The translations under genes and the position numbers were made by a program. From assembly GCA_042408215.1 (NCBI GenBank), contig JAYFMW010000010.1:111963-175962 (forward strand): a stretch of DNA of 64,000 bases. Reading direction: 5' to 3'. A model generated the notes under the pieces. That model was not told the origin of the DNA. It made no database searches and saw nothing but the letters and a program-made list of their open reading frames with translations. Below are positions 1-64,000 of this stretch, piece after piece. This stretch comes from Microcoleus sp. GTDB taxonomy: Bacteria > Cyanobacteriota > Cyanobacteriia > Cyanobacteriales > Microcoleaceae. How positions within the stretch are numbered: position 1 is the stretch's first letter; each line of letters begins with the position of its first letter.

Positions 1-17
1 AGGCGCGCACGGATTCT

Positions 18-195
18 GTTTCAATCCCTGATAGGGTTTTAGGTGTTTTCCGGCGCTAGCCCCATTACTCCCGGCGGGAGTCATCCGGTTTCAATCCCTG
101 ATAGGGTTTTAGGTGTTTTCCGGCTGCAAGTTGGCGCTCGGAATTCTGTAAACTCCGCGTTTCAATCCCTGATAGGGTTTTAGGTGTTTTCCGGC
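18..195 (-). CRISPR. CRISPR array, leader-proximal end; 3 identical 37-bp repeats, probably continuing beyond the window start
   Basis: GTTTCAATCCCTGATAGGGTTTTAGGTGTTTTCCGGC at 18-54, 88-124 and 159-195, with unique spacers of 33 bp (55-87) and 34 bp (125-158). The reverse complement ends in GGGATTGAAAC, typical of cyanobacterial repeats. Confidence 0.95.
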
Positions 196-450
196 CGCCG
201 GTGTTTGAAACCGTTGCTGTATTTGGTTTTCGAGGTTCGTTTGCGTCTGCATAAACTAAAAATACCATTTCAGCCTCCACCTGTCAATATCCTATTTTGA
301 CTTTTATCTTCAAACCCTTGTCAGACAAGGGCTTCAGCATTTGCGTCTGCCCTGTATTCCCGGAATCGGCATCAAACCCTTACAGCAATTGCATTACAGC
401 CCCAAAAATTAACCCCTCGATTTTTACACCTAGCAACAGACGCAATTTTA
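196..450 (-). promoter_or_regulatory. CRISPR leader
   Basis: AT-rich non-coding region next to the last repeat. It has a minus-strand TTGACA (282-287) and repeated AGACGCAA motifs (~241, ~341, inverted at ~438). Confidence 0.7.
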
Positions 451-557
451 CAAAAAAATCTAGTTCGATCGCGCCAGGCACCCCCAGACAGCAAAACCTC
501 ATATCAATAATTATAAGCTGTCAGGCAAAATAGATTTGAACCGTTAAACTTCAAACC

Positions 558-1619
558 ATGACCAAAACCTTAATTCCCGTGATTCTCGCCGGCGGTAAAG
601 GCGAACGCTTCTGGCCACTCAGTCGCAAACATCGCCCCAAACAGTTTTTGAGTCTCGATGGTAGCGGCAAAAGTTTGCTGCAAGTCACAGCCGATCGCCT
701 GTTAACATTAGGTGGCGGTTGGGACGATTTGTGGGTAGTGACATCCGAAATGTTGGCTGCGGGAGTGCGCGAACAGTTGCCGCTGCTACCTCCTGAGAAT
801 TTGCTGGCGGAACCGGAGGGCCGGGATACTGCGCCGGCGGTGGCTTGGAGTGCGATCGAAATTGCGAAACGTTACGGTGAGGATGCGGTTGTCGGGTTTT
901 TCCCGGCGGATCACTGGATTGGGGAACCGGAGGAGTTTGAGAAGACTTTGGCTGCGGCGGCCCAGTTGGCGATCGAGAAAAGTGCGATCGCCACTTTAGG
1001 AGTCAAACCGAGTTACGCTTCCACTGGCTACGGCTACATCGAACAAGGCGAGGAAATTGGCAGTTTTGGCGGTTTTCCGGCCTATCGCGTCGCCCGGTTT
1101 ACAGAAAAGCCCGATCGCGCCACGGCTGAGGATTTTGTAGCCAGCGGCAAATTTAGTTGGAACGGCGGAATATTCGTATTTCGAGTCGGAACAGTCTTGA
1201 CAGAATTGCGAAATTATGTACCGGAAATGATGGCAGCTTTGGAGGCAAAAGGCGCCCAGGCTTACTCGCAATTGCCGAAAATTAGCATCGATTACGCGCT
1301 GATGGAAAAGACGGAAAAAGCCTGTGTTTTGCCTGTAGGCTTTAGTTGGGACGATTTGGGTGATTGGAATGCGATCGCCCGTTTGCTGCAAGGAGACAAG
1401 CCGAATGTGGAATTAGCAAAACACATCGGAATTGATACGAAGGGCGCTATTTTTTATGCAGCGGATGAGAATGAAGTAATTGTCACCATTGGTTTAGAAG
1501 ATGTCGTAGTTGTCAGAGATGGAAATGTGACTTTGATTGTCAAAAAAGACAGGACGCAGGAGATTAAACAGGTAATCAAGGTGTTGGGAGAAGATGAGAA
1601 GTTGAAAGATTTGCTGTAA
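558..1619 (+). CDS. manC: mannose-1-phosphate guanylyltransferase
   Basis: PVILAGGKGERFWPLSR, EPEGRDTA, FTEKP and WDDLG motifs. Confidence 0.93.
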   Translation: MTKTLIPVILAGGKGERFWPLSRKHRPKQFLSLDGSGKSLLQVTADRLLTLGGGWDDLWVVTSEMLAAGVREQLPLLPPENLLAEPEGRDTAPAVAWSAIEIAKRYGEDAVVGFFPADHWIGEPEEFEKTLAAAAQLAIEKSAIATLGVKPSYASTGYGYIEQGEEIGSFGGFPAYRVARFTEKPDRATAEDFVASGKFSWNGGIFVFRVGTVLTELRNYVPEMMAALEAKGAQAYSQLPKISIDYALMEKTEKACVLPVGFSWDDLGDWNAIARLLQGDKPNVELAKHIGIDTKGAIFYAADENEVIVTIGLEDVVVVRDGNVTLIVKKDRTQEIKQVIKVLGEDEKLKDLL

Positions 1620-1671
1620 GCAACGGAGGACACGGCGATGCCGTTTCCCTACCCCAAAACGATCGCGAATT

Positions 1672-1775
1672 ATATCGTTTCCGGTTGCATCGGAATGGTT
1701 TAACCGCAGAGAACGCAGAGAACACAGAGGGAGATAAGAGAGATGAATAATTCCGATGAAGAGTGGATTTGATAT
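1672..1775. repeat. MITE-like element family A (~105 bp, ATATC..CCGGT termini, CTCTG(C/T)G internal repeats)
   Basis: Related copies at 2964-3068, 7923-8027 and 18331-18435; the same termini with a different core at 31159-31294. Confidence 0.75.
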
Positions 1776-1862
1776 TAATTGTAGGGAAACGGCACTGCGT
1801 GTCCTCATTTTGGGTAATATCTCGGTGGTTGAAAGTGCGCGGACTAAGCAATAAAGAGCAGA

Positions 1863-2945
1863 CTAAAGCTGAGTGCAACTTTTGGCCGCCGCCGCCTGTT
1901 GCCGCATCAGCTTAGCAGTGTTACAAGCAGGTTGGGAAACCGTTAAACTCGATGTCCCAGCCCCCTGAGCCAACAACTGAGATGGTGGCTTTAAACTGAT
2001 ATTTTTAGGCTGTTTCTCTGCCATTTTAGTCGAAAACTGCGGTGCTGATTGCAAAAACTTTTCGATGGGAATTCCCCAACTCGATCGCACCATTAACTCC
2101 CGCATTGGTTCACAAGGTTTCGAGCCATCCTGAAACACATAAGGATCTCCCCAAAGCGGATAAGCGTGCATTCCATTGACAGCTACCACCTCACCGGCCA
2201 AATTCAGCACCGGGCCACCGCTCATCCCTTTTTCAATCTGATTGTCATAACCCAGTTGATAGCCATCTTCGAGGGATTTTTCAGGTATGAGCGATACTCG
2301 TCCGTGAGTAAATTTCCATCCTGCTGAATCTGATTTGTTAGCCTCAAAAGGAAACCCGGCAGCATATACTTTGTCCCCTTCTTTAAGCGCTGAAGAACTT
2401 CCCAATATACCTATTTTATAGTCGGATTTGGTACTGCTAAACTGCAAAAGTGCTAAATCTTTACCCGCAAATTGAGTTGGCAAAAATCGGGTAGCAGAGT
2501 GAATTTTACCGTCTGGAGTTTGGATGCGATAGGTTTCTCCTGACTGCAATACGTGGTCGTTTGTAATCGCAGTATAAACTTGTTCTTCCCGCTGAATGAT
2601 AATCCCCGATCCCCAATTATCTCCCGAAAACACTTTCACAGTAATGGAACGAGCTTTCTGAAACATCGCTGTTTTGGCTAAATCTTCCGCCCTCTGGGGA
2701 AGCGGTTGTTTCTGGTTCTCCCCTGACAATGGTTTTAGGGGTTTCGCGGGCAAATTCAGCGGTTGAGTCGCTGGCGACTTCATAGGTGGCTTGCTGAGTT
2801 GAAATGTCGATCCTTGAGGTTGCTGTGGTAACTCTGTGCGGACAATTTCTGCGGCAGAGAAACCTCGACTGTGTACTTGAACTGCTAGGACCGTCAACAC
2901 ACCAGCAGTACAACTAAAAAATACTAGGGAAACCCAATTCATCAA
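1863..2945 (-). CDS. trypsin-like (S1) serine protease without PDZ domain
   Basis: Hydrophobic N-terminus; catalytic triad motifs TNDHV, KDLAL, GMSGGP. Confidence 0.88.
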   Translation of the reverse strand: MMNWVSLVFFSCTAGVLTVLAVQVHSRGFSAAEIVRTELPQQPQGSTFQLSKPPMKSPATQPLNLPAKPLKPLSGENQKQPLPQRAEDLAKTAMFQKARSITVKVFSGDNWGSGIIIQREEQVYTAITNDHVLQSGETYRIQTPDGKIHSATRFLPTQFAGKDLALLQFSSTKSDYKIGILGSSSALKEGDKVYAAGFPFEANKSDSAGWKFTHGRVSLIPEKSLEDGYQLGYDNQIEKGMSGGPVLNLAGEVVAVNGMHAYPLWGDPYVFQDGSKPCEPMRELMVRSSWGIPIEKFLQSAPQFSTKMAEKQPKNISLKPPSQLLAQGAGTSSLTVSQPACNTAKLMRQQAAAAKSCTQL

Positions 2946-3069
2946 AGTTACATAATTTAGGTAATATCAAATCCGGTAGCATCAGAATTATTCAGATCTC
3001 TATTCTCTCCCTCTGTGTCCTCTGTGTTCTCTGCGGTTAAATCATTCCGATACAACGGTCAACGATCTA

Positions 3070-3224
3070 ATACCAATTTAATAGGTCGTTGCACATATTC
3101 CAATCCCCCTAAATCCCCCTGAATAAGGGGAGTAGGGGTTGACTTTGAGAAGAATCTTGTCCCCCCCTTATTAAGGGGGGTTAGGGGGGATGAAATTCTA
3201 TGGAGCCTCACAAAAAATTGGTAT
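3070..3224. repeat. MITE-like element with ATACCAATTT termini and C/G-rich hairpin core
   Basis: Inverted homolog at 62259-62413. The same CCCCCTAAATCCCCC..GGGGGG(C/T)TAGGGGGGAT core occurs at 6722-6802, 9834-9935 and 13476-13575. Confidence 0.75.
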
Positions 3225-3229
3225 GAGTC

Positions 3230-3790
3230 TTACCAAACAGGAGTATCAGACTGCGAATTCGGCTGACTTTCTACAGCAGCCTGTTCGAGATATTCGCTCA
3301 TATCTATATAAACACGAGACGTGCTTTCATTGAGCGGCCCAGAAGCGCGGACGCGCACCGCCAGTAGACTGTTTAATACTTGAGTTGGATCGCTACCTCC
3401 TTTGAGAGTGAATAGCAATCCAATGCAATTACCTCCTTCGCGATCGGCAACACAAACTACTTGCTGGTTGTTCATCATACCAGTAGTCAGGTAGTTCAGT
3501 TTTTGATTTCGGAAGTATTGCTGAAATCTTGCAGATACTTCAATACAGCGCCGTTCTGGACTGTAGCCCGCATCGCGGAAACGATCGGAAGTCCACCGAA
3601 TCACAGGTACGTCACCCCGATTAGTCCGAGCAATGGTGGTGGGAGCGCCGTTGCTCGTACCGCAGACAAATGCTCTGGTTTGAAGGGTGGTTTGAGCGCT
3701 AGCATAAGTCCCGATCGCACTTACAGCAAATGCGATCGATCCAGCGGCAAAAATCGATCTCAATAGCTTGTGTTTTTCAATCATTATCAC
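3230..3790 (-). CDS. COP23 domain-containing secreted protein
   Basis: Signal peptide, then FVCG..PTTIART.RG.VPVIRW.S..F..GY.PERRC.EVS.RFQ..YLTTG..N.Q.VVC..C..LLFTL pattern. Confidence 0.85.
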   Translation of the reverse strand: MIMIEKHKLLRSIFAAGSIAFAVSAIGTYASAQTTLQTRAFVCGTSNGAPTTIARTNRGDVPVIRWTSDRFRDAGYSPERRCIEVSARFQQYFRNQKLNYLTTGMMNNQQVVCVADREGGNCIGLLFTLKGGSDPTQVLNSLLAVRVRASGPLNESTSRVYIDMSEYLEQAAVESQPNSQSDTPVW

Positions 3791-3993
3791 AACTCCTTGT
3801 GTTCAAAATTAACAGTTATAGGACGGCAAAAAAAAACCGGTTTCTCGGAAAAAACGTCGATATATGCGAGAGATACGAAGGCAGAAACCGGGTTTTTGAC
3901 CGTGGGTTCAGGACTGAGTTAAAAACTTAAAGGTAGAAACAATAATTTTTTTGAATTCTACCTTCTAAATCTCTAGTTTTCTGCATTCAAAAG

Positions 3994-5829
3994 CTACCAT
4001 TCCTTTTCGGAAACAGGCGGGTTATTGATGAGAGACTCAGGAGTTCCTGACTGCATATTTCTCGCATCCACCGGCGAAGTACCCGGACGGCAAATCGGCT
4101 TACCCTGCACGTATAGTGGATCTGGCGGGCGGATGTTGCTGGCTTCATCGGTTTCGCAGACGATCGATACTGTGACAGGATTGTTATTATTAGCAGTTTC
4201 CGTCAAAAACACCGCTCCCACATAGGCTTTCTGGTTGGGGTTCAGAGGAATAGCATAGTGAAATGCTCCCCTAGTAGTGGTGTGAATCGCAAAGTTGAAC
4301 TTCGCCATCGGAAGTTGAATGTTAAAAGAGCGTTGCAGCAAACTGATAGTACCGGTAAATGCACCATTGCGCGTGCGGAAGGTTTGCTGGGCGCGAATTA
4401 AGGCTTGAAGTGCTGATTCCGCTCCTGGCGATGTAGCCTGTCGCACCGCTTGAGGTGCTGGCTGACTGCGCGGCTCTGGTTTTGGCGCTGGTGTGGGCCT
4501 TGGTTGCTTTGCTTCTAGGGAGTTATTGGGTGCTGGACTTGTTTGAGCAATAGTCGGGGCTGGCCGCTGTGGCTCCACTCTATCAACTGGGTTTCTCGGT
4601 AAAGATATTCCCAGTCCGCCGTTGAGCGCCTGTTGGAAGCCGTCTTCATTCCCCGATGCTCCATCCAGGGATGCTGCTTTTTGAGCGTCCTCATTGGCTC
4701 CTTCGCTGTCCCCGACTATGCGGCGCACTTCGCTGCGACGGTTGTACCCAACGCTGCTGTTGGGAGCTAGGCGGATGGCTTGGGCTATGTCGGTGTTGGC
4801 TCCTATGTAGTCTTTGATTTGAGCTCGGCTGACGCCCCGCAGGCCGTAGGCATCTGCAAAGGTAGAATTGATTTGGATAGCTCGATCGAAATCGGCGATC
4901 GCTTCTTTATGATTTCCCAATTGAGCGTTGCTAGCACCACGAACGCGGTGAGCTTCGGCTAATTGGGGATTGTTTTGGATAGCTTTGATGGCATTTTCTA
5001 GAGCTGCTCTATAATTTTTTTGAGCGAAATTGGCGTAAGCTAAACCGTTGAAAACATCGGCGGAGTTTTGATTGAATCGCAGTCCTTGGCTGAAGTCTGC
5101 GATCGCCCCTTGATAATTTTGCCGTTTGAGTTTTTCTTTGCCTTGTTCGGCGTAAGCTTTAGGAGCGAGTTCGACAAAGGTGTTGATAGGAATTCCCAAG
5201 TTCACCCACGCTTTCGTGATTGTATCTTCTGTACTCCCCTCTGTACGTCCGTGAATGCCAATCACACGGCCACGAATATCGAGAATTGGCCCTCCGCTCA
5301 TTCCCTGACGAGTTGGGTTTGTATAGATTAATTCATAGCCGTCATTTACCCGTTCGCGAGCTGAAATTTGTCCTGCTGTCATCTGACGGATCTGTCTTGT
5401 AATAGTTTCCCCTGGCTTTGGCCAGCCGGAAACGTAGATTTGTTCTCCTACGGTAGCTGTTTTAGAATCTCCCAATTGTGCTATCTCGTAAATGCGGTCG
5501 CTGACAAAGGGCACGATCGCCAAATCGACTCCCGGTAATTGGATAATGTTATTGCTGTCCACTCGGTAGGAAGTGCGATCGGGCGCGACAATCTTTGATT
5601 CACCCCCACCCACCATTACGTGTTTCGCAGTCAGCACATAATAGGTACTTCCTTCCCTAGCAATAATTATCCCTGAACCCTGATTTTTTCCTTCGATTAA
5701 TACTGTAATTTGCTCAGCAATTTTATTGACTTGTTCTGCTGTTTGTGCTACAGCATTTTGACTTTGTACGATCGCAATTGTTGCACCGATCAGGGCTGCT
5801 GAAAGTCCGTATTTAAACCTAATTGTCAT
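3994..5829 (-). CDS. trypsin-like protease + TPR repeats + C-terminal type IV pilin-like (G/H) domain
   Basis: TAKHV/VDLAI/GMSGGP triad; about 5 TPR motifs; Pro-rich linker; ALIRAQQTF...AYVGAVF...SIVCE...C tail. Start moved to ATG 5829 (GGAG upstream) because the longer ORF runs into a REP. Confidence 0.8.
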   Translation of the reverse strand: MTIRFKYGLSAALIGATIAIVQSQNAVAQTAEQVNKIAEQITVLIEGKNQGSGIIIAREGSTYYVLTAKHVMVGGGESKIVAPDRTSYRVDSNNIIQLPGVDLAIVPFVSDRIYEIAQLGDSKTATVGEQIYVSGWPKPGETITRQIRQMTAGQISARERVNDGYELIYTNPTRQGMSGGPILDIRGRVIGIHGRTEGSTEDTITKAWVNLGIPINTFVELAPKAYAEQGKEKLKRQNYQGAIADFSQGLRFNQNSADVFNGLAYANFAQKNYRAALENAIKAIQNNPQLAEAHRVRGASNAQLGNHKEAIADFDRAIQINSTFADAYGLRGVSRAQIKDYIGANTDIAQAIRLAPNSSVGYNRRSEVRRIVGDSEGANEDAQKAASLDGASGNEDGFQQALNGGLGISLPRNPVDRVEPQRPAPTIAQTSPAPNNSLEAKQPRPTPAPKPEPRSQPAPQAVRQATSPGAESALQALIRAQQTFRTRNGAFTGTISLLQRSFNIQLPMAKFNFAIHTTTRGAFHYAIPLNPNQKAYVGAVFLTETANNNNPVTVSIVCETDEASNIRPPDPLYVQGKPICRPGTSPVDARNMQSGTPESLINNPPVSEKEW

Positions 5830-5985
5830 ATGATTCTCCATGCCTAATCTGAAGGAATATTTTTTGTGCTTGAGCGACTTATAGCATTTCTCAGAGTCTG
5901 GTAGGGACACGGCTCTTGGAGTGTCCCTACAGCCGTCTGCTGTATTTCATCCGATTGAAAACCGCTATATTTATCCAGATAATTT

Positions 5986-6552
5986 TCACCACAAAGGACG
6001 CTCAGGCTCAGGTTCGCCTTTGATGCTGCTGGGAGATGCGGGAGTCGCGAAAATATTTCGATCGCCTGGAACTGCGACTGTTGGGGGAAACCCGTTTAGC
6101 CAATGAATATAAACAGGAAATATTGGCACTTTTTCATGGGATTGTGAGAGTTGAATGTCCGAACCCCAAAGAGGTGGCAATTGCTCATACAAATCACTTC
6201 CTAATTCAGGATTTAGCACCTTTTCCGCAGAGAAACTACCACCTTGAATGATGGTGCAAAAAGCTCTTGGCTGGCTGCTATCAGTAGGTTGAACGCAATC
6301 TTTCTGCAATTTCTCTGCCATGTTTTCGCATTGCGAACGAGAATTAATTCCTAAAACTTGGAAATCCTCGGACACCCACCTAATTACTGGTATATTGCCC
6401 TGGGCTGTTTGAGCTATGATTGCTGGCTCCTCATTAATTGTACCGCAAAAAAAACTTAATTCTTGAGCGTAGCTGACACTACTCAAACTAATTGTGATTC
6501 CCAAAGTAAATGCTAATGTTGTGGGAATTGAATTTAATACTTTAAGTTTCAC
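5986..6552 (-). CDS. divergent COP23-like secreted protein
   Basis: Signal peptide; FFCG...PAIIAQT.QG.IPVIRWVS..F...C N-terminal half matches the neighbouring COP23 proteins. Confidence 0.7.
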   Translation of the reverse strand: MKLKVLNSIPTTLAFTLGITISLSSVSYAQELSFFCGTINEEPAIIAQTAQGNIPVIRWVSEDFQVLGINSRSQCENMAEKLQKDCVQPTDSSQPRAFCTIIQGGSFSAEKVLNPELGSDLYEQLPPLWGSDIQLSQSHEKVPIFPVYIHWLNGFPPTVAVPGDRNIFATPASPSSIKGEPEPERPLW

Positions 6553-6663
6553 AAATCACCTCCTTTGCCCTAAACAACTCTCTCATATTTCAGGATATTT
6601 GAGAAATACAGCAGATGGCAGGTTTATAGGTACTATTAATATCCCCGTAGGGCAGGGCACTGC

Positions 6664-6864
6664 CCATTGGTGTCAACTTAAGCCTGAAAGCCCTGAGAAA
6701 TCTGGTTTTTACCTGAGTCTAGATCCCCCTAAATCCCCCTTAAGAAGGGGGACTTTGAGAAGACTCTTGTCCCCCCCTTGGGAAGGGGGGCTAGGGGGGA
6801 TCTAGATTTAATAGTCAAACAACAGTCTCTGACTGGGTTTGACCTTAAGTTGACACCTATGGGC
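6664..6864. mobile_element. MITE-like element with CCCATTGGTG(T/A)CAACTTAAG terminal inverted repeats
   Basis: 20-bp near-perfect TIRs; second copy at ~9774-9996. Confidence 0.75.
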
Positions 6865-6925
6865 ACTGCCGTGTCCCTACCATATTTCATCCGATGAAAA
6901 ACTGCCATACCACCCAAAACTCATC

Positions 6926-7540
6926 TTAAAAAAGTGGGTTGCTAGCATCAGATTCCACAGGCTGCGGGGATGCAGATTCTGCGGGTTGGGTTTGGAGATA
7001 TTCGCCCATGTCGATGTAAAGTCGATCGTTCATTTCGACATAAACTCGGCGAGAAGGCGCGTTTTCGTTGAGTGAATTTGCGCTAGCTCGCTCGCGCAAA
7101 TTCACCAGTCGTTTTAATGTATCTCGCGCATCGCTGCCCGGTTTAATTGTAAATAACAAGCCGTTGTTTGGCAAGTCGCTGGCACAGTCGCCGCCCTTGG
7201 TCTGGGAAACGCAAACTACAGGTTGTCGGTTGATAACTCCTGTTGTCAGGTATTTGAGCATTCCGGCTTTGTGATACTGTTGAAATCTGCCAGATACCAG
7301 TTCGCATCGGCGCTCAGCATCGAATCCAGACTCTGAGAAACTATTAGAAACCCACTTAATTACTGTGACATTGCCGCCTTCTGGTCTTTGCAAAATAGTT
7401 GCTGGCTGACCTCCACTTTGGCCACAGATAAAAGAGCTTGCGGTTTGGGCGGGAGTCGGACTGCTAGGGACAATAGTTGTAGCAAGTGCGATCGCACTTC
7501 CAGTAATTAGCGATATCAGTGACTGAAGTTTCATTGGCAA
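6926..7540 (-). CDS. COP23 domain-containing secreted protein
   Basis: Same conserved Cys/Trp pattern as 3230-3790. Confidence 0.85.
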   Translation of the reverse strand: MPMKLQSLISLITGSAIALATTIVPSSPTPAQTASSFICGQSGGQPATILQRPEGGNVTVIKWVSNSFSESGFDAERRCELVSGRFQQYHKAGMLKYLTTGVINRQPVVCVSQTKGGDCASDLPNNGLLFTIKPGSDARDTLKRLVNLRERASANSLNENAPSRRVYVEMNDRLYIDMGEYLQTQPAESASPQPVESDASNPLF

Positions 7541-8042
7541 TTTTATTCCTGATTTATTTGATGGATTTGTTGGATAGAAATGATTGCTGATTCTGATTAG
7601 GTGGATATTAACTCAAGGTGACAAGTCGCAATGGGTTTGAGAATGGATAACTGACTCGCAGCCAACATCCTGATTCAACCTGCTATCCCTGTCCGCTGAC
7701 TATTTTTTTATATCTACCTGTTGAGTGTAATTATAAACCAAAACTTCAAAAGAAAACTTAAAGATTTAGAAAAGAACAGAACGAACTAAAGTATGATAAT
7801 TCTTGAACGTAACATCTTGTACCACCGTCAAAAACCTGTAGGGGCGGGCGATGCCCTGAGCGTAGCCGAAGGGTTCACCAATAGCCAAGGGGGGTGCAAA
7901 CAGGTTAAATAAACCCGCCCTCATATCAAATCAGTTGGTATCGAAATTATTCATCTCTCTCTTCTCTTACTCTGTGCCCTCTGTGGTCTCTGCGGTTTAA
8001 TCATTCCGAAACAACCGTACTTGATATTACCTAGATTCGAGA

Positions 8043-9734
8043 TTAGAACAGGGGTTCCAGTTTAGGAGTTGGGGCATTGGGGAGAGAGGGCGAGGGTTGT
8101 GGCGTTGCTGCCGGCTCGCTACTATCAGATGGGGGTCTAAAAAGGTCGTCAGGAGCTGGTGTTGGTTGGGGGCTGGGGGCTTGGCGGATGGAAATTTCAA
8201 TGTCTTGAATTTGACGATCGCACTCTGCTAAACGAGCTTTCACTTGGTCAGCAACGAAGGAATCGGGAGCAATTGCTTTGAGTTTGTCTGCTGCTTGAGT
8301 CCACGCAGCTTTCTGTTTTGATAATTCGGTTTCTTTTCGCGCATTGGCTGCGATCGCCAGAGCTTCTTCTAATTGCTTCTGAGCTTGTTGTTCTCTGGTC
8401 AAATGCGCTTCCATCGCCGTCAACTCGCTTTGATAGGAAGGTAACAGCTTTTGGGCGTCGGGGTAGACTTTGGCCGTTGGCGGAATACTTGATAGTTGGT
8501 CGATCGCGTTTTTCAGGCGATCGCGAGCCGTCTGCAACTCTTGGTCTGTTTGAGCATTTTGCCCTAAAACACGGGCGTCAGCAGCCTGTTTGACCGCGCT
8601 GTTGTAACTTTCGTTAAAGGGTTTATCCGCAGCACAGTTGTTCAGAATCCCGCATAAAAAACCGATGCGAGGCGACTCCAGACTAACAATCCCACCTACT
8701 AGCAGCAGAGTTGGTAGGACAATCAGGGCGATCGTTTTCCATCGAGATGTACGATCGGGGATTGGAAGCTGTGGATTTCGATGATAATTTACAGGCTGGT
8801 ATGGATTGACGGGATTTTGACTCTCAGTAGAAAGTTGAGTCGGAGGTAGTCCAGGATCGGAACTCACTTCAGTTTTTGATGAACTCATAATAGTTTTTCT
8901 TTGTGTTTGGCTATTATCGAGAGCATTTAATACTTCTCTCGCTGACTGATAGCGATCGCTCGGTTTTTTCTCCAACATCCTATCAAGTATCCCAGCCACT
9001 GTGTCGCTGACATTCGCGTGCGATCGCCACTCCCACTCCGCATCATAATTAATCAAACTATTTGGTTCTTTACCAGTTAACAAGACGATCGCCGTCACAG
9101 CCAAAGCATACAAATCGCTATTCGGGTAACACTCGCCACCCCGCAACTGTTCCGATGGACAATAAGCTGCTTTTCCCACCTGGGTAGGTTGGTGAGAATT
9201 AGCAACACCACCGCCAGTTGCGAGCTGTGTTTCCGCATATTTAACCACCCCGAAATCAATCAGCACCGGTTTTGGTTTACCATTTGGCAGCATGATATTA
9301 TCCGGCGAAATATCTCGGTGAATAATCCCTTTTCCGTGAATATATTGGAGGACTTCCAGAAGTTCCCGTAGCCATTCAACGATATCTTTTTCAGAAAATG
9401 TTTGACCTTTCCGTAAATCTCCGTAAGTTTGACCGTTGACAAATTCCTGAACAATAAACAAGCGGCTATTTTCCTCAAACCAATCCATAAACTCTGGGAT
9501 TTGGCGGTGATTTAGCTTGGATAAAATCTTGGCTTCTCGCTCAAATAATTCCCTAGCTTTTCGCAATTCCTCTGGATTAGTATTTCTAGGAGCAAACTCC
9601 TTGAGAACGCAGTTATTTCCTTGTTGATTATCTAACGCTAAATAAGTGCGACCAAATCCACCTTGACCCAGAATGTGGTCAATTAGGTAGCGGTTTTTAA
9701 TCAAAGTTCCAGCCGATAGTTCTGGTAATATCAC
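8043..9734 (-). CDS. membrane Ser/Thr protein kinase
   Basis: GQGGFG, VLKE, HRDISPDN, DFG; a single TM segment (IALIVLPTLLLVGGIV); helical C-terminal domain. Confidence 0.93.
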   Translation of the reverse strand: MILPELSAGTLIKNRYLIDHILGQGGFGRTYLALDNQQGNNCVLKEFAPRNTNPEELRKARELFEREAKILSKLNHRQIPEFMDWFEENSRLFIVQEFVNGQTYGDLRKGQTFSEKDIVEWLRELLEVLQYIHGKGIIHRDISPDNIMLPNGKPKPVLIDFGVVKYAETQLATGGGVANSHQPTQVGKAAYCPSEQLRGGECYPNSDLYALAVTAIVLLTGKEPNSLINYDAEWEWRSHANVSDTVAGILDRMLEKKPSDRYQSAREVLNALDNSQTQRKTIMSSSKTEVSSDPGLPPTQLSTESQNPVNPYQPVNYHRNPQLPIPDRTSRWKTIALIVLPTLLLVGGIVSLESPRIGFLCGILNNCAADKPFNESYNSAVKQAADARVLGQNAQTDQELQTARDRLKNAIDQLSSIPPTAKVYPDAQKLLPSYQSELTAMEAHLTREQQAQKQLEEALAIAANARKETELSKQKAAWTQAADKLKAIAPDSFVADQVKARLAECDRQIQDIEISIRQAPSPQPTPAPDDLFRPPSDSSEPAATPQPSPSLPNAPTPKLEPLF

Positions 9735-9773
9735 TCTCTTGATTAACCTCTTGTAACTGGTTCCTAGGCTGTG

Positions 9774-9996
9774 CCCATTGGTGACAACTTAAGACTAAAA
9801 CCCTTGATAAATCTCGTTTATATGCCGAGCCTAGATCCCCCTAAATCCCCCTTAAGAAGGGAGTAGGGTGTGAGTAGGGGGTGAGGAAAGAGAAGACTCC
9901 GGTTCCCCCCTTCTTAAGGGGGGCTAGGGGGGATCTAAGTTTAATAGTTAAGCAGCAGTCTGTGGATGGGTTTGAACTTAAGTTGTCACCAATGAG
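9774..9996. mobile_element. MITE-like element, second copy of the 6664-6864 family
   Basis: CCCATTGGTGACAACTTAAG...CTTAAGTTGTCACCAATGAG termini and the same core. Confidence 0.75.
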
Positions 9997-10029
9997 CACA
10001 GCCTAGGAACGAGTAGACTACAAAAACCT

Positions 10030-13000
10030 TTAACCAACTTGAGTTAGCCGCGTACCGCACTTAGCACAGAATTTCGAGCTAGTTGGATTTTTGTGGCCGC
10101 AGCTAGTACAAAACACAAAATCTTGCTGAGGTACTGTCGGCGGTTGAATTGGCGCTGGCGAAACACCGCCAGGAGGATTAATGACAGTAGTAGTAGTATA
10201 AATTCCGTCCAATTTCTGAGTGACTCCGGTTTCATTTGCTAGAGGCGAAGTTGGATTTAAACTACCAGCCCCCGGTGGCAAAAACTTGTAAGTTTCTATC
10301 ACCTCTTGAATAATCTTGACCTCTCGTTTATAAACAGGACTATCTTTTCCTCCTTCTTTATCTAATTCCGTCTCCCGCACATCAAGATATGCTGTCAATT
10401 GACCGTATAACTGTTGTTTTTGTGGCACTGTTTCCGCCCCATTCAGGATTGCAGTCACCTGTTTTTGAATCTCTTCCTTATCAGGACGACAGGCCACAAC
10501 TGCCAAAACTTGCACCGTTTCTTCCCAGCTAGAAGCAAGATCTACATTCTCTTGACCCAGCACAGTTTTTACCGTGTAGCGGATCGCTTTTTCCTTCGTA
10601 TTGCGGTTTTCTTCTGGTCGCAAAACCCGTAATGCTCGTGCTTGCACTACCAATTTTAAAATTTTCTCATCCTCTGGAAATACATCCCAAAAAGGCGCTT
10701 CTTTTTGAATATGAACTGGGATAGGAGCATCTTTGCTTTCTCCCCGTGCTTGTGCTCTTTTTGCTTGGATTGATTGGCCTTTCCAATCTTGATAAGATTG
10801 TTGCAATTCCCGCATTCCTTCAATACAGCGCAGCGAAAAACCGCCAACTTCTTGCACAAAAACAATCCGGTGGCGTTCCGCTTCTCCCAGCGGGGTAATT
10901 GCATCGCTACTACCCACCCGTTCTCGGATCAAAGGAATTAATTTGATGGCGGCTGCTTCAGTGCTGTTACGCCCACCAACCAGGGCTGCTTTGGTATTGA
11001 GTGCTGGCGTAAAGCCCGCATCTTTGCCCCTCATTATCGGCTCGGAAAGCAAAATTAGGGGTTTAGATTTATTGTAGGCGATCGCCAATTGACTGCGGAT
11101 GTCTGTTTCATCATTTTTAAACATTTTGTACAGTCCATCACAGGCTGCCAAATCTCGCTTCAAGCGACTGCTGTTAGGTGCATTATTGATGACTAACCGC
11201 GTTTTTTCATCAATAATTTCCTTGAAATCTGGATCTTGCACATCCTGCAATTGCGGCAAATCAAACAGTCGCATCACCTCATCCGCCTCCCGGTTTTGTT
11301 TCCACATCGGACTAGCTTCTGCGAGCACTTGCTTCGACAAATTGCTGCAAGTTCCGTCCATCCCCAATTCATACTTGCTTTTCGCACCTTCAGAAGCACC
11401 TGCTAATTGCTCGATCGCATCTCGGTACAAATCATTTAGCTGTTGACGGTCAAACAATTTGATACCATTAATTACCAACACATCAGCACTACTTGCTTGT
11501 TGGTCTGCTGCTTTTTGAAAGTCATCACGATTTTGGCGCAACTTTTGATTTAAGCGAGCCAAACGGCTTTCTAACTCTGTTAAATGCTCTTGCAGCCTGA
11601 CAATTACTTCCAATCCCAAGGATCTCGATTTGCGCTGAATAATTGCAATCAAACTCCCCTCTAACCCGCTGATAGCCGTAGCACAATACTTTTCCATAAT
11701 GTCTTGTTTGCTCAAACCAAACTGCTCTTGGGAGTGTCTAATATCTTCCAAACCCTTTTGGTATTGTTGCTGGAAACGAACCTCATTTGGCTCCCAAACT
11801 TTTTCGGCTTCCCGGCGAAACTTTTCCACAGCATTTTGAAAAATCTGTCGCACTGTGGTGATAAAAGCATCAGCAAATTTCGGCCCTTTGTTGCGGTCTT
11901 CAAGAATCGTATAAAACTCAGCTTCTAGGGTTTTGCGTCCTTCTTTGATAATCCGGTTGCGGTTGTCATACATTTTTTGCAAGTAATCGCCATGTAGTCG
12001 CTCGTCGGGACTCATTTCACGCAGGTGATCGTTGCGATATTCCTCAACTTTTTTCTGCAAGTAATTGACAAATTCTAGAATTTTGCCTTTTTCCGATCCG
12101 AAAATACCCAAGAATCCTTGTTGAGTGGATTGCAGTTTGTTATCTGCATTAATTTCATTACGGATACTGTTTACCCAGTTGGAAAGTTCTGCTAAATAAG
12201 ACTTATCGCCCGCAGCACTCAAATCTGTCAACATTTCCATTTCTGTCAGCCGAATCCGCTTGAGGTCACTTTGTACAACCTCCAACAAATTGGGAACTAA
12301 TACCACAGATTCGTTCAGCCACCAACTCACAAAATCCGCCGCTAGCCGATTGGATAAAGATGTGCGAATCTGGGCGATGGGAATTTCAATTGTGGACAGC
12401 CCAAAACTCATAAATTGTTTGGAATAGCCGCGGCCACCAGGGTCTGCTTGGGCCCAAGAACCTTTAATATTATCTCGGATCGATCGCTTGTGGGGAGCAA
12501 AATCTGAGGTCAAGTCCAGAAAGATATTCTGACCGATCATTTCCCGAATTTGGTCGAGGGGAAATTCAGTTTCACCGTTTTTAGTTCCGACTAAATAAGT
12601 GAAGTCAAAAGCAGGTCTTTTGTCGCGGATTTCATCGATTAAACCAGCACTATACTGCACTGAATACTCTGTACGGTAGTCGGAGAAATAGCTCAATTCC
12701 ATTAGGGCTGCGTAGCCGTTAGCTAAAACCCGATCGCCTACATTGATACCAGCAAAAGCATTAGGCATCGGCACAATGGCTGTAGTGGTAGGACTTGACT
12801 GTCCTTGTAGCCACTTGCGGACAGCATAGCCGATATCGATGAGCATCCCGCTGCCGGTACCGCCAGAAATTGAGCCGGTGATAAACACGTTTACGGAGTT
12901 ACTGTTTACCTTGACGTTATATTTGTCCAGCATAAAAGTGTCGTGACCTTTTACGCGATCGCACGCTGAATTAAATGCTTGTTTAATCTTATGATAGTTG

Positions 13001-13383
13001 TGAAAAAATGCAAATCGACCGCAGGCACGAATCTGTCCGGCTCCCGCTTCTAAAGCCGTCATATTTCGCTCTAATTCATTGGGAAACCAAGCTTCAATCC
13101 AGGGGAAGTTGTCCATGTTGGACATGATATTTTCAACTTCATTACCGCTGACTTTAGCAAAGTATTTCTCGTTGTCCTTAAATGGAGTTCCACCCGCACC
13201 AGGATTATTTAGTTTGTATTCTTTGTCTGTGTCAATTACCAGAAAACTAATAATCGGAAAATTCTTCAAACTCCCATAAGTTTCTTCTACTAAACGGCGC
13301 ACTCTTGCCAGCACTTCATTACCCGTTCCTCCTACTCCGATTAAAACAGTAGGAACCATACTTTTTTCATCAACAGTAGCCAT
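10030..13383 (-). CDS. tubulin/FtsZ-like GTPase (Tubulin_2-type) with long helical region and C-terminal zinc ribbon
   Basis: VLIGVGGTG, IDTD, GAGQIR and SISGGTGSG signature; CTSC...CAKC at the C-terminus. Confidence 0.88.
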   Translation of the reverse strand: MATVDEKSMVPTVLIGVGGTGNEVLARVRRLVEETYGSLKNFPIISFLVIDTDKEYKLNNPGAGGTPFKDNEKYFAKVSGNEVENIMSNMDNFPWIEAWFPNELERNMTALEAGAGQIRACGRFAFFHNYHKIKQAFNSACDRVKGHDTFMLDKYNVKVNSNSVNVFITGSISGGTGSGMLIDIGYAVRKWLQGQSSPTTTAIVPMPNAFAGINVGDRVLANGYAALMELSYFSDYRTEYSVQYSAGLIDEIRDKRPAFDFTYLVGTKNGETEFPLDQIREMIGQNIFLDLTSDFAPHKRSIRDNIKGSWAQADPGGRGYSKQFMSFGLSTIEIPIAQIRTSLSNRLAADFVSWWLNESVVLVPNLLEVVQSDLKRIRLTEMEMLTDLSAAGDKSYLAELSNWVNSIRNEINADNKLQSTQQGFLGIFGSEKGKILEFVNYLQKKVEEYRNDHLREMSPDERLHGDYLQKMYDNRNRIIKEGRKTLEAEFYTILEDRNKGPKFADAFITTVRQIFQNAVEKFRREAEKVWEPNEVRFQQQYQKGLEDIRHSQEQFGLSKQDIMEKYCATAISGLEGSLIAIIQRKSRSLGLEVIVRLQEHLTELESRLARLNQKLRQNRDDFQKAADQQASSADVLVINGIKLFDRQQLNDLYRDAIEQLAGASEGAKSKYELGMDGTCSNLSKQVLAEASPMWKQNREADEVMRLFDLPQLQDVQDPDFKEIIDEKTRLVINNAPNSSRLKRDLAACDGLYKMFKNDETDIRSQLAIAYNKSKPLILLSEPIMRGKDAGFTPALNTKAALVGGRNSTEAAAIKLIPLIRERVGSSDAITPLGEAERHRIVFVQEVGGFSLRCIEGMRELQQSYQDWKGQSIQAKRAQARGESKDAPIPVHIQKEAPFWDVFPEDEKILKLVVQARALRVLRPEENRNTKEKAIRYTVKTVLGQENVDLASSWEETVQVLAVVACRPDKEEIQKQVTAILNGAETVPQKQQLYGQLTAYLDVRETELDKEGGKDSPVYKREVKIIQEVIETYKFLPPGAGSLNPTSPLANETGVTQKLDGIYTTTTVINPPGGVSPAPIQPPTVPQQDFVFCTSCGHKNPTSSKFCAKCGTRLTQVG

Positions 13384-13615
13384 AAGACTCCTCCTTTTTG
13401 TTTTTAATTAACCTTGCTGTCAGCTTAATGTCAAACGTAGTACCAGCTTATTGTCTTCTTTCTACATTCCTCTCGATCCCCCCTAACCAAGAGGGCGGGC
13501 ACGGGGGCACCGCCCCTACAAGGGGGGAACCGGAGCATTCAAAGTCCCCCTTCTTAAGGGGGATTTAGGGGGATCGAGACTCGAATAAAAGCGACATTTA
13601 TCGTTGATTTGAGGC

Positions 13616-14530
13616 TTAACAACCATCACCAAAAATTGGCAAACCAACTAATTTCCAGATAATGCTAGGCGTACTTGCAGTCCAGAAAAAAGCATTTCCC
13701 AAAGCCGCCTGACCTGCTACAGTCATGTTCATCTTCATAGTGCCTTGAAACAACCACCGATCGAGCGGCATCGTCAGCGTCCACATCAAAGCAATCCAAG
13801 CAGCACCCAACCAAAAAATCACCCATTTAATGTTACTATTGAGCTTGGGAAATATTTTTTCTGTAAATGAAGTATTGAGATTAACATCGGCACCGGAAAT
13901 ATAAATTCCTCCTGTTTCTAAAGTAGCTTGTTTTAGCGGCTCGAAACTTTTACCTCCGAAGGTAATGCCATTGATTTTAACTTTTTGAGCTGCGGCTTCG
14001 CTGACACTTTGCGGGGAAAGTTCAATGCCAGCATCGCTAACAATCACAATTTCGCGACAGCTATTTGGCACGGTTTTAAAAGCATTTAATGCCTGCCGAA
14101 TAGGAACATCTAGGCTGTCTTGGGGAGGTTCTGGTTGGATAGATTTAGGCAGATTGGGGTCTTGCAAAGCTCGGACTAATTCTGCTTCTACCTTTTTGGT
14201 ATCTGAACTAAAGTTACTGGTTAATGCTGGAGCTTTGCCGCCGCCAATCCCAAAGACTTGAATTGTATTTGGGTTTGTTCCTAATTTAGAATTTACCTCT
14301 AAATAGGCTTTCACTGCGGCTACTTCTTGCTGCATAATTGTACCCGGAGCATTGAAGGCTTGCGGCTGGTAGGTGCTGCTGCTTAAATCGAGGGCGATCG
14401 CCACGGCAATATTTGGTCTACCCAACCCGAATATGCCAAACAGTGCAGCAGCAATTAAACAGAAGCACAGCACAATTAATGGTCTCTGAAATAAAGGATT
14501 TTGCCACAGCGGGCGTTGATTTCTAATCAC
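13616..14530 (-). CDS. membrane-anchored von Willebrand factor A domain protein
   Basis: MIDAS DLSSS and VSD; N- and C-terminal TM segments. Confidence 0.85.
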   Translation of the reverse strand: MIRNQRPLWQNPLFQRPLIVLCFCLIAAALFGIFGLGRPNIAVAIALDLSSSTYQPQAFNAPGTIMQQEVAAVKAYLEVNSKLGTNPNTIQVFGIGGGKAPALTSNFSSDTKKVEAELVRALQDPNLPKSIQPEPPQDSLDVPIRQALNAFKTVPNSCREIVIVSDAGIELSPQSVSEAAAQKVKINGITFGGKSFEPLKQATLETGGIYISGADVNLNTSFTEKIFPKLNSNIKWVIFWLGAAWIALMWTLTMPLDRWLFQGTMKMNMTVAGQAALGNAFFWTASTPSIIWKLVGLPIFGDGC

Positions 14531-14566
14531 CGATCGACCTATAGTAGTTTTAACTTAATTGGCAAA

Positions 14567-16186
14567 CTATTTAACAGCATCGAACTGATATTTAGACCCC
14601 GGAGGGCCGTCTTTACCTTCGACAGTTGTCACTAAGGGAATCTCTTTGAACAGGTCAAATTCCTTAGCAGTTCCCGATATCAGAGTTCCTTGGGTGAGGA
14701 ACTTGACTGTTCCCTCGCGGGTAGGATTGCTGCTGATTGCTGCTGTTAAAGCTTGGGTGGCATCGAAAGCAGTTGCAGTTCGCCAACTGACTCGTCCTTT
14801 CCACATCTCGGAGGCTTGTTTGGAAAAAGGATCGTCTTTTTCCCACCTCCAAGGAACGGCTAGCACTAAATCTTTAATTGCATCTCCTCCTTTGATTAAA
14901 GTAGTAGGATTATACAGTTCACTGCCTCCCATTAATGCTAAAGGTGGGGATGTATCTTTGTTGGCTTGGGCGATCGCGATCGCCTGTTCTACTTGGTCTT
15001 TGCTCATCGCCATAAATACCACATTTGCTCCCGCTTTGCTCGCATCAGCGACAGCAGATTTGGCATCAAAAGTTGCACCAGCTTTGATGTCAACTTCTTT
15101 GACAATTTTGCCGCTAGCTTTTGGCACTTCCAGGACTAATAGTTCCTTGAGTTGCTTGCTGTAAACGCTGTCGGAGTTGTAGAAAATTGCGATCGCGGCT
15201 GGCGAGTGAGTTTTATTAGCATAATTGGCGACTGTTTCCCCAAGTTTTTGGAGGTAAGTTTTCAGCATCTCATCGGTTTTTTCCAGCAACTTGGTTAGTT
15301 TCAAGGTCGCTTTGTTGGAAGAGTCGATAGAAACGCTGGAACTGACAGGCGAAATTGCTGCTAATCCTGCGGTTTCATAGGTTTTGATAGCATCTTGAGC
15401 ACCGCTGTCAATGCCGTGTCCCAAAACTCCCAAAACGCTGGGAGAGTTAACCAAGTCTTGGGCGATCGACACAGTTTTGCCAACTTCGTCATTAACAATT
15501 ACAATTTCTAATAATCGACCGGGAACCGTTGGACTTTTGTTGAATTGCTCTTGATATAAAGCTGCTCCTCGAAGCACTTCTTTAGCTGCATCAGCACTGG
15601 CACTGATGGGAACTACTACGGCTATTGTTAGGGGATTTCCTGTTTTTTGAGCCGTCGCATTGTTGAGGTAAATTTTAGTTTCTGGGTCGTTGGGGTCGGT
15701 TTTCGCAGCTTGTTGATACTTGGCGATCGCATCATCCCAATTTTTGCCTACAAATGCAGCAGCCCCAGCTTGTTTTTCAGCATCAGCTTTGCCGCCTGTT
15801 AGCAGAATTTTTTCCCCTTGACTAATCAGCGCGGCGTTGACTGCTTTAGAGCTGAGGAATTCACCTGATGGAGCAATAGTTGTTGTGGGACTAAAAGAAG
15901 GTGTGCCTCCACCCGTTGACCCGGAATACTCTGGCGTTTTGTCTGAAAACGCTTTGTACAAACCAAATCCGCCACCACCGACGACTAATACTCCTGCTAC
16001 AGCCATCAGAATTTTTTTGATTGGCAATTCACGTCCTGAACCCCCATTTCCTGTAGGAACCATAGCCTCTTTCGGCAAGCCGCACATCATGCAGATTGAC
16101 CCGTTGTTGTCACAGGGTGGGTGGGGGCCAGTACCGTTATATTGGTCTGGACTATTTTTGGGTTCGCCGTCGCAGCTCCAACTCAT
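14567..16186 (-). CDS. membrane-anchored branched-chain amino-acid-type (LIV) substrate-binding protein with N-terminal Cys/His motif
   Basis: N-terminal C..H..C..CxxC, a TM helix, a TPR-like segment, then IAVVVPI..EVLRGA..VLGVLGH..VSWRTATAFDA. Confidence 0.8.
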   Translation of the reverse strand: MSWSCDGEPKNSPDQYNGTGPHPPCDNNGSICMMCGLPKEAMVPTGNGGSGRELPIKKILMAVAGVLVVGGGGFGLYKAFSDKTPEYSGSTGGGTPSFSPTTTIAPSGEFLSSKAVNAALISQGEKILLTGGKADAEKQAGAAAFVGKNWDDAIAKYQQAAKTDPNDPETKIYLNNATAQKTGNPLTIAVVVPISASADAAKEVLRGAALYQEQFNKSPTVPGRLLEIVIVNDEVGKTVSIAQDLVNSPSVLGVLGHGIDSGAQDAIKTYETAGLAAISPVSSSVSIDSSNKATLKLTKLLEKTDEMLKTYLQKLGETVANYANKTHSPAAIAIFYNSDSVYSKQLKELLVLEVPKASGKIVKEVDIKAGATFDAKSAVADASKAGANVVFMAMSKDQVEQAIAIAQANKDTSPPLALMGGSELYNPTTLIKGGDAIKDLVLAVPWRWEKDDPFSKQASEMWKGRVSWRTATAFDATQALTAAISSNPTREGTVKFLTQGTLISGTAKEFDLFKEIPLVTTVEGKDGPPGSKYQFDAVK

Positions 16187-16469
16187 TTTTGCTACCTTTT
16201 TTTTACCCTTTTGGGTATTGTACAGCTTGACATCTGTCTTGAGAAAGGTTAGACGAGCAAAAATACTAAATCTTTAAAATATGCCGCAGGGAATCGCCCC
16301 TCCCCGTGAGTTATTCCCCAAGACACTGGTCAATCGATTTTAGATTTGAGATTTTAGATTGGAGAATTGACCCCACGGATGAATCCGGGGGCTTGTGACC
16401 CAATTGATGAAGGTCAACAGCGCTATCCTAGTAGTTATATTCCTCAAACCCGATCGACCCGGAGGCCCC

Positions 16470-18122
16470 GTGTTCAGCCTAGTTCAAACCACTTCTCGCC
16501 AAGGAGAAATCCTAGAGGTCGTCTTCCGCAACGGTTGGGACTACATGAAAAGCCTTCTCACCGGCAGCAAAACCGACGCACCCAGTCTCCCAACCCCAGC
16601 AGTTCTCCGCAACATCCTCGTCGAATTAGGCCCCGTTTACATCAAATTGGGCCAATTGCTCAGCACCCGTCCCGACCTTTTACCCGCCGCCTACATCGAC
16701 ACCCTCTCCTCTCTACAAGCGGATGTGCCGCCCGTACCGTGGTCAGAAGTAGAAGCAATCATCCGCAAGGAACTCAAACAGTCGATCGAAGAAACCTTCT
16801 CCAAACTTAATCCTAAAGCAGTCGCCGCCGGCTCGATCGCCCAAACCCACAAAGCCACACTAAAAGACGGCCGCCAAGTCGCCCTCAAAGTTCAGCGTCC
16901 AGGTATTGATATCATCATCGAACAAGATATCGCCGTCCTCAAAGGTTTAGCAGAACTCGTCAGCCTCACAGACTTCGGTCAACAATACGATATCATCGCC
17001 CTAGCAGAAGAATTTGGCACAGCATTAAGAGCAGAACTCGACTTCATTCAAGAAGCCACATACACCGACGAATTGCGGCGCGACTTATCAACAAGCCGCT
17101 GGTTCGATGCCAAACAAATCGTAGTCCCAGAAATTCACTGGAACCTGACTACAAAAAAACTCATGGTAATGGAATGGCTCAACGGCATACCCATTCTATT
17201 AGGAGATTTGCAAGGCACTGCTTACCAAGGAAATATAGAAGCAGAACGTCAAGCAGTCAGCACACTTCTTTGTCGAGTATTCTTTCAGCAGTTTTTCATC
17301 ACCGGCTTCTTTCACGCCGACCCCCATCCAGGCAATATATTTTATCTCAATGACGGTCGCTTAGCCCTATTAGACTGCGGTCTAGTCGGTCGCCTCGACC
17401 CGCGCACTCAGCAAAATTTGACAGAATTACTATTAGCAATTGTCGATTTAGACGCTCAGCGGTGCAGTCAGTTAACCGTACAAATGGCAGAATCTGCCCA
17501 GCCAGACAGTCTATCTCAGCTAGAAAATGATTACTCGCGACTACTCCGCAAATATTACAATTTGAGCTTGTCACAAATCAATTTTTCGGAAGTGTTTTAC
17601 GAGATTCTGCAAGTATCCCGCGAGAATAAAATCAGACTGCCGAGCAATTTGGGTCTATTTACCAAAACGATGGCTAATTTAGAAGGAGTAGCCCGCGCTT
17701 TCAACCCCAGACTGAACATTTTAGATCAGATTAAACCTTTAATGACTGATTTGTTTCGGCGTCAGTTATTGGGAGATGATCCGCTGCAAGCTTTGTTGAG
17801 AACAGCCCTAGATATTAAAAGTCTGTCTTTGCAATCTCCCCGGCAATTAGAAGTGCTGTTAGACAGAGTTACTTCGGAAACTTTGAAATGGAATTTAACT
17901 CTCAAAGACCTCGATCCGCTGCGTCGCAGTTTGGATGATTCTGCGAACCGACTTTCTTTTAGTATTGTAGTTGGTTCCCTGATTGTGGGAGCGGCAATTG
18001 TTTCTGCTAATGCTCAAACTGCTCAGTTATCTTTTTTGAGCAATAGTTTGTTTGCAGCTGCGAGTTTTTTGGGTTTGTGGTTAATTATTAGTATTCTCAG
18101 GTCAGGGCGTTTGCGGGGATGA
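16470..18122 (+). CDS. ABC1/AarF/UbiB family kinase
   Basis: LGPVYIKLGQLLSTRPD, AAGSIAQ.H, KVQRP, HADPHPGN. Start taken at in-frame GTG 16470, after GGAGG. Confidence 0.92.
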   Translation: MFSLVQTTSRQGEILEVVFRNGWDYMKSLLTGSKTDAPSLPTPAVLRNILVELGPVYIKLGQLLSTRPDLLPAAYIDTLSSLQADVPPVPWSEVEAIIRKELKQSIEETFSKLNPKAVAAGSIAQTHKATLKDGRQVALKVQRPGIDIIIEQDIAVLKGLAELVSLTDFGQQYDIIALAEEFGTALRAELDFIQEATYTDELRRDLSTSRWFDAKQIVVPEIHWNLTTKKLMVMEWLNGIPILLGDLQGTAYQGNIEAERQAVSTLLCRVFFQQFFITGFFHADPHPGNIFYLNDGRLALLDCGLVGRLDPRTQQNLTELLLAIVDLDAQRCSQLTVQMAESAQPDSLSQLENDYSRLLRKYYNLSLSQINFSEVFYEILQVSRENKIRLPSNLGLFTKTMANLEGVARAFNPRLNILDQIKPLMTDLFRRQLLGDDPLQALLRTALDIKSLSLQSPRQLEVLLDRVTSETLKWNLTLKDLDPLRRSLDDSANRLSFSIVVGSLIVGAAIVSANAQTAQLSFLSNSLFAAASFLGLWLIISILRSGRLRG

Positions 18123-18227
18123 ATGGCACAAGATTAGTATATGTTCAGTCCTGGACGCATTTGAACGTAATTCTGTCATTCTGAGTGAAACGAAGAATCT
18201 CAAAGCTTTGCAACAGCGTCTAGAGTG

Positions 18228-18309
18228 CGTAAATCCTGTGTGTTGTGGAACAGGCATCTTGCCTGTTCCGTAAATCCTGTGTGTTGTGGAACAGGCATCT
18301 TGCCTGTTC
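18228..18309. repeat. exact 41-bp tandem duplication containing GGAACAGGCATCTTGCCTGTTC hairpin
   Basis: Units at 18228-18268 and 18269-18309. Confidence 0.9.
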
Positions 18310-18474
18310 CTAAGAATGCTGCAAGATGTAATATCAAATCCGGTAGCATCGGAATTATTCATCTCTCTCTTCTCTCCCTCTGCGCCCTCTGCGCCCTCTG
18401 CGGTTAAATCATTCCGATGCAACCGGAAACGATATAACATATAGCCAAGTGCAACAAGCGAACAAATATAGCCT

Positions 18475-21400
18475 ATGTCACAGCATAATTATTCTCTCCC
18501 AAAGTCAGCAATTAGAGACAACCGCCACCGCGAAACTGTGGGCGATTTTTTGAAAGCCAAGGTTGAGGAAAACTCAACCTTGTCAATTGTTTCTGCTTAC
18601 TTTACAATTTATGCATTTGATGCCTTGAAGGAACAACTTCTAGGCATTAAAAACTTGAAATTCCTGTTTGGCGAACCGCGCTTCATCAAGTCCCTTGACC
18701 CCAGTAAAACCGATAAAAAGGCATTCCAAATTGAGGATGAGGGCTTGCAGCTACAGAATCGGTTGCAGCAAAAACGGGTTGCGAAAGAATGTGCAGAATG
18801 GATTGAGAAAAAAGTGCAGATACGGTCGGTCAAGCAATCTAATTTACTGCACGGCAAAATGTATCACATTGCTCATAACGGAAGCGAAAATGCTATTATG
18901 GGCAGTTCTAATTTTACCATGCGGGGACTGGGATTAGGCAGGAAAAACAACAATATTGAACTCAATTTAGAAGTAGATAGTAAACGAGATAGCCACGACA
19001 TTAAAGCCTGGTTTGATGAACTCTGGAATGATGCCGAACTGGTCGAAGATGTCAAACAAGACGTGCTCCTGTACCTAGAGCAACTTTACCAGAATAATTC
19101 TCCTGAATTTATCTACTACAAAACTCTGTTTCATATCTTCGAGACTTTTCTAGATGACCTAGAAAAAAGCGATATTCTCAGCGAACAGCTACACCTATTT
19201 GATACAGAAATCTGGAAATCTCTATTTGAATTTCAAAAAGACGGAGTTAAGGCCGCTATCAATAAAATCCGACGATATAACGGGTGTATTATTGCTGACA
19301 GCGTTGGTTTAGGTAAAACATTTGAAGCTCTAGCGGTGATTAAATATTTTGAACTTCGCAATCAAAAAGTTTTGGTTCTTTGTCCCAAAAAACTCCGCGA
19401 GAATTGGACTGTATATCTAGCACAGAACAATAGCGAACTGAATCCTTTTCTTAAAGACGGCTTTAACTATGCAGTCCTATCTCACACCGACTTGAGTCGT
19501 GACTCTGGTTACTCTGGGGACATTAATTTAGCAACGATTAAGTGGGGAAACTATGACTTGGTAGTTATTGACGAATCCCACAATTTCCGCAACAACATCA
19601 AGAGTAAACGGGACGAATTTGGCAATCTAATTAGAAAGAGTCGTTACGAAAGGCTGATGGATGATATTATCAAGAGCGGTGTCAAAACTCAGGTGCTACT
19701 CTTATCAGCAACTCCGGTTAACAATGATTTAAAGGATTTGCGGAATCAACTTTATTTTATCACAGAAGGTCGCGATGCTGCGTTTAGCGAATCGCTGGGA
19801 ATTGCTAGTCTGCGCGATACACTAGCTGATGCTCAGCGGAAATTTACCAAGTGGGCTAAGAAAAGTCGCGATCGCAAAACTAGCGAACTCCTGGAAGAAC
19901 TAAGTTCTGCTTTCTTCAAACTGCTTGACCAATTGACGATCGCCCGATCGCGCAAGCACATTCAAAAATACTATAAAGATGCGATCGCCCAATTAGGCGG
20001 CTTTCCAGAACGGCTCAAACCCATCTCCGTATTTCCTGACATTGACCTAGAGGGTGAGTTCATGTCCTACGAACAGCTTAACAGCGAAATTTCTAAATAT
20101 CAACTCTCGCTATTCAACCCTTCAAAATATGTCCTGTCGCCATACCGTTCAGTGTATGAAAATAAAACAGGGCGAAATTTCAGACAGAGCGATCGCGAAC
20201 GGTGTTTAATTGGTATGATGAAAGTCAATTTCCTGAAACGCTTAGAAAGCTCCATTCGTTCCTTTTCGCTGACAATGGAACGCACAATTAACAAAATTGA
20301 ATATCTAGAGAAAAAAATTCAAAACTTTCAGCAATTTCAGCAATCTCGCGAGGCTAACCAGACAGTTATTTTCAGCGATTTAATGATTGAAGACTTCGAC
20401 GATGAAGAGTTGCAAGATGCCATGCAAGTAGGTCAAGAGCTGATATTTCAAATGGCGCACCTCGATGTCAAAACGTGGTTAAAAGACCTGAAATGCGACA
20501 AGGAACAGCTTAAAAAAATTTACAATTATGCCCAAAGCATTTCTGTTGAACGGGATGCCAAGTTAGCTGAGTTAAAAGCACTAATCGCCGAGAAAGTCAA
20601 GCATCCTACGACTAACAAGCATGGCCAACCAAATCGCAAGGTTTTAGTCTTTACTGCCTTTGCAGATACGGCAGTTTATCTCTACGAAGGATTGCGGGAA
20701 TGGGCAACATTAGAATTGAAAATTAACCTAGCTTTGGTGACTGGTGGTTCGGCGAAAAATAAGACTACCTTTGGCAAAAATGAGTTCAATCGCGTCCTGA
20801 CAAATTTTTCGCCTTTCGCCAAGAAACGCGCTCAAATTCCATCTATGCCACAAGACGGCGAGATTGACCTATTAATTGCCACAGATTGTATTTCAGAAGG
20901 GCAAAATTTACAAGATTGCGATTATCTGATTAACTACGACATACACTGGAACCCAGTCCGAATTATTCAGCGGTTCGGTAGGTGCGATCGCATTGGCAGC
21001 CCCAACCATACCGTACAATTAATCAATTTTTGGCCGACAGAGGACTTGGATCGGTACATCAATCTGAAAAATCGAGTAGAAGCACGGATGGCATTAGCGG
21101 ATATTGCTGGTACATTTGAAGATAACCTGCTGGAGGCTCTTGAGATTCAAGAATTGATTGAGAGTGATTTGAAATACCGCGACAAGCAGTTGCTGCGATT
21201 GAAAGACGAGGTGCTGGATATCGAAGATTTCACCGAAAGTGTCGCCCTAACGGAATTCAGTCTCGATGATTTCCGAATGGAACTAGCCAAATACATTGAG
21301 AGCAACCGCAAACTACTCCAAGATGCTCCTTTAGGACTCTATGCAATAGTTCCAACTAACTCGGAGTACCCGATCATTGCTCCCGGCGTAAATTTTTGCC

Positions 21401-21786
21401 TCAAACAGAAAGGCGATTCTCTTGATAATAAAACTGTCAATCTGCTGCAACCATATTTTGTAGTTTACGTGGGAGAAAATCAGGAAGTGCGATTAAATTT
21501 TGCTCAACCCAAACAAATACTTGAAATATACCAGTTGCTGTGCGCGGGATGTACTGTTCCCTATGAAGAGTTGTGCAACTTGTTCGATCGAGAAACTAAT
21601 AATGGATTTGATATGAATTTGTATAACGATTTGCTTAAGCGGGCGGTTGATTCAATTGCAGGTATTTACAACAAGCGGCTCATCGACAATCTGCTGTCTA
21701 GCCGCCGTGCTGTGTTGGTTGAACAAGCGCATCAGGTTAAAGCAACAACGGATTTTGAACTGATTACTTGGTTGGTGATTAAATGA
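18475..21786 (+). CDS. PLD-like nuclease domain + SNF2-type (SF2) helicase
   Basis: HGKMY..GSSNFT..NIELN (HKD-variant PLD); [33 protein letters not shown]. Confidence 0.9.
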
Positions 21787-23309
21787 GCGTCAGGGAACAA
21801 CAAGCCAAAGCATCTATTAATCAAGCTTTAAATAGTTTTGCCAAGGGAAAACTAGCCGATAACGCCCGGAATTTGTTCTTTGCTCTTGGCTACCGCAGTG
21901 ACAGAACGAGTCAATTTTATCCCAATACTTCGGATAACTTTATTGCGACTTTTGACATAGATCAAAAGCTCAACTCCCAAAAAGCTCTCTTAGAGGAATG
22001 GCTGTCGGTTGATTTTCTCTTCCAGTTTACCGGGACAGAAATTGCAGATAACGATCAGTTTGTCGAATTTGATAGTAGCAGTGGTGAGAGTGCCTTTTTT
22101 ACTTCCTACTTGTTTTTCGCGATCGCACTGCGGAGGAGCGCGTACACTATAGAACAACTTGACGGGATTATCCGCGAGATTAATCAACTTTTACCGATGC
22201 CTGCGATCGTTCTCTTTCAGCATGGAGAAACTCTGACTTTCTCCATGATAAACCGCCGCGCCAACAAACAAAATGAATCTGAAGATGTATTAGGAAAAGT
22301 CAAACATCTTAAAGATATCCCATTCGCCATTCCGACAAACTCTCATTTAAAAATGCTCTTCGATCTTTCCTTAGCACAGTTGTATAAAAATCACGGCTTT
22401 AGCAACTTTGACGAATTTCATGAAGCTTGGCATCAAACTATTCCTGACAGCATCAAATTTAAAGAAGATTCTCTGTGGCAAGATTCGCTTCGCGTTTACC
22501 TGCAAGAAATCGGTCGAATTCCCATGCTCAAAGCTGACGAAGAGATTGAACTAGCTCGTAAAATTGCTGAATTAGAATTAGAGGGCAGCCGAAAAGCTAA
22601 AGACAAAATGGTAGAGTCTAACTTGTGGCTGGTAGTCTCAATCGCTAAAAAATATCAAAATAGAGGGCTGGATTTCTTAGACTTGATTCAGGAGGGAAAT
22701 CTGGGTTTAATCAAGGCTGTAGAAAAGTTTGATTGCAGGAAGGGCCACAGGTTTTCCACCTACGCGAATTGGTGGATTCTTCAGGCAATTATGCTGGCGA
22801 TCGACAACCATTCCCGCACCATCCGGCTACCAGTTCATTTGTGGCGTACAATTTCCGAGGTTAAGCAAACTACCAAGCTGCTTTCTCAAGAATTTGGTCC
22901 CATTCCCAAGATGGAAGAAATCGCCAATCGTTTGGAAATGACAACTGCAAAAGTGCGCTTGGTTATTCAATCGGCTCTGCCTATCATTTCTTTAGATACT
23001 AGAATGGGTGAGGAGGAAGGTTCTACATTGGGAGAGTTGATTGAATTCGATGGGGAAACACCAGAAGACCAAGTATCGAAAAATTTGCTCCGCGAAGATT
23101 TGGAAAGTGTTTTAGATACTCTCAGCCCCCGAGAACGTGACGTGCTGCGACTGCGTTACGGCTTGGATAATGGCCGCGAGAAGAGTCTAGAGGAAATCGG
23201 CAATAGATTTAATGTTACCCGCGAGCGGATTCGGCAAATTGAGGCTAAGGCTTTACGAAAGTTGCACCATCTCAACCGCAACAGCATCTTAAAAGAATAT
23301 ATTCGCTAG
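21783..23309 (+). CDS. fusion: restriction-modification-enzyme-like N-terminal domain (aa 1-~225) + SigA-derived sigma-70 regions 1.2-4
   Basis: From aa 234: [73 protein letters not shown] overlap with the helicase stop. The N-terminal assignment is from recalled family similarity. Confidence 0.8.
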
Positions 23310-23770
23310 CTCTACAGCAATTGACTAAACTGAGACAAAAATACCGAAAAAAAAAGCAAGAGCTCATTACAAACATTTTCTGCTGTGCGATGTACTTAAG
23401 CACATCTCTGACTTAAGATAGGCGATCGCCCGCAACAGCTAAGTCTCAGCTAGAAACTGTTCGATCGACTATCTCTTCAGGAAAAACTGATGAGTAGCGG
23501 TTACGCCAGCCCTATGCTTCAGCAGCAATGACAGCAAATCCCGTAAGTGCGATCGGTCAACAATCCAACCAAATAAAGCCGCCAGTGCATTCAAGCAATT
23601 GAATAAACGCAGTCATTAGTTATGAGTCAGCAGTCATTAGTTATGAGTCAGCAGCTAAAAACTAATAACTGTGGCATAAAGCTGGCGGAAAAATAACATC
23701 AGCTAACAGCTAGCAACTAATCACCAATAACTAATGACTAATAACTAATAACTAATGACTAATAACTAAC

Positions 23771-24388
23771 TTAGCTGTCGTACATCCGGGCTTCGGCTGC
23801 GTCAGGATTTTCCTCGCAATACTCATCAAAAGCAGTTTTTTCAAGCTTCTGCGATCGCTGGTGAGAAGCCTCAGCCTGCATTTCCTCTACAATATCCCAA
23901 GCTACCGCGCACTCTTTGGAAGTAACTCCTTTTTCGGCACAAATAGTCCTAGCCTCTGCGATCGCCTTTTCAATTTCTTCCTCAAATACAAGACTCTTCG
24001 GCTTCTCAAGAAAATCGCTTTTTGTCAAGATATCCGTTACCGAAATAATGCCGACCAGCTTGTCCTTAATCACCGGAGCCCGTCGGATGCGGGTATTCGC
24101 GAACAATCTAGCCACGTATTCCACACCCAAGTCAGGATTCACCGTAATGCACGGTTTGGTCATAATCTCGAAGACGCGGACTTTTTTCGGGTCTACTCCG
24201 TAGGCTGCTACTTTATAGACAATATCCGTTTCAGTCACAATGCCATAGGCATCTTGTTCGTGGCGGCGTTCCACAATCAACGCGCGCAAACACAGGTCGT
24301 TCATCATCGCCACCGCTTCAGCTACCGTTGCTGAACCGCGAATGGTGACCACTTCTGTGGTCATAATATCTTGGGCTTTCATCATCAT
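23771..24388 (-). CDS. CBS-CP12 fusion protein
   Basis: Tandem CBS domains, then ARTIC...ECAVAWDIVEEM and YCEENP..EARMYD. Confidence 0.92.
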   Translation of the reverse strand: MMMKAQDIMTTEVVTIRGSATVAEAVAMMNDLCLRALIVERRHEQDAYGIVTETDIVYKVAAYGVDPKKVRVFEIMTKPCITVNPDLGVEYVARLFANTRIRRAPVIKDKLVGIISVTDILTKSDFLEKPKSLVFEEEIEKAIAEARTICAEKGVTSKECAVAWDIVEEMQAEASHQRSQKLEKTAFDEYCEENPDAAEARMYDS

Positions 24389-24412
24389 TTCCTATTGCTC
24401 CAACACGATCAA

Positions 24413-24555
24413 CTGCTACACAAAACTTGGCTAAACTTATTTAAGTCTCACTATTCAATCGGGATTGCTCCGGTCGGGTCTGCTTCCTGCTTCACCCAAG
24501 GGAGTCGGCTCCTTGTTGTCCACAGGCGTTAATTCGGGTGGAGCATCGCCCTAAT
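24413..24555 (-). mobile_element. IS607-like tnpB 3'-end / omega-RNA / right-end remnant
   Basis: The minus strand reads GAATTAACGCCTGTGGACAACAAGGAGCCGACTCCCTTGGGTGAAGCAGGAAG (PELTPVDNKEPTPLGEAGS, like cyanobacterial TnpB C-termini) and ends AAGTTTAGCCAAGTTTTGTGTAGCAG. Confidence 0.6.
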
Positions 24556-25119
24556 CGAATTAATTTTAGTTGAAGCTTTTAGCCATGAGTCATCCAATAT
24601 TTTCAACCAATTTAAGGAAACGCGGACTCCCGTTCGACCTTGTAACAGGCTGGTCAGTTTTGACAAAACTGTGGTTTACAAACCAGATAATTAAGCCTTG
24701 GTTTTCGGCACTTATGTAATTATACCACCCAGAATGGTTAACCAGTCAAGTTAAGTATGACTAACTTTAGTAAACTTTTTTGCTATTTAGTCCAACTCTA
24801 GTTTTCCCCGAACTTGGGACGAGAGAAAGGTTTCTTGCGATCTGGAATAATGATCTGACGAATTTTAACCGATTTAACCGCACTCTGTCTGGCGACTTGC
24901 CTCAAACAAGTCGATCGCCCTTGTAGAATCCAAGCATTCGAGGACTCAATCCTTGAGCTTGTTTGACCAAGTTTTGCAGCCCCAGGCTCAAAGAAGCAAA
25001 AGTTAACACAAACTGAGCGACTGATCGAGCTCGCACAGATCCCCGCCTCTGATAAACTTGATGGCTGGGAGTGCAAAAAAGCACCAGGCACGCAGGACTC
25101 AGTTGGGAGGATATAGTTT

Positions 25120-26157
25120 GTGGACAATGTAATCGGTTTAGAGATTATCGAAGTAGTTGAGCAGGCCGCCATCGCCTCAGCTCGATTGATGGGCAAAGGC
25201 GAGAAAGATGAAGCCGACAGAGTGGCTGTAGAAGCCATGCGGGAGCGGATGAACAAAATTCATATGCGCGGCCGCATCGTGATCGGCGAAGGCGAGCGCG
25301 ATGACGCACCCATGCTTTACATCGGGGAACAAGTAGGTATTTGTACTCGCGAAGATGCCAAAGATTTTTGCAACCTAGATGAATTGATCGAAATTGACAT
25401 CGCTGTTGACCCCTGCGAAGGTACTAACCTGGTTGCTTACGGTCAAAACGGTTCGATGGCAGTTTTGGCAATCTCTGAAAAAGGCGGTTTGTTTGCTGCT
25501 CCCGATTTCTACATGAACAAATTGGCTGCTCCTGCGGCTGCCAAAAATCATGTAGATATTCGCAAGACGCCAACCCAAAACCTACACATTATCTCTGATT
25601 GCCTCGGCCGCAGTGTTGAGGATTTGGTGGTGGTGGTGATGGATCGCCCCCGGCACAAAGATTTAATTAATGAAATTCGGCAAGCGGGAGCAAGAGTTCG
25701 ACTGATCAGCGACGGCGACGTTTCAGCAGCGATTTCTTGTGCGTTTTCTGGTTCTAATATCCACGCACTGATGGGTATTGGTGCAGCACCCGAAGGTGTG
25801 ATTTCAGCAGCAGCAATGCGCTGTTTGGGCGGTCACTTCCAAGGGCAGTTGATTTACGATCCGGCTGTTGTGAAAACTGGTTTGATCGGTGAAAGTAAAG
25901 AGAGCAATCTCGCTCGACTTAAAGAAATGGGCATCACAGACCCAGACAAGATTTACAATGCTGAAGAATTGGCATCTGGGGAAACAGTTCTGTTTGCGGC
26001 TTGCGGAATTACTCCCGGAACGCTGATGGATGGAGTTCGCTTCTTTGGTGGCGGCGCTCGTACTGAAAGTTTGGTAATTTCTTCTCAGTCGAAAACTGCT
26101 CGGTTTGTGGATACAATCCATATGTTTGAGCAGCCGAAATCTCTGCAATTGAATTAG
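25120..26157 (+). CDS. glpX: class II fructose-1,6-/sedoheptulose-1,7-bisphosphatase
   Basis: [35 protein letters not shown]. Confidence 0.97.
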
Positions 26158-26299
26158 TCATTAATTAACAGTTAACTGTTGGCTGTTGACAGTTGATGGT
26201 TGGCTGTTGGCTGTTGACTGTCACCAGTTATTAGCAATTAGCGATAAACTAATAACTAATAACAGGTGACTGTTGACAAGTAAAAATAAATAGTGACAA

Positions 26300-27601
26300 A
26301 TGACAAACATGAATATTGCAGTCGTAGGTCTTAGCCACAAAACAGCGCCGGTTGAAGTTCGCGAAAAACTGAGCATTCCAGAGCAGAAGATTGAAGGGGC
26401 GATCGCCCAATTGCGTAGCTACCCCCATATTCAAGAGGTTGCTATTCTCAGCACTTGCAACCGCTTAGAAATTTATATTGTTACCAGCGAGTCAGAACCT
26501 GGTGTGCGGGAAGTCAATCAATTCCTTTCCGAATGTAGTAAAGTTCCTTTGCAGTCTTTGCGACCTCACCTGTTCATTTTGCTGCACGAAGATGCGGTGA
26601 TGCACCTGATGCGAGTTGCTTCTGGCCTCGACAGTTTGGTGCTCGGAGAAGGGCAAATTTTAGCTCAGGTCAAACAAACTCACAAACTCGCTCAGCAGTA
26701 TAAAGGTGTCGGCAGAATTTTGGAGCGCTTGCTCAAGCAAGCTCTGACAGCAGGGAAACGAGTTCGGACAGAAACTAGCATCGGTACCGGTGCAGTTTCG
26801 ATTTCTTCGGCGGCGGCGGAACTGGCTCAACTCAAAGGTCAGCATTTAGCAAGCAGCCGAATTGCGATTATCGGTGCTGGCAAAATGTCCCGACTTTTGG
26901 TGCAGCATTTGCTTTCCAAAGGAGCTAGCCATATTGCGATCGTCAATCGATCGATGCGCGGTGCTGAGGAGTTGGCAAGTATTTTTAAAGATGCTCAATT
27001 ACACTTGCATCTGCTCTCGGAAATGATGCCAGTAATTGCTAGTTCTGACTTGGTTTTTACCAGTACGGCTGCTACCGATCCGCTGTTAAATAAAGCTAAA
27101 TTAGCAACTGTTTTAGAACCCGATCGCCCTTTGATGTTGGTGGACATTTCTGTGCCGCGCAACGTCGATTCAGATGTGAAGGAACTCGCTAATGTGAAGT
27201 CGTTTAATGTGGACGACTTAAAAGCAGTGGTCGCTCAAAATCACGAAACCCGCCGCCAAATGGCAATGGAAGCTGAGGGCTTGCTAGAACAGGAAGTAGA
27301 GGCTTTTGATGTCTGGTGGCGCAGTCTGGAAACTGTTCCCACTATTAGCTGTTTGCGGGATAAGATAGAATTGATTCGCGAACAAGAATTAGAAAAAGCT
27401 TTATCACGTCTGGGCTCTGAGTTTTCTGAGAAACATCAAGATGTGATTGAATCTTTAACAAGAGGGATTGTGAATAAAATTTTGCACGATCCGATGGTGC
27501 AGTTGCGCGCTCAACAAGACATTGACGCGAGGCGACAAGCAATGCAGACTTTGCAATTGCTGTTTAATTTGGATGTGGATGTCAATCAGCAGTATAGCTA
27601 G
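26300..27601 (+). CDS. hemA: glutamyl-tRNA reductase
   Basis: [36 protein letters not shown]. Confidence 0.97.
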
Positions 27602-27637
27602 TTGATTTTTTGAGATTTTTCCCAGGCTGAGCCTGGG

Positions 27638-27827
27638 AATTATTTTTCTTGGCTGTGGCAATTTTTCTTGATTGAAATAAAAAAAAACGCCATTTTTTTT
27701 AGGGTTAAATGCTTGACTTTGAGCATTTAATGAAGTACAATCTAATAATGGGAGTGGTGGCAAAAATAAAATTTTTGCCACCACTCCCATTATCTAAAAT
27801 ATACCATGAAAAATCCACCAAAGTCAA
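27638..27827. repeat. dispersed element: central 23-bp perfect inverted repeat between convergent sigma70-like promoters
   Basis: IR arms at 27745-27767 and 27771-27793; TTGACT-17-TACAAT (+) and TTGACT-18-TATATT (-); homolog in opposite orientation at 41575-41767. Confidence 0.65.
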
Positions 27828-28133
27828 TAGGTAATCCTTCTTTTTTAGGGCCGAGCAGTTATTGACAGTAACGTAGATAGCCTTTCTCAGTAACAGGAGG
27901 TGCCATTAAGGTGCATAGGGCATAATCAATTACGAATTAATCAATTACGAATTACGAATTTAGCACTTCAAAAAGTCAACTCGTAATTCGTAATTCGTAA
28001 TTATTTCCCATAGGGCATACCTCACTTTCTTGAGAACCGCTATAATTCAAAAAGGAATTATCAACCGCAGATGCACGCAGATTAACGCAGATGAACTTCG
28101 GCAGATATTGATAGTTGCGATCGGTTTAATATT

Positions 28134-31100
28134 ATGACTTTGAACAGGCGAATTTATCAAGTAATTTTACTGGTGGCGGGGCTGTGGCTAGTTTTAGAGT
28201 TAGTCTCCCGCGCTGTGGCAGAAATTCTCTGGTTTCAGGAAGTTGGATATCTTCAGGTTTTGCTGTTGAGGCTGAAAACTCAAGGGTTGCTGGGGGTAAT
28301 TCCCACTGCTATTTCTGCTGTTTTTTTGATGGGAAATTTGGCTTTAGCCCACAGCCTCAAACATCCCACTGAGGAAACCAAATCGCCGATTTCGGGGGGA
28401 TTATTCGCTTCAGTAAATCTGAAAAAAACGGGGAATAATTACCAATTATCTGTGGCTAAACCTCAACTTGCTTTTCCCTGGCTGCTGTTGTTGTTATTCG
28501 GATTGAGTTCGATCGCAGGTTTCATGGTAATTCACTTGGGGCTGTTAGCTGCGGGCGGCCTCGCCGATTTCAGTATAGCGCCACCAATTCAGTTGGGATT
28601 GGAGTCAATTGGGCCCATAGCCGTGCAGCTATTTTCTAATTGGTGGCAGTTTGGCGTAATGCTGGGGCTGATGTTAGCTGTGACAATTAAGCCGGATTTT
28701 TGGCTGCGGGCGATCGCCCTTTTTCTCAGTTTGGCGATCGGGCTAATTGCCGCCAGTCGTCTGGACAAAAGTATTGCCATATTTTCACCATCTTAATTTT
28801 AACATAAACGATCCTATTTTTAGTCAAGATATCAGTTTTTATATATTTGTTTTGCCAATTTTAGAGTTGCTAGCATTATGGCTGACAGTTATATTTTTGT
28901 ACGGCTTAGTATCAGGCACTTTAACATATGTACTTTCGGGAAACAGCTTGAGTCAAGGGATATTTTTGGGGTTTTCCCGATCGCAGCAGCGGCACTTGTA
29001 TGCCTTGGGTGCAGCTTTGATGCTAGCCTCCGCATTCCACTATTGGCTAGCCCGTTACGAATTGCTGTACTCACGGGGAGACGTTACTTACGGGGCTAAT
29101 TATGCTGACGTGACAGTGCGGCTGCCCTCCTATGGATTTTTGAGTATTTTAGCGGTGGCGATTCCCTTCGGGATAGCTTCGCTTCACGCACTTTTGACGC
29201 TGTGGCCAGTTTTGAATTTAAAACTGAAAAACCACAACTTAAACCAGATTATTTTTGGCTTTTTAATTTTCAATATTTGCTTAGGATGGCTACTGCCAAA
29301 AATTGTCCATAGCCTGATTGTTGAACCGAACGAACTAGCGCGGGAACGGCCCTACATCGAACGCAGCATCGCCTTTACCAAACAAGCATTCGACCTCAAA
29401 AAAATAGAAGTAAAAACCTTCGATCCAGCAGGCAAACTTACCTATGCAGACTTGGAAAAAAATCAGCTTACTATCAGTAATATCCGCCTGTGGGACAAGC
29501 GACCACTGCTACAAACCAACCGGCAATTACAACAAATTAGACCTTATTATAAATTCTTAGATGCCGATATCGATCGCTACACAATTAACAACGAATTTGC
29601 AAAACAGGGAGATACCCAAAGCCAGCAAGTGATTCTCGCAGCGCGAGAATTAGACTACACAGCAGTTGCGAGGGAAGCTCAAACATGGGTAAACGAACAC
29701 CTGGTTTACACTCACGGTTATGGCTTTACTCTTTCTCCTGTAAATACTATCGGTGCCGGCGGTTTGCCCGATTATTTTGTTAAAGATATTGGAGTTGATG
29801 CGGGCTCTGGCGAAAGTGCTTTAGAAATAACTAGCGATCGCATTCGGGCCAGTATTCCGATCGGAAATCCGCGCATTTATTACGGCGAAGTCACCAATAC
29901 CGACGTGATGACATCGACAAAAGTTAAAGAATTCGACTATCCCAGCGGCGAAGAGAATGTTTACAATACATACAACGGTAAAGGCGGAATTGCGATCGGC
30001 TCTATGTGGAAGCGCTGGTTATTTGCTAATTATCTCAAAAATTGGCAAATGGCGCTCACCCGCAATTTTACGCCAGAAACTAAGTTACTGTACCGCCGCA
30101 ATATCCACAAAAGAGTGCGAGCGATCGCTCCTTTTTTGCGCTACGATTCAGATCCATACTTAGTAGTAGCTAACGCCCATCTCAGTCCAGGCGATTTAAT
30201 AGAAAAAGAACGGGATAAAACTGCCAATAATATTCAGCATTTACCCTCCGTAACTCATAGTTCTCCCAACTATCTTTACTGGATTATAGATGCCTATACT
30301 ACGAGCGATCGCTACCCGTATTCCGACCCAGGAAAAAATAAATTTAACTACATCCGCAACTCAGTAAAAGTCGTCATAGATGCCTACAACGGCTCCGTTG
30401 ACTTCTACGTTGCCAACCCATCCGACCCGATAATCAACAGTTGGATTGCGATCTTTCCCGGACTGTTCAAACCCCTTGAACAAATGCCTCCGGCTCTCCG
30501 CAAACATATTAGGTATCCAGTAGATTTATTGAGCATTCAATCCGAACGCTTGCTAACTTATCACATGGAAGACCCCCAAGTATTTTATAATCGGGAAGAT
30601 TTGTGGCGAATTCCCAAGGAAATTTACGGCAACGAACAGCAGCCTGTGGAACCGTACTATTTGATTACAAAACTGCCAACAGAAACCTCAGAAGAGTTTA
30701 TTTTGTTGCTTCCATTTACCCCTGTAAGTCGGAATAATCTAATTGCTTGGTTAGCAGGTAGATCCGATGACGATGATTACGGAAAATTGCTGCTGTACCA
30801 GTTTCCCAAACAGCGATTAGTTTATGGCCCAGAACAAATAGAAGCTTTAATTAACCAAGAACCAGTCATTTCCGAACAAATATCTCTCTGGAATCGCCAG
30901 GGTTCAAAAGCAATTCAAGGAAATTTATTGGTAATTCCAATTGAACAATCGTTACTGTACGTTGAACCTCTGTACTTAGAAGCCGATCGCAATAGTTTGC
31001 CCACTTTAATAAGAGTCATTGTTGCCTACGAAAACCGGATTGTCATGGCAGAAAATCTCGACGAGGCGCTCAAAGCACTTTTTCAGCCTCAAGCTACCAA

Positions 31101-31155
31101 TAAACCCGCGATTGTTCGACCTGTAGAAGGAACGGCACCGGCTTTGAATCGATAA
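28134..31155 (+). pseudogene. UPF0182 family membrane protein, frameshifted near 28762
   Basis: WFQEVGY N-terminus in ORF 28134-28796; [32 protein letters not shown] and YVEPLYL in ORF 28747-31155. One extra base in AGT CGT C TGG ACA. Confidence 0.8.
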
Positions 31156-31372
31156 TTTATATCATGTCTGGTTGATTCGTTCTTGTATAATTTGCGCGGA
31201 CGTAGGGGCGGGTTTTACCAACCATCTATGTTTAAAACTAAGTATCTCGTAAACCCGCCCCCCCATGTGTTCAGGATGCCACCGGAATTGATATTATATC
31301 AAGTTTAGTTACATCATTAATAGTCCTGGACGCAAAGAAACCGGGTTTCTCTGAAAAATCCAAGATTCTCAA

Positions 31373-32016
31373 CTAGAGATCTACAAAGAAACCCGGTTTC
31401 AGTACAGGAGCAGCCTTTACATCCTGCCACCAAACCCTCTCTTCTTCTCCAGAATCCAGTTGGACAATTACGTGATAAAAATTAATCTGTTTGAGCCTGC
31501 CTGTTTTTCCATTCAAATACAATTGTTTGGGATGATCGGTACGAATTTCCACCCTTTGATTAAACAGCGGTAGCGTCTCCGTAGCAGAACCCTCAAACAA
31601 ATTTTTGCCTCCCAAAAGATAGCCCAAACCAATCAAAAATAAATTGAAGCTGTAAAAAATACCGTACAAATACCCAAAAATAGCAAATTTTTTGCTTGTG
31701 AAAAAGTTGTATAATGACTAACAATTGCTACCATCAAAGTTGCCAACCACCAGAAAGTAGCCACGAAAATTCCATCTCCTGGCAAAACATTGCCTAGGAA
31801 TCCTAAAGTTGCCATCTGCGAAGCAAATGCAGTCGCAACAATCCACTTAGTTGGCAAAAATGATGACAGCAGCCAGTCAATAGCTACAGTAAAAATGAAC
31901 ATAATTGCTGTCACCCAAAATGGACAGTAGGAAATCAGGGTAAAACTGACTGAAGCATAAGCAAAACCAGCCAAAACTAATCCCAATCCACTAAAGATAT
32001 CGTTCCAGTTCAGCAT
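31373..32016 (-). pseudogene. hypothetical membrane protein split by a probable 1-nt deletion near 31668
   Basis: The two overlapping ORFs join into a continuous TM helix (LLFLGI-LYGIFYSFNLFLIGLGYLLG) if one T is restored. Confidence 0.5.
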
Positions 32017-32112
32017 TATTCAAACATCACTACATCTGCGTTAATCAGCGTACATCTGCCTACATCTGCGGTCAAAAAATCTCAATTTCCGAAGCGGTCA
32101 GATCGGTATGAT

Positions 32113-33063
32113 TTATCGAGGATCGATCGACTTAACAAATTGTTGCACCGGCTGCGGTAAAGCCGGAACAAAAGTCTTTCTAAAACCTTTAACATCCAAC
32201 ACCCGCCACATAATACCCACCGCTACCGTCAAGAAAAATAATGCTCCCAAAAAATTTAGCGTGTGAGAAATCCAATTGTCGCCCCTTTTTTTGGGAGGAG
32301 TAAAGTGTTTCATGCGATATACAGCCGGCAGCATTTCCGGCGGTTCCTCCCGACTGCGAGGCGGCTTTTTCGGGCGCGAACTCGAACTGCGACTCCCAGG
32401 AAAAGCCGTTTTATTAGTTTTACTAAAATTGCTGACCGGCTTCATTTCAGAACCGTCGCGCGTCCCCGTTAACCTGCTAGTAGAAGTCCCCGTTTTGCTA
32501 ACAGCATCATCCTCAATGCTGCTGCGATTGGGCTGAGTCGATTTGCGTTCCGCGAGGGTTCGCATCAAACTTTGCAATTGCTGAGTTGCCGCGGCCGGAC
32601 GTTCCACCTTCCTAGCCCAATTTAACAGCATCGCCCCGGTAATTCCGCAGAGATTCGCAGCCCCCACAGAAGCCATCCGCTTCAGCAGTGGCTGGCTGTT
32701 GGAAACAAAAACTACGAGTGCGTCTGGGCGTTCCTGAGCCAAACCGTAAACGCATTGAGCAGTCGCCACCACGAGCATTGCTTGTTTGCTTTGATTTTTA
32801 ATAGAAGGTTCCAGCGCTCGGTGCGTTTCTTGAGCATCAGTTATGATCCAGCCACTGTCGGCAAAAAAGCGCATAAACTCCCTAGCCACTTGCTCTTGAG
32901 ATTTTTCTACTGCTTTCCCTGTCAAATAATCTATTTCGTCATATACTACTTCTGGGAGATAGCAACTTCCCACTTTGGCATATTCTTGCCATACTTGGGT
33001 TCTGCCAGCCATCAAAACATCTGCATCAAAAGTTACCAATACAGGAGGAAGTTGATTAGCCAT
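32113..33063 (-). CDS. PIN-like domain membrane protein
   Basis: LVTFDADVL...LPEVVYDEI...VFVSN N-terminal fold, low-complexity linker, C-terminal TM. Confidence 0.65.
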   Translation of the reverse strand: MANQLPPVLVTFDADVLMAGRTQVWQEYAKVGSCYLPEVVYDEIDYLTGKAVEKSQEQVAREFMRFFADSGWIITDAQETHRALEPSIKNQSKQAMLVVATAQCVYGLAQERPDALVVFVSNSQPLLKRMASVGAANLCGITGAMLLNWARKVERPAAATQQLQSLMRTLAERKSTQPNRSSIEDDAVSKTGTSTSRLTGTRDGSEMKPVSNFSKTNKTAFPGSRSSSSRPKKPPRSREEPPEMLPAVYRMKHFTPPKKRGDNWISHTLNFLGALFFLTVAVGIMWRVLDVKGFRKTFVPALPQPVQQFVKSIDPR

Positions 33064-33200
33064 AACTTTACCTTAGATGCTCAGATAAGTGATTTTTACT
33101 CGATACATTAAGTTTAAACAAATTGCGAGCTTTCCATTAGGTCAATCGATCAGAATTTAGGGTGCGCTGAAGCGCACCCTAGTGGTAACTAGCCTGATGA

Positions 33201-34913
33201 TTAGTTTCCAATGCCTAAACGCCCAGCTAAAGCTGGAGTCAACGGCAACAGTATAGCAATCATCAAAAACAAAGCCAACAAACCCAAAGCTGCGCGAGCG
33301 TCGTCAGGTTCAGTTAGCTCGTTGAGCGTCGGCCGCTCCAAATTCCGCTGTAAAATCAGAATTACGATCGCCCAATACAGAGCCAAAGGATTAACTAAAG
33401 AAGCGATCGCTAACACTGCAAAAGTCGCCAAAGTCGCCAGATTAGCTGTTTTCCGGCCGTAGATTGCTTGCAGAATTCTACCCCCGTCTAACTGTCCGGC
33501 CGGCATCAAATTAATCGCCGTGATTACCAAACCCAACCACCCGATCACCACCAGAGGATGAACGTCTACCAATTGCTGCTGCAAAGCCGAACCCAAAACC
33601 ACTTTTGCCAAAGTTCCCACCAAAACTGAACCCTTAAAAATTTCTGCGGGAATTTGAAACAAACTGCCGGTGTGAGAAAGTAGCAAACCCAGTACCAGCA
33701 TCGACAGAGCAACTATTCCCCCGGCAGCGGGCCCGGCGATGGAGATGTCAAATAGCACTTTGCGGTTGGGTAGCAGGGACTCAAAACGGTCGATCGCCCC
33801 AAAAGAACCTATTTGCCAAGTTGGTATAAAAAACGGCCAACTCAAGCCAACATTGTACCGACTTGCCAGCACTCGGCGAGCAATTTCACGAGAGCCTAAA
33901 ACGGCCCAAATGCCTGCTGCGATTGGCAGCACTTCTAGATATCTAGCCGGCGAGCTAAAGAAGTCGAAACCCCGGAGCAATCCACCGGTTTCCAATGTAG
34001 TAGCAAAGGTGGCCAGTAGCAGCACTACGGATAGGATTTTTTGAGATACGGTAGTTGGCTGCGGGTCGTTTTCGCTGGGTAAGATGATCGCTACCGGCTT
34101 GTCGTCCTGATTTTCTACTAAAAATAGTCGGTAGCGATCGCCCAATCTTGCTTGTAAACTTGCCGACAACCGCGAGTGTACTAGTTCTGGATCTCCCCGC
34201 AGATTTCCTTTGAAAATCAACCCATCTTGATAGGGAATAGTTTCTGTTGCAAAGAAAGTATCGATGCCAAAGATACCTTGAATTGCTTTTAAGTCTTCGG
34301 CGGGAACCGGAATTATTTCTAATTGATTAGTTGCCTGGGACGATGTTACGATTTTAACTGGTTCTCTGGGCGGTGTCGGCTGGGACTCAGGGGCAGAATT
34401 CCCATCGCTTGGGGACTTGATCTCAGTAGTATCGGGGGGCGAGCGCAACTCTGCATCGACTGCGGCCGATCGCAGTTCCCTACCCAGATAGATGTACAAT
34501 CCTGTTGATGCCACCAGCATCAACAATACCGCCACCAGATTTAGGTAAATCCCAGCAGAGAACAAACTAAAGAACAGCAGCCAGGGACTGAGGAGCACAA
34601 CTGACTGCAACCAAGCCAAAATTCCCAGTTTGCCAAAAGGTCTGGCGCGATAAAATCCCCAACCCAGAATTCCCACAGCCACCAGTACAAGTGCGATTGT
34701 TGCCGTATTTTCCGATGAAGCAGGAGTTGACATTCCTGTGGCTTGTGCTAATACGGGTTTGTGAAGGTCGATCGCGCTGTGGTCGAACAATAGCATTAAA
34801 TTCCTGGCAATATGAGATGTTGTCGAAGAGAAAGTTGCTGCGAACATATCCAAACATGAAAGGAAACTAGCCTGATTACTAAGGATAACCCCTCGATGCT
34901 CCTGGGCTGACAA
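33201..34913 (-). CDS. site-2 protease family (M50, EGY-like) membrane protein; true start probably downstream of 34913
   Basis: FGIDTFFATE, GNLRG, IGSFGA, AGP, NLMPAGQLDGG. The HExxH position reads REIAR, so it may be catalytically inactive. Confidence 0.85.
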   Translation of the reverse strand: MSAQEHRGVILSNQASFLSCLDMFAATFSSTTSHIARNLMLLFDHSAIDLHKPVLAQATGMSTPASSENTATIALVLVAVGILGWGFYRARPFGKLGILAWLQSVVLLSPWLLFFSLFSAGIYLNLVAVLLMLVASTGLYIYLGRELRSAAVDAELRSPPDTTEIKSPSDGNSAPESQPTPPREPVKIVTSSQATNQLEIIPVPAEDLKAIQGIFGIDTFFATETIPYQDGLIFKGNLRGDPELVHSRLSASLQARLGDRYRLFLVENQDDKPVAIILPSENDPQPTTVSQKILSVVLLLATFATTLETGGLLRGFDFFSSPARYLEVLPIAAGIWAVLGSREIARRVLASRYNVGLSWPFFIPTWQIGSFGAIDRFESLLPNRKVLFDISIAGPAAGGIVALSMLVLGLLLSHTGSLFQIPAEIFKGSVLVGTLAKVVLGSALQQQLVDVHPLVVIGWLGLVITAINLMPAGQLDGGRILQAIYGRKTANLATLATFAVLAIASLVNPLALYWAIVILILQRNLERPTLNELTEPDDARAALGLLALFLMIAILLPLTPALAGRLGIGN

Positions 34914-35228
34914 CCGGATGTGGCTGTTTTAACTTGAGTTGATTTAACTATTGACATAATAGTATTTTTATGATATGGCATCTGCTTTGACTGACCCAAA
35001 AGCGATGCAGGAAATACTCAGATACTCATGCATAGTAACCCGATCGCAGAGGGGAAATGAGGAAGTACAGCTCAGCGTGGGCGATCGGGGGCTTTGTTGG
35101 TAGAGGTTTGAGTATGATTTGTGTTGGAGCGACAAATCATAGTCAAATCATCGTCTAATCATCGTCAAAGACATAGGCTGTTGCTAAATCGCTACCTAGG
35201 TAATTGGTTAAAACCCTTGTGGTGTATA

Positions 35229-35276
35229 GTTTTCTGTAACGGGTACGGCAGGACTCGAACCTGCGACTCGCTGCTT
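35229..35276 (-). repeat. duplicated tRNA-Arg 3' end (att-like direct repeat)
   Basis: 48 bp identical to 35882-35929. Confidence 0.92.
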
Positions 35277-35287
35277 TAGAGCTACAA

Positions 35288-35710
35288 GTGCAGGCCTTGC
35301 AAAAAACTCTAGAAGCCTTGACAGAAACACTGCTGGGAAGGTCTGATGAGGAATTATGTAACCCGAATAACCCGATTGAGTTACCGACTGCTATAGGTAA
35401 CTTGATGGTAGAGAATGAATCCCTCAAAACTGACTACGCCAAACTCCTAGAGAGCAGCACTCGTGTTACCAACAACCTCAGAGAGGAAGTGCAGAAATTG
35501 CGATCGCAGGTCCAGACAGAGAGAACTAAATGGGAAGAGCTACGGGAAGAGCTTGACGATCGCCCTGAGATTCAAAAATCTGTTCTGGCCGTCGCAGATT
35601 TTCCAGAACCAAGTGACTTACTCAACCAGTTGAGGACGCGGCGCAAAAAGTCGCGGGCGGACTTGGCGGATATAGAGGCGGTTTTGGACATACTAGGCTC
35701 GGAGAGTTGA
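35288..35710 (+). CDS. coiled-coil hypothetical protein fragment inside att-flanked remnant
   Basis: Heptad-rich ORF starting immediately after the att copy, probably 5'-truncated. Confidence 0.5.
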   Translation: MQALQKTLEALTETLLGRSDEELCNPNNPIELPTAIGNLMVENESLKTDYAKLLESSTRVTNNLREEVQKLRSQVQTERTKWEELREELDDRPEIQKSVLAVADFPEPSDLLNQLRTRRKKSRADLADIEAVLDILGSES

Positions 35711-35892
35711 CCCGTGTCTACCTAAAGGATACCGGGATACCGCATGACTCAGATAGGCAGTGTTGTGCAATTGTCTTGCACAACAATTGCACAACAAATG
35801 CACAACAAATGCACAACAAACAAGGTTTGAGCCGCTCTCTACTTTGCGGTAAAGAACGGCTCAAAGCATTGATGCTATTAGGTTTTCTGTAA

Positions 35893-35966
35893 CGGGTACG
35901 GCAGGACTCGAACCTGCGACTCGCTGCTTAGAAGGCAGCTACTCTATCCACCTGAGTTACGCACCC
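35893..35966 (-). tRNA. trnR: tRNA-Arg(UCU)
   Basis: GGGTGCGTAACTCAGGTGGATAGAGTAGCTGCCTTCTAAGCAGCGAGTCGCAGGTTCGAGTCCTGCCGTACCCG; anticodon stem GCTGC/GCAGC, loop CTTCTAA. Confidence 0.96.
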
Positions 35967-36324
35967 AACTCAAAAATTCAGACGTCAGCTAAAAATTTGC
36001 TAACAACATTATTGTATCGGTACAGTGTGCGATCGAGCAAGTAAACTTTTGAGAAAAGTTACTCTCTGGGTAGTTGACCCTCCAAAGCGGGCTGCTGCAA
36101 GTCCTGTTAGATGTTGTCGAAGAGTTGGAGCGAGTTTACTCCAAAATGCCGATCGCCCCTGCCCCTATGAATCTTTTACCTACTGGTAGGAGGAGTCCAG
36201 AACAATGAAGTAGAACCGCATAGATGCTCTTGTCAAGGTTCAGGGTGCCTTTCCGCGGCAAGGTGTTTCAGTGGTTGGCTATTTGATACAGTATCAAAAT
36301 ACCACAAATTGAGGTAGTTTGATA

Positions 36325-36467
36325 GTGTCAAAACCAGAAATATTGATTACTTTTCGCGTCACCCAAGAAAAAGATCTATTGAAACAATACTGTGAAAGTC
36401 TGCCAGAAATCAAACAGATGTCCTGAGAGAACTAATCAGATATCTCAAGGGAAGGATAAAATGTTGA
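36325..36467 (+). pseudogene. CopG/ribbon-helix-helix protein remnant (frameshifted)
   Basis: VSKPEILITFRVTQEKDLLKQYCE continues in another frame as SARNQTDVLRELIRYLK; GC-rich hairpins follow at 36470-36550. Confidence 0.55.
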
Positions 36468-36718
36468 CTCTGTGGCGAACCCGCCACGGGGGAGGTCTCA
36501 CTACCTCCCACGGCGGTCGCGGGTGGGTGTTGCGGGTTCCCCTCCCACTTCTATAAAAACCAGATCATAGGACGTGAACTAGGGTAAGGTGTAAAGGTGA
36601 GCGCGATCGCAGCTCAAAAATAACCTAGTCCAAATAGTCCACCAATAGAATTACTTGTTTAGAGATTACAATTACAAGCACAGCACCTCGGCCATGACAG
36701 GAGTCAAATCGCAGTGTC

Positions 36719-37393
36719 ATGTTTATTCTGAAACGGCAGGATGTTGAAATCACCAATTTTCAACACCCAAAACGGGATCAGCAAATCCCCATTCTCAATT
36801 ATCAGGGGCAGACATTCCGCCTAATCAACGCCTTCAACGGCAAACAAGCAGAAGACGCCAGAGCCTTGTGGCGGGACTTAACCGACAACAAAGGCAAAGC
36901 CTGCGTGCTGCTAGAAGAGCCGGATAGATATAGCGTCTGGGGCAAAGTTCGTTTAGACCAGCTTGTCGGCGAAGAACCGACAGGTACGGCCTGTGCCAAA
37001 GCACCGCTGTTCGCACAGGGTTGTCTGCTGCTGCTCCAAGCTGTTTACTTCGATGTAGAAGACCTCCTAGGCGCAAGACAAGCCACATCGTTTCAGAAAG
37101 ATATCGCCAAGGTATTTCAGCAGGGAAACTTCCCCCAGGCAGACTCCCCTGATGCCATCAAAAATTGGCTAACCGTTAGTCCCTTAAAAGGTCTGAATCT
37201 ACCCCCTTGGCAAGAGCAGCATCTCAAGACATTGTTGCAAGAACTGCACCGTTTGGGCAAATCATATTTTGGCAATACCGGCTTCGCTGAGGGAGTGAGC
37301 GACGTGCTGGAAGATATGCCAGCACAGGAGCGTAATCAGTTTCTAGATTGGCTCAAACAATCAGCCCTCAACAAGTTGTGGATCGCATCATAA
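36719..37393 (+). CDS. conserved cyanobacterial protein (Npun_F0813-like)
   Basis: MFILKRQDVEI...ILNYQGQTFRL...WRDLTDNKGKACVLLEE.DRYSVWG. Confidence 0.75.
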   Translation: MFILKRQDVEITNFQHPKRDQQIPILNYQGQTFRLINAFNGKQAEDARALWRDLTDNKGKACVLLEEPDRYSVWGKVRLDQLVGEEPTGTACAKAPLFAQGCLLLLQAVYFDVEDLLGARQATSFQKDIAKVFQQGNFPQADSPDAIKNWLTVSPLKGLNLPPWQEQHLKTLLQELHRLGKSYFGNTGFAEGVSDVLEDMPAQERNQFLDWLKQSALNKLWIAS

Positions 37394-37567
37394 AAAATCT
37401 TTGACAATTGCTTAGACAATTGGGCTTAGACAATTGTCATGACTGTAGGAGGTACGCGATCGGCTGGTTGGATGGCCAACTGGTATTTGCAACCAAATTG
37501 TTAAGTTGGTTTGGATGCCACCTACTTTCTGGCAATTGAACTGCTAGTTAGGTCTCTTGGAATCCCT

Positions 37568-38638
37568 ATGAGTAGCACTTCAGAAAAGTCATCTACATCT
37601 CCATCTTTATTGTCAGCTCAGACCCTAGTCATTGTCGGCATTGTCTGGGCGGTCATGGCGCTGCTGTTTTTTTTGCTGTTCAGCGTCCCCGTCCCTGGAG
37701 AGGGTCTACCGCTTTGGTACTCGATCGGCACTTATGTTTTTGAATGCGGGGCATACTTCGGAGCTGCCCTAGTTTGTTTCAGAAACTGGCAAAGCCCTCA
37801 AATGGTCAGCGGGCGCAACGTCTGGCTGGGCATTGGTCTGGGGATGCTGTTCTACTTTATCGCCGGCGTGATATTTGGCATTTGGGAACTCTACTTCGGG
37901 ATGGATCCGGACGTGTCCCCAGCAGATGCGTTTTATCTGGGCAGCTATGTGGTACTGATCGGGGGCATGGTTGTGGCTGTTACCTCCAAGCGGCTGAATC
38001 TAGAAATTTGGCAGTGGGGTCTGTTATCGGCAATAGCTGCCTTCGGGATTGCGATCGCGCTCTGGGTGGTGGCACCTGACTTTTGGAGGGTAAAGCTAGG
38101 ACTGGCTCCGGCATCGACTCAGGAAGTAGTGACAGAAACTGCACCGGACTCAACTAAAGAAACAGCGAAAGCCCCTGGTTTGAAGGACTCGCCGACCTCA
38201 AAGGGAAAAGGATCGACCCCGCCTGTGGCTAAGTCGGCACCAGAAGCAGCAGAAGCAGAAGAAACTAAAGCTCCTGGATGGGTTTTGGCGCTAGACAAGC
38301 AACTGTCACCCTATGCCTACGCCATCAATCTGTTTTACATCGTGGGGGACGTTTTTCTGCTGATTATTGCTACTGCACTGCTGCTGGCTTTTTGGGGAGG
38401 ACGTTTTTCCCAATCTTGGCGGATGATTGCGGCTGCAACTTTTTCGCTGTACATCGCGGATATGTACTTTAAGTGGCGAGATACTCAAGGGGATGGTACT
38501 TACCAAAGTGGCAATTTGTTGGAAGTCTTTTTTGTTTTCAGCGCCATTTTGTTCGGAATAGGAGCTGTCTTGGAACATGACATCTCAACCCGTTCACGGC
38601 AGAGCAGGCGCAGTCGGCGCGCTGAAACAAGGATTTGA
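37568..38638 (+). CDS. multi-pass membrane hypothetical protein
   Basis: About 8 hydrophobic segments, PDVSPADAFY and GGRFSQSW; ATG 37568 preferred as start. Confidence 0.75.
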   Translation: MSSTSEKSSTSPSLLSAQTLVIVGIVWAVMALLFFLLFSVPVPGEGLPLWYSIGTYVFECGAYFGAALVCFRNWQSPQMVSGRNVWLGIGLGMLFYFIAGVIFGIWELYFGMDPDVSPADAFYLGSYVVLIGGMVVAVTSKRLNLEIWQWGLLSAIAAFGIAIALWVVAPDFWRVKLGLAPASTQEVVTETAPDSTKETAKAPGLKDSPTSKGKGSTPPVAKSAPEAAEAEETKAPGWVLALDKQLSPYAYAINLFYIVGDVFLLIIATALLLAFWGGRFSQSWRMIAAATFSLYIADMYFKWRDTQGDGTYQSGNLLEVFFVFSAILFGIGAVLEHDISTRSRQSRRSRRAETRI

Positions 38639-38783
38639 GATTGAGGATTGCTGGCAAGCCCTTGGGATGCAACAGCTTTGTAGCCCTAGCCAACATTTCT
38701 CAGATGCAAATTCACAATCGAAATTCACAGTTCGTTGACGGTTAGCCTGCGCTTGGACAGGTCTTTTTGCTGGAAAACTTGGC

Positions 38784-39794
38784 ATGACGCCCACAAAACT
38801 CTCGAATTCTGATCGACGCGAAATCATCAGGCTGTACCGACAGTCGGACGAGAATACTATTACTCTGGCAAAGCGCTACGGGGTAAGTAGTTCTACGGTG
38901 AGGCGCCTCCTTCAGAGTGCTTTATCGGAGCCGGAATACGAATCTTGTGTCCAGCAAAAACAAAAGCGTTTGCCCGATCGCACCAGTGTTGCTCTACCTA
39001 GGGCCCGGACTGTTGAGTCCTCAGTAACTGACTCGGAGCTTGATGCTGTATATGCCCCAGTCTCCCAGTCAGTCCCTGTTGGGCCGTCGTCAGTCGCAAA
39101 TTCGAGACCGACAATCCGGCAGCGTTTTTTATCGGCTGCTCAACCAGTTGCCCAGAAGGAAGTTCGAGGAGCTCTACAGTCAGATTTGGATGTTTCTGAC
39201 ACAGCAGAAGCCGAGGGACTTAATCTTGCTAATGGCGGTGATTACGTTGCTGTGAGTGGGGAATTAAAGGCAATGCTGCCAGAAGAAGGACTGCTGGCTG
39301 GTGAAGATTTTAGCGATTTCGACGAGGGTGAGGATGAAGATGAGGACGAGGATGAGGACGAAGATGAGGATGATTTAGATGATTTTGACGGGGAGGATTT
39401 GGAGGATGAAGACTCTCTGTTTGAAGGAAGTCTGCTGGGTGTGCGATCGTCCGGTGAATCGACGAGCGAGCTTGGGGCGCAAACGCTGATTCAAGTTTTG
39501 CCATTAAGCCAAGCGTCTCTTCCGAAAATTTGCTATTTGGTAGTCGATCGGGCTGGGGAGTTAATCACTAGACCTCTGAAAGATTTTGGCGAACTGGGTC
39601 AAATTCCGGCGCTCGAAACTCGGGAGAAAACTCTGCCAGTTTTTGATAACCACCGAGTTGCTGGGCGATTTGCGACTCACCATCAAAGGGTTGTGAAGGT
39701 TCCTGATGGCAAGATGCTGGAAAAAGCTGCGCCTTATTTGCAAGCTAAGGGAATTACGAGGATGTTGATTGACGGTCAAGTTTACTCTTTATAA
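38784..39794 (+). CDS. N-terminal HTH protein with acidic linker, conserved cyanobacterial type
   Basis: TLAKRYGVSSSTVRRLL HTH; (DE)n tract; CYLVVDRAGELITRPLKDF...LQAKGITRMLIDGQVYSL. Confidence 0.75.
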   Translation: MTPTKLSNSDRREIIRLYRQSDENTITLAKRYGVSSSTVRRLLQSALSEPEYESCVQQKQKRLPDRTSVALPRARTVESSVTDSELDAVYAPVSQSVPVGPSSVANSRPTIRQRFLSAAQPVAQKEVRGALQSDLDVSDTAEAEGLNLANGGDYVAVSGELKAMLPEEGLLAGEDFSDFDEGEDEDEDEDEDEDEDDLDDFDGEDLEDEDSLFEGSLLGVRSSGESTSELGAQTLIQVLPLSQASLPKICYLVVDRAGELITRPLKDFGELGQIPALETREKTLPVFDNHRVAGRFATHHQRVVKVPDGKMLEKAAPYLQAKGITRMLIDGQVYSL

Positions 39795-39799
39795 TAAAT

Positions 39800-41340
39800 A
39801 CCCTGAAAACCCTGTGACTTTAGTCCAGGGATGAAAGGGCGTGGCAGGATTTATCCTGCCTGTTCGTAAGTTTCAATATAACATAATGTTTAACCGTCCC
39901 CGGACAAATCCTTCTAGCAATTGAGACCAAGGTAAAGATTTGTTGAGGATTAATTAACTTGTTAATTCACGCTCTATACTAAACCTAGTGTCACCATAGC
40001 CAGTAATTTCAATGTACGCAGTACAAAAAGATGTTTGGCATTTAAAAGGACTCGACAAAACTATTGTCGAACAACTACTAAGATGGTCAAATAATCTGTT
40101 TAATGTCGGAACTTACGAAAGTCGGCAACAATACTTGAAAAACCAAAGCGTAGTTAAATATCCAGATTTGTATAAAATAGCTAAAACCAACGAAAATTAT
40201 GGGTTGCTATACTCTCAAGTTGCCCAGCAATCTCTTAAATCTGTTGCGGAATCTTTTACTTCTTTCCGAGCTTTAGAGAAGTTGGCAAATCAAGGAGAAA
40301 TCCATCAAAAACCGAGACTACCAAGGTACAGAACCAAAGGGGGAATGTACCCCGTTTCATATCCCGGTCAAGCCTTAAAGGTGATTGAAAATAAAATCAG
40401 ATTACCCCTGGGTAAAAAAGGAAAAGAATACTTTGGGAAAGATGCGCTTTGGGTTCCGCTACCTGAACGGATCAAGAATTGCCAGATCAAAGAACTCAGG
40501 TTGATCCCTAGGAATGGTGCGGTATGGGTCGAATATGTCTACGAATCTCTGACTGAACAAGCCCCTAGTTGCTGCTTGGAAGTGACAGGGATTCTGGGCA
40601 TCGATCACGGCATCAATAACTGGTTAACTTGTGTCTCTAGCAATGGTAAACCTTTGATCATTGATGGACTTAGACTCAAGTCTTGGAACCAATGGTTTAA
40701 CAAAGAAAAAGCGAGAGTTCAATCAGAATACACAATACATAAATTACCCAAAGGTTTCTCGTCAAAAAGATTGCAGCAGTTGTCGGAAATTTGCACTAGA
40801 AGGATGAGAGATGCTGTCAACAAAGCAGTTAGAAGTATTATAGATTATTGCGAAAATAACCAAATAAATGTCTTAGTCTTTGGTTGGAATAAAGGACAGA
40901 AGCAAGAAGTTAATATGGGGGGAGTGACTAATCAGAACTTTGTCCAAATACCCACAGCTAAAGTCAAAGATAGACTACAACAAGAGTGCGACTTAAGGGG
41001 ATGGCGATTTTGCGAACAAGACGAATCTTACACCTCAAAATCAAGTTTTTTAGACCGAGACATTTTGCCAGTAAAAGTCGGTGAAAAACCTGACAATTGG
41101 CAACCATCGGGTAAAAGAATCAAAAGAGGATTGTACCGTTCTAGCGCTGGGTTGTTAATCAATGCAGATGTTAACGGTGCTGCTAATATCATTAGAAAAT
41201 CAAAAGTAGCCATAGACTCAATTATTGAGCGAGTGGGTAGTGGGTTGCTGACTAATCCTTTGAGAATTAAACTTTGGGCGGATTCATCCCCCAAAGTTTG
41301 TCCTTAAGAATCCCCGTGTCTTCAGACCGGGGAGTGTCAA
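39800..41340 (+). mobile_element. IS200/IS605-family element (tnpB only)
   Basis: Related subterminal hairpins CCCTGTGACTTTAGTCCAGGG (39810-39830) and CCCCGTGTCTTCAGACCGGGG (41312-41332); ends in TCAA; left boundary inferred. Confidence 0.85.
40012..41307 (+). CDS. tnpB: RNA-guided endonuclease TnpB
   Basis: GIDHG (RuvC-I), VFGWNKGQKQ, QDESYTS, NADVNGAANI. Confidence 0.92.
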   Translation: MYAVQKDVWHLKGLDKTIVEQLLRWSNNLFNVGTYESRQQYLKNQSVVKYPDLYKIAKTNENYGLLYSQVAQQSLKSVAESFTSFRALEKLANQGEIHQKPRLPRYRTKGGMYPVSYPGQALKVIENKIRLPLGKKGKEYFGKDALWVPLPERIKNCQIKELRLIPRNGAVWVEYVYESLTEQAPSCCLEVTGILGIDHGINNWLTCVSSNGKPLIIDGLRLKSWNQWFNKEKARVQSEYTIHKLPKGFSSKRLQQLSEICTRRMRDAVNKAVRSIIDYCENNQINVLVFGWNKGQKQEVNMGGVTNQNFVQIPTAKVKDRLQQECDLRGWRFCEQDESYTSKSSFLDRDILPVKVGEKPDNWQPSGKRIKRGLYRSSAGLLINADVNGAANIIRKSKVAIDSIIERVGSGLLTNPLRIKLWADSSPKVCP

Positions 41341-41566
41341 TAACTGGCTGTGAAGCAGAAAGTATCCATAGCGGTTGAAGAATTGCACCTCCGATCAATC
41401 CCGCACTAAGGCTGATGGCTAAGACTACTCCTACGGGCATTGGTATGGATTGGAACAAGGTAAAGTTTAGGGATACTGGCGTGGCGTTCTGGACTGAGAG
41501 AATGCCGATCGCACTGACCAAAATTGCTAGTAAAAAACTAATGGCGAGCAAAGGAATTGTTTTCAT
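41267..41566 (-). CDS. LapA/DUF1049-like small membrane protein; C-terminus overlaps the IS
   Basis: Two TM helices around SVQNATPVSL.F..FQSI.MPVG. Confidence 0.75.
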   Translation of the reverse strand: MKTIPLLAISFLLAILVSAIGILSVQNATPVSLNFTLFQSIPMPVGVVLAISLSAGLIGGAILQPLWILSASQPVIDTPRSEDTGILKDKLWGMNPPKV

Positions 41567-41574
41567 AAAAGGGG

Positions 41575-41767
41575 TTGACAAATCAATGATTAATCTGATA
41601 TAGTTGCTTCATAATCGAAATCTGTGTCAAAATATTATTTTAGCAAATATCCCATTATTAGGTAGCATACCACAAGAAGTTAGGAAAAGTCAAGGAAATA
41701 TCCAAAATTTTGAGGATTTTTTTTAATTCATAAAAACAAAAATTGCCCAACTGCCAGGAATCCAATT
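41575..41767. repeat. second (inverted) copy of the convergent-promoter/hairpin element
   Basis: TTGACA-18-TATAGT (+) and TTGACT-18-TATGCT (-); imperfect IR at 41611-41658 with ATAAT...AAAAT arms. Confidence 0.55.
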
Positions 41768-41828
41768 GTATTACAAATATATAGTTTTTTGATTTTTTAA
41801 ATAAACCGCGAAGACGCGAAGGACACAA

Positions 41829-41884
41829 AGAAAAGAAAAGAAAAGAAAAGAAAGAAAGAAAGAAAGAAAGAAAGAAAAGAAAGG
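41829..41884. repeat. (GAAAA)n(GAAA)n purine microsatellite
   Basis: Seen directly in the sequence. Confidence 0.9.
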
Positions 41885-42005
41885 GAGTGTAGATCGGAAT
41901 TTATTTGGTATAAGGTGTGCAGTGCACACCTTATAATTTTGGCTGCCTAAATCTTGACATTTTCTAACTCAAGGGGCAAGCCTGGGTGTTGAAAAGAGTG
42001 GGAGT

Positions 42006-43448
42006 TCACACAGGTTCTAATTGAGCAATTACCTGTTTCATGTGTGCGGCGATTTTGGCTTCTTTTTCCACTGAATTTGTTTCCATGTAAACGCGCATCA
42101 AAGGTTCAGTCCCTGAAGGCCTCAAAAGTATCCAGCCACCGTCTTCAAGATAGAGCTTGATTCCGTCTTTGCGGCCGATTTCCTTCACGCCAATACCAGC
42201 TACTTCCGAGGGCGGGTTGTTGGTAAAAGATGCTAAAACGGCTGCTTTGTGGGCGTCTTCGAGGTGCAAGTCAAGACGTTGGTTGTACAGGGGGCCGTCG
42301 GCTTCGCGGATGGCTTCTTCGACTAGCTGAGAAAGGGGTTTGCCTTCGTAGGCGATCGCCTCTGCGACCAGCATATCAGCCAAAATCCCATCTTTTTCGG
42401 GGATGTGACCTAAAACGCTCAAACCGCCGGATTCTTCGCCGCCGATGAGTACGGCTGTTTCTCGCATTTTTTCGCCGATGTATTTAAAGCCGACTGCGGT
42501 TTCGTAGATTTTCAAGCCGTATTTGGCGGCCATATTGTCCAGCAAGTGGGTAGTGGCGACGGTACGGACGATCGCCCCTGTTAAGCCTTTATTCTTGACT
42601 AAGTGACGCGCCAGCAGCAACAGCACAGTATTTGGAGTCAAGACATTTCCCAACTCGTCAACAATACCAAAGCGATCGCTGTCGCCATCCGTCGCCAAGC
42701 CCAAATCCGCTGCATCTTTCTTAACAGCTTCTACCAACTCAACCAATTGTTCGCCCTTGGGCTCGGGCATTCCGCCGCCAAACAGCACGTCGCGGTAGGT
42801 GTGAAAACTCTCCAAATCGCAGCCGCAGTGTTCCAAAACCAGGTCGAGATAGCCGCGAGAAGTGGAATAGAGGGCATCGTACTTGACCTTCAATTTAGCC
42901 GATCGAATCCGCTCTACATCGATCAAGGTATAGAGAAACTTGAGATATTCGGGTTTCGGATCAAAACTAGAGATTCGATCGTTGTGGCTGCCGATCGCTG
43001 GGGCATCAGAAGCACCAGCAATATTTGCTACAATTGTATCAGTGATTTCCGGGGTAGCCGGGCCCGCGTAGTCGGGGATGTATTTGATGCCGCAGTAAGG
43101 TGCGGGATTGTGTGAAGCCGTGAACATCAGGGCTCCGGCGGAGTTTAAATGCTTGGCGCTGTAGGCGATGACTGGTGTGGGGCAATCTCGATCGACCACC
43201 ATGACTGTCCATCCCAAATCTGCGAGGATCTCAGCGGAGGTGCGGGCGAATTCGTCTGCCAGAAAGCGGGTATCGTATGATACTAGAACTGGGCGGTCTT
43301 TTGTGTAAGCGGTTTCGAGATAACTGGCGATCGCCCGCGTTACTTTACGCACGTTAGCAAAAGTAAAGTCATGGGCGATAAGTCCGCGCCACCCGTCGGT
43401 TCCGAACTTGATTTCTGTTGAATTGCTGCTGGTGCTCATTTTCGCCAC
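42006..43448 (-). CDS. phosphoglucomutase/phosphomannomutase family protein
   Basis: FGTDGWRG, TASHNP, DGDSDR, GGEESGG, RPSGTEP. Confidence 0.95.
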   Translation of the reverse strand: MAKMSTSSNSTEIKFGTDGWRGLIAHDFTFANVRKVTRAIASYLETAYTKDRPVLVSYDTRFLADEFARTSAEILADLGWTVMVVDRDCPTPVIAYSAKHLNSAGALMFTASHNPAPYCGIKYIPDYAGPATPEITDTIVANIAGASDAPAIGSHNDRISSFDPKPEYLKFLYTLIDVERIRSAKLKVKYDALYSTSRGYLDLVLEHCGCDLESFHTYRDVLFGGGMPEPKGEQLVELVEAVKKDAADLGLATDGDSDRFGIVDELGNVLTPNTVLLLLARHLVKNKGLTGAIVRTVATTHLLDNMAAKYGLKIYETAVGFKYIGEKMRETAVLIGGEESGGLSVLGHIPEKDGILADMLVAEAIAYEGKPLSQLVEEAIREADGPLYNQRLDLHLEDAHKAAVLASFTNNPPSEVAGIGVKEIGRKDGIKLYLEDGGWILLRPSGTEPLMRVYMETNSVEKEAKIAAHMKQVIAQLEPV

Positions 43449-43540
43449 TCCTTTTGATTTTAGATGTAATCAATCGTACTAGAAGCCTATGCTGTCGAGG
43501 CGTATCGGCCTTGTACTTTTCGTACCAAGCCAGTACCTAG

Positions 43541-44879
43541 TTGACATTCTCACCGGGCTGAAGCCACGGTGATTCTAAACATCACTGTTTAGGCTTCCTC
43601 TTTCGGCGATCCGACTTATTTAAAAGAGTTTCCTCATTCAAACTCTTGTCGATATCTCCAGAGGCGTTTGAGGTTTCCGTGTGCCCCACGGTACGCAATC
43701 CAAGTTCTAATATGTTGCGAGCGGCGTTCCAATCTCGGTCTAAAACGAATCCACAATGTGGACAAATATGTGTTCTTTGACTTAATGACTTTTTCGCCAC
43801 TTTCCCACAACTAGAACAATTTTGACTTGTATAGTGTGGCGGTACTGCAACAGTTGCCACCCCAAACACTTTGCCAAAATATTCAATCCAATTTCTAAAA
43901 GCTGTCCAAGCCGCATCTGATATCGACTTGGATAGCTTTTTGTTTTTGACCATGTTACGCACCTGCAAGTCTTCATAGGCTACCAAGTCGTTAGACTGGA
44001 CTACGCACCTTGCTAATTTCACAGCAAAGTCTTTACGCCGCCTGCTTACCTTGAGGTGTTTTCTACTTAAACGATTTCGAGCCTTAGCTCTATTTTTAGA
44101 ACCTTTCTGCGTTCGAGAAAGTCTACGATTAAGCTTTTTTAACGATCTTTCGGACTTTCTTAGATGGCGCGGGTTCTCTACGGTATTACCGTCAGAGTCT
44201 GTGTAGAAATGAGTTAGCCCTACATCCAAACCGATTGTTTTTCCGGTCGGCTCCCGCTTTTCGTTTCGTTCAGCGTCAATACAAAATTGCACGTAGTAGC
44301 CATCGGCTCGACGAACTACGCGCACTCGTTTAACTTGACTTAGCTGATAGAAATGTAGGTCACGATTTCCCCATAATTGAAAAATTCCGGCTTTAAATCC
44401 ATCAGTGAAAGTTATATTTCGTCGGTCTTCAGAAAGCTTCCACCCACAGGTCTTGTATTCAACAGAACCGTGCGTTTCATGCTTTTTGAAGCGCGGAAAA
44501 CCTTTCTTTCCTGGTTTTGCCTTCTTGCAGTTGTCAAAGAATCGTGCAATCGCTGACCAAGCTCTTTCAGCAGAAGCTTGCCTTGCCATTGAGTTGAGTT
44601 TACTGGCCCAAGGAAATTCTTTGGCAAGAACTACGCAATAAGCGCTTAAGTCGTAGCGACCTACCCCTGGGGTATCCATCCAGTACCTGATGCAGCTATT
44701 ACGAATGAAGCGAGCAGTACGAATGGCTTCGTCTAGCCGTTCGTACTGCTCGCTTTTCCCTTCTAGCTTGGCTTCAAATACTAACATTTACGTCGAGTGA
44801 GTGAATATAAAGACTATAACAGAGTTCTGGAGAAATTAAAGCCGTCCTATAAGGACGGGGCTTTAGACCCAGCTTTTTG
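43541..44879 (-). mobile_element. IS200/IS605-family element (tnpB only)
   Basis: Left end TTAC|CAAAAAGCTGGGTCTAAAGCCCCGTCCTTATAGGACGGCTTT; right end AGAATCACCGTGGCTTCAGCCCGGTGAGAATGTCAA. Confidence 0.88.
43582..44787 (-). CDS. tnpB: RNA-guided endonuclease TnpB
   Basis: GLDVG, AYEDL, DRDWNAA; zinc finger CSSC/CPHC. Confidence 0.94.
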   Translation of the reverse strand: MLVFEAKLEGKSEQYERLDEAIRTARFIRNSCIRYWMDTPGVGRYDLSAYCVVLAKEFPWASKLNSMARQASAERAWSAIARFFDNCKKAKPGKKGFPRFKKHETHGSVEYKTCGWKLSEDRRNITFTDGFKAGIFQLWGNRDLHFYQLSQVKRVRVVRRADGYYVQFCIDAERNEKREPTGKTIGLDVGLTHFYTDSDGNTVENPRHLRKSERSLKKLNRRLSRTQKGSKNRAKARNRLSRKHLKVSRRRKDFAVKLARCVVQSNDLVAYEDLQVRNMVKNKKLSKSISDAAWTAFRNWIEYFGKVFGVATVAVPPHYTSQNCSSCGKVAKKSLSQRTHICPHCGFVLDRDWNAARNILELGLRTVGHTETSNASGDIDKSLNEETLLNKSDRRKRKPKQ

Positions 44880-45434
44880 GTAAAACTATAAGCTGCTACG
44901 GAGCCTTATTGACTGATCCCTGCACAAAATCAGACAATCAACAAAATTGCAACGATCGGTCTGTGATTAACATAAATCTTATCTTAATCCATAATTTAAC
45001 TCTTTCTTTATAAAAGAATCGGGTAAAATATGTTAATGTTTTATCACAAATAGAATCCTCAGAATTTGAGATTTAAGATTTGAAATTTATTCGATAAGTA
45101 AATCCACCTAATTAAACTTAAGATACAGGGGGCTAAAAAGCTTGCTGTATGAGCATTTTTTATACTTAATTGAAGAATTAAAAAGTTAAATTTTCCTTGA
45201 GAAACCCGGTTTCTTGAGTCTTTCTGGGTAAGTCCTGAGACAAAGATATCTGCACGGTAGTCAAAACAGTGTTGCGTTTGCTAGCAATGTGATTTGTATT
45301 ACAGCCATTTGGCCTATCGACTTAAGCACAATGGCGGATGTTTGTCATAGAGATCGCGTAAATAATTGTAGTTAACCAATTGAAAAATTTGGAGAATCGA
45401 TCGCCTGCTGCTGTACAAAAAAACGAGGTTTCAG

Positions 45435-46535
45435 ATGACTAATCTTTCACAGGTAGATTTAAACGATTTATCTGCCGCCGACAAAAATAAACATCGGCAA
45501 ACTCTACTGTCACAGGGTATCGCCGGATTAGACAGTCACAAACTCTCTGAGGCTAATTCAGACGGCGTTAGCGCTAATTCCTTAGCAGTTAGCTGGGCAA
45601 AAAAATATTACAGTGTAGTGGGGGCTGGGAAAAACCAAAGGCTGCGCCTCATCCCCCAAAATCCAGACTCAATAAATTTTGAGGCAAATCGAGCCAAAAT
45701 AGTTGACAAATTGACCGATACACTGAAAGTAGCTAGCGAGATAGCTTGGAATAGAGTAGAGGCTATTTTAGGAGAACAAATAGAGTGTCAGGGAATCGAT
45801 CCGAGGTTAATTAATCCTTCAGAAATTATAGCCGACACTCGGAACTTGTATCGTAAAGCAATAGACGCTTACGGCGATGGAGAATCGGTTTTCCGCTTGT
45901 CAGTGGTGGTGGGAAGATCTATTATTGAGGTGAGGCGGAAATATTCGCAAGTCGATGCGTTAGTTCTCGGATTTGTGACATTGGAGTTTCAATACACCAA
46001 AAAAATCTTGTTAGGATGTCTTTCGGAGTCAGAGCTTCCGCAATTTGCACCCTACTTAAAAATTGTAGACGACTACCTGCACATTCCCTACGGTGAGATT
46101 CACCTCGCTGCTGCGAATCTGGCCTCGAATTCAAAAGCCCTATTAGCGGTTGTACACTTGTTGCCACACACCACTCAGATTGCTAGTGAAGTGTACGATC
46201 GGGTTATTTCAAAACATCAAGGATACCGCAGCAGCAGTGGGTATTTGACAGATTCCGAGGTAAAAACTTCTGGGATTCGGGATATTGAGATTTTTCAAAG
46301 TTATTTGTGCTGGTGCGTTTTGGAAAGTAGCTTTCGCCCGGTACAGCAAGAATTGTTTCCAATGTGTGTGATGTTGTATCCGAAACTTCATGTAAGTTGG
46401 GAGTTAGTGCAGGATATGCTGCTGATTTTATTTGGGGAAATATCCGATCGCCTTGATGGGGAAGATTTAATGGTATTTTTACCTTATTTGCGTACTGTGA
46501 CAGAGATGTTTTCTAGTGATGTGTTTGACAATTAG
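45435..46535 (+). CDS. hypothetical helical protein
   Basis: 366-aa ORF with GAGG upstream; no motif recognised. Confidence 0.7.
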
Positions 46536-46712
46536 GGAATTGGGAATGGGGAATGGGGCATTGGGAATGGGGAATGGGGAATGGGGAATGGGGAATGGGG
46601 AATGGGGAATGGGGAATGGGGCATTGGGAATGGGGCATTGGGCATGGGGAATGGGGAATGGGGCATTGGGAATGGGGCATTGGGAATGGGGCATTGGGCA
46701 TTGGGCATTGGA
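46535..46712. repeat. STRR heptamer array (GGGAATG/GGGCATT)
   Basis: About 25 tandem 7-mers between convergent genes. Confidence 0.95.
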
Positions 46713-46731
46713 AATTGGTAATTGCAACTTT

Positions 46732-47124
46732 TTATTTAAAACTCCAAGCTGCAATGGTTAAACATCCCCAACCGACAAGATAAGCAACTCCTCCCAAGGG
46801 AGTAATTGCGCCCAGCCATTTGATGTTAGTCAGACTGAGGGCGTACAAACTACCTGAAAAGATAACTGTACCGACAATAAAAGCCCATCCAGCAACTGCG
46901 AAAAAGGTTTGAGACTCCAGGGTACGGCTCAAGAGTAATGCCACGAGTAATAGGGCTAGGGCGTGATACATTTGATAGCGTGCGCCTGTCTCAAAGATTT
47001 CTAAAGCGCGATCGGTCAATTGAGCTTTTAAAGCGTGAGAAGCAAAGGCGCCACCGGCGACGGATAAACCTCCGAAGAGGGCCGCGGTTGCGAGGAAGAT
47101 TCGGGTGAGGATTAGTGTTGACAT
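46732..47124 (-). CDS. DUF423 family membrane protein
   Basis: [31 protein letters not shown]. Confidence 0.92.
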
Positions 47125-47886
47125 ATTTTAATGATTAATTGAATTTTATTTAATTTTACGGTTGGGTGGGGAAAGGCGATCGGGTTATTGGTTGGGTGGG
47201 GGCGGGTTTATGAAGATGCTCTGTGGGTGGCAAGATTCATCGGTGAACCCGCCCCTACAGATTTTATTGAATATTTTAGCATGAACAGTCCTGGACGCAC
47301 TATCAGCCGAAAAAAACCGGTTTCTCGCGATTTTCTTCAAGATAAAATGACGCAATTACGTTAATAAACCGGCTTTTTGCGTCCAGGACTAATGAGTTTT
47401 ATCCAACATTGTACCATGCCTGTGGGGCTGGTTTATCAGGCGATCGCTCTTTTTTTACCGCAGATAAATGTGGAGGAAAGAAGGGCGATCGCGCATTTGT
47501 CCGACTTCATTGTTCCTGCGCCTGAACAGTCTATATACATAATATTGCGAATGGGTAATTACCAATATTATTACCCAATAATAGCCTGGTCGGTCAACCA
47601 ATCAAATATTACTATTGTCAGAGCGATCGCGCATTGGGGGGCGGGTTTAGGAATCTGATCGGTGAGAATTGAATAGGGCTGGCGAAAGAGCCCCTGCAAT
47701 TGATTAATCCTGTAGGGGTTCTTTCACCCGAATCTTTGACAATTACCGACAGATTATCGAAACCAGCCCCCTACCCTGGCAAATTTTCACGATTAATGGG
47801 GGTGGTTTAGGAAGATTTACTTAGTTGTTCGCGCGTAAGTCATGTCAAGCTCAGAAATATTTTTCAGCCAATAGAGATAAAAAATT

Positions 47887-47926
47887 AAGCTGATCGAACT
47901 TTTTTTGATGAAAGTTCGATCAGCTT
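47887..47926 (-). terminator. intrinsic terminator downstream of the subtilase gene
   Basis: 16-bp stem AAGCTGATCGAACTTT/AAAGTTCGATCAGCTT followed by a T-run on the minus strand. Confidence 0.75.
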
Positions 47927-47998
47927 CAAATTATTAGTGAGACATTAAAACGGGCAAAAGCCGGGTTTCAATCATTCTTTAGAGTTCAAGGAATTACC

Positions 47999-50900
47999 CT
48001 AAATAAAAGTGGTAAAATCGATGGCTTTTGTGATTCCGTTTAAGACAGCTAAAGTCTGATTTCCTTGCTTGACTTCTAAGGAATTATTACCTTGAATAAA
48101 GCTAATATTATTAGCTGTTATTCCCTCTGGTAATTTGAATAAATCACCCTTGGTAAAGTCAAGAACAGTCGCGATACCATTATTACTTAAAACAAAGATA
48201 TCATTACCATTGCCACCAACAAGGGTATTATTACCCGCGCCGCCTATCAAGAGGTCATCGTCATCACCGCCTAAGAGGTGATCGTCGCCTTCATAGCCCA
48301 GTAAGGTATCTTTACCCGCTTCACCATTGATGCTGTCGTCACCGATATCGCCTGACAGTTCATCGTTACCAAAGCCGCCCCAAATTTGGTCATTTCCTTT
48401 GCCACCATAGATGATGTTGTTACCTTCACCACCAATCAGTATGTCATTATTGTTATTACCCCAAATTTGGTCGTTACCTTCGCCACCGATGATGTTATCA
48501 TTACCTTTACCACCATATAGTATGTCATCATCGTTACCACCATCAATGTAATCGTCGCCTTGGTTCCCGAATAGTTCATCTTTACCCATTTTGCCAAAGA
48601 TGTTATCGTTGCCACCTTGAGCATAGACGATATCATTGTTATTACTCCCTTCAAAATCTTCACTGTCATCGAGACCTTTAGTGATGGGATTAATAACATC
48701 AACAGAAGTGTTGGTAGTGTTAGGAGATGGGATCATGATCTGCATACTCGGTATGCTGACCGGGTTCGGTGTCTGATCTGGTGTCGGTGTTTCCACAATG
48801 GTTGTCGGTGTTGCGACAACGGTCGGTGTTTTCACAACGGTCGGTGTTTCCACAACGGACGCAGGTTTGGGTGTTTCAGCAACGGTTATCGGTGTTTCGG
48901 CAACGGTCGGTGTTTCCACAACGGTTGTCGGTGTTTCCACAACGGACGCAGGTTTGGGTGTTTCAGCAACGGTTATCGGTGTTTCGGCAACGGTCGGTGT
49001 TTTCACAACTGTCGGTGTTTCCACAACTGTCGGTGTTTTCACAACGGTCGGTGTTTCCAGAACGGTCGGTGTTTCCAGAACGGTCGGTGTTTCCACAACG
49101 GACGCAGGTTTGGGTGTTTCAGCAACGGTTGTCGGTGTTTCGGCAACGGTCGGTGTTTTCACAACTGTCGGTGTTTCCACAACGGACGCAGGTTTGGGTG
49201 TTTCAGCAACGGTTATCGGTGTTTCGGCAACGGTCGGTGTTTTCACAACTGTCGGTGTTTCCACAACGGTCGGTGTTTTCACAACGGTCGGTGTTTCCAG
49301 AACGGTCGGTGTTTCAGCAACGGGTGTGGGAGTGACGATCGCGTCTCCATTTGCCTGTGTTTGAGGTAAAGTCGCTGTATTAGCTGCTACATCTAGGTTA
49401 GTTTGAGCGATCGTGTGGGCTGTCTCAGTAGCTTTCTCGGTGATAGTGTTTAGATCGAGACTAGGATCGATCGCCTTTGTTGCGGTAGCAGTTGCGACTA
49501 TTAACTCTTTGACTTGTTGTCGATCGCTAAAGTTAACGTTGGTGTTACTCTCTATTTGATCGCCGATCGCTTTTACGGCTTCCTCAACAATGGTTGATTT
49601 AGGCGTGGTAGTAGCCTCATCAATCAAATTCGCGGTTTGTTCGATCGCATTTTCTACCTGGGTAGATTTTTTGATAGTTTCCACTGTGGCGGCGGGAACT
49701 ATCCCCTTATCGGCTAACGTTGGATCGGGTGTGGTTAACTCACTCGTCGTGGGTAAACCTAATGTTTGTTTTACCTGCTCTTCTGCGTCTTGTTTTGCCT
49801 TAGTTTCATCTTCAGGATTAGTAGCAGGAGTGCGATCGAGTATTTCTGTTACCAACGTAGTTAACGGGTTAATTCCTACGGAGTCAACGGGGGCACTCAA
49901 AGGAGTTTCTACTGGTTTTCCGGTCGTTTGGTCTGTCCCACCAATAGCGACTAAATTTCCTTCTGATGGTTCGATATCACCACTATTATTAGTGTCGAAT
50001 TTGTCGAGATTAACCTCAAGGGCAAAAATTCCGGTTTCATCAGTCTTGGCGGCTGGTTCATTAGTGTCAATGGCACCGTTTTTATTCGAGTCAAAAAATA
50101 CGGTAGCATCGGTGACTTTGCCATCATTAACAGAGCCTTGGAAGGTTCGATCAGTCTTAGGTATGTCTCCAGTAAAAGGTATATTTTCATCGATCGGTTT
50201 GGTCATCGGATTACTGTTAGCGTAATCAAATAGGGCTTTCCCTTCTGGAGAATTGCGCCAATCTAATTGGGGATTGATAAATTCATCAACACCAGCTATT
50301 TTACTAACTGTTGCGCCGTTGATTTGGAAGATGATATCGTTATAGTCAAAGTCGCGCCAAGGACTATTTTTTACATCTAAATCTTCCCAGACAAAAGTAT
50401 TACCTTTTCCGGTAAGATCGACGAGTTGTTCAGGGTTAGGACCAGTGGAAAATAGGGGAAGGCGATCGCCTGTTAAACCAGGGTTATTAGCGAGTTCTTC
50501 TACTGTACCATTGGGAACTAACATCATGGCAAATTGACTATTTGGTTTCAGGGTAAAAGTTTTGAAACCGAGATAGTCGCCAAAGTTGCGGTTAGGTGTT
50601 TCACCGACACTGGGGTTAAATTTAGCACCTTCAAAGCGATCGGAAATCGCGACATAACCTAATTCCGATTTACTGTTAGCGCGACGGGCTGCTTCTTGGA
50701 TGTATTCAGTGCTACCAGGAGTGAGGTTTTCCATCCCTTCTAGGCTGAAAATTGCCATTTCACCTTGATATAGACCGCTATCGTTGATAAAATCAAGGTT
50801 GATTTGACCGCTAGGACCGACGGTGAAGACACCGGGCTTCTTCGTGTCACCAGTGGGATTATCGTCACCAGTGGGATTATCATCACCAGTGGTAGCCTCA

Positions 50901-53893
50901 GTAATAGTTCCCGTCAAGGTTTCGGTTGTGGCAATAGTGTAATCATTGCCGCCTACTAAAGCAATCGCTACATTTTCATTACCTTCCACTTCAGTGTCTG
51001 TAGTAGGATCGAGCGTTACAGTCGCCGTAGTTGCACCTTCAGCAAAAGTAATGGTTCCTGTGGATTCGGTGAAAACATCCGTACCCGTTTGAGTGTAATC
51101 TGTCCCAAAGATCGCACTACCCGCAACGCTATAGTTAACCGTTAATGGAGTGGTAACGTCTCCCGTGCGCGTGAAGGTGTAAACTAGGTTAGCCGTTCCA
51201 TCTTCTGCTACTTCACTGGGAGATACGGCTAAAGAGATCGCGGCTAATGGGGTTGCTTCAACGGTATTAACCGGATTAACGGGATCAACTAGAGCCGCAG
51301 GATCAATGGGACTAGCAGGGGGAAATTGAGTTACGGTTTTTGCTGACTCAGGTAAACCGTCAACAAATCGTTTAGCTGCATCGATGAATGATTGATCTCC
51401 CGTTAGAGCAAAGTCTAAAGCAGCACCATCACGGAATGGACCGGCGGGAATACCTGCTTCTGTCGCTTTTTTGATAGCAGCATCACGGATTGCGGGATCT
51501 AAAGTCTCCAGGGAGACTTCAGTGGGAGGGGTGGCTGGTTTTGGCGTTGTAGGTGTGCCAAACAGAGATTCATCTTGAGTAATGCGCCAGCTATCACTAA
51601 ATTGTCCATGTATATCAGCCCAAGACGGATTAGCACCTAAACTTTTGCCACCTTGCAGGGTGAAGTCGTTGTTAATCACGCCATCTGCATTGCCTAAAAG
51701 CCCTTCAACCTGGTCGGCTCGGTAATCGGCAGGCTTGACGTATATATTCAAACCAAGATCCCAATCCAAAACAGTTACTACATCGTCGTCAGAAGTAGAG
51801 AGTGTCCGATCTGGTCCTGCATAGGTGAAGGTGTATTGACTTCCGCTACGAGTGATTCGGCTTTGGCCAACATTTAGGCTTTGACCACTGTTTAAGGTTT
51901 GGCTCTGACCGTCAATTTTGATTCTTTGGTTAGGAGCAAACTTTGTATCGAACACAACCCCGTAGCTATCCATTGTAGTAGAAAAAGCTTTGTTAACAGA
52001 TACGCGAGGATTTGCAGGCCAAAGTTCTTGGCGGGTTTGAATTTGCCAATCATCCACAGTAGAGCGCGTTAAAACAAACTCCCCAGCTCCTTGAAAGTCA
52101 TAAGCTTTTCCATCAAAAGTGTTAAAATGCACATCACCCCATGCGTTACCGGGCGGAATTTGAGGAACCGAGGTAGCAAAGAGGGAAAAATCTTGATTGG
52201 TATTAGCTGGACCCTCTACAACTACGGTATAGTCACCTGCTGGGCTATTGGGTGGAATAAAAATCTGTTCCACATTATCGCGATTATTAACCCCTTTTGA
52301 AGCAGCGGCAGAAGGATTATTAGGATCGAGTACCCACGGACGATAAATAGTCCCATCAGGCCCTTTTAAGGACAGGTTTAAGTCATTGACTAAAACCGAA
52401 GCAGGATTATCTAGCGTTCTTGCAGGTAAATTGGTGGGGGCGGGATCTGTCCAAGCTAGTGTGACTTTGATTCCATCTTTATTGGCTCCATTTGAGTTGA
52501 TCTTAGCGTTCCAAGGAGTACCTGTATAAGTCGCTTCCTTCAATAAATCGCGTTTGTTTTCTGCTTTGAGATCACCTAAGAATGTGGCTGCTTTTTGACC
52601 ATCGAGAAGACCCCAACCATATTGATAATCAGGACCAGTATTGCCTAAATCTTTCGCGGTATGAATCCCCAAGGCTTTCATTGTGGAACTAAGGGGCTTG
52701 GTGACGTCTTGGAAGCGCTGCTGGAATGCGCCGTTAATATTTTGGACACGATAGGCGGGGAAATTTGCAGCAGCAATCTCCCTGTGATTCTGATACACCA
52801 GAGCCATTGTCCCTGTTAGATTTGGGGCCGCCATTGATGTGCCACTGTCAGAAGCATATTTATCGTTACCAGTACCTATGGATGAATAAACATCTTCCCC
52901 ATTTGCGACCAGATCGACTTTAACTCGCCCATCGTCTGTCATTCCCCAACTGGAGAAAGGCAACATTGCTCCGCCTTTAATCGCACCCGTACCACTCCAA
53001 GTGGCATCACCAATAGCACCAACAACTAAAGAGTTTTTAGCCGTTTGCTGTGTGGCTAAGGCATCGTAACCAGTGCCTGCATTGCCGTCGGCTCCCGGTG
53101 CGGTTAAACCACTAGCAACTGGGTCTATTAAGTAGAAACCAGGGGCTGCACCACCGGGAGGAGCAGATAAATAAGCAACATATTTGTTGCCATTCGCACC
53201 TGTGAACTTATCATCTCGCTCATTTCCAGCAGCCCAAACACTCAACAGATTTTTGTTGTTATAAAGAGTCTGATCGAGTTGTTGAGCATCCGCGCTATAG
53301 CGTCCAAAATCTGGGTCTTCGGAAAATTTTGATCGATCTTCTGTCCAAAGATCGGTTGCTACTCCATTAACAGAAACTAGACCATTCCATCCCGTTGTTT
53401 GACCATAAGAGTGGTTAGAAAGGGTGATATTTTTGGCATCAGCAGCTAACTCAGCTAGATCGTTACTCCAGTCACGGGAGCGTATTTGAGCATTTGGAGC
53501 CATGCCTTTAGCCGCGCCTTGAACACCTGTTGCGCCAATTGTTCCCGCGACATGAGTGGCATGATTAGAGGGAGTTCCTGCATCGAGATTTGTGACACGA
53601 CCAGTAAGTTCTTGGTGGGTACTGAGAACGGGCCCCTGATCCCAAACTCCTACATTAACGCCTTGACCAGTTGCATTTAGGTTTAACCCGCCTCCTGGCA
53701 AAAGTTGGTTTGCTCTGGTTGCGATCGCGGCATCAACGTTAGAGGGAACGTTGCTTTTCGCCATTGAGGGGTCTGGACCTGTGGCAATTAAAGTTAATCC
53801 GGGTGCGACTTCTTGGGGTTGTGCGAGAACTTGATAACCCAGGGCGGTTAAATCTATTTGTACGGGTGTTATCGCGTTATTTTCAGTCGGCAT
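47999..53893 (-). CDS. large secreted S8 subtilase with VWD, Calx-beta, DUF4114-like, Pro/Thr repeat and RTX domains
   Basis: GVWDQG / HATHVAGT / GTSMAAP triad; WGDVHFNTFDG..YDFQG; VAEDGTANLVYTFTRTG; WEDL..DFDYND; GGxGxD nonapeptides at the C-terminus. Confidence 0.9.
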   Translation of the reverse strand: MPTENNAITPVQIDLTALGYQVLAQPQEVAPGLTLIATGPDPSMAKSNVPSNVDAAIATRANQLLPGGGLNLNATGQGVNVGVWDQGPVLSTHQELTGRVTNLDAGTPSNHATHVAGTIGATGVQGAAKGMAPNAQIRSRDWSNDLAELAADAKNITLSNHSYGQTTGWNGLVSVNGVATDLWTEDRSKFSEDPDFGRYSADAQQLDQTLYNNKNLLSVWAAGNERDDKFTGANGNKYVAYLSAPPGGAAPGFYLIDPVASGLTAPGADGNAGTGYDALATQQTAKNSLVVGAIGDATWSGTGAIKGGAMLPFSSWGMTDDGRVKVDLVANGEDVYSSIGTGNDKYASDSGTSMAAPNLTGTMALVYQNHREIAAANFPAYRVQNINGAFQQRFQDVTKPLSSTMKALGIHTAKDLGNTGPDYQYGWGLLDGQKAATFLGDLKAENKRDLLKEATYTGTPWNAKINSNGANKDGIKVTLAWTDPAPTNLPARTLDNPASVLVNDLNLSLKGPDGTIYRPWVLDPNNPSAAASKGVNNRDNVEQIFIPPNSPAGDYTVVVEGPANTNQDFSLFATSVPQIPPGNAWGDVHFNTFDGKAYDFQGAGEFVLTRSTVDDWQIQTRQELWPANPRVSVNKAFSTTMDSYGVVFDTKFAPNQRIKIDGQSQTLNSGQSLNVGQSRITRSGSQYTFTYAGPDRTLSTSDDDVVTVLDWDLGLNIYVKPADYRADQVEGLLGNADGVINNDFTLQGGKSLGANPSWADIHGQFSDSWRITQDESLFGTPTTPKPATPPTEVSLETLDPAIRDAAIKKATEAGIPAGPFRDGAALDFALTGDQSFIDAAKRFVDGLPESAKTVTQFPPASPIDPAALVDPVNPVNTVEATPLAAISLAVSPSEVAEDGTANLVYTFTRTGDVTTPLTVNYSVAGSAIFGTDYTQTGTDVFTESTGTITFAEGATTATVTLDPTTDTEVEGNENVAIALVGGNDYTIATTETLTGTITEATTGDDNPTGDDNPTGDTKKPGVFTVGPSGQINLDFINDSGLYQGEMAIFSLEGMENLTPGSTEYIQEAARRANSKSELGYVAISDRFEGAKFNPSVGETPNRNFGDYLGFKTFTLKPNSQFAMMLVPNGTVEELANNPGLTGDRLPLFSTGPNPEQLVDLTGKGNTFVWEDLDVKNSPWRDFDYNDIIFQINGATVSKIAGVDEFINPQLDWRNSPEGKALFDYANSNPMTKPIDENIPFTGDIPKTDRTFQGSVNDGKVTDATVFFDSNKNGAIDTNEPAAKTDETGIFALEVNLDKFDTNNSGDIEPSEGNLVAIGGTDQTTGKPVETPLSAPVDSVGINPLTTLVTEILDRTPATNPEDETKAKQDAEEQVKQTLGLPTTSELTTPDPTLADKGIVPAATVETIKKSTQVENAIEQTANLIDEATTTPKSTIVEEAVKAIGDQIESNTNVNFSDRQQVKELIVATATATKAIDPSLDLNTITEKATETAHTIAQTNLDVAANTATLPQTQANGDAIVTPTPVAETPTVLETPTVVKTPTVVETPTVVKTPTVAETPITVAETPKPASVVETPTVVKTPTVAETPTTVAETPKPASVVETPTVLETPTVLETPTVVKTPTVVETPTVVKTPTVAETPITVAETPKPASVVETPTTVVETPTVAETPITVAETPKPASVVETPTVVKTPTVVATPTTIVETPTPDQTPNPVSIPSMQIMIPSPNTTNTSVDVINPITKGLDDSEDFEGSNNNDIVYAQGGNDNIFGKMGKDELFGNQGDDYIDGGNDDDILYGGKGNDNIIGGEGNDQIWGNNNNDILIGGEGNNIIYGGKGNDQIWGGFGNDELSGDIGDDSINGEAGKDTLLGYEGDDHLLGGDDDDLLIGGAGNNTLVGGNGNDIFVLSNNGIATVLDFTKGDLFKLPEGITANNISFIQGNNSLEVKQGNQTLAVLNGITKAIDFTTFI
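48781..49325 (-). repeat. intragenic tandem repeats encoding (V/A)ETPT(V/T) stalk
   Basis: 18-21-nt units with periodic ETPKPAS blocks. Confidence 0.95.
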
Positions 53894-54397
53894 AATTTGA
53901 CTCCTTGGATAATAAGGGAATTGTTGATTGTTTGACTAAATTATTGGTTGTTCGCTCTTTTTCCATTAAAGGAATAGGGGCGATCGAATTTTGACAAAAA
54001 AGCTCTCCTGCGATCGCCTTTGCTAATTAAAGGAATAAGGGCGATCGAATTATTATGGAATATGAGAGCCAGCTAACCCAAACTGTCGAGGGACAAAATC
54101 TTTTGATTAGCTCTATTTAGTTATTCGGCTTTTTGGGCGGATAATTATGCAAATTTGGCAATTTTTTTTTCGCTCAAAATTTGACTAAAAAACTCCACCG
54201 CGGTCGCGCTCACCCATTAAAGGAATAAGGAAGATCGCACATTCAATGCGTTATCACCACTTCCCCAGCCCCGCGAACCTCACATCCGTCTCGAACTAGG
54301 TTTTCTTACGAATATTCAATTGTTAGAAATTTGACTGTCGGCCATCGCAGCCGTACAGGATATATGCTTGCGGGTGTACTTCCCGACAATTAAGAAT

Positions 54398-54426
54398 AAG
54401 CTACACCATTTAATTCAACCTGTCAA
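54398..54426 (-). promoter_or_regulatory. putative sigma70 promoter upstream of the subtilase leader
   Basis: TTGACA-17-TAGCTT on the minus strand. Confidence 0.5.
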
Positions 54427-54732
54427 GATCCCACCGAGCATTTTTGTATTAAGTTTTATGGTTGGGTGGGGGCGGGTTTATAAAGACGATCTGTAGGTAA
54501 CAGAATCGATCGGTGAACTCGCCCCTTGTATTTTGAAAGAGGTAGATGACGATTTACCGTTGTGTAGGGGCGGGTTTATGAGATGATTGATTTTAGGCTA
54601 TGGTTGGTAAAACCCGCCCCTACAAATTTGTCCGCAATTTGACCAGGTTTGTAGTAACAAAACCAAAAGGACATAAGTCCCTGTTTCATTACCCAGGCGA
54701 GGTAGCGGGATCAGGAGATAGCCCGATCGCAC

Positions 54733-55062
54733 CTATTCCTTTGAATTCCACTCCCGAACATCTTCCTCAGAAATGTGATACCGATAAAAAGTAGAACCTT
54801 TCACAGTCACTTGAATTTTACCTTTACCATGTTCTCTCCTCTCACTCTCAATAATCACCTGTCCAAACCCTGTTTCTTTCCAAGTTTCATACAAAATGTC
54901 CTCGATTTTACCAAAAACCTGATTAATCGGATTCTCTCTGCTTTCTGGCGCTGATGACGTATCTGTTTCCACCTTCTGATTTAACTTAGCTTTGCTGTTG
55001 CTGTCGCTGTCGCCTGCTTTGCGAGCCCGATCGCCTGCTGCATCCTCTGATATAAACTTCAT
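54733..55062 (-). CDS. small hypothetical protein
   Basis: 109 aa; compact C-terminal domain (GFGQVIIESER..IQVTVKGSTFYRY.I). Confidence 0.65.
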   Translation of the reverse strand: MKFISEDAAGDRARKAGDSDSNSKAKLNQKVETDTSSAPESRENPINQVFGKIEDILYETWKETGFGQVIIESERREHGKGKIQVTVKGSTFYRYHISEEDVREWNSKE

Positions 55063-55227
55063 AGCTTCTTACACCCTAATAAATTTCAGCCTCTATATAC
55101 ATTTCGGAAATAGCCGTCTGTTTTTACGCATATTTCCAGCTTTTGTAACAAACATTTACACGATCGCTCCCAAAGCCGCAAACAGTGAAGCACAACTGGG
55201 GCGATCGCCCGTAGTAAAATCAATAAA

Positions 55228-55830
55228 GTTGGGTGCGGGCGGGTTTACAAGAATTATCTGTAGGTGCCATAATTTATTGGTAAACCCGCCCCTACAAATT
55301 TGTCCGCAATTTTACCATGTAGGCGGGTGAGCCTAAATCTTTGAGAGCGAGCGACAAATTATCTAAACCCGCCCCAACCCGGCCAACAAATAACGTATTT
55401 CTGTCATCCTGAGCGTTGCGAAGGAGCTCGCTCGATGCTTCGCTTCGCTTGACTCATAACATATAGGCTTTGCGTAAGTCCTATTAATTTTATGGTTAGC
55501 CCGGGATGGTTTTTCGGGGTTATTGGTTGGGTGCGGGCGGGTTTACAAGAATTATCTGTGGGTGCCATAATTTATTGGTAAAACCCGCCCCTACAAATTT
55601 GTTAGAATCTTATCATGTAGGGGCGGGTGAGCCTAAATCTTTGAGAGCGATCGACAAATTATCTAAACCCGCCGTTATTGGTTGGGTGCGGGCGGGTTTA
55701 CAAGAATTATCTGTAGGTGCCATAATTTATTGGTAAAACCCGCCCCAACAAATTTATAGGAATATTTTGTAGGGGCGGGTGAGCCTAAATCTTTGAGGGC
55801 GATCGACAAATTATCTAAACCCGCCCCAAA
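55228..55830. repeat. cluster of REP-like G(T)AGGGGCGGGTTT...AAACCCGCCCCTAC palindromes
   Basis: Repeated composite units; related copies near 7838, 31202, 47195, 54463 and 54564. Confidence 0.85.
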
Positions 55831-55881
55831 CCGGCCAATAAATGATCTAAACTAGCCGCAGAATTTGCCGATATTTTGACC

Positions 55882-56568
55882 CTATTTCCTCACAGCTTCC
55901 AGCAAGCGCGAATAGTAAAAACTCGTGCTAGTCATGGCTGTTCTTTGAACAACAAAACCGTTGCTTTCTAGGATTTTGATAATATCAGCTTCCCGGTGCT
56001 GATAAGCGCGAGTTGTTTTGCTCGGACCGGGGAAAAGTTCGCCAACTTTCTTGAGCGCGGTAAGTGCTAAGGTTTTGGGAGCAAAACTGAGAATTAGTCG
56101 GGATTGGGCGATCGAACTTAGGTGAGCGATCATTTCCGCAGCCTTACTCTGAGGATAGTGGATCAGCACGTCCAGACAAATCACCGTGTGAAATTTGCCA
56201 CTCAGCTTTTCCAAATCTTGGGCTGTGAAAGAGACGTTGTAGAGCTTACCCGGAATGGCTGTCGATCGCTCATAGGCTTCTGCTACCATCTTTTCAGAGA
56301 TATCGCTAGCGCAAACAATGGCCCCAGCCTCAGCCAGAGGAATGCTGAGAGAGCCCACACCGCAGCCGGCATCGCAGACAGAGAGCCCCGGCAAATTGCC
56401 GTCAGCTTGCAGCCATGCGATGACTGTATCTACCGTTTGCTGGTGCCCGGTGCGAATATCTAGCTGAACTTTATTGACTTTCCCGTCGCCGTAAATGCGC
56501 TGCCAGCGATCGAAGCCCGTCGAGTTAAAATACTGTTTGACAATATCCTTGTCATTTGCCAAATTCAT
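55882..56568 (-). CDS. chlM: magnesium protoporphyrin IX methyltransferase
   Basis: [39 protein letters not shown]. Confidence 0.96.
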
Positions 56569-56627
56569 CTTTATGCCTGCTGCTGAGTTATTGCCAACAG
56601 TTAGGTATTATAATGCTTCGGGGTCGT

Positions 56628-56815
56628 AATTGGGAATTGGGAATTGGGAATTGGGAATTGGGCATTGGGCATTGGGAATTGGGAATTGGGAATTGGGAAT
56701 TAGGCATTGGGAATTGGGAATTGGGAATTGGGAATTGGGCATTGGGCATTGGGAATTGGGCATTGGGAATTGGGAATTGGGAATTGGGAATTGGGAATTG
56801 GGCATTGGGAATTGG
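56628..56815. repeat. STRR heptamer array (GGGAATT/GGGCATT)
   Basis: Seen directly; followed by a duplicated CCCTTCGA/ACTACGCTCAGGGTACCGC block at ~56837-56950. Confidence 0.95.
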
Positions 56816-56988
56816 CACCAAAAAATAACCAATCACAAATAACTAATAACCCTTCGACCCTTCGACCCTTCGACTACGCTCAGGGTACCGCAAATAACTA
56901 ATAACCCTTCGACCCTTCGACCCTTCGACTACGCTCAGGGTACCGCAAATAACTAATAACCAATAACTAATAACCAATAACCAATAAC

Positions 56989-58218
56989 TTAAAACAAGCG
57001 ATGCCAAGTTAATTCTTTTGTCGGTTCATCCAAATTCCAGCGCAATAACTGAGTGGCAGATTTGCCGACAATTCCCGAAAGTCCGATCGCCTTTCTAGGA
57101 GAATCAGTAGCCAGGGCGATCGCACTTTCCAGATCACAAATCCCCCACCTCACCAAATTCTGGACTCCCGCCAACAGTGGCAGCGTCGTACCAGCCAAAG
57201 TAGCAGATTCCAGAGGCGAGTGATAATCTAATCTTACCCAAGCCGTACCTTTCCTGACCTCAATTTGGCGAGAATCCCAAGGATAAACACCATCAGGCAA
57301 ACCCAAAGGAGCTAAAGCATCGCTAACTAAAAAAACACCTGTTTCGTATCTACCAGCACGCAGCAAAAAATCCATCATTGTCGGAGAAACGTGCTTTCCG
57401 TCAGCAATTAAACCGCACTTAACACCAGGAGAAACAATGGCCGCTCCCAACAAACCCGGTTCTCGGTGGTGTAAACTCGGCATAGCATTAAAGGCGTGAG
57501 TTACCATCGAGGCTCCCTGGTCAAATGCTTGCTGCGCTTGCTCTGCTGTCGCTTGGGAGTGTCCGAGACTAACTGTAATTCCCAAACTTTGCAAATAGGG
57601 AATTACTTCGCCAGTGCTGTCTAACTCCGGCGCTAAAGTAATTATTTTGACAATCTCGGCACAATCTCCTAAAACTAACTTGACATTTTCTATAGTTAGT
57701 GGTAATAAAAACTCAACTGGGTGAGCTCCTCGCTTCTGCGGGTTGAGAAAAGGGCCTTCGAGGTGAACGCCGAGAATTTCCGCTGTTTTGAGTTGATTGG
57801 TTGGGGAAGTAGCAGTTTTTGTAGTGTGGATAAAATTAGCAAAAGTTGAGAGCGATCGTCTAAACTTATCTAGTGAAGTTGTCACCAAAGTCGGCAAAAA
57901 AGCATCAACTCCCTGATTCCATAAAAATTGACTAATTTTGGGCAAAGATTCCAGATGCTTGCTTTCTAAATCGGGAAAAGCCAAACCTAGCGCCCCGTTA
58001 ATCTGCAAGTCAACTCCGCCGAGAGAAAGCCAATCGCCTGCTACATCCAGCACTTGCAAATCTGGAGGAGAAACCCGTTTAAATATTTTGTCCATTGAGC
58101 AAACTTCTTGAATGATGCCAGTTTCGTCAACAGCCAGCATCTGCAAGTCCTTGCAACCGGGGAGCTTTGCATTGAGAATATCTGTAGGGGAGAAAGTTGG
58201 GTTTGTGGCTTCAGTCAT
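56989..58218 (-). CDS. nagA: N-acetylglucosamine-6-phosphate deacetylase
   Basis: DLQING, GVHLEGPF, TLAPE, THAFNAM, IADG.H, SDA. Confidence 0.95.
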   Translation of the reverse strand: MTEATNPTFSPTDILNAKLPGCKDLQMLAVDETGIIQEVCSMDKIFKRVSPPDLQVLDVAGDWLSLGGVDLQINGALGLAFPDLESKHLESLPKISQFLWNQGVDAFLPTLVTTSLDKFRRSLSTFANFIHTTKTATSPTNQLKTAEILGVHLEGPFLNPQKRGAHPVEFLLPLTIENVKLVLGDCAEIVKIITLAPELDSTGEVIPYLQSLGITVSLGHSQATAEQAQQAFDQGASMVTHAFNAMPSLHHREPGLLGAAIVSPGVKCGLIADGKHVSPTMMDFLLRAGRYETGVFLVSDALAPLGLPDGVYPWDSRQIEVRKGTAWVRLDYHSPLESATLAGTTLPLLAGVQNLVRWGICDLESAIALATDSPRKAIGLSGIVGKSATQLLRWNLDEPTKELTWHRLF

Positions 58219-58441
58219 CCGATTTTAGATTTTAGATTTTAGATTTTAGATTTGCTGTTATGGATAAATCCGGGGGCTTGCGATCGGGATGGGAAGCTTT
58301 TTGATTTCAGCGCCTGGGCTCTGATGGCGGCTTGTGGCCAAATTGCTTTCGATCGTCAGTTTTGCTACAAAATAGCTAAATTTGAGTTAACGCCATGATT
58401 TAAAATTAGCATTGATCGGAAACCTCACATCTCAAAATTAT

Positions 58442-58963
58442 ATGAATCAACCGACTGTTGGAATTATCATGGGTAGCGATTCCGATTTGCCCACAATGAA
58501 AGATGCGATCGCAGTTTGCGAAGAATTCAACATACCTTGCGAAGTTGCGATCGTCTCAGCCCACCGCACTCCTCAGCGCATGGTAGAATATGCCCAAACC
58601 GCGCACCAACGCGGCTTAAAAGTGATTATCGCAGGTGCGGGGGGAGCCGCGCACCTACCTGGTATGGTAGCATCTTTAACACCTTTACCGGTGATTGGTG
58701 TACCAGTACCGAGCCGTCACCTGCAAGGAATAGATTCTTTGTATTCGATCGTCCAAATGCCTGCGGGGATACCGGTAGCAACAGTAGCGATCGGCAATTC
58801 CAAAAACGCTGGCTTGTTGGCAGTTCAGATCTTAGCAGTTTACCAGCCAGAATTATTAGAGCGAGTCCTGCAATACCGTCAAAGCTTGTCCGAATCTGTA
58901 ATGGCAAAACAAACTCGCCTAGAAGAACTAGGATATCATAACTATCTCGATCAGAACAAATAA
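58442..58963 (+). CDS. purE: N5-carboxyaminoimidazole ribonucleotide mutase
   Basis: [37 protein letters not shown]. Confidence 0.97.
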
Positions 58964-59046
58964 CCGAGAAAATTTTGTAGTACAATTGAAAAATTTTCGG
59001 ATTATGGTTGAGCTGATTTGTTGTGAAGAGGGTAACAGTAACTAAA

Positions 59047-59290
59047 GTCAACCACCCACCACTAATCGGAGTACCGATCTAGTGGGGGCTTGAAAAAGCC
59101 AAGTTGACCAGTCTGAGTGGTTCGCCCACTACGTTTAAGGTCAGCGTTAAAGTACCTACCAGAAAATGCGTGCTAGTTTTCTGCTCTAGAAATTAAAAGT
59201 TAAACAGGTGTAAGGGTTAAGCCAGTGCTTTTAATAGTTACCGACCTTAAACATTGACGAAGCAAGCATTACCCCGCAAGGGAGGACTGA
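59047..59290 (+). ncRNA. IscB omega-RNA (HEARO-like) scaffold
   Basis: GTCAAC...GGGGCTTG...GTTGACCAG..CTACGTT...GCTCT..AGTTAAACAG...AACATTGACGAAG..ATTACCCCGCAAGGGAG directly upstream of iscB. Confidence 0.85.
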
Positions 59291-59291
59291 A

Positions 59292-60563
59292 ATGTCTAAT
59301 TTTGTTTTTGTACTTGATACCAGAAAACGACCGCTCAATCCAATCCGACCAGGAATGGCTCGTAAATTGCTAAACAATGGCAAAGCTGCTGTTTTCAAAA
59401 GGTATCCATTCACACTAATTCTCAAAGTAGAGGTGACAGCAACCCAAAAACCAATCACTCTTAAAATAGATCCGGGTTCTCGAACCAGTGGAATCGCATT
59501 AGTACAAGGAGAGAACGTAATTTTTGGTGCAGAATTAACTCACCGAGGTCAAACAATCAAAGCCAGTTTGGCTTCTCGCCGTTCATTGCGTAGAAGTAGG
59601 AGAAATCGTCACACTCGTTATCGTCAAGCGAGGTTCCTAAATAGGACTCGCCCTAAAGGGTGGTTGGCTCCCAGCTTGCAACATCGCGTCGAAACAACCC
59701 TAACCTGGGTAACTAGATTGATGAAGCTCGCCCCCATTGCTTCTATTATTCAAGAACTTGTACGGTTTGACTTACAACAATTAGAAAATCCAGAAATTTC
59801 TGGAATCGAGTACCAGCAAGGTGTTTTGTGTGGCTATGAAGTTCGGGAATACTTGCTAAACAAGTGGGATAGAAAGTGTGCTTACTGTGGTGTTACAAAT
59901 ACACCATTACAAGTCGAACATATTCATCCTAAAGCCAAAGGCGGATCTAATCGCATTTCTAATTTTTGCCTTGCTTGCGATGCTTGCAATAAAAAGAAAG
60001 GTACTCAAGGTATTGAGCAATTCCTCTCTAAAAAGCCAGAGATTTTGAAGCAGATTCTATCTCAAGCTCATCGTCCGTTAAAAGATGCAACAGCAGTTAA
60101 TTCAACTCGTTGGGCATTGTTTAACCGACTAAAAGAAACTGGTTTACCTGTTTCTACTGGTAGTGGTGGTCTAACAAAGTTCAACCGCACTCGATTGAAT
60201 TTAGGTAAAACTCACTGGTTAGATGCAGCTTGTGTTGGGAACGTTGATTCGTTGGAAATCTTGACAAACAAGCCATTGTTAATTAAAGCGACTGGACATG
60301 GGACACGTCAAATGTGTCGTACCGACAAGTTTGGATTTCCATCTCGCTATGTTCCCAGGTTTAAATTTGTCAAAGGTTTTCAAACGGGGGATATCGTTAA
60401 AGCGATTGTAACCTCCGGCAAGAAAATTGGTAAATACGTTGGACGTGTTGCCGTTAGAACGAGTGGTTCATTCAATATTTCCGCATCCGAATTGGTATCG
60501 GGAATTAGTCACAAATATTGTTCAGTTGTTCACAGAAAGGATGGTTATTCGTATGCAGCATAA
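59292..60563 (+). CDS. iscB: RNA-guided endonuclease IscB
   Basis: PLMP-like PLNP, IDPGS, RRSLRRSRR bridge helix, QELVRFD, HNH (CAYC..EHIHP.AKGGSN..CN), HWLDA. Confidence 0.95.
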   Translation: MSNFVFVLDTRKRPLNPIRPGMARKLLNNGKAAVFKRYPFTLILKVEVTATQKPITLKIDPGSRTSGIALVQGENVIFGAELTHRGQTIKASLASRRSLRRSRRNRHTRYRQARFLNRTRPKGWLAPSLQHRVETTLTWVTRLMKLAPIASIIQELVRFDLQQLENPEISGIEYQQGVLCGYEVREYLLNKWDRKCAYCGVTNTPLQVEHIHPKAKGGSNRISNFCLACDACNKKKGTQGIEQFLSKKPEILKQILSQAHRPLKDATAVNSTRWALFNRLKETGLPVSTGSGGLTKFNRTRLNLGKTHWLDAACVGNVDSLEILTNKPLLIKATGHGTRQMCRTDKFGFPSRYVPRFKFVKGFQTGDIVKAIVTSGKKIGKYVGRVAVRTSGSFNISASELVSGISHKYCSVVHRKDGYSYAA

Positions 60564-60635
60564 ACCTTGCCCCCCTTTTCCTCTCGCCACTGACCTGGGT
60601 ACAGGTACAGTGGGAGTATCCAAGGGGGAAGACAG

Positions 60636-62234
60636 ATGAACTTCGGAAAGAAAAACTCGAAAACAGTCAGGCGATCGTCTTTAAATAAGCCAGCAGCAAA
60701 CTTTTTGACTAAAGTCAACAGGTTCAAGAAATTACAAATAGCGATCGGGCGGCTGAGTCCCAGTTGGCAAGCTTGCATACCTTTAGCTGCAACGATCGTC
60801 TTGGTGTGGGGATATGCGGCGGTAGCCCAAACCCCTGCGGCCGCACCAACCACCGAGGAACAATTAGCCAGCCTCAAAGTGGGCATGGATACCATGTGGG
60901 TGATGGTGGCCGGGATGCTAGTGTTCTTTATGAACGCAGGTTTCGGGATGTTGGAAACCGGTTTTTGCCGCCAGAAAAATGCAGTCAATGTGCTAGCAAA
61001 AAACTTGATTGTTTTTGCGCTGTCTACGATCGCATATTGGGCGATCGGCTTTGCCTTGATGTTCAGCGACGGCAACGGTTTCGTAGGATCGAGCGGCGGA
61101 TTTTTCCTGTGGAATGTCACTGACAATAGTCCCGCCACAGGAGAGGCTTACAAAGGTATTTTCAGCGCCCTAAATTGGACGGGAGTACCTCTTAATGCTA
61201 AATTCTTTTTCCAATTAGTTTTTGCCGGAACTACTGCCACGATCGTTTCTGGAGCCGTTGCAGAGCGAATTAAATTCCTTGATTTCTTAGTTTTCAGCTT
61301 GTTGCTAGTAGGCATTGCTTACCCAATTACCGGACACTGGATTTGGGGCGGCGGCTGGCTGGCAAAAGTAGGTTTCTACGATTTTGCCGGTTCGACAGTG
61401 GTTCACTCTGTAGGCGGTTGGGCTGCTTTGATGGGAGCGGCATTTTTGGGGCCGCGGATTGGCAAGTACCGTAACGGCGATACTGTGGCGATGCCTGGAC
61501 ACAATATGAGCATTGCCACCTTGGGCTGTTTGATTCTGTGGCTTGGTTGGTTCGGCTTCAATCCGGGTTCGACAATGGCAGTCGATCCCAATGCGATCGC
61601 CCACATTGCGATCGCCACCAACACCGCCGGCGCCTTCGGGGGCGTTGCTGCAACTCTTACGGCTTGGTTGTACCTAGGCAAACCAGACCTTTCGATGATT
61701 ATCAATGGCATCCTGGCCGGCTTAGTTGGGGTAACAGCTAGCTGCGCTTGGGTCAACGTGCCGAATGCTGCAATTATCGGCATTGTCGCCGGCATTTTGG
61801 TAGTTTTTGCCGTAACTTTCTTTGACAACTTGAAAATTGACGACCCTGTAGGGGCAACCTCGGTGCACCTAGTCTGTGGCATCTGGGGAACTCTAGCAGT
61901 TGGCTTGTTTGCTGATGGCCCGACGACTGGAATTTATACCGCAGGCCCGAAAGCGGGATTGCTTGTAGGGGGAGGTTTCGATCAACTAATACCGCAGTTG
62001 ATCGGGATTATTTCTGTAGGCGGGATGACCGTGCTGCTGAGTACGATTTTTTGGTATGCACTCAAGGTTTTGCTTGGCATCCGAGTTAGTCCAGTAGAGG
62101 AGGCAGAAGGTTTAGATATCGGAGAACACGGGATGGAAGCCTACAGCGGTTTTGTCAAAGAAACTAACCTGGGCAATAGAGCTGAGCCTGGTGGCTACGG
62201 CAGTTTTGGTGCTGGGGGAACGACTAAACTTTAG
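60636..62234 (+). CDS. amt: ammonium transporter
   Basis: [47 protein letters not shown]. Confidence 0.97.
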
Positions 62235-62667
62235 AGGTGAACAGGACTAAAGCCCCTGATACCAATTTTTTATGAGGCTGCATAGAATCCGATCCCCCCA
62301 GCCCCCTTAAAAAGGGGGAGCAAGAATTCAGAGTCAACCCCTACTCACACCCTACTCCCTTTTTAAGGATTTAGGGGGATCGGGATATGTGCAACGACCT
62401 ATTAAATTGGTATGACACATTCCTAGGGTGCGTCAGATCATCCAAACCTGTTGAAATCGAAAACTTCAACGTCGCGTAGGGCCATCGCTATAGCGTGGCC
62501 TTTAACTGTGACACTTGGCTTTAGTCCTATTTGAGCAAGAAACTTTGGGACACAGATTTTTTGTGGTAGAGTATTCCGAAAAAGCAAAGTTCTGCATCGC
62601 CGCCCTTGCCAAACGCATCACAGTGCTTGATTCTGAAAGAATTGAGGCGAAAATTGAGCGGTAAAAT

Positions 62668-63627
62668 TTGATGCAGTCATGCGTGCCAATTATTCGTTGT
62701 GGTGTCTGCAAGTCGCCTGAGTTTATGGACAAGTTTGGAGGATTTAGCGGACGTAGGGCTCATAGACCCATATTCGCGAGGGAACGATCGAAAATTGTGC
62801 CGTTTTGGGCTTGGCTATCTCTGGTGACAAACGGAGTGCTGATAGTAACAGTTACTCAACTAATGCTGCGGGGACAAAACTTATCAGAAAGCTCCCCAGC
62901 CAGTGCTGCTCAGACTCCTGCGACGATTGAGGAACTAATTAGCCAGCCGAGCTCTGCAAAGTCTGTCTCAGATCAGCCCGTTGCGGGACAGCGACACAAG
63001 TGGAGTTACCAGCAGTGGGTGACTCAGTTGGGCCGGGAAGCGGTCGCCACAGCGGCTCATCGACCCTCAAGGCTGACTGTGTTGGCTGGGGATTCGCTGA
63101 GTATGTGGTTTCCGGCGAAGCTGTTGCCGGTCGATCGAATTTGGCTGAATCAGGGGATTTCGGGAGAGACGTCGGTGGGTTTGCTGAAGCGCTTACAGTT
63201 ATTCGATCGCACTCAGCCGGATTCAGTGTTTGTGATGATCGGGATTAACGATTTGCTGAAGGGAGCAAGCGACGAAGGGATTTTAGACAACCAGCGACAG
63301 ATTATTCGCGATTTGCGGTGGGCTCACCCCAAGGCCCAAGTGGTAGTGCAGTCGATTTTGCCACACAGCGGCGAACAAGCTACTTGGGAAGGGCGCGATC
63401 GGCTGCTGGCTATTCCTAACAGTCGGATTCGCGAGATTAATCGGCGACTGAGAGAAATCGCTAATACAGAAAATGCTTTGTATTTGGATTTGTACCCGAT
63501 GTTTACCGATGCTGAGGGCAACTTGCTAACCGAACTGAGCACTGACGGCTTGCACCTCAACGAGCAAGGCTATTTGGTTTGGCGATCGGCCCTACAACTT
63601 TTCGGTCAGATCCAGTTAAAAAATTAG
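62668..63627 (+). CDS. SGNH/GDSL hydrolase; start may be ATG 62725
   Basis: GDSL, NQGISG, GIND, DGLH. Confidence 0.92.
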   Translation: MMQSCVPIIRCGVCKSPEFMDKFGGFSGRRAHRPIFARERSKIVPFWAWLSLVTNGVLIVTVTQLMLRGQNLSESSPASAAQTPATIEELISQPSSAKSVSDQPVAGQRHKWSYQQWVTQLGREAVATAAHRPSRLTVLAGDSLSMWFPAKLLPVDRIWLNQGISGETSVGLLKRLQLFDRTQPDSVFVMIGINDLLKGASDEGILDNQRQIIRDLRWAHPKAQVVVQSILPHSGEQATWEGRDRLLAIPNSRIREINRRLREIANTENALYLDLYPMFTDAEGNLLTELSTDGLHLNEQGYLVWRSALQLFGQIQLKN

Positions 63628-64000
63628 TCATTAGTCATTAGTCATTAGTCATTAGTCATTAGTCATTAGTCATTAGTCATTAGTCATTAGTCAACAGTCA
63701 TTAGTGATTGGTCATTAGTCATTGGTCATTAGTGATTGGTCATTAGTGATTGGTCATTAGTGATTGGTCATTAGTCATTGGTCATTAGTGATTGGTCATT
63801 AGTCATTGGTCATTAGTCATTGGTCATTAGTCATTAGTCATTGGTCATTAGTCATTGGTCATTAGTCATTAGTGATTGGTCATTAGTCATTAGTGATTGG
63901 TCATTGGTCATTAGTCATTGGTCATTAGTCATTGGTCATTAGTCATTAGTGATTGGTCATTAGTGATTGGTCATTAGTCATTGGTCATTAGTCATTAGTC
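63624..64000. repeat. STRR heptamer array (CATTAGT/CATTGGT/GATTGGT) running off the window
   Basis: More than 50 tandem 7-mers. Confidence 0.95.

Follow-up and report, generated by a model that had tools for sequence, protein, structure and literature searches.

How could a cytoplasmic relative of tubulin work together with proteins whose domains face the periplasm? The function of FtsZl1 (FtsZ-like 1; Tubulin_2, PF13809) has been open since its operons were described by Makarova and Koonin in 2010 (PMC2875224). A reviewer of that paper proposed transport or signalling; a reviewer objection was that a cytoplasmic protein cannot reach periplasmic partners, and the ability to form filaments was also doubted. 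A locus that raises the same question lies in the 64,000-nucleotide stretch of Microcoleus DNA analyzed here (the window). The preliminary description had reported four co-oriented genes at this locus. In the ORF check of the window, all four are real ORFs on the minus strand at the limits given below, and the same-strand block extends five genes past the kinase (1863-7540):

16217..16245, minus strand: promoter-like site TTCTCA-17-TACAAT upstream of the first gene (putative function)
14567..16186, minus strand: receptor-like single-pass protein of 539 aa, in the order knuckle, TM, one TPR, LIV-type binding domain
13616..14530, minus strand: membrane vWA protein of 304 aa
13458..13583, no strand assigned: dispersed inverted-repeat element that takes up roughly half of the gap between the vWA and GTPase genes (517 BLAST pieces genome-wide)
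10030..13383, minus strand: FtsZl1 / Tubulin_2 protein of clade B, 1117 aa
9756..10014, no strand assigned: MITE-like element bounded by terminal inverted repeats of 47 nt, occupying most of the gap between the GTPase and kinase genes
8043..9734, minus strand: membrane Ser/Thr kinase of 563 aa
1863..7540, minus strand: five co-oriented exported proteins (COP23, COP23, trypsin-TPR-pilin-like, COP23, trypsin), accessory

The promoter-like stretch is kept upstream of the binding-protein orthologue in 10 named Microcoleus-group loci. The promoter and terminator scan found 23 promoter sites where 20.3 were expected, and thus no excess over shuffles. No shared alternative-sigma motif was seen by eye upstream of those knuckle and COP23 genes that were listed. 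RNA contigs from four runs cover the region patchily and may contain DNA. A PLD/SNF2 helicase gene was identified by Pfam 2 kb from the block.

The first gene encodes the binding protein (Peripla_BP_6 with E 1.5e-19 and one weak TPR in Pfam). It had been described as a single-pass LIV-type protein with a Cys/His knuckle, and the domain match, the single helix and the invariant knuckle residues agree with this:

16076..16180, minus strand: Cys/His knuckle, aa 3-37, W-x-C...H...N...C-xx-C, predicted to be cytoplasmic and Zn-binding
15956..16012, minus strand: transmembrane helix, aa 59-77, the single TM by hydropathy
14672..15634, minus strand: LIV-type domain (Peripla_BP_6) whose pocket is altered, with about 10 aa inserted

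Neither a permease nor an ATPase of an ABC transporter is encoded nearby, as had been noticed before; none was found by the Pfam scan of 32 of the 38 window ORFs of at least 120 aa (by eye, the other six resemble transposases, PurE or short ORFs), and none is recurrent among the neighbours of clade-B loci. A GHxCSS-type Ser belongs to the canonical amino-acid pocket of such proteins. The corresponding stretch here is GHGIDSG versus GHLCSSS in LivK, with Asp260 where LivK has a Ser of GHLCSS; this Ser is missing and the insertion is added. LIV folds serve as receptor ectodomains elsewhere, and this genome also encodes an LIV fold fused to an AAA-type NTPase.

The knuckle behaves as a mobile tag on the predicted cytoplasmic side of single-pass proteins, whose outer domains can be swapped. 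It is present in a single copy in this genome, no Pfam family matches it, and the ESM Atlas score of the region is 0.75. Its residues W3, C5, G7, K10, H22, N27, C32, C35, and L37 are invariant in all 22 copies that were aligned, and the candidate Zn ligands C5, H22, C32, and C35 (CHCC) in 46 of 46. Among 106 representative knuckle proteins, 98 contain the full motif and 91 have a TM helix behind it. At least 11 kinds of outer domain follow the knuckle, including LIV, PstS-like, COP23, PsbP-like, the kinase's own ectodomain, ARC6-IMS, OmpA, and nuclease domains. The commonest is the ligand-binding fold (31 of the 98 scanned), and the kinase ectodomain is second (25/106). The knuckle is also fused to kinases (P0189, P0209) and to the three-helix membrane part of the vWA protein, with proteins of the order AAA_35-knuckle-3TM (P0195, P0216) among the fusions; these four numbered fusions come without genomic context and could be miscalled genes. 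Three further candidates (P0201, P0219, and P0223) look like false positives. Our literature search, which covered journals outside subscription, found no description of the knuckle and no experimental study of any FtsZl1 protein.

Co-occurrence of the genes in other genomes had been named as a check of the module, and it was found. A strong knuckle match is present in 26 of 26 clade-B FtsZl1 genomes versus 1 of the 375 others among 401 cyanobacterial genomes, with the clades assigned from a quick tree. Restricting the comparison to the 64 genomes with any full-length Tubulin_2 gives 26/26 for clade B versus 1/38, and the replicate in 121 genomes of the family gives 17/18 versus 0/103. The co-occurrence is far beyond chance, in genomes that are kin. 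Because the knuckle model was derived from clade-B neighbourhoods, the approximately 13 linked cases cannot be counted as independent. In 12 of the 26 clade-B genomes, from four lineages, the knuckle and FtsZl1 genes are unlinked, and these cases include complete chromosomes with the three genes at three places. The genome G279 carries a pair of clade-B genes and also a pair of knuckle genes. The exception is G077, where a knuckle-LIV protein occurs although its FtsZl1 is of clade A only. Weak matches were set aside in G261 (degenerate, with a Ppx-like partner), G339 (a remnant), G419, and G443. A divergent FtsZl1 subgroup (31-37% identity, 9 genomes and L097), in which at least one variant knuckle was missed by model A1, was left out of the clade B core. 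The second FtsZl1 of this genome adjoins its own zinc-ribbon/TM/PstS-like protein.

Since it is found almost only in genomes with this tubulin type, the knuckle is likely what interchangeable sensors at the cell surface use to bring the tubulin to the membrane. The earlier proposal that the orphan binding protein acts as a receptor is supported by the lack of a transporter, by a tag which tracks the FtsZl1 clade even when unlinked, and by the swappable outer domains.

The vWA gene was found in 18 of the 26 clade-B genomes. Its product matches VWA_2 weakly in Pfam (E 0.008) and has two TMs by hydropathy and a third suggested by alignment A2. The putative topology is TM1, a predicted periplasmic vWA domain, TM2, a loop with an invariant PLDRW, and TM3. 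The MIDAS had been called intact; D48-x-S50-x-S52 (DLSSS 48-52) and D166 are in place, but in the Microcoleus group an Asp takes the place of the usual Thr. C158 and C304 are invariant.

The GTPase matches Tubulin_2 over the full model (PF13809, E 9e-110) and Zn_Ribbon_1 (E 3e-7), and has no TM by hydropathy. Residues G18, G19, T20, G21, S171, G174, G175, T176, S178, and G179 are invariant in 132 sequences. The 1117-aa tubulin-signature protein with a zinc ribbon is as previously described, but its helical region is not a tail; it is an insertion inside the tubulin fold of the structure model (pLDDT 86.5), in which the fold elements are named by their order:

12385..13359, minus strand: first part of the tubulin fold, aa 9-333, with the GTPase domain (GVGGTG and SGGTGSG loops), H7, T7, H8, and S7 (model)
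11110..12378, minus strand: inserted helices, aa 336-758, where the M-loop is predicted (model)
10672..11109, minus strand: second part of the tubulin fold, aa 759-904, with H9, S8, H10, S9, S10, and H11 (model)
10288..10671, minus strand: extra domain, aa 905-1032 (model)
10045..10113, minus strand: C-terminal zinc ribbon after a disordered linker

A PDB sequence search with the GTPase gave no match, and its alignment gave nothing beyond coiled-coil noise. By structure, the top 17 of 48161 chains all belong to the FtsZ/tubulin superfamily. The model aligns with CetZ (3zid) at Z 23.8 and rmsd 3.8 (310/342 residues over model residues 9-883), and with tubulins at Z of about 21 (345 residues). 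The GTPase is predicted to have the whole tubulin fold, interrupted at the M-loop position by an insertion of about 420 helical residues, and part of its C-terminal region is predicted by the same model to be the tubulin C-domain. The catalytic-acid position of T7/H8 is Pro297 by eye (TSDFAP), with D290, D294, and D304 as conserved candidates, and FtsZ-like assembly-triggered hydrolysis may therefore be absent. Residues 905-981 weakly resemble the RecA C-terminal domain (Z 8.8, rmsd 2.3, 61 aligned). The zinc ribbon is found in 89 of 119 relatives, and most others have SHOCT or a helical repeat instead. For the insertion alone, Foldseek gives nothing at E 0.001 or better, and the fold comparison stays below Z 8, with the best Z of 7.8 to chemoreceptor and SMC hairpins. 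Weak resemblances to dynamin, BAR, ESCRT-III, and pore toxins reflect generic matching of helices, and we do not accept them as evidence that the insertion bends membranes.

Our leading explanation, to which we give close to an even chance, is that the single-pass membrane receptor recruits FtsZl1 to the inner membrane face via its predicted zinc knuckle. The outer LIV domain would bind a periplasmic small molecule, probably not a branched-chain amino acid, and the three-helix vWA protein would be a co-receptor which clusters with the binding protein in a metal-dependent manner. The clustered knuckles would nucleate GTP-dependent head-to-tail assembly of FtsZl1, and the helical arm may block microtubule-type side contacts and space or bundle the filaments. 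The Microcoleus kinase would be a second receptor of the set, tuning the assembly by phosphorylation. The output may be a local envelope change that is tied to the exported proteins (trypsin-like, COP23, and pilin-like). Taken in full, with receptors of interchangeable ligand-binding heads signalling via a zinc-knuckle adaptor and nucleating a full tubulin polymer with a 420-residue M-loop arm, the scheme is possible but doubtful. Counting against the receptor model are the PsbP-like, ARC6-IMS, OmpA, and nuclease outer domains, which are not obvious ligand sensors, the vWA partner not found in 8/26 clade-B genomes, the exception G077, Pro297 as read by eye at the catalytic-acid position, and the lack of a structural match of the insertion pointing to membrane bending.

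The place of the kinase and the downstream genes in this scheme has its own alternative. The kinase is a membrane kinase as first read (Pkinase, E 3e-41; one TM, aa 334-352, by hydropathy) with the catalytic motifs GQGGFG, K45, HRD, and DFG, and a helical ectodomain at 8190-8642. Of the suggested four-gene module, a three-gene core holds; all carriers of the kinase orthologue that were found (13/13) belong to the genus Microcoleus, where the five exported-protein genes also travel with the block, though the kinase ectodomain recurs in knuckle proteins as above. There is a minority chance that an independent kinase-COP23-trypsin cluster merely shares a mobile block with the FtsZl1 core in Microcoleus, and this concerns only the kinase and the downstream genes. 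The restricted kinase orthologue fits such a division, as does a P-[LV]-[FW] C-terminus common to the kinase and three COP23 proteins and absent from the core genes. COP23 and trypsin paralogues are abundant in genomes without the system, and the genome has 27 kinase-like ORFs. However, the kinase ectodomain and COP23 make up 25 and 3 of the 106 knuckle ectodomains, and kinases (6/31) and trypsins (5/31) lie within 8 kb of clade-B loci outside the Microcoleus group versus 0/40 clade-A loci for each.

A different direction of information flow is conceivable but rather unlikely. FtsZl1 could be a standing filament under the membrane, assembled without a ligand trigger, and the knuckle an address tag that brings varied periplasmic domains to a single place (pole, septum, or pilus base), with information flowing outward. 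Such a scaffold would suit the wall-binding or structural outer domains (OmpA, ARC6-IMS, PsbP-like, COP23), the fact that small genomes keep the genes at three unlinked loci of a housekeeping-like kind, and the pilin gene within 8 kb of 5/31 clade-B loci outside the Microcoleus group versus 0/40 clade-A loci. It agrees less well with a ligand-binding fold as the commonest outer domain, with the kinase and AAA_35 NTPase fusions, which suggest signalling, and with the block not found in 52 of the 65 genomes of the genus, a pattern compatible with an optional function.

We consider it unlikely that the genes form an anti-invader conflict system, in which a phage, predator, or competitor is sensed by the variable outer domains, and arrest, death, or a barrier is brought about by the tubulin assembly together with the kinase and proteases. 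Kaur et al. (2020) placed related tubulins with vWA proteins in predicted conflict systems (PMC7159879). The presence of the system is patchy and its loss is as a block; G339 keeps only the two block ends, with the 5' end cut by an insertion-sequence-like stretch. The variable outer domains, the NTPase or kinase fusions, and the helicase gene 2 kb off also fit. However, PADLOC 2.0 gave 0 families for the binding protein, vWA protein, and GTPase at E 0.01 and only generic matches for the kinase, and no recurrent GTPase, GAP1, or toxic effector was found among the neighbours of 46 clade-B loci. The cross-family identity of 54-70% and the unlinked retention are also unlike island-borne defence. 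Finally, it is very improbable that the binding protein is an ordinary membrane-anchored solute-binding protein for an ABC transporter encoded elsewhere, because although its LIV fold has solved homologues among transport binding proteins and the 2010 authors considered the LIV neighbour sporadic (PMC2875224), the knuckle tracks clade-B FtsZl1 even unlinked, non-transport outer domains replace LIV (G279, L026, L054), and the pocket is altered.

The full receptor-tubulin scheme, if true, would give bacteria a cytoskeleton that forms on demand in response to an external signal. The 35-residue cytoplasmic tag is a candidate bridge from the tubulin to periplasmic partners, and it could help annotate about 100 otherwise unrelated cyanobacterial membrane protein clusters as one pathway. 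If the model is right, FtsZl1 would count as a complete branch of the tubulin family, able to form filaments, and not as a truncated outgroup.

The FtsZl1 family and the binding protein-vWA-FtsZl1 triad in Arthrospira were already known; the 2010 paper calls such neighbours sporadic (PMC2875224). Its Supplement 5 lists LIV (536 aa)-vWA (298 aa)-FtsZl1 (1101 aa) in Arthrospira platensis and vWA (298 aa)-FtsZl1 in Nostoc punctiforme, and the main cyanobacterial type is vWA-FtsZl1-B7-OmpA/MotB, which is clade A here. A table of the paper also has an entry for tll1020 of Thermosynechococcus elongatus. The family, size, GTP-binding loops, MIDAS vWA neighbour, and frequent kinase neighbours are as at our locus, and the hallmarks are found here, namely the GGGTG(S/T)G-type loop, the extended central helical region, further C-terminal domains, and the DxSxS vWA neighbour. 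New are the tie between the knuckle and clade B, the knuckle as a mobile tag, and the complete tubulin fold in the model; the knuckle and ectodomain swaps are not mentioned in the available parts of that paper. It found no T6-H7 elements or C-domain similarity, and the tubulin C-domain was reported missing by two papers, whereas these elements are present in our model and displaced by the insertion. The GAP1-N2 systems (Kaur et al., 2020; PMC7159879) likewise combine a tubulin, a coiled-coil protein, and a multi-TM protein with an extracellular vWA domain, and the knuckle behaves like their effector-associated domains, small adaptors common to variable partners; TRAFAC GTPase, GAP1, and FNIII are not recurrent near the 46 clade-B loci nor in the window. 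Compared with LivJ/LivK-type ABC binding proteins, the binding protein belongs to the same fold family but has an N-terminal TM anchor behind a cytoplasmic knuckle, no transporter nearby, and an altered pocket. CetZ, tubulin, TubZ, and FtsZ have the same two-domain fold as the FtsZl1 model at only 10-18% identity, whereas FtsZl1 has about 420 aa inserted in the C-domain, additional domains towards the C-terminus, and apparently no T7/H8 catalytic acid.

The module is real, and its GTPase belongs to the FtsZl1 family, the tubulin-like GTPases of Pfam Tubulin_2 (PF13809). The four co-oriented open reading frames of the preliminary description lie on the minus strand at the limits it proposed, and its tubulin-signature GTPase with a zinc ribbon was confirmed by Pfam matches of the 1117-aa protein to both. 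Pfam assigned the 539-aa protein to Peripla_BP_6, the 563-aa protein to Pkinase and, weakly, the 304-aa protein to VWA_2. Five genes for exported proteins follow downstream in the same orientation (three COP23, one trypsin-TPR-pilin-like and one trypsin by Pfam), giving a nine-gene block with MITE-like or short dispersed inverted repeats between its genes:

14567-16186, minus strand, LIV-type binding protein
13616-14530, minus strand, vWA protein
13458-13583, inverted repeat
10030-13383, minus strand, FtsZl1 GTPase
9756-10014, inverted repeat
8043-9734, minus strand, kinase
6650-6876, inverted repeat
3067-3227, inverted repeat

Within the four-gene unit, such elements take up part or most of the two widest gaps; without its element, the gap separating GTPase and kinase would measure about 37 nt. 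Hundreds of related pieces are spread across the source genome, and in relatives the corresponding gaps are occupied by other elements. The nearest named relatives are Microcoleus and Tychonema (88-93% identity). The kinase and the three COP23 proteins terminate in P-[LV]-[FW] (gene ends 8043, 6926, 5986 and 3230), an ending found in 8 of 5509 open frames of the source genome, 4 of them in the block. A C-x-[FWY] C-terminus occurs in 17 proteins carrying the Cys/His knuckle, and these shared C-termini are possibly a recognition signal.

Elsewhere in the window, a PLD/SNF2 helicase gene overlaps by 4 nt a 508-aa frame whose first 230 aa weakly match DUF4391 and whose remainder matches sigma-70 regions 1.2-4 (the two together 18475-23309, plus strand); by sequence the 508-aa frame looks like the start of a defence-type gene joined in frame with a sigma factor. 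A 1103-aa frame occupies this position in two other loci (L005, L008). The UPF0182 gene (28134-31155, plus strand) consists of two overlapping frames matching consecutive parts of the profile, which suggests a frameshift. A 1964-aa subtilase (47999-53893, minus strand) carries VWD, Calx-beta, DUF4114 and RTX calcium-binding repeats.

Of 401 cyanobacterial genomes, 72 contained Tubulin_2 above the cut-off. From 80 of the stronger matches, taken with flanks and leaving out weak ones of ~500 aa, a fast tree built from 82 GTPase domains together with gene maps defined three well-supported groups. Clade B, with the order binding protein-vWA(300)-FtsZl1, contains the window GTPase. Clade A has the layout vWA(380)-FtsZl1-B7-MotB-like, which is the type drawn in 2010 (PMC2875224). 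In four of six clade C loci, the gene after FtsZl1 encodes a protein that starts with a zinc ribbon and also has a TM helix and a binding domain; this resembles the clade B receptor arrangement but uses another zinc tag. Clade C includes the second FtsZl1 copy of the source genome (L003:9112-13673, contig C26; 30% identical), and a gene for a zinc-ribbon/TM/PstS-like protein starts 24 nt after it. A fourth, more distant type of ~915 aa is also present. A divergent subgroup (31-38% identical) occurs at L097:852-6385 and in nine genomes of the window's family; at L097 its neighbours are a TM-only partner and a LIV protein whose knuckle is a shorter variant. B7 and MotB-like genes follow FtsZl1 at L046:11581-14062 and other clade A loci. 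We take them to recall the MotA/MotB or ZorA/ZorB pair, a likeness for which Pfam gave no match.

Clade B is accompanied by the knuckle, the N-terminal Cys/His tag at aa 3-37 of the binding protein, which is predicted to be cytoplasmic and zinc-binding. Clade B FtsZl1 was found in 26 of the 401 genomes (21 from the tree, 5 from the best BLAST hit). A knuckle model (43 positions, 22 sequences) matched strongly in 27: all 26 of these, and G077, whose FtsZl1 is clade A only. The two weak matches were a degenerate copy in G261 and a 25-codon remnant in G339. Among the 64 genomes with full-length Tubulin_2, the knuckle was present in 26/26 with clade B versus 1/38 others; since the genomes are kin, Fisher values for this split are too strong. 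The linked cases are partly circular because the model was drawn from clade B neighbourhoods; the informative cases are the knuckle-negative genomes and 12 genomes of four lineages (g71, four; g33, six; g53 and g39) in which the knuckle gene is unlinked from the GTPase. Complete g71 chromosomes carry the GTPase, knuckle and vWA genes at three separate sites. G279 has two clade B genes and two knuckle genes, both lacking a LIV domain. In a second sample of 121 genomes of the window's family (~26 shared with the first), 18 had the core clade B protein and 17 of those, and no others, a strong knuckle; the exception is a fragmented assembly. In genus g71 (L029, L031, L032, L089), a type IV pilin gene directly follows the clade B gene, and in two genomes a chemotaxis-like operon directly precedes the clade B gene.

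Strong matches to the vWA(300) protein occurred in 18 of the 401 genomes, all within the 26 with clade B, so the protein is dedicated to this system, though not found in eight of them. The kinase orthologue occurred in 13 of 65 same-genus genomes, exactly those with the core GTPase, and elsewhere in the family as two weak matches. Two downstream proteins were followed in five same-genus genomes that lack the GTPase; neither had an orthologue there, and the paralogues present reached ≤50% identity. G339 retains on one contig the first gene's initial 25 codons and ~280 nt of the last gene. Within Microcoleus, the block thus seems to be retained or lost as a whole. The G339 remnants of both block ends lie at L124:5843-5910 and C36:127400-127675 with the middle absent, and the 5' one continues into a broken sequence resembling a transposase gene. 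Within 8 kb of the GTPase, kinase (6), trypsin (5), pilin (5) and COP23 (1) genes were found at the 31 clade B loci outside the Microcoleus group versus none at 40 clade A loci, counts affected by many short contigs, by one family dominating clade A and by one clade A locus anchored on a wrong frame. Whether the kinase and downstream genes are passengers is a separate question; we consider it somewhat doubtful that they are.

The knuckle matched no Pfam family. A search of 1.84 billion representatives returned 106 clusters, 98 with the full motif and 91 in which a TM helix follows the knuckle; three appear to be false positives. Among 98 representatives scanned with Pfam (eight short ones omitted), the accompanying domains were LIV (31), PsbP-like (5), PstS-like (4, one with OmpA) and COP23 (3), with single cases of WD40, GUN4, Ppx-like, phosphonate-binding, ARC6-IMS, kinase and AAA_35. 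The helical ectodomain of the window kinase recurs in 25 of the 106 (profile from kinases only; pairwise E 1e-11), and in two proteins knuckle and kinase domain are directly fused. By these fusions and common domains, the kinase and COP23 neighbours are linked to the knuckle parts set. Two further proteins combine an AAA_35 region, the knuckle and the vWA partner's three TM helices but have no vWA domain, and TM-only forms of that partner adjoin the GTPase in G014 and G311. The underlying unit is probably a three-helix membrane module into which the periplasmic vWA domain is optionally inserted; the module's invariant PLDRW loop would face the cytoplasm beside the knuckle.

Solved homologues of the binding domain are LIV-type binding proteins. 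The window protein has GHGIDSG where LivK has GHLCSSS, plus ~10 additional residues; most clade B neighbours share this, and others retain the canonical GHNSS form. Judged by the LivJ pocket, an Asp in place of this Ser would speak against an amino-acid carboxylate ligand.

The AlphaFold2 model of the GTPase (132-sequence alignment; mean pLDDT 86.5) aligned with nearly whole tubulin-family chains: CetZ 3zid with Z 23.8 and rmsd 3.8 over 310 of 342 residues (model 9-883), and tubulins with Z ~21 over ~345 residues (model 9-904). Rows 1-17 of an unbiased search of 48161 chains were all FtsZ/tubulin superfamily. The long helical region noted before is present, but in this model it is inserted within the tubulin fold (aa 336-758). 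Predicted helix 276-289, a loop, helix 296-311 and strand 324-333 precede it, and helix 759-772, strand 794-802, helix 810-823, strands 829-832 and 839-849 and helix 857-879 follow. Named by order rather than residue-level alignment, these fit H7, T7, H8, S7 and then H9, S8, H10, S9, S10, H11, which would place the insertion at the S7-H9 loop. This is the M-loop, which makes side contacts in microtubules. Folded alone, the insertion had a pLDDT of 86.6 and no specific match in structure searches. Our model favours tubulin elements that are present but displaced; Makarova and Koonin did not recognise T6-H7 or a C-domain and allowed that they might be there in diverged form (PMC2875224), and a 2023 survey describes these proteins as without FtsZ_C and Tubulin_C Pfam domains (PMC9871819). 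The phosphate-binding loops of FtsZl1 are invariant. Pro297 appears to occupy the usual catalytic-acid position, with D290, D294 and D304 conserved close by, so GTP hydrolysis could be slow, rewired or dependent on a partner. The C-terminal tail varies, with a zinc ribbon in 89 of 119 relatives and SHOCT or a helical repeat in most others. Residues 905-981 (window 10441-10671) weakly resemble the RecA C-terminal domain (Z 8.8).

It is highly probable that the knuckle protein and the GTPase function together somehow, and this joint function is much better supported than any single output. The most likely mechanism, held tentatively, is receptor-triggered FtsZl1 assembly. The single-pass protein would bind ligand or cluster, assisted by the three-helix vWA protein, and present knuckles that recruit and assemble FtsZl1 beneath the membrane; the kinase would be a lineage-specific modulator, and the output would be at the envelope. 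A scaffold acting outward, in which the knuckle would serve as an address tag, comes next and is unlikely; anti-invader defence ranks after it and is also improbable. Plain transport is very improbable.

PMC2875224 defines FtsZl1, describes vWA and kinase genes as its neighbours, and already reports the binding protein-vWA-FtsZl1 triad for Arthrospira. Our search of the open-access literature found no experimental FtsZl1 study and no description of the knuckle. To the known FtsZl1 system, the present analysis adds a predicted dedicated knuckle adaptor with swappable heads and, in the predicted model, a complete tubulin fold carrying an M-loop insertion.

Follow-up and report, generated by a model that had tools for sequence, protein, structure and literature searches.

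A PLD-SNF2 helicase-nuclease gene followed by an adaptor-sigma-70 fusion in Microcoleus: an accessory pair related to a two-gene restriction-like system

Organization of the locus

The window, which is the whole 64-kb stretch of Microcoleus DNA that was analysed, contains two overlapping genes, one for a protein that joins a PLD nuclease to an SNF2 helicase and one for a 508-aa fusion of an N-terminal domain to a sigma-70 module. The helicase stop codon TGA lies within an ATGA that also provides the ATG of the fusion. An earlier note on this DNA, made from the sequence alone, had reported an intact helicase overlapping a 508-aa open reading frame in this way, and both frames are as it described them. 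The features of the locus are the following.

18475..21786, + strand: PLD (HKD) and SNF2 helicase-nuclease, 1103 aa, intact (ORF list, Pfam, PADLOC)
18754..19026, + strand: PLD-like nuclease domain, aa 94-184, with H126, K128 and GSSN (Pfam PLDc_2 3e-11 and RE_NgoFVII 3.8e-6; invariant columns)
19231..20997, + strand: SNF2-type motor, aa 253-841, with SNF2-rel_dom at 253-432 and Helicase_C at 717-841 (Pfam)
21052..21783, + strand: conserved helicase C-terminal region, aa 860-1103, inside the half (560-1103) that is weakly predicted to hold the adaptor (identity among relatives; complex prediction)
21783..23309, + strand: adaptor-sigma fusion, 508 aa, short allele, in ATGA overlap with the helicase stop (ORF list, Pfam)
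21783..22457, + strand: N-domain, aa 1-225, a DUF4391-like putative adaptor common to the methylase partners of the helicase family (profile matches; model with pLDDT 91.2)
22482..23267, + strand: SigA-derived sigma-70 module, region 1.2 at 22482-22574, region 2 at 22608-22817, region 3 at 22848-23072 and region 4 at 23109-23267 (Pfam; SigA alignment)
23307..23309, + strand: TAG stop at the natural end of the sigma factor, where long alleles lack 4 nt and read on into an extension (alignment with long alleles; SigA chains end at the same residue)
23310..23347, + strand: non-coding remnant that matches codons 1-12 of the extension found in long alleles (alignment)
23368..23608, + strand: deletion scars, 23368-23514 being DNA from just past the stop of the long ORF and 23508-23608 the 3' end of the SRAP gene (alignment)

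The pair is flanked by genes for an ABC1 kinase, CP12, glpX and hemA, and no methylase is present among the flanking ORFs scanned or within the 508-aa protein. The five HIP1 sites that the earlier note had listed (19868, 19981, 20189, 20984 and 22119) are all found in the 4.8 kb of the pair. The 64-kb window has 48 of these sites, against 0.66 expected by chance, and their density in the pair resembles that in the remainder.

The helicase-nuclease

The helicase matches the PADLOC model PDLC01075 "HKD+Snf2" over its full length (E 4e-125) and, in a family alignment of 32 rows, retains every invariant column, including PLD H126, K128 and N146 and the GLGKT and DESH motifs. The closest solved relatives of its motor in a profile search are RapA chains (E 5.7e-11). 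The region of aa 860-1103 is 66-93% identical among the 120 relatives listed of 3375 matches. The structure model of the full-length protein is poor, with a mean pLDDT of 46.1.

N-terminal domain of the fusion

Judged by its sequence, the part of the fusion formed by aa 1-225 is distinct from sigma region 1.1. It matches DUF4391 below the Pfam cutoff (19.1 vs 29.9 bits) and 839 cluster representatives at E<=1e-3, which are mostly the N-termini of proteins of ~1150-1370 aa. In a survey of homologues the domain stands at the start of Eco57I+TaqI_C methylases and of TPR proteins, and also occurs as a protein by itself; among 16 proteins scanned, all six sigma-free ones of at least 936 aa contain Eco57I and five of these also TaqI_C. 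Another contig of the same genome carries a canonical paralogous pair, in which a helicase 68% identical to that of the window precedes an Eco57I protein whose N-domain has 42% identity, and this methylase is broken. The earlier note had held that the first ~225 aa are unlike region 1.1 and resemble the N-terminus of the Eco57I/type IIG-like partner of such helicases, and had inferred that the methylase was replaced by a sigma factor while the putative docking domain was kept. The paralogue and the protein scan agree with both statements, so the restriction-modification homology is real and the proposed replacement is right as anatomy.

The model of the N-domain aligns with the N-terminal nuclease domains of the type IIG/IIL enzymes DrdV (7lo5, Z 4.9) and BpuSI (3s1s, Z 4.5), which would suggest a restriction-endonuclease-like fold, but these matches are weak, all of them below Z 5 and under the clear level of the tool, and the protein of the window lacks the methylase of those enzymes. 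Foldseek of the model against the PDB gave no match at E<=1e-3, a profile search of PDB sequences gave none at E<=1, and tblastn of the domain against plasmids gave nothing at 1e-8; no PD-(D/E)xK motif was identified in the domain. Prediction of a complex between helicase residues 560-1103 and N-domain residues 1-228 scored 0.54 (best control 0.00), with contact agreement of at least 86% and partner pLDDT of at least 80. The verdict was "weak support", a mark that 18 of 157 solved complexes and 2 of 215 mismatched pairs attain at a score <=0.60.

The sigma module

Pfam places sigma-70 region 1.2 at aa 234-264, region 2 at 276-345, region 3 at 356-430 and region 4 at 443-495, so that the regions 1.2 to 4 of a group 1 sigma-70 are all present; the module lacks the N-terminal region 1.1 and the non-conserved region of ~21 aa. 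Residues 227-508 can be aligned to SigA chains, whose residues 1-72 are supplanted by the N-domain, and the fusion ends in the same way (...LKEYIR) as the solved cyanobacterial chains 8h3v_G, 9dvs_G and 8gzg_F. Pfam and these chains thus bear out the earlier reading of the C-terminal part as regions 1.2-4 with a SigA-like tail. The module is 71% identical to the SigA of the same genome, and the fusion scores 455.8 bits with the RpoD equivalog NF005643, which does not reach the cutoff of 500.

The sigma module evolves rapidly and its alleles are mosaic. The earlier note had named a dN/dS of about 1 as the mark of a decaying chimera, and the values found are below 1: dN/dS is 0.22 for the helicase, 0.31 for the adaptor and 0.43 for the sigma part, compared with 0.095 and 0.077 for the flanking ABC1 and CP12 genes. 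Selection is purifying on the helicase and the adaptor, and the sigma part is only weakly constrained and is most altered in the allele of the window itself, which changes 13 of the 84 positions invariant in the five ordinary sigma factors of the genome, the highest count among 22 orthologues. Within the module, regions 2.1-2.2 have the fewest amino-acid changes (pN 0.02-0.03), the region 4.2 helix TRERIRQIE is kept in 21 of 22 orthologues, and region 2.3-2.4 is variable. Three of the altered residues sit in the helix that we take to read the -10 element, and 9 of 22 orthologues have changes in the tryptophan pair that precedes it, which makes promoter opening of the normal kind doubtful for many alleles. 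The unusual residues of the window ([20 protein letters not shown]) are also found in the intact proteins P0003 (508 aa) and P0004 (509 aa), and P0015 (511 aa) shares only IMLAIDNH. The metagenomic P0016, which is 58% identical, keeps the canonical sigma motifs.

Short and long alleles

The commoner allele, found in most relatives, has ~2450 aa and consists of the same protein with an extension of ~1940 aa that is a STAND-type NTPase. A long allele of 2454 aa has AAA_22 at 1773-1910 and an atlas score of 0.98 to AAA_22/nSTAND1 clusters; such an NTPase domain is absent from the 508-aa protein. From the alignments, the window has a short allele, in which the STAND part is deleted, as are the neighbouring backbone genes UvdE and SRAP. 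The earlier note was correct on the anatomy and had not recognized the 508-aa protein as the short form of a larger locus. That the short form might be ancestral was considered and dropped, since the sister short alleles of genomes G071 and G082 have, behind the stop, a non-coding remnant of extension residues ~1045-1149, which places the extension there formerly. UvdE and SRAP were likewise dropped as members of the system, since genomes with an empty site (G038 and G047) show them as backbone genes in an uninterrupted order ABC1-UvdE-SRAP-CP12-glpX. PADLOC gave no match on the extension, UvdE or SRAP. Erosion of the locus is frequent: an open frame of at least 2372 aa is present in only 15 of the 27 copies of the genus, and the remaining copies have 1882-1886, 941-971, 880 (contig end), 544-549 or 481 aa; stops within the N-domain occur in G087 and G040.

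Contigs of three further studies (P2, P3 and P4) cover positions 23061-23755 with 0-5 differences; all three span the stop, and P2 and P4 also span both deletion junctions. These independent contigs, with the recurrence in relatives described below, mean that the fusion is neither an assembly chimera nor unique to this assembly, as the earlier note had allowed that it might be. One metatranscriptome has RNA contigs over positions 23088-23276 and 23360-23755, a kind of contig that cannot show transcription of the gene.

Distribution of the pair

The sigma-type fusion is found in 27 of 78 other Microcoleus genomes, at the same site and always directly behind the helicase. All 25 sigma-type loci with upstream DNA, the window included, have the helicase directly adjoining the fusion, and it is upstream in all three methylase-type loci, which come from another genus. 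Three genomes of Vampirovibrionia also have helicase and N-domain-sigma pairs, all without the STAND part: G450, G522 and G251, the last with two fusions in tandem. The synteny whose recurrence the earlier note had proposed to check extends in this way beyond the genus. Next to the G522 pair are genes for AAA_15/OLD-TOPRIM, UvrD and a serine recombinase. In the FastTree tree of the N-domain, a branch that separates every sigma type from the rest has a support of 0.15, and one that separates Microcoleus plus methylase types from Vampirovibrionia sigma types has 0.88. By comparison with the empty sites of G038 and G047, the pair is apparently an accessory island, present or absent as a unit.

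Comparison with known systems

The closest relative is an unnamed parent pair, formed by a PDLC01075 helicase and, behind it, a ~1250-aa Eco57I/type-IIG-like methyltransferase headed by a DUF4391-like domain. The window shares with it the helicase family, with PLD and SNF2 in one protein of ~1100 aa, and an overlapping downstream partner with a DUF4391-like head. The partner in the window, however, has neither the N6-adenine methyltransferase nor the TaqI_C target-recognition domain, and has sigma-70 instead, with the STAND NTPase in long alleles. Canonical partners match the PADLOC REase_MTase_IIG models. Neither an experimental study of the parent pair nor the helicase and adaptor-sigma arrangement was found in the literature searched.

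Class 1 DISARM is composed of the SNF2 helicase DrmD, the methylase DrmMI, DrmA, DrmB and the PLD protein DrmC. The best NCBIfam match of the helicase is DrmD and the canonical partner matches DrmMI models, but DrmD NF038317 gives 160.3 bits where the cutoff is 610, PLD and SNF2 are joined in one protein here, and the flanks contain no DrmA/DrmB-like or DrmMI genes. RapA/HepA is an SNF2 ATPase that binds bacterial RNA polymerase directly, and offers a case of an SNF2 motor tied to the polymerase; among solved proteins, its chains are also the nearest in sequence to the helicase family. It differs in having no nuclease and no sigma partner, and the similarity is limited to motor motifs.

In the MANTIS (Gao_RL) effector MtsD and the type IV enzyme SauUSI, as the available part of one preprint describes them, a PLD nuclease and an SF2 motor form one protein that acts downstream of a distinct module for DNA recognition, and MANTIS requires the AAA+ protein MtsA, MtsB and the methyltransferase MtsC (bioRxiv 10.64898/2026.09.23.753747). 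The helicase of the window has the same kind of fusion, but its motor is SNF2-type and closest to RapA, and none of MtsA, MtsB and MtsC, as named in that part of the preprint, is found in the flanks of the pair. The only PADLOC match of the fusion is MzaA of the MZA anti-phage system (NF041931, PDLC02203; E 1e-57), whose gene mzaA is termed a sigma factor in the available part of PMC9523054. In both proteins a complete sigma-70 module follows an N-terminal part foreign to sigma factors, within a defence-type system, but the alignment is confined to the sigma part (264-506 with profile positions 422-667) and scores 296.5 bits, short of the cutoff of 800. The searches made show no relation between the N-terminal domains, and no MzaB-E-like neighbours are found near the pair.

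Proposed mechanism and alternatives

The explanation that we prefer, and to which we give about an even chance, is that the two genes form a real accessory module descended from a restriction-like pair of wide distribution, with the adaptor docking a sigma module on a motor nuclease. The parent system consists of a PLD-SNF2 motor nuclease followed by an Eco57I-type methyltransferase and target reader, which a DUF4391-like adaptor would link to the motor. The methyltransferase and target-recognition domain have been exchanged for a sigma-70 module derived from the primary sigma, with regions 1.2-4 kept and the adaptor in the place of region 1.1. The adaptor would dock the module onto the C-terminal half of the motor nuclease, and the module would bind the RNA-polymerase core via region 2.1-2.2 and possibly -35-like DNA via region 4.2. 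The motor nuclease would thus be coupled to RNA polymerase or promoters and not to a methylase-read DNA motif, presumably for defence, and the ~1940-aa NTPase of the long alleles in most Microcoleus species would be a likely switch or sensor. The earlier note had put forward a helicase-tethered transcription factor or a promoter-guided nuclease as putative functions. The copy in the window may be partly eroded, and its reduced allele may retain activity. Since no methylase is found near the pair, this explanation does not account for how the nuclease spares the host. A more specific version, which we consider rather unlikely as a whole, is transcription-coupled restriction: the sigma module, replacing the target reader, would bring the nuclease to RNA polymerase or promoter DNA, variation of the -10 helix would act like target-domain variation, STAND would gate the system in long alleles, and the arrangement would perhaps have separate origins in Microcoleus and Vampirovibrionia.

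Among the alternatives, the one to be taken most seriously, as a minority possibility, is that the allele of the window is a disabled, drifting leftover of the long system in which damage to the helicase and adaptor is not yet visible. The loss of the extension, with 12 codons left as non-coding DNA, the remnants in G071 and G082, the adjacent deletion that took UvdE and SRAP, the 13 altered sigma positions and the broken canonical methylase are all in its favour, as are the truncation of the G102 short allele inside the sigma part and a sigma pN/pS of 0.65-1.09 among short alleles, which is not clearly below 1 (P 0.03-0.69). Against this, neither ORF is interrupted, comparison of the helicase with 10 orthologues gives a dN/dS of 0.20-0.25, and N-domain pN/pS is 0.38-0.45 (P<0.01); the allele type of ~506-511 aa is intact in five further protein clusters at 83-93% identity, and the distant lineages retain the pair without STAND.

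It is improbable, in our estimate, that the motor nuclease plays the part of an anti-sigma factor, which would keep hold of the fusion by way of the adaptor and hand it over to RNA polymerase on meeting foreign or damaged DNA, turning on a response regulon. Every region for holoenzyme formation is present, region 2.2 and the region 4.2 helix are well kept, and mzaA provides a sigma protein in a named defence system, at least as the available part of PMC9523054 presents it. The variable -10-reading helix and tryptophan pair of many alleles would nevertheless be unexpected in a sigma that opens promoters, and promoter-like sites in the region number 6 against 10.0 expected, with no enrichment; the promoter and terminator scans gave no excess over shuffles.

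Quite improbable, and argued purely by analogy, is a decoy in which the sigma module would bait phage proteins that target the host primary sigma, binding being sensed (by STAND in long alleles) and the nuclease activated; plant NLR decoys and phage T4 AsiA are the analogues. The origin of the module from a primary sigma is consistent with it, as are the G450 module, which is 52% identical to its own primary sigma vs 44% to that of the window, the NTPase fused in most alleles, and the fast evolution and mosaic alleles; no phage partner is known, however, and the short and Vampirovibrionia forms lack STAND. That the fusion is an ordinary alternative sigma that simply has the helicase as a neighbour, with an N-terminal domain whose regulatory role does not involve the helicase, would fit the complete 1.2-4 module and the unexceptional HIP1 density, and is very hard to credit for a domain found almost exclusively on partners of this helicase family, directly or immediately behind it in the sigma-type loci, behind it in the methylase-type loci and in three distant lineages, in a pair that is present or missing as a unit.

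Biological meaning

Restriction-like systems normally reach their targets via a methyltransferase or target-recognition subunit. Here this subunit is swapped for the promoter-recognition protein of the cell, with the adaptor to the motor nuclease retained, which points, tentatively, to a connection of restriction-type defence with transcription. If the module of the preferred explanation is active, it would physically and directly connect a restriction-type effector to RNA polymerase, possibly as a targeting device, a released signal or a bait for phage factors, roles of which none is described for the PLD-SNF2 helicase family in the literature searched. The natural series of alleles, which includes long forms with STAND, internal deletions, short forms, the methylase paralogue and the empty sites of sister species, is ready material for dissecting the parts of the system.

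Helicase and fusion genes in the window

The gene pair is present in the window as the earlier note described it, with the two open reading frames (ORFs) and the ATGA overlap, in which the TGA stop of the helicase meets the ATG start of the fusion; the five HIP1 sites named there are found at their positions as well.

Features of the gene pair
18475-21786, + strand, PLD-SNF2 helicase ORF, 1103 aa
helicase residues 94-184, PLD-like nuclease domain
helicase residues 253-432, SNF2-related domain
helicase residues 717-841, Helicase_C domain
21783-23309, + strand, adaptor-sigma fusion ORF, 508 aa

The helicase matches the PADLOC model PDLC01075 'HKD+Snf2' over its full length (E 4e-125), while its top NCBIfam match, the DISARM protein DrmD, reaches 160 bits against a cutoff of 610. 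All invariant columns of a 32-row family alignment are kept in it, including H126, K128, GSSN, GLGKT and DESH. Housekeeping genes stand on both sides, with an ABC1 kinase upstream and CP12-CBS, glpX and hemA downstream, and no methylase gene is found among the flanking ORFs scanned.

A dispersed repeat of 105-109 nt lies just 5' of the helicase (18331-18439) and has 41 more copies in the genome, with 86-100% identity; it is overlapped by a 112-aa ORF without family (18102-18440, - strand), and two related genomes (G082 and G098) have a copy not here but on the downstream side of the fusion. Another repeat, of ~55 nt at about 23715-23770, has >120 genome matches, some as tandem arrays, and accounts for a spike in depth and for contigs with loose ends in metagenome runs. 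Elsewhere in the window, the protein encoded at 10030-13383 (- strand; 1117 aa) carries Tubulin_2 (PF13809, E 9e-110) at its N-terminus and a zinc ribbon at its C-terminus. A UPF0182 family protein is split over overlapping ORFs at 28134-28796 and 28747-31155 (+ strand; 220 and 802 aa), which cover profile positions 4-119 and 117-770; a frameshift or misassembly could account for the split.

N-terminal domain, the proposed adaptor

Residues 1-225 of the fusion, hereafter the N-domain or adaptor, match DUF4391 below threshold only. At E<=1e-3 this domain has relatives in 839 cluster representatives, of which 135 also pass E<=1e-30, and among the 150 matches listed the majority form the N-terminus of a protein about 1150-1370 aa long. 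Among 16 N-domain proteins scanned for domains, all six non-sigma proteins of at least 936 aa have an Eco57I methylase domain, accompanied by TaqI_C in five, and the others include two with TPR, one with an IS200-type domain and four without a Pfam family. The N-domain also occurs as a stand-alone protein of 200-300 aa. In some methylase-type partners, an IS200-like Y1 transposase domain lies between the N-domain and Eco57I (L054 6563-11377; L053 2494-7612; protein P0070), and in genome G133 the partner is divided between two proteins, one with the N-domain (710 aa) and one with Y1_Tnp+Eco57I (1087 aa).

The genome itself (7.36 Mb, 30 contigs) has a canonical helicase-methylase pair on another contig. 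Its helicase, which is intact (1117 aa), is 68% identical to that of the window, and the partner that overlaps it has an N-domain (42% identical) followed by N6_Mtase/Eco57I. This methylase paralogue (L009 7316-10654, contig C6, - strand) is broken just after the NPPY motif by +1 and +2 indels, which create two stops. The resemblance to the N-terminus of the methylase partner, which the earlier note had proposed, is thus borne out by the six Eco57I proteins and the canonical pair; its view of the anatomy, with the methylase replaced by a sigma factor and the N-domain of the helicase partner kept, is supported, since the N-domain heads the methylase partner of the helicase.

The predicted N-domain model is confident (pLDDT 91.2, pTM 0.89), and Foldseek gives no match to it in the PDB at E<=1e-3. 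In a wider fold search, whose matches all stay under the level that the tool calls clear, DrdV (Z 4.9) and BpuSI (Z 4.5) rank first with their N-terminal nuclease domains, followed by other restriction-endonuclease-like folds.

Recurrence of the fusion in the genus

The 3' end of the fusion gene is bridged by contigs of three other studies (X2, 23061-23744, 2 differences; X6, 23072-23755, 5 differences; X3, 23078-23418, 0 differences), and contigs of two of these studies (P2 and P4) also span both downstream junctions. In a family-level set of 144 genomes, orthologues are present in 27 of the 78 other genomes of the genus, with N-domain identity of 67-90%, and the protein sources name the genus Microcoleus. 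The fusion is not confined to one assembly, and its synteny with the helicase recurs: the helicase abuts it in 25/25 sigma-type loci with upstream DNA, window included, and a helicase is also upstream in 3/3 methylase-type loci of a sister genus.

All ten larger loci have the gene order ABC1, helicase, fusion, UvdE, SRAP, and nine of them extend to CP12 and glpX. Because ABC1, UvdE, SRAP, CP12 and glpX form an uninterrupted row in two pair-less genomes, the pair is an accessory insertion into a backbone to which UvdE and SRAP belong.

Short allele and deletion scars

Open frames of 2372-2457 aa are found in 15 of the 27 orthologues of the genus; the remainder have 1882-1886 aa (four), 941-971 aa (three), 544-549 aa (two) or 481 aa (one), are cut by a contig end (one) or are broken by stops (one). 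The long form continues directly after the ...YIR end with ~1940 residues more, which carry AAA_22 at 1773-1910, and its C-terminal 800 aa are like AAA_22/nSTAND1 clusters (atlas score 0.98). Extension residues 107-356 share 38% identity with the N-terminal part of a ChW-repeat protein (584 aa) on contig C7 of the window's genome (L050 5215-6969, - strand).

Homologies of the DNA behind the window's fusion gene
23310-23347, first 12 codons of the extension
23368-23514, DNA directly 3' of the long ORF's stop
23508-23608, 3' end of SRAP

These scars imply that the ~5.8 kb extension, UvdE and most of SRAP are missing in the window. UvdE and SRAP were not found across the 99.98%-complete genome with the protein queries used. 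The stretch 23310-23608 holds deletion scars only, where UvdE and SRAP stand in 10/10 loci of relatives and in the two empty-site genomes. The 4 nt that hold the window's TAG stop are absent in long alleles. In two further genomes (G071 and G082), short alleles have behind their stop a non-coding remnant of extension residues ~1045-1149, from which it follows that an extension was once there and that the short forms are reduced. The stop at the natural sigma end may be ancestral, in which case the extension would once have been a gene of its own. The trees built from the helicase end, from the N-domain and from the sigma segment conflict with one another, so the alleles are recombinant mosaics; the four short alleles form a group in the sigma segment only. 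The accessory module as a whole is larger and often erodes, and the window has a reduced allele of it.

Sigma module and selection

Sigma-70 regions 1.2, 2, 3 and 4 are located at fusion residues 234-495, and residues 227-508 align with solved cyanobacterial SigA chains up to the common end ...LKEYIR. The window module is 71% identical to the genome's own SigA. SigA residues 1-72, which comprise region 1.1 and the linker, are replaced in the fusion, which also lacks ~21 residues from the stretch between regions 1.2 and 2. Among the sigma regions, 2.2 binds to the beta-prime clamp helices; the -10 element is read and opened by regions 2.3-2.4, and the -35 element is read by region 4.2. Region 1.1 keeps free sigma from binding DNA and, in the holoenzyme, lies inside the DNA channel.

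Median pairwise dN/dS (Nei-Gojobori)
helicase, 0.22 (n=11)
N-domain, 0.31 (n=22)
sigma part, 0.43 (n=22)
ABC1 (flank), 0.095 (n=9)
CP12 (flank), 0.077 (n=9)

The sigma part has the least amino-acid change in regions 2.1-2.2 (pN 0.02-0.03), and the region 4.2 helix is also little changed, with TRERIRQIE in 21/22 orthologues. More change is seen in regions 2.3-2.4, 3 and 4.1, and the tryptophan pair ahead of IRQ is changed in 9/22. The five ordinary group-1/2 sigma factors of the genome share 84 invariant columns; the window's module differs at 13 of these, the most of all orthologues (others 4-10), including R282W, R333L, T337M and R338L. The same odd residues occur in P0003 and P0004, both intact and both from other samples, and P0015 has only T337M and R338L of them; they are a mark of the allele lineage, not errors.

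Plain erosion of the window allele is a rival explanation. Among short alleles, pN/pS is 0.65-1.09 for the sigma part (P 0.03-0.69 vs neutrality) and 0.28-0.45 for the N-domain (P<0.01). In our reading, the helicase and adaptor are maintained, and the sigma part is loosely maintained, least in short alleles. The conservation pattern suggests that the sigma module retains binding to core polymerase, perhaps also to -35-like DNA, and would not be held to normal promoter opening.

Distant relatives and known systems

The N-domain is found in 19 genomes of 12 genera in a sample of 401 genomes of the phylum. Outside the genus, a PLD-SNF2 helicase is followed by an N-domain-sigma protein in three distant Vampirovibrionia genomes, whose fusions have no STAND part. 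G251 has one helicase and two N-domain-sigma genes in tandem (526 and 758 aa; L055 1253-8672, - strand), whose sigma parts (aa 311-645 of the longer) share 41% identity and which adjoin a D12-class methylase fragment. G450, named Candidatus Gastranaerophilales in one source, has a 667-aa protein whose sigma module shares 52% identity with the primary sigma of G450 and 44% with the window's module; N-domain matches occur in 9/301 genomes of its class. The 600-aa protein of G522 overlaps the helicase gene (L061 73-15291), and its neighbours are AAA_15/OLD-TOPRIM and UvrD genes, which are Gabija-like, a ResIII/SWI2_SNF2 piece and a large serine recombinase; the locus has the look of a defence island carried by a mobile element. 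P0016, a 58%-identical metagenomic member, keeps the canonical motifs and the non-conserved region. The fusion may have arisen once or twice: support in the N-domain tree is 0.15 for all sigma types vs the rest and 0.88 for Microcoleus-plus-methylase types vs Vampirovibrionia sigma types. The architecture recurs across distant lineages.

The parent pair is near class 1 DISARM parts and type IIG methylases, and, as far as the available part of the preprint describes them, resembles in logic the MANTIS effector MtsD and SauUSI (bioRxiv 10.64898/2026.09.23.753747). MzaA is the sole defence-library match of the fusion, in the sigma part only; PMC9523054 describes mzaA in one passage as a sigma factor of the mzaABCDE system, and passages of PMC12839542 and PMC8195603 concern other sigma-like domains. 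In full-text literature searches, no paper was found that describes a PLD-SNF2 helicase with an N-domain-sigma partner, and the architecture is not described in the literature searched.

Possible working of the pair

The adaptor is the constant part, behind which stand a methylase with target reader, a TPR part, or a sigma module that may or may not be followed by STAND, an arrangement that fits a docking domain. The predicted complex of helicase residues 560-1103 with the N-domain scores 0.54 vs 0.00 for the best control ('weak support'), with contact agreement of at least 86% and partner pLDDT of at least 80; by the tool's calibration, a result of this kind is wrong in more cases than it is right unless there was good prior reason to expect the complex, and the conserved gene overlap makes docking likely in advance.

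The fusion could also be a sequestered signalling sigma or a decoy for phage anti-sigma proteins. The favoured reading is a tether, because the conservation pattern suggests core binding without constraint for promoter opening: the adaptor would dock the sigma module on the motor nuclease, and the sigma module would tether this nuclease to RNA polymerase or promoters.
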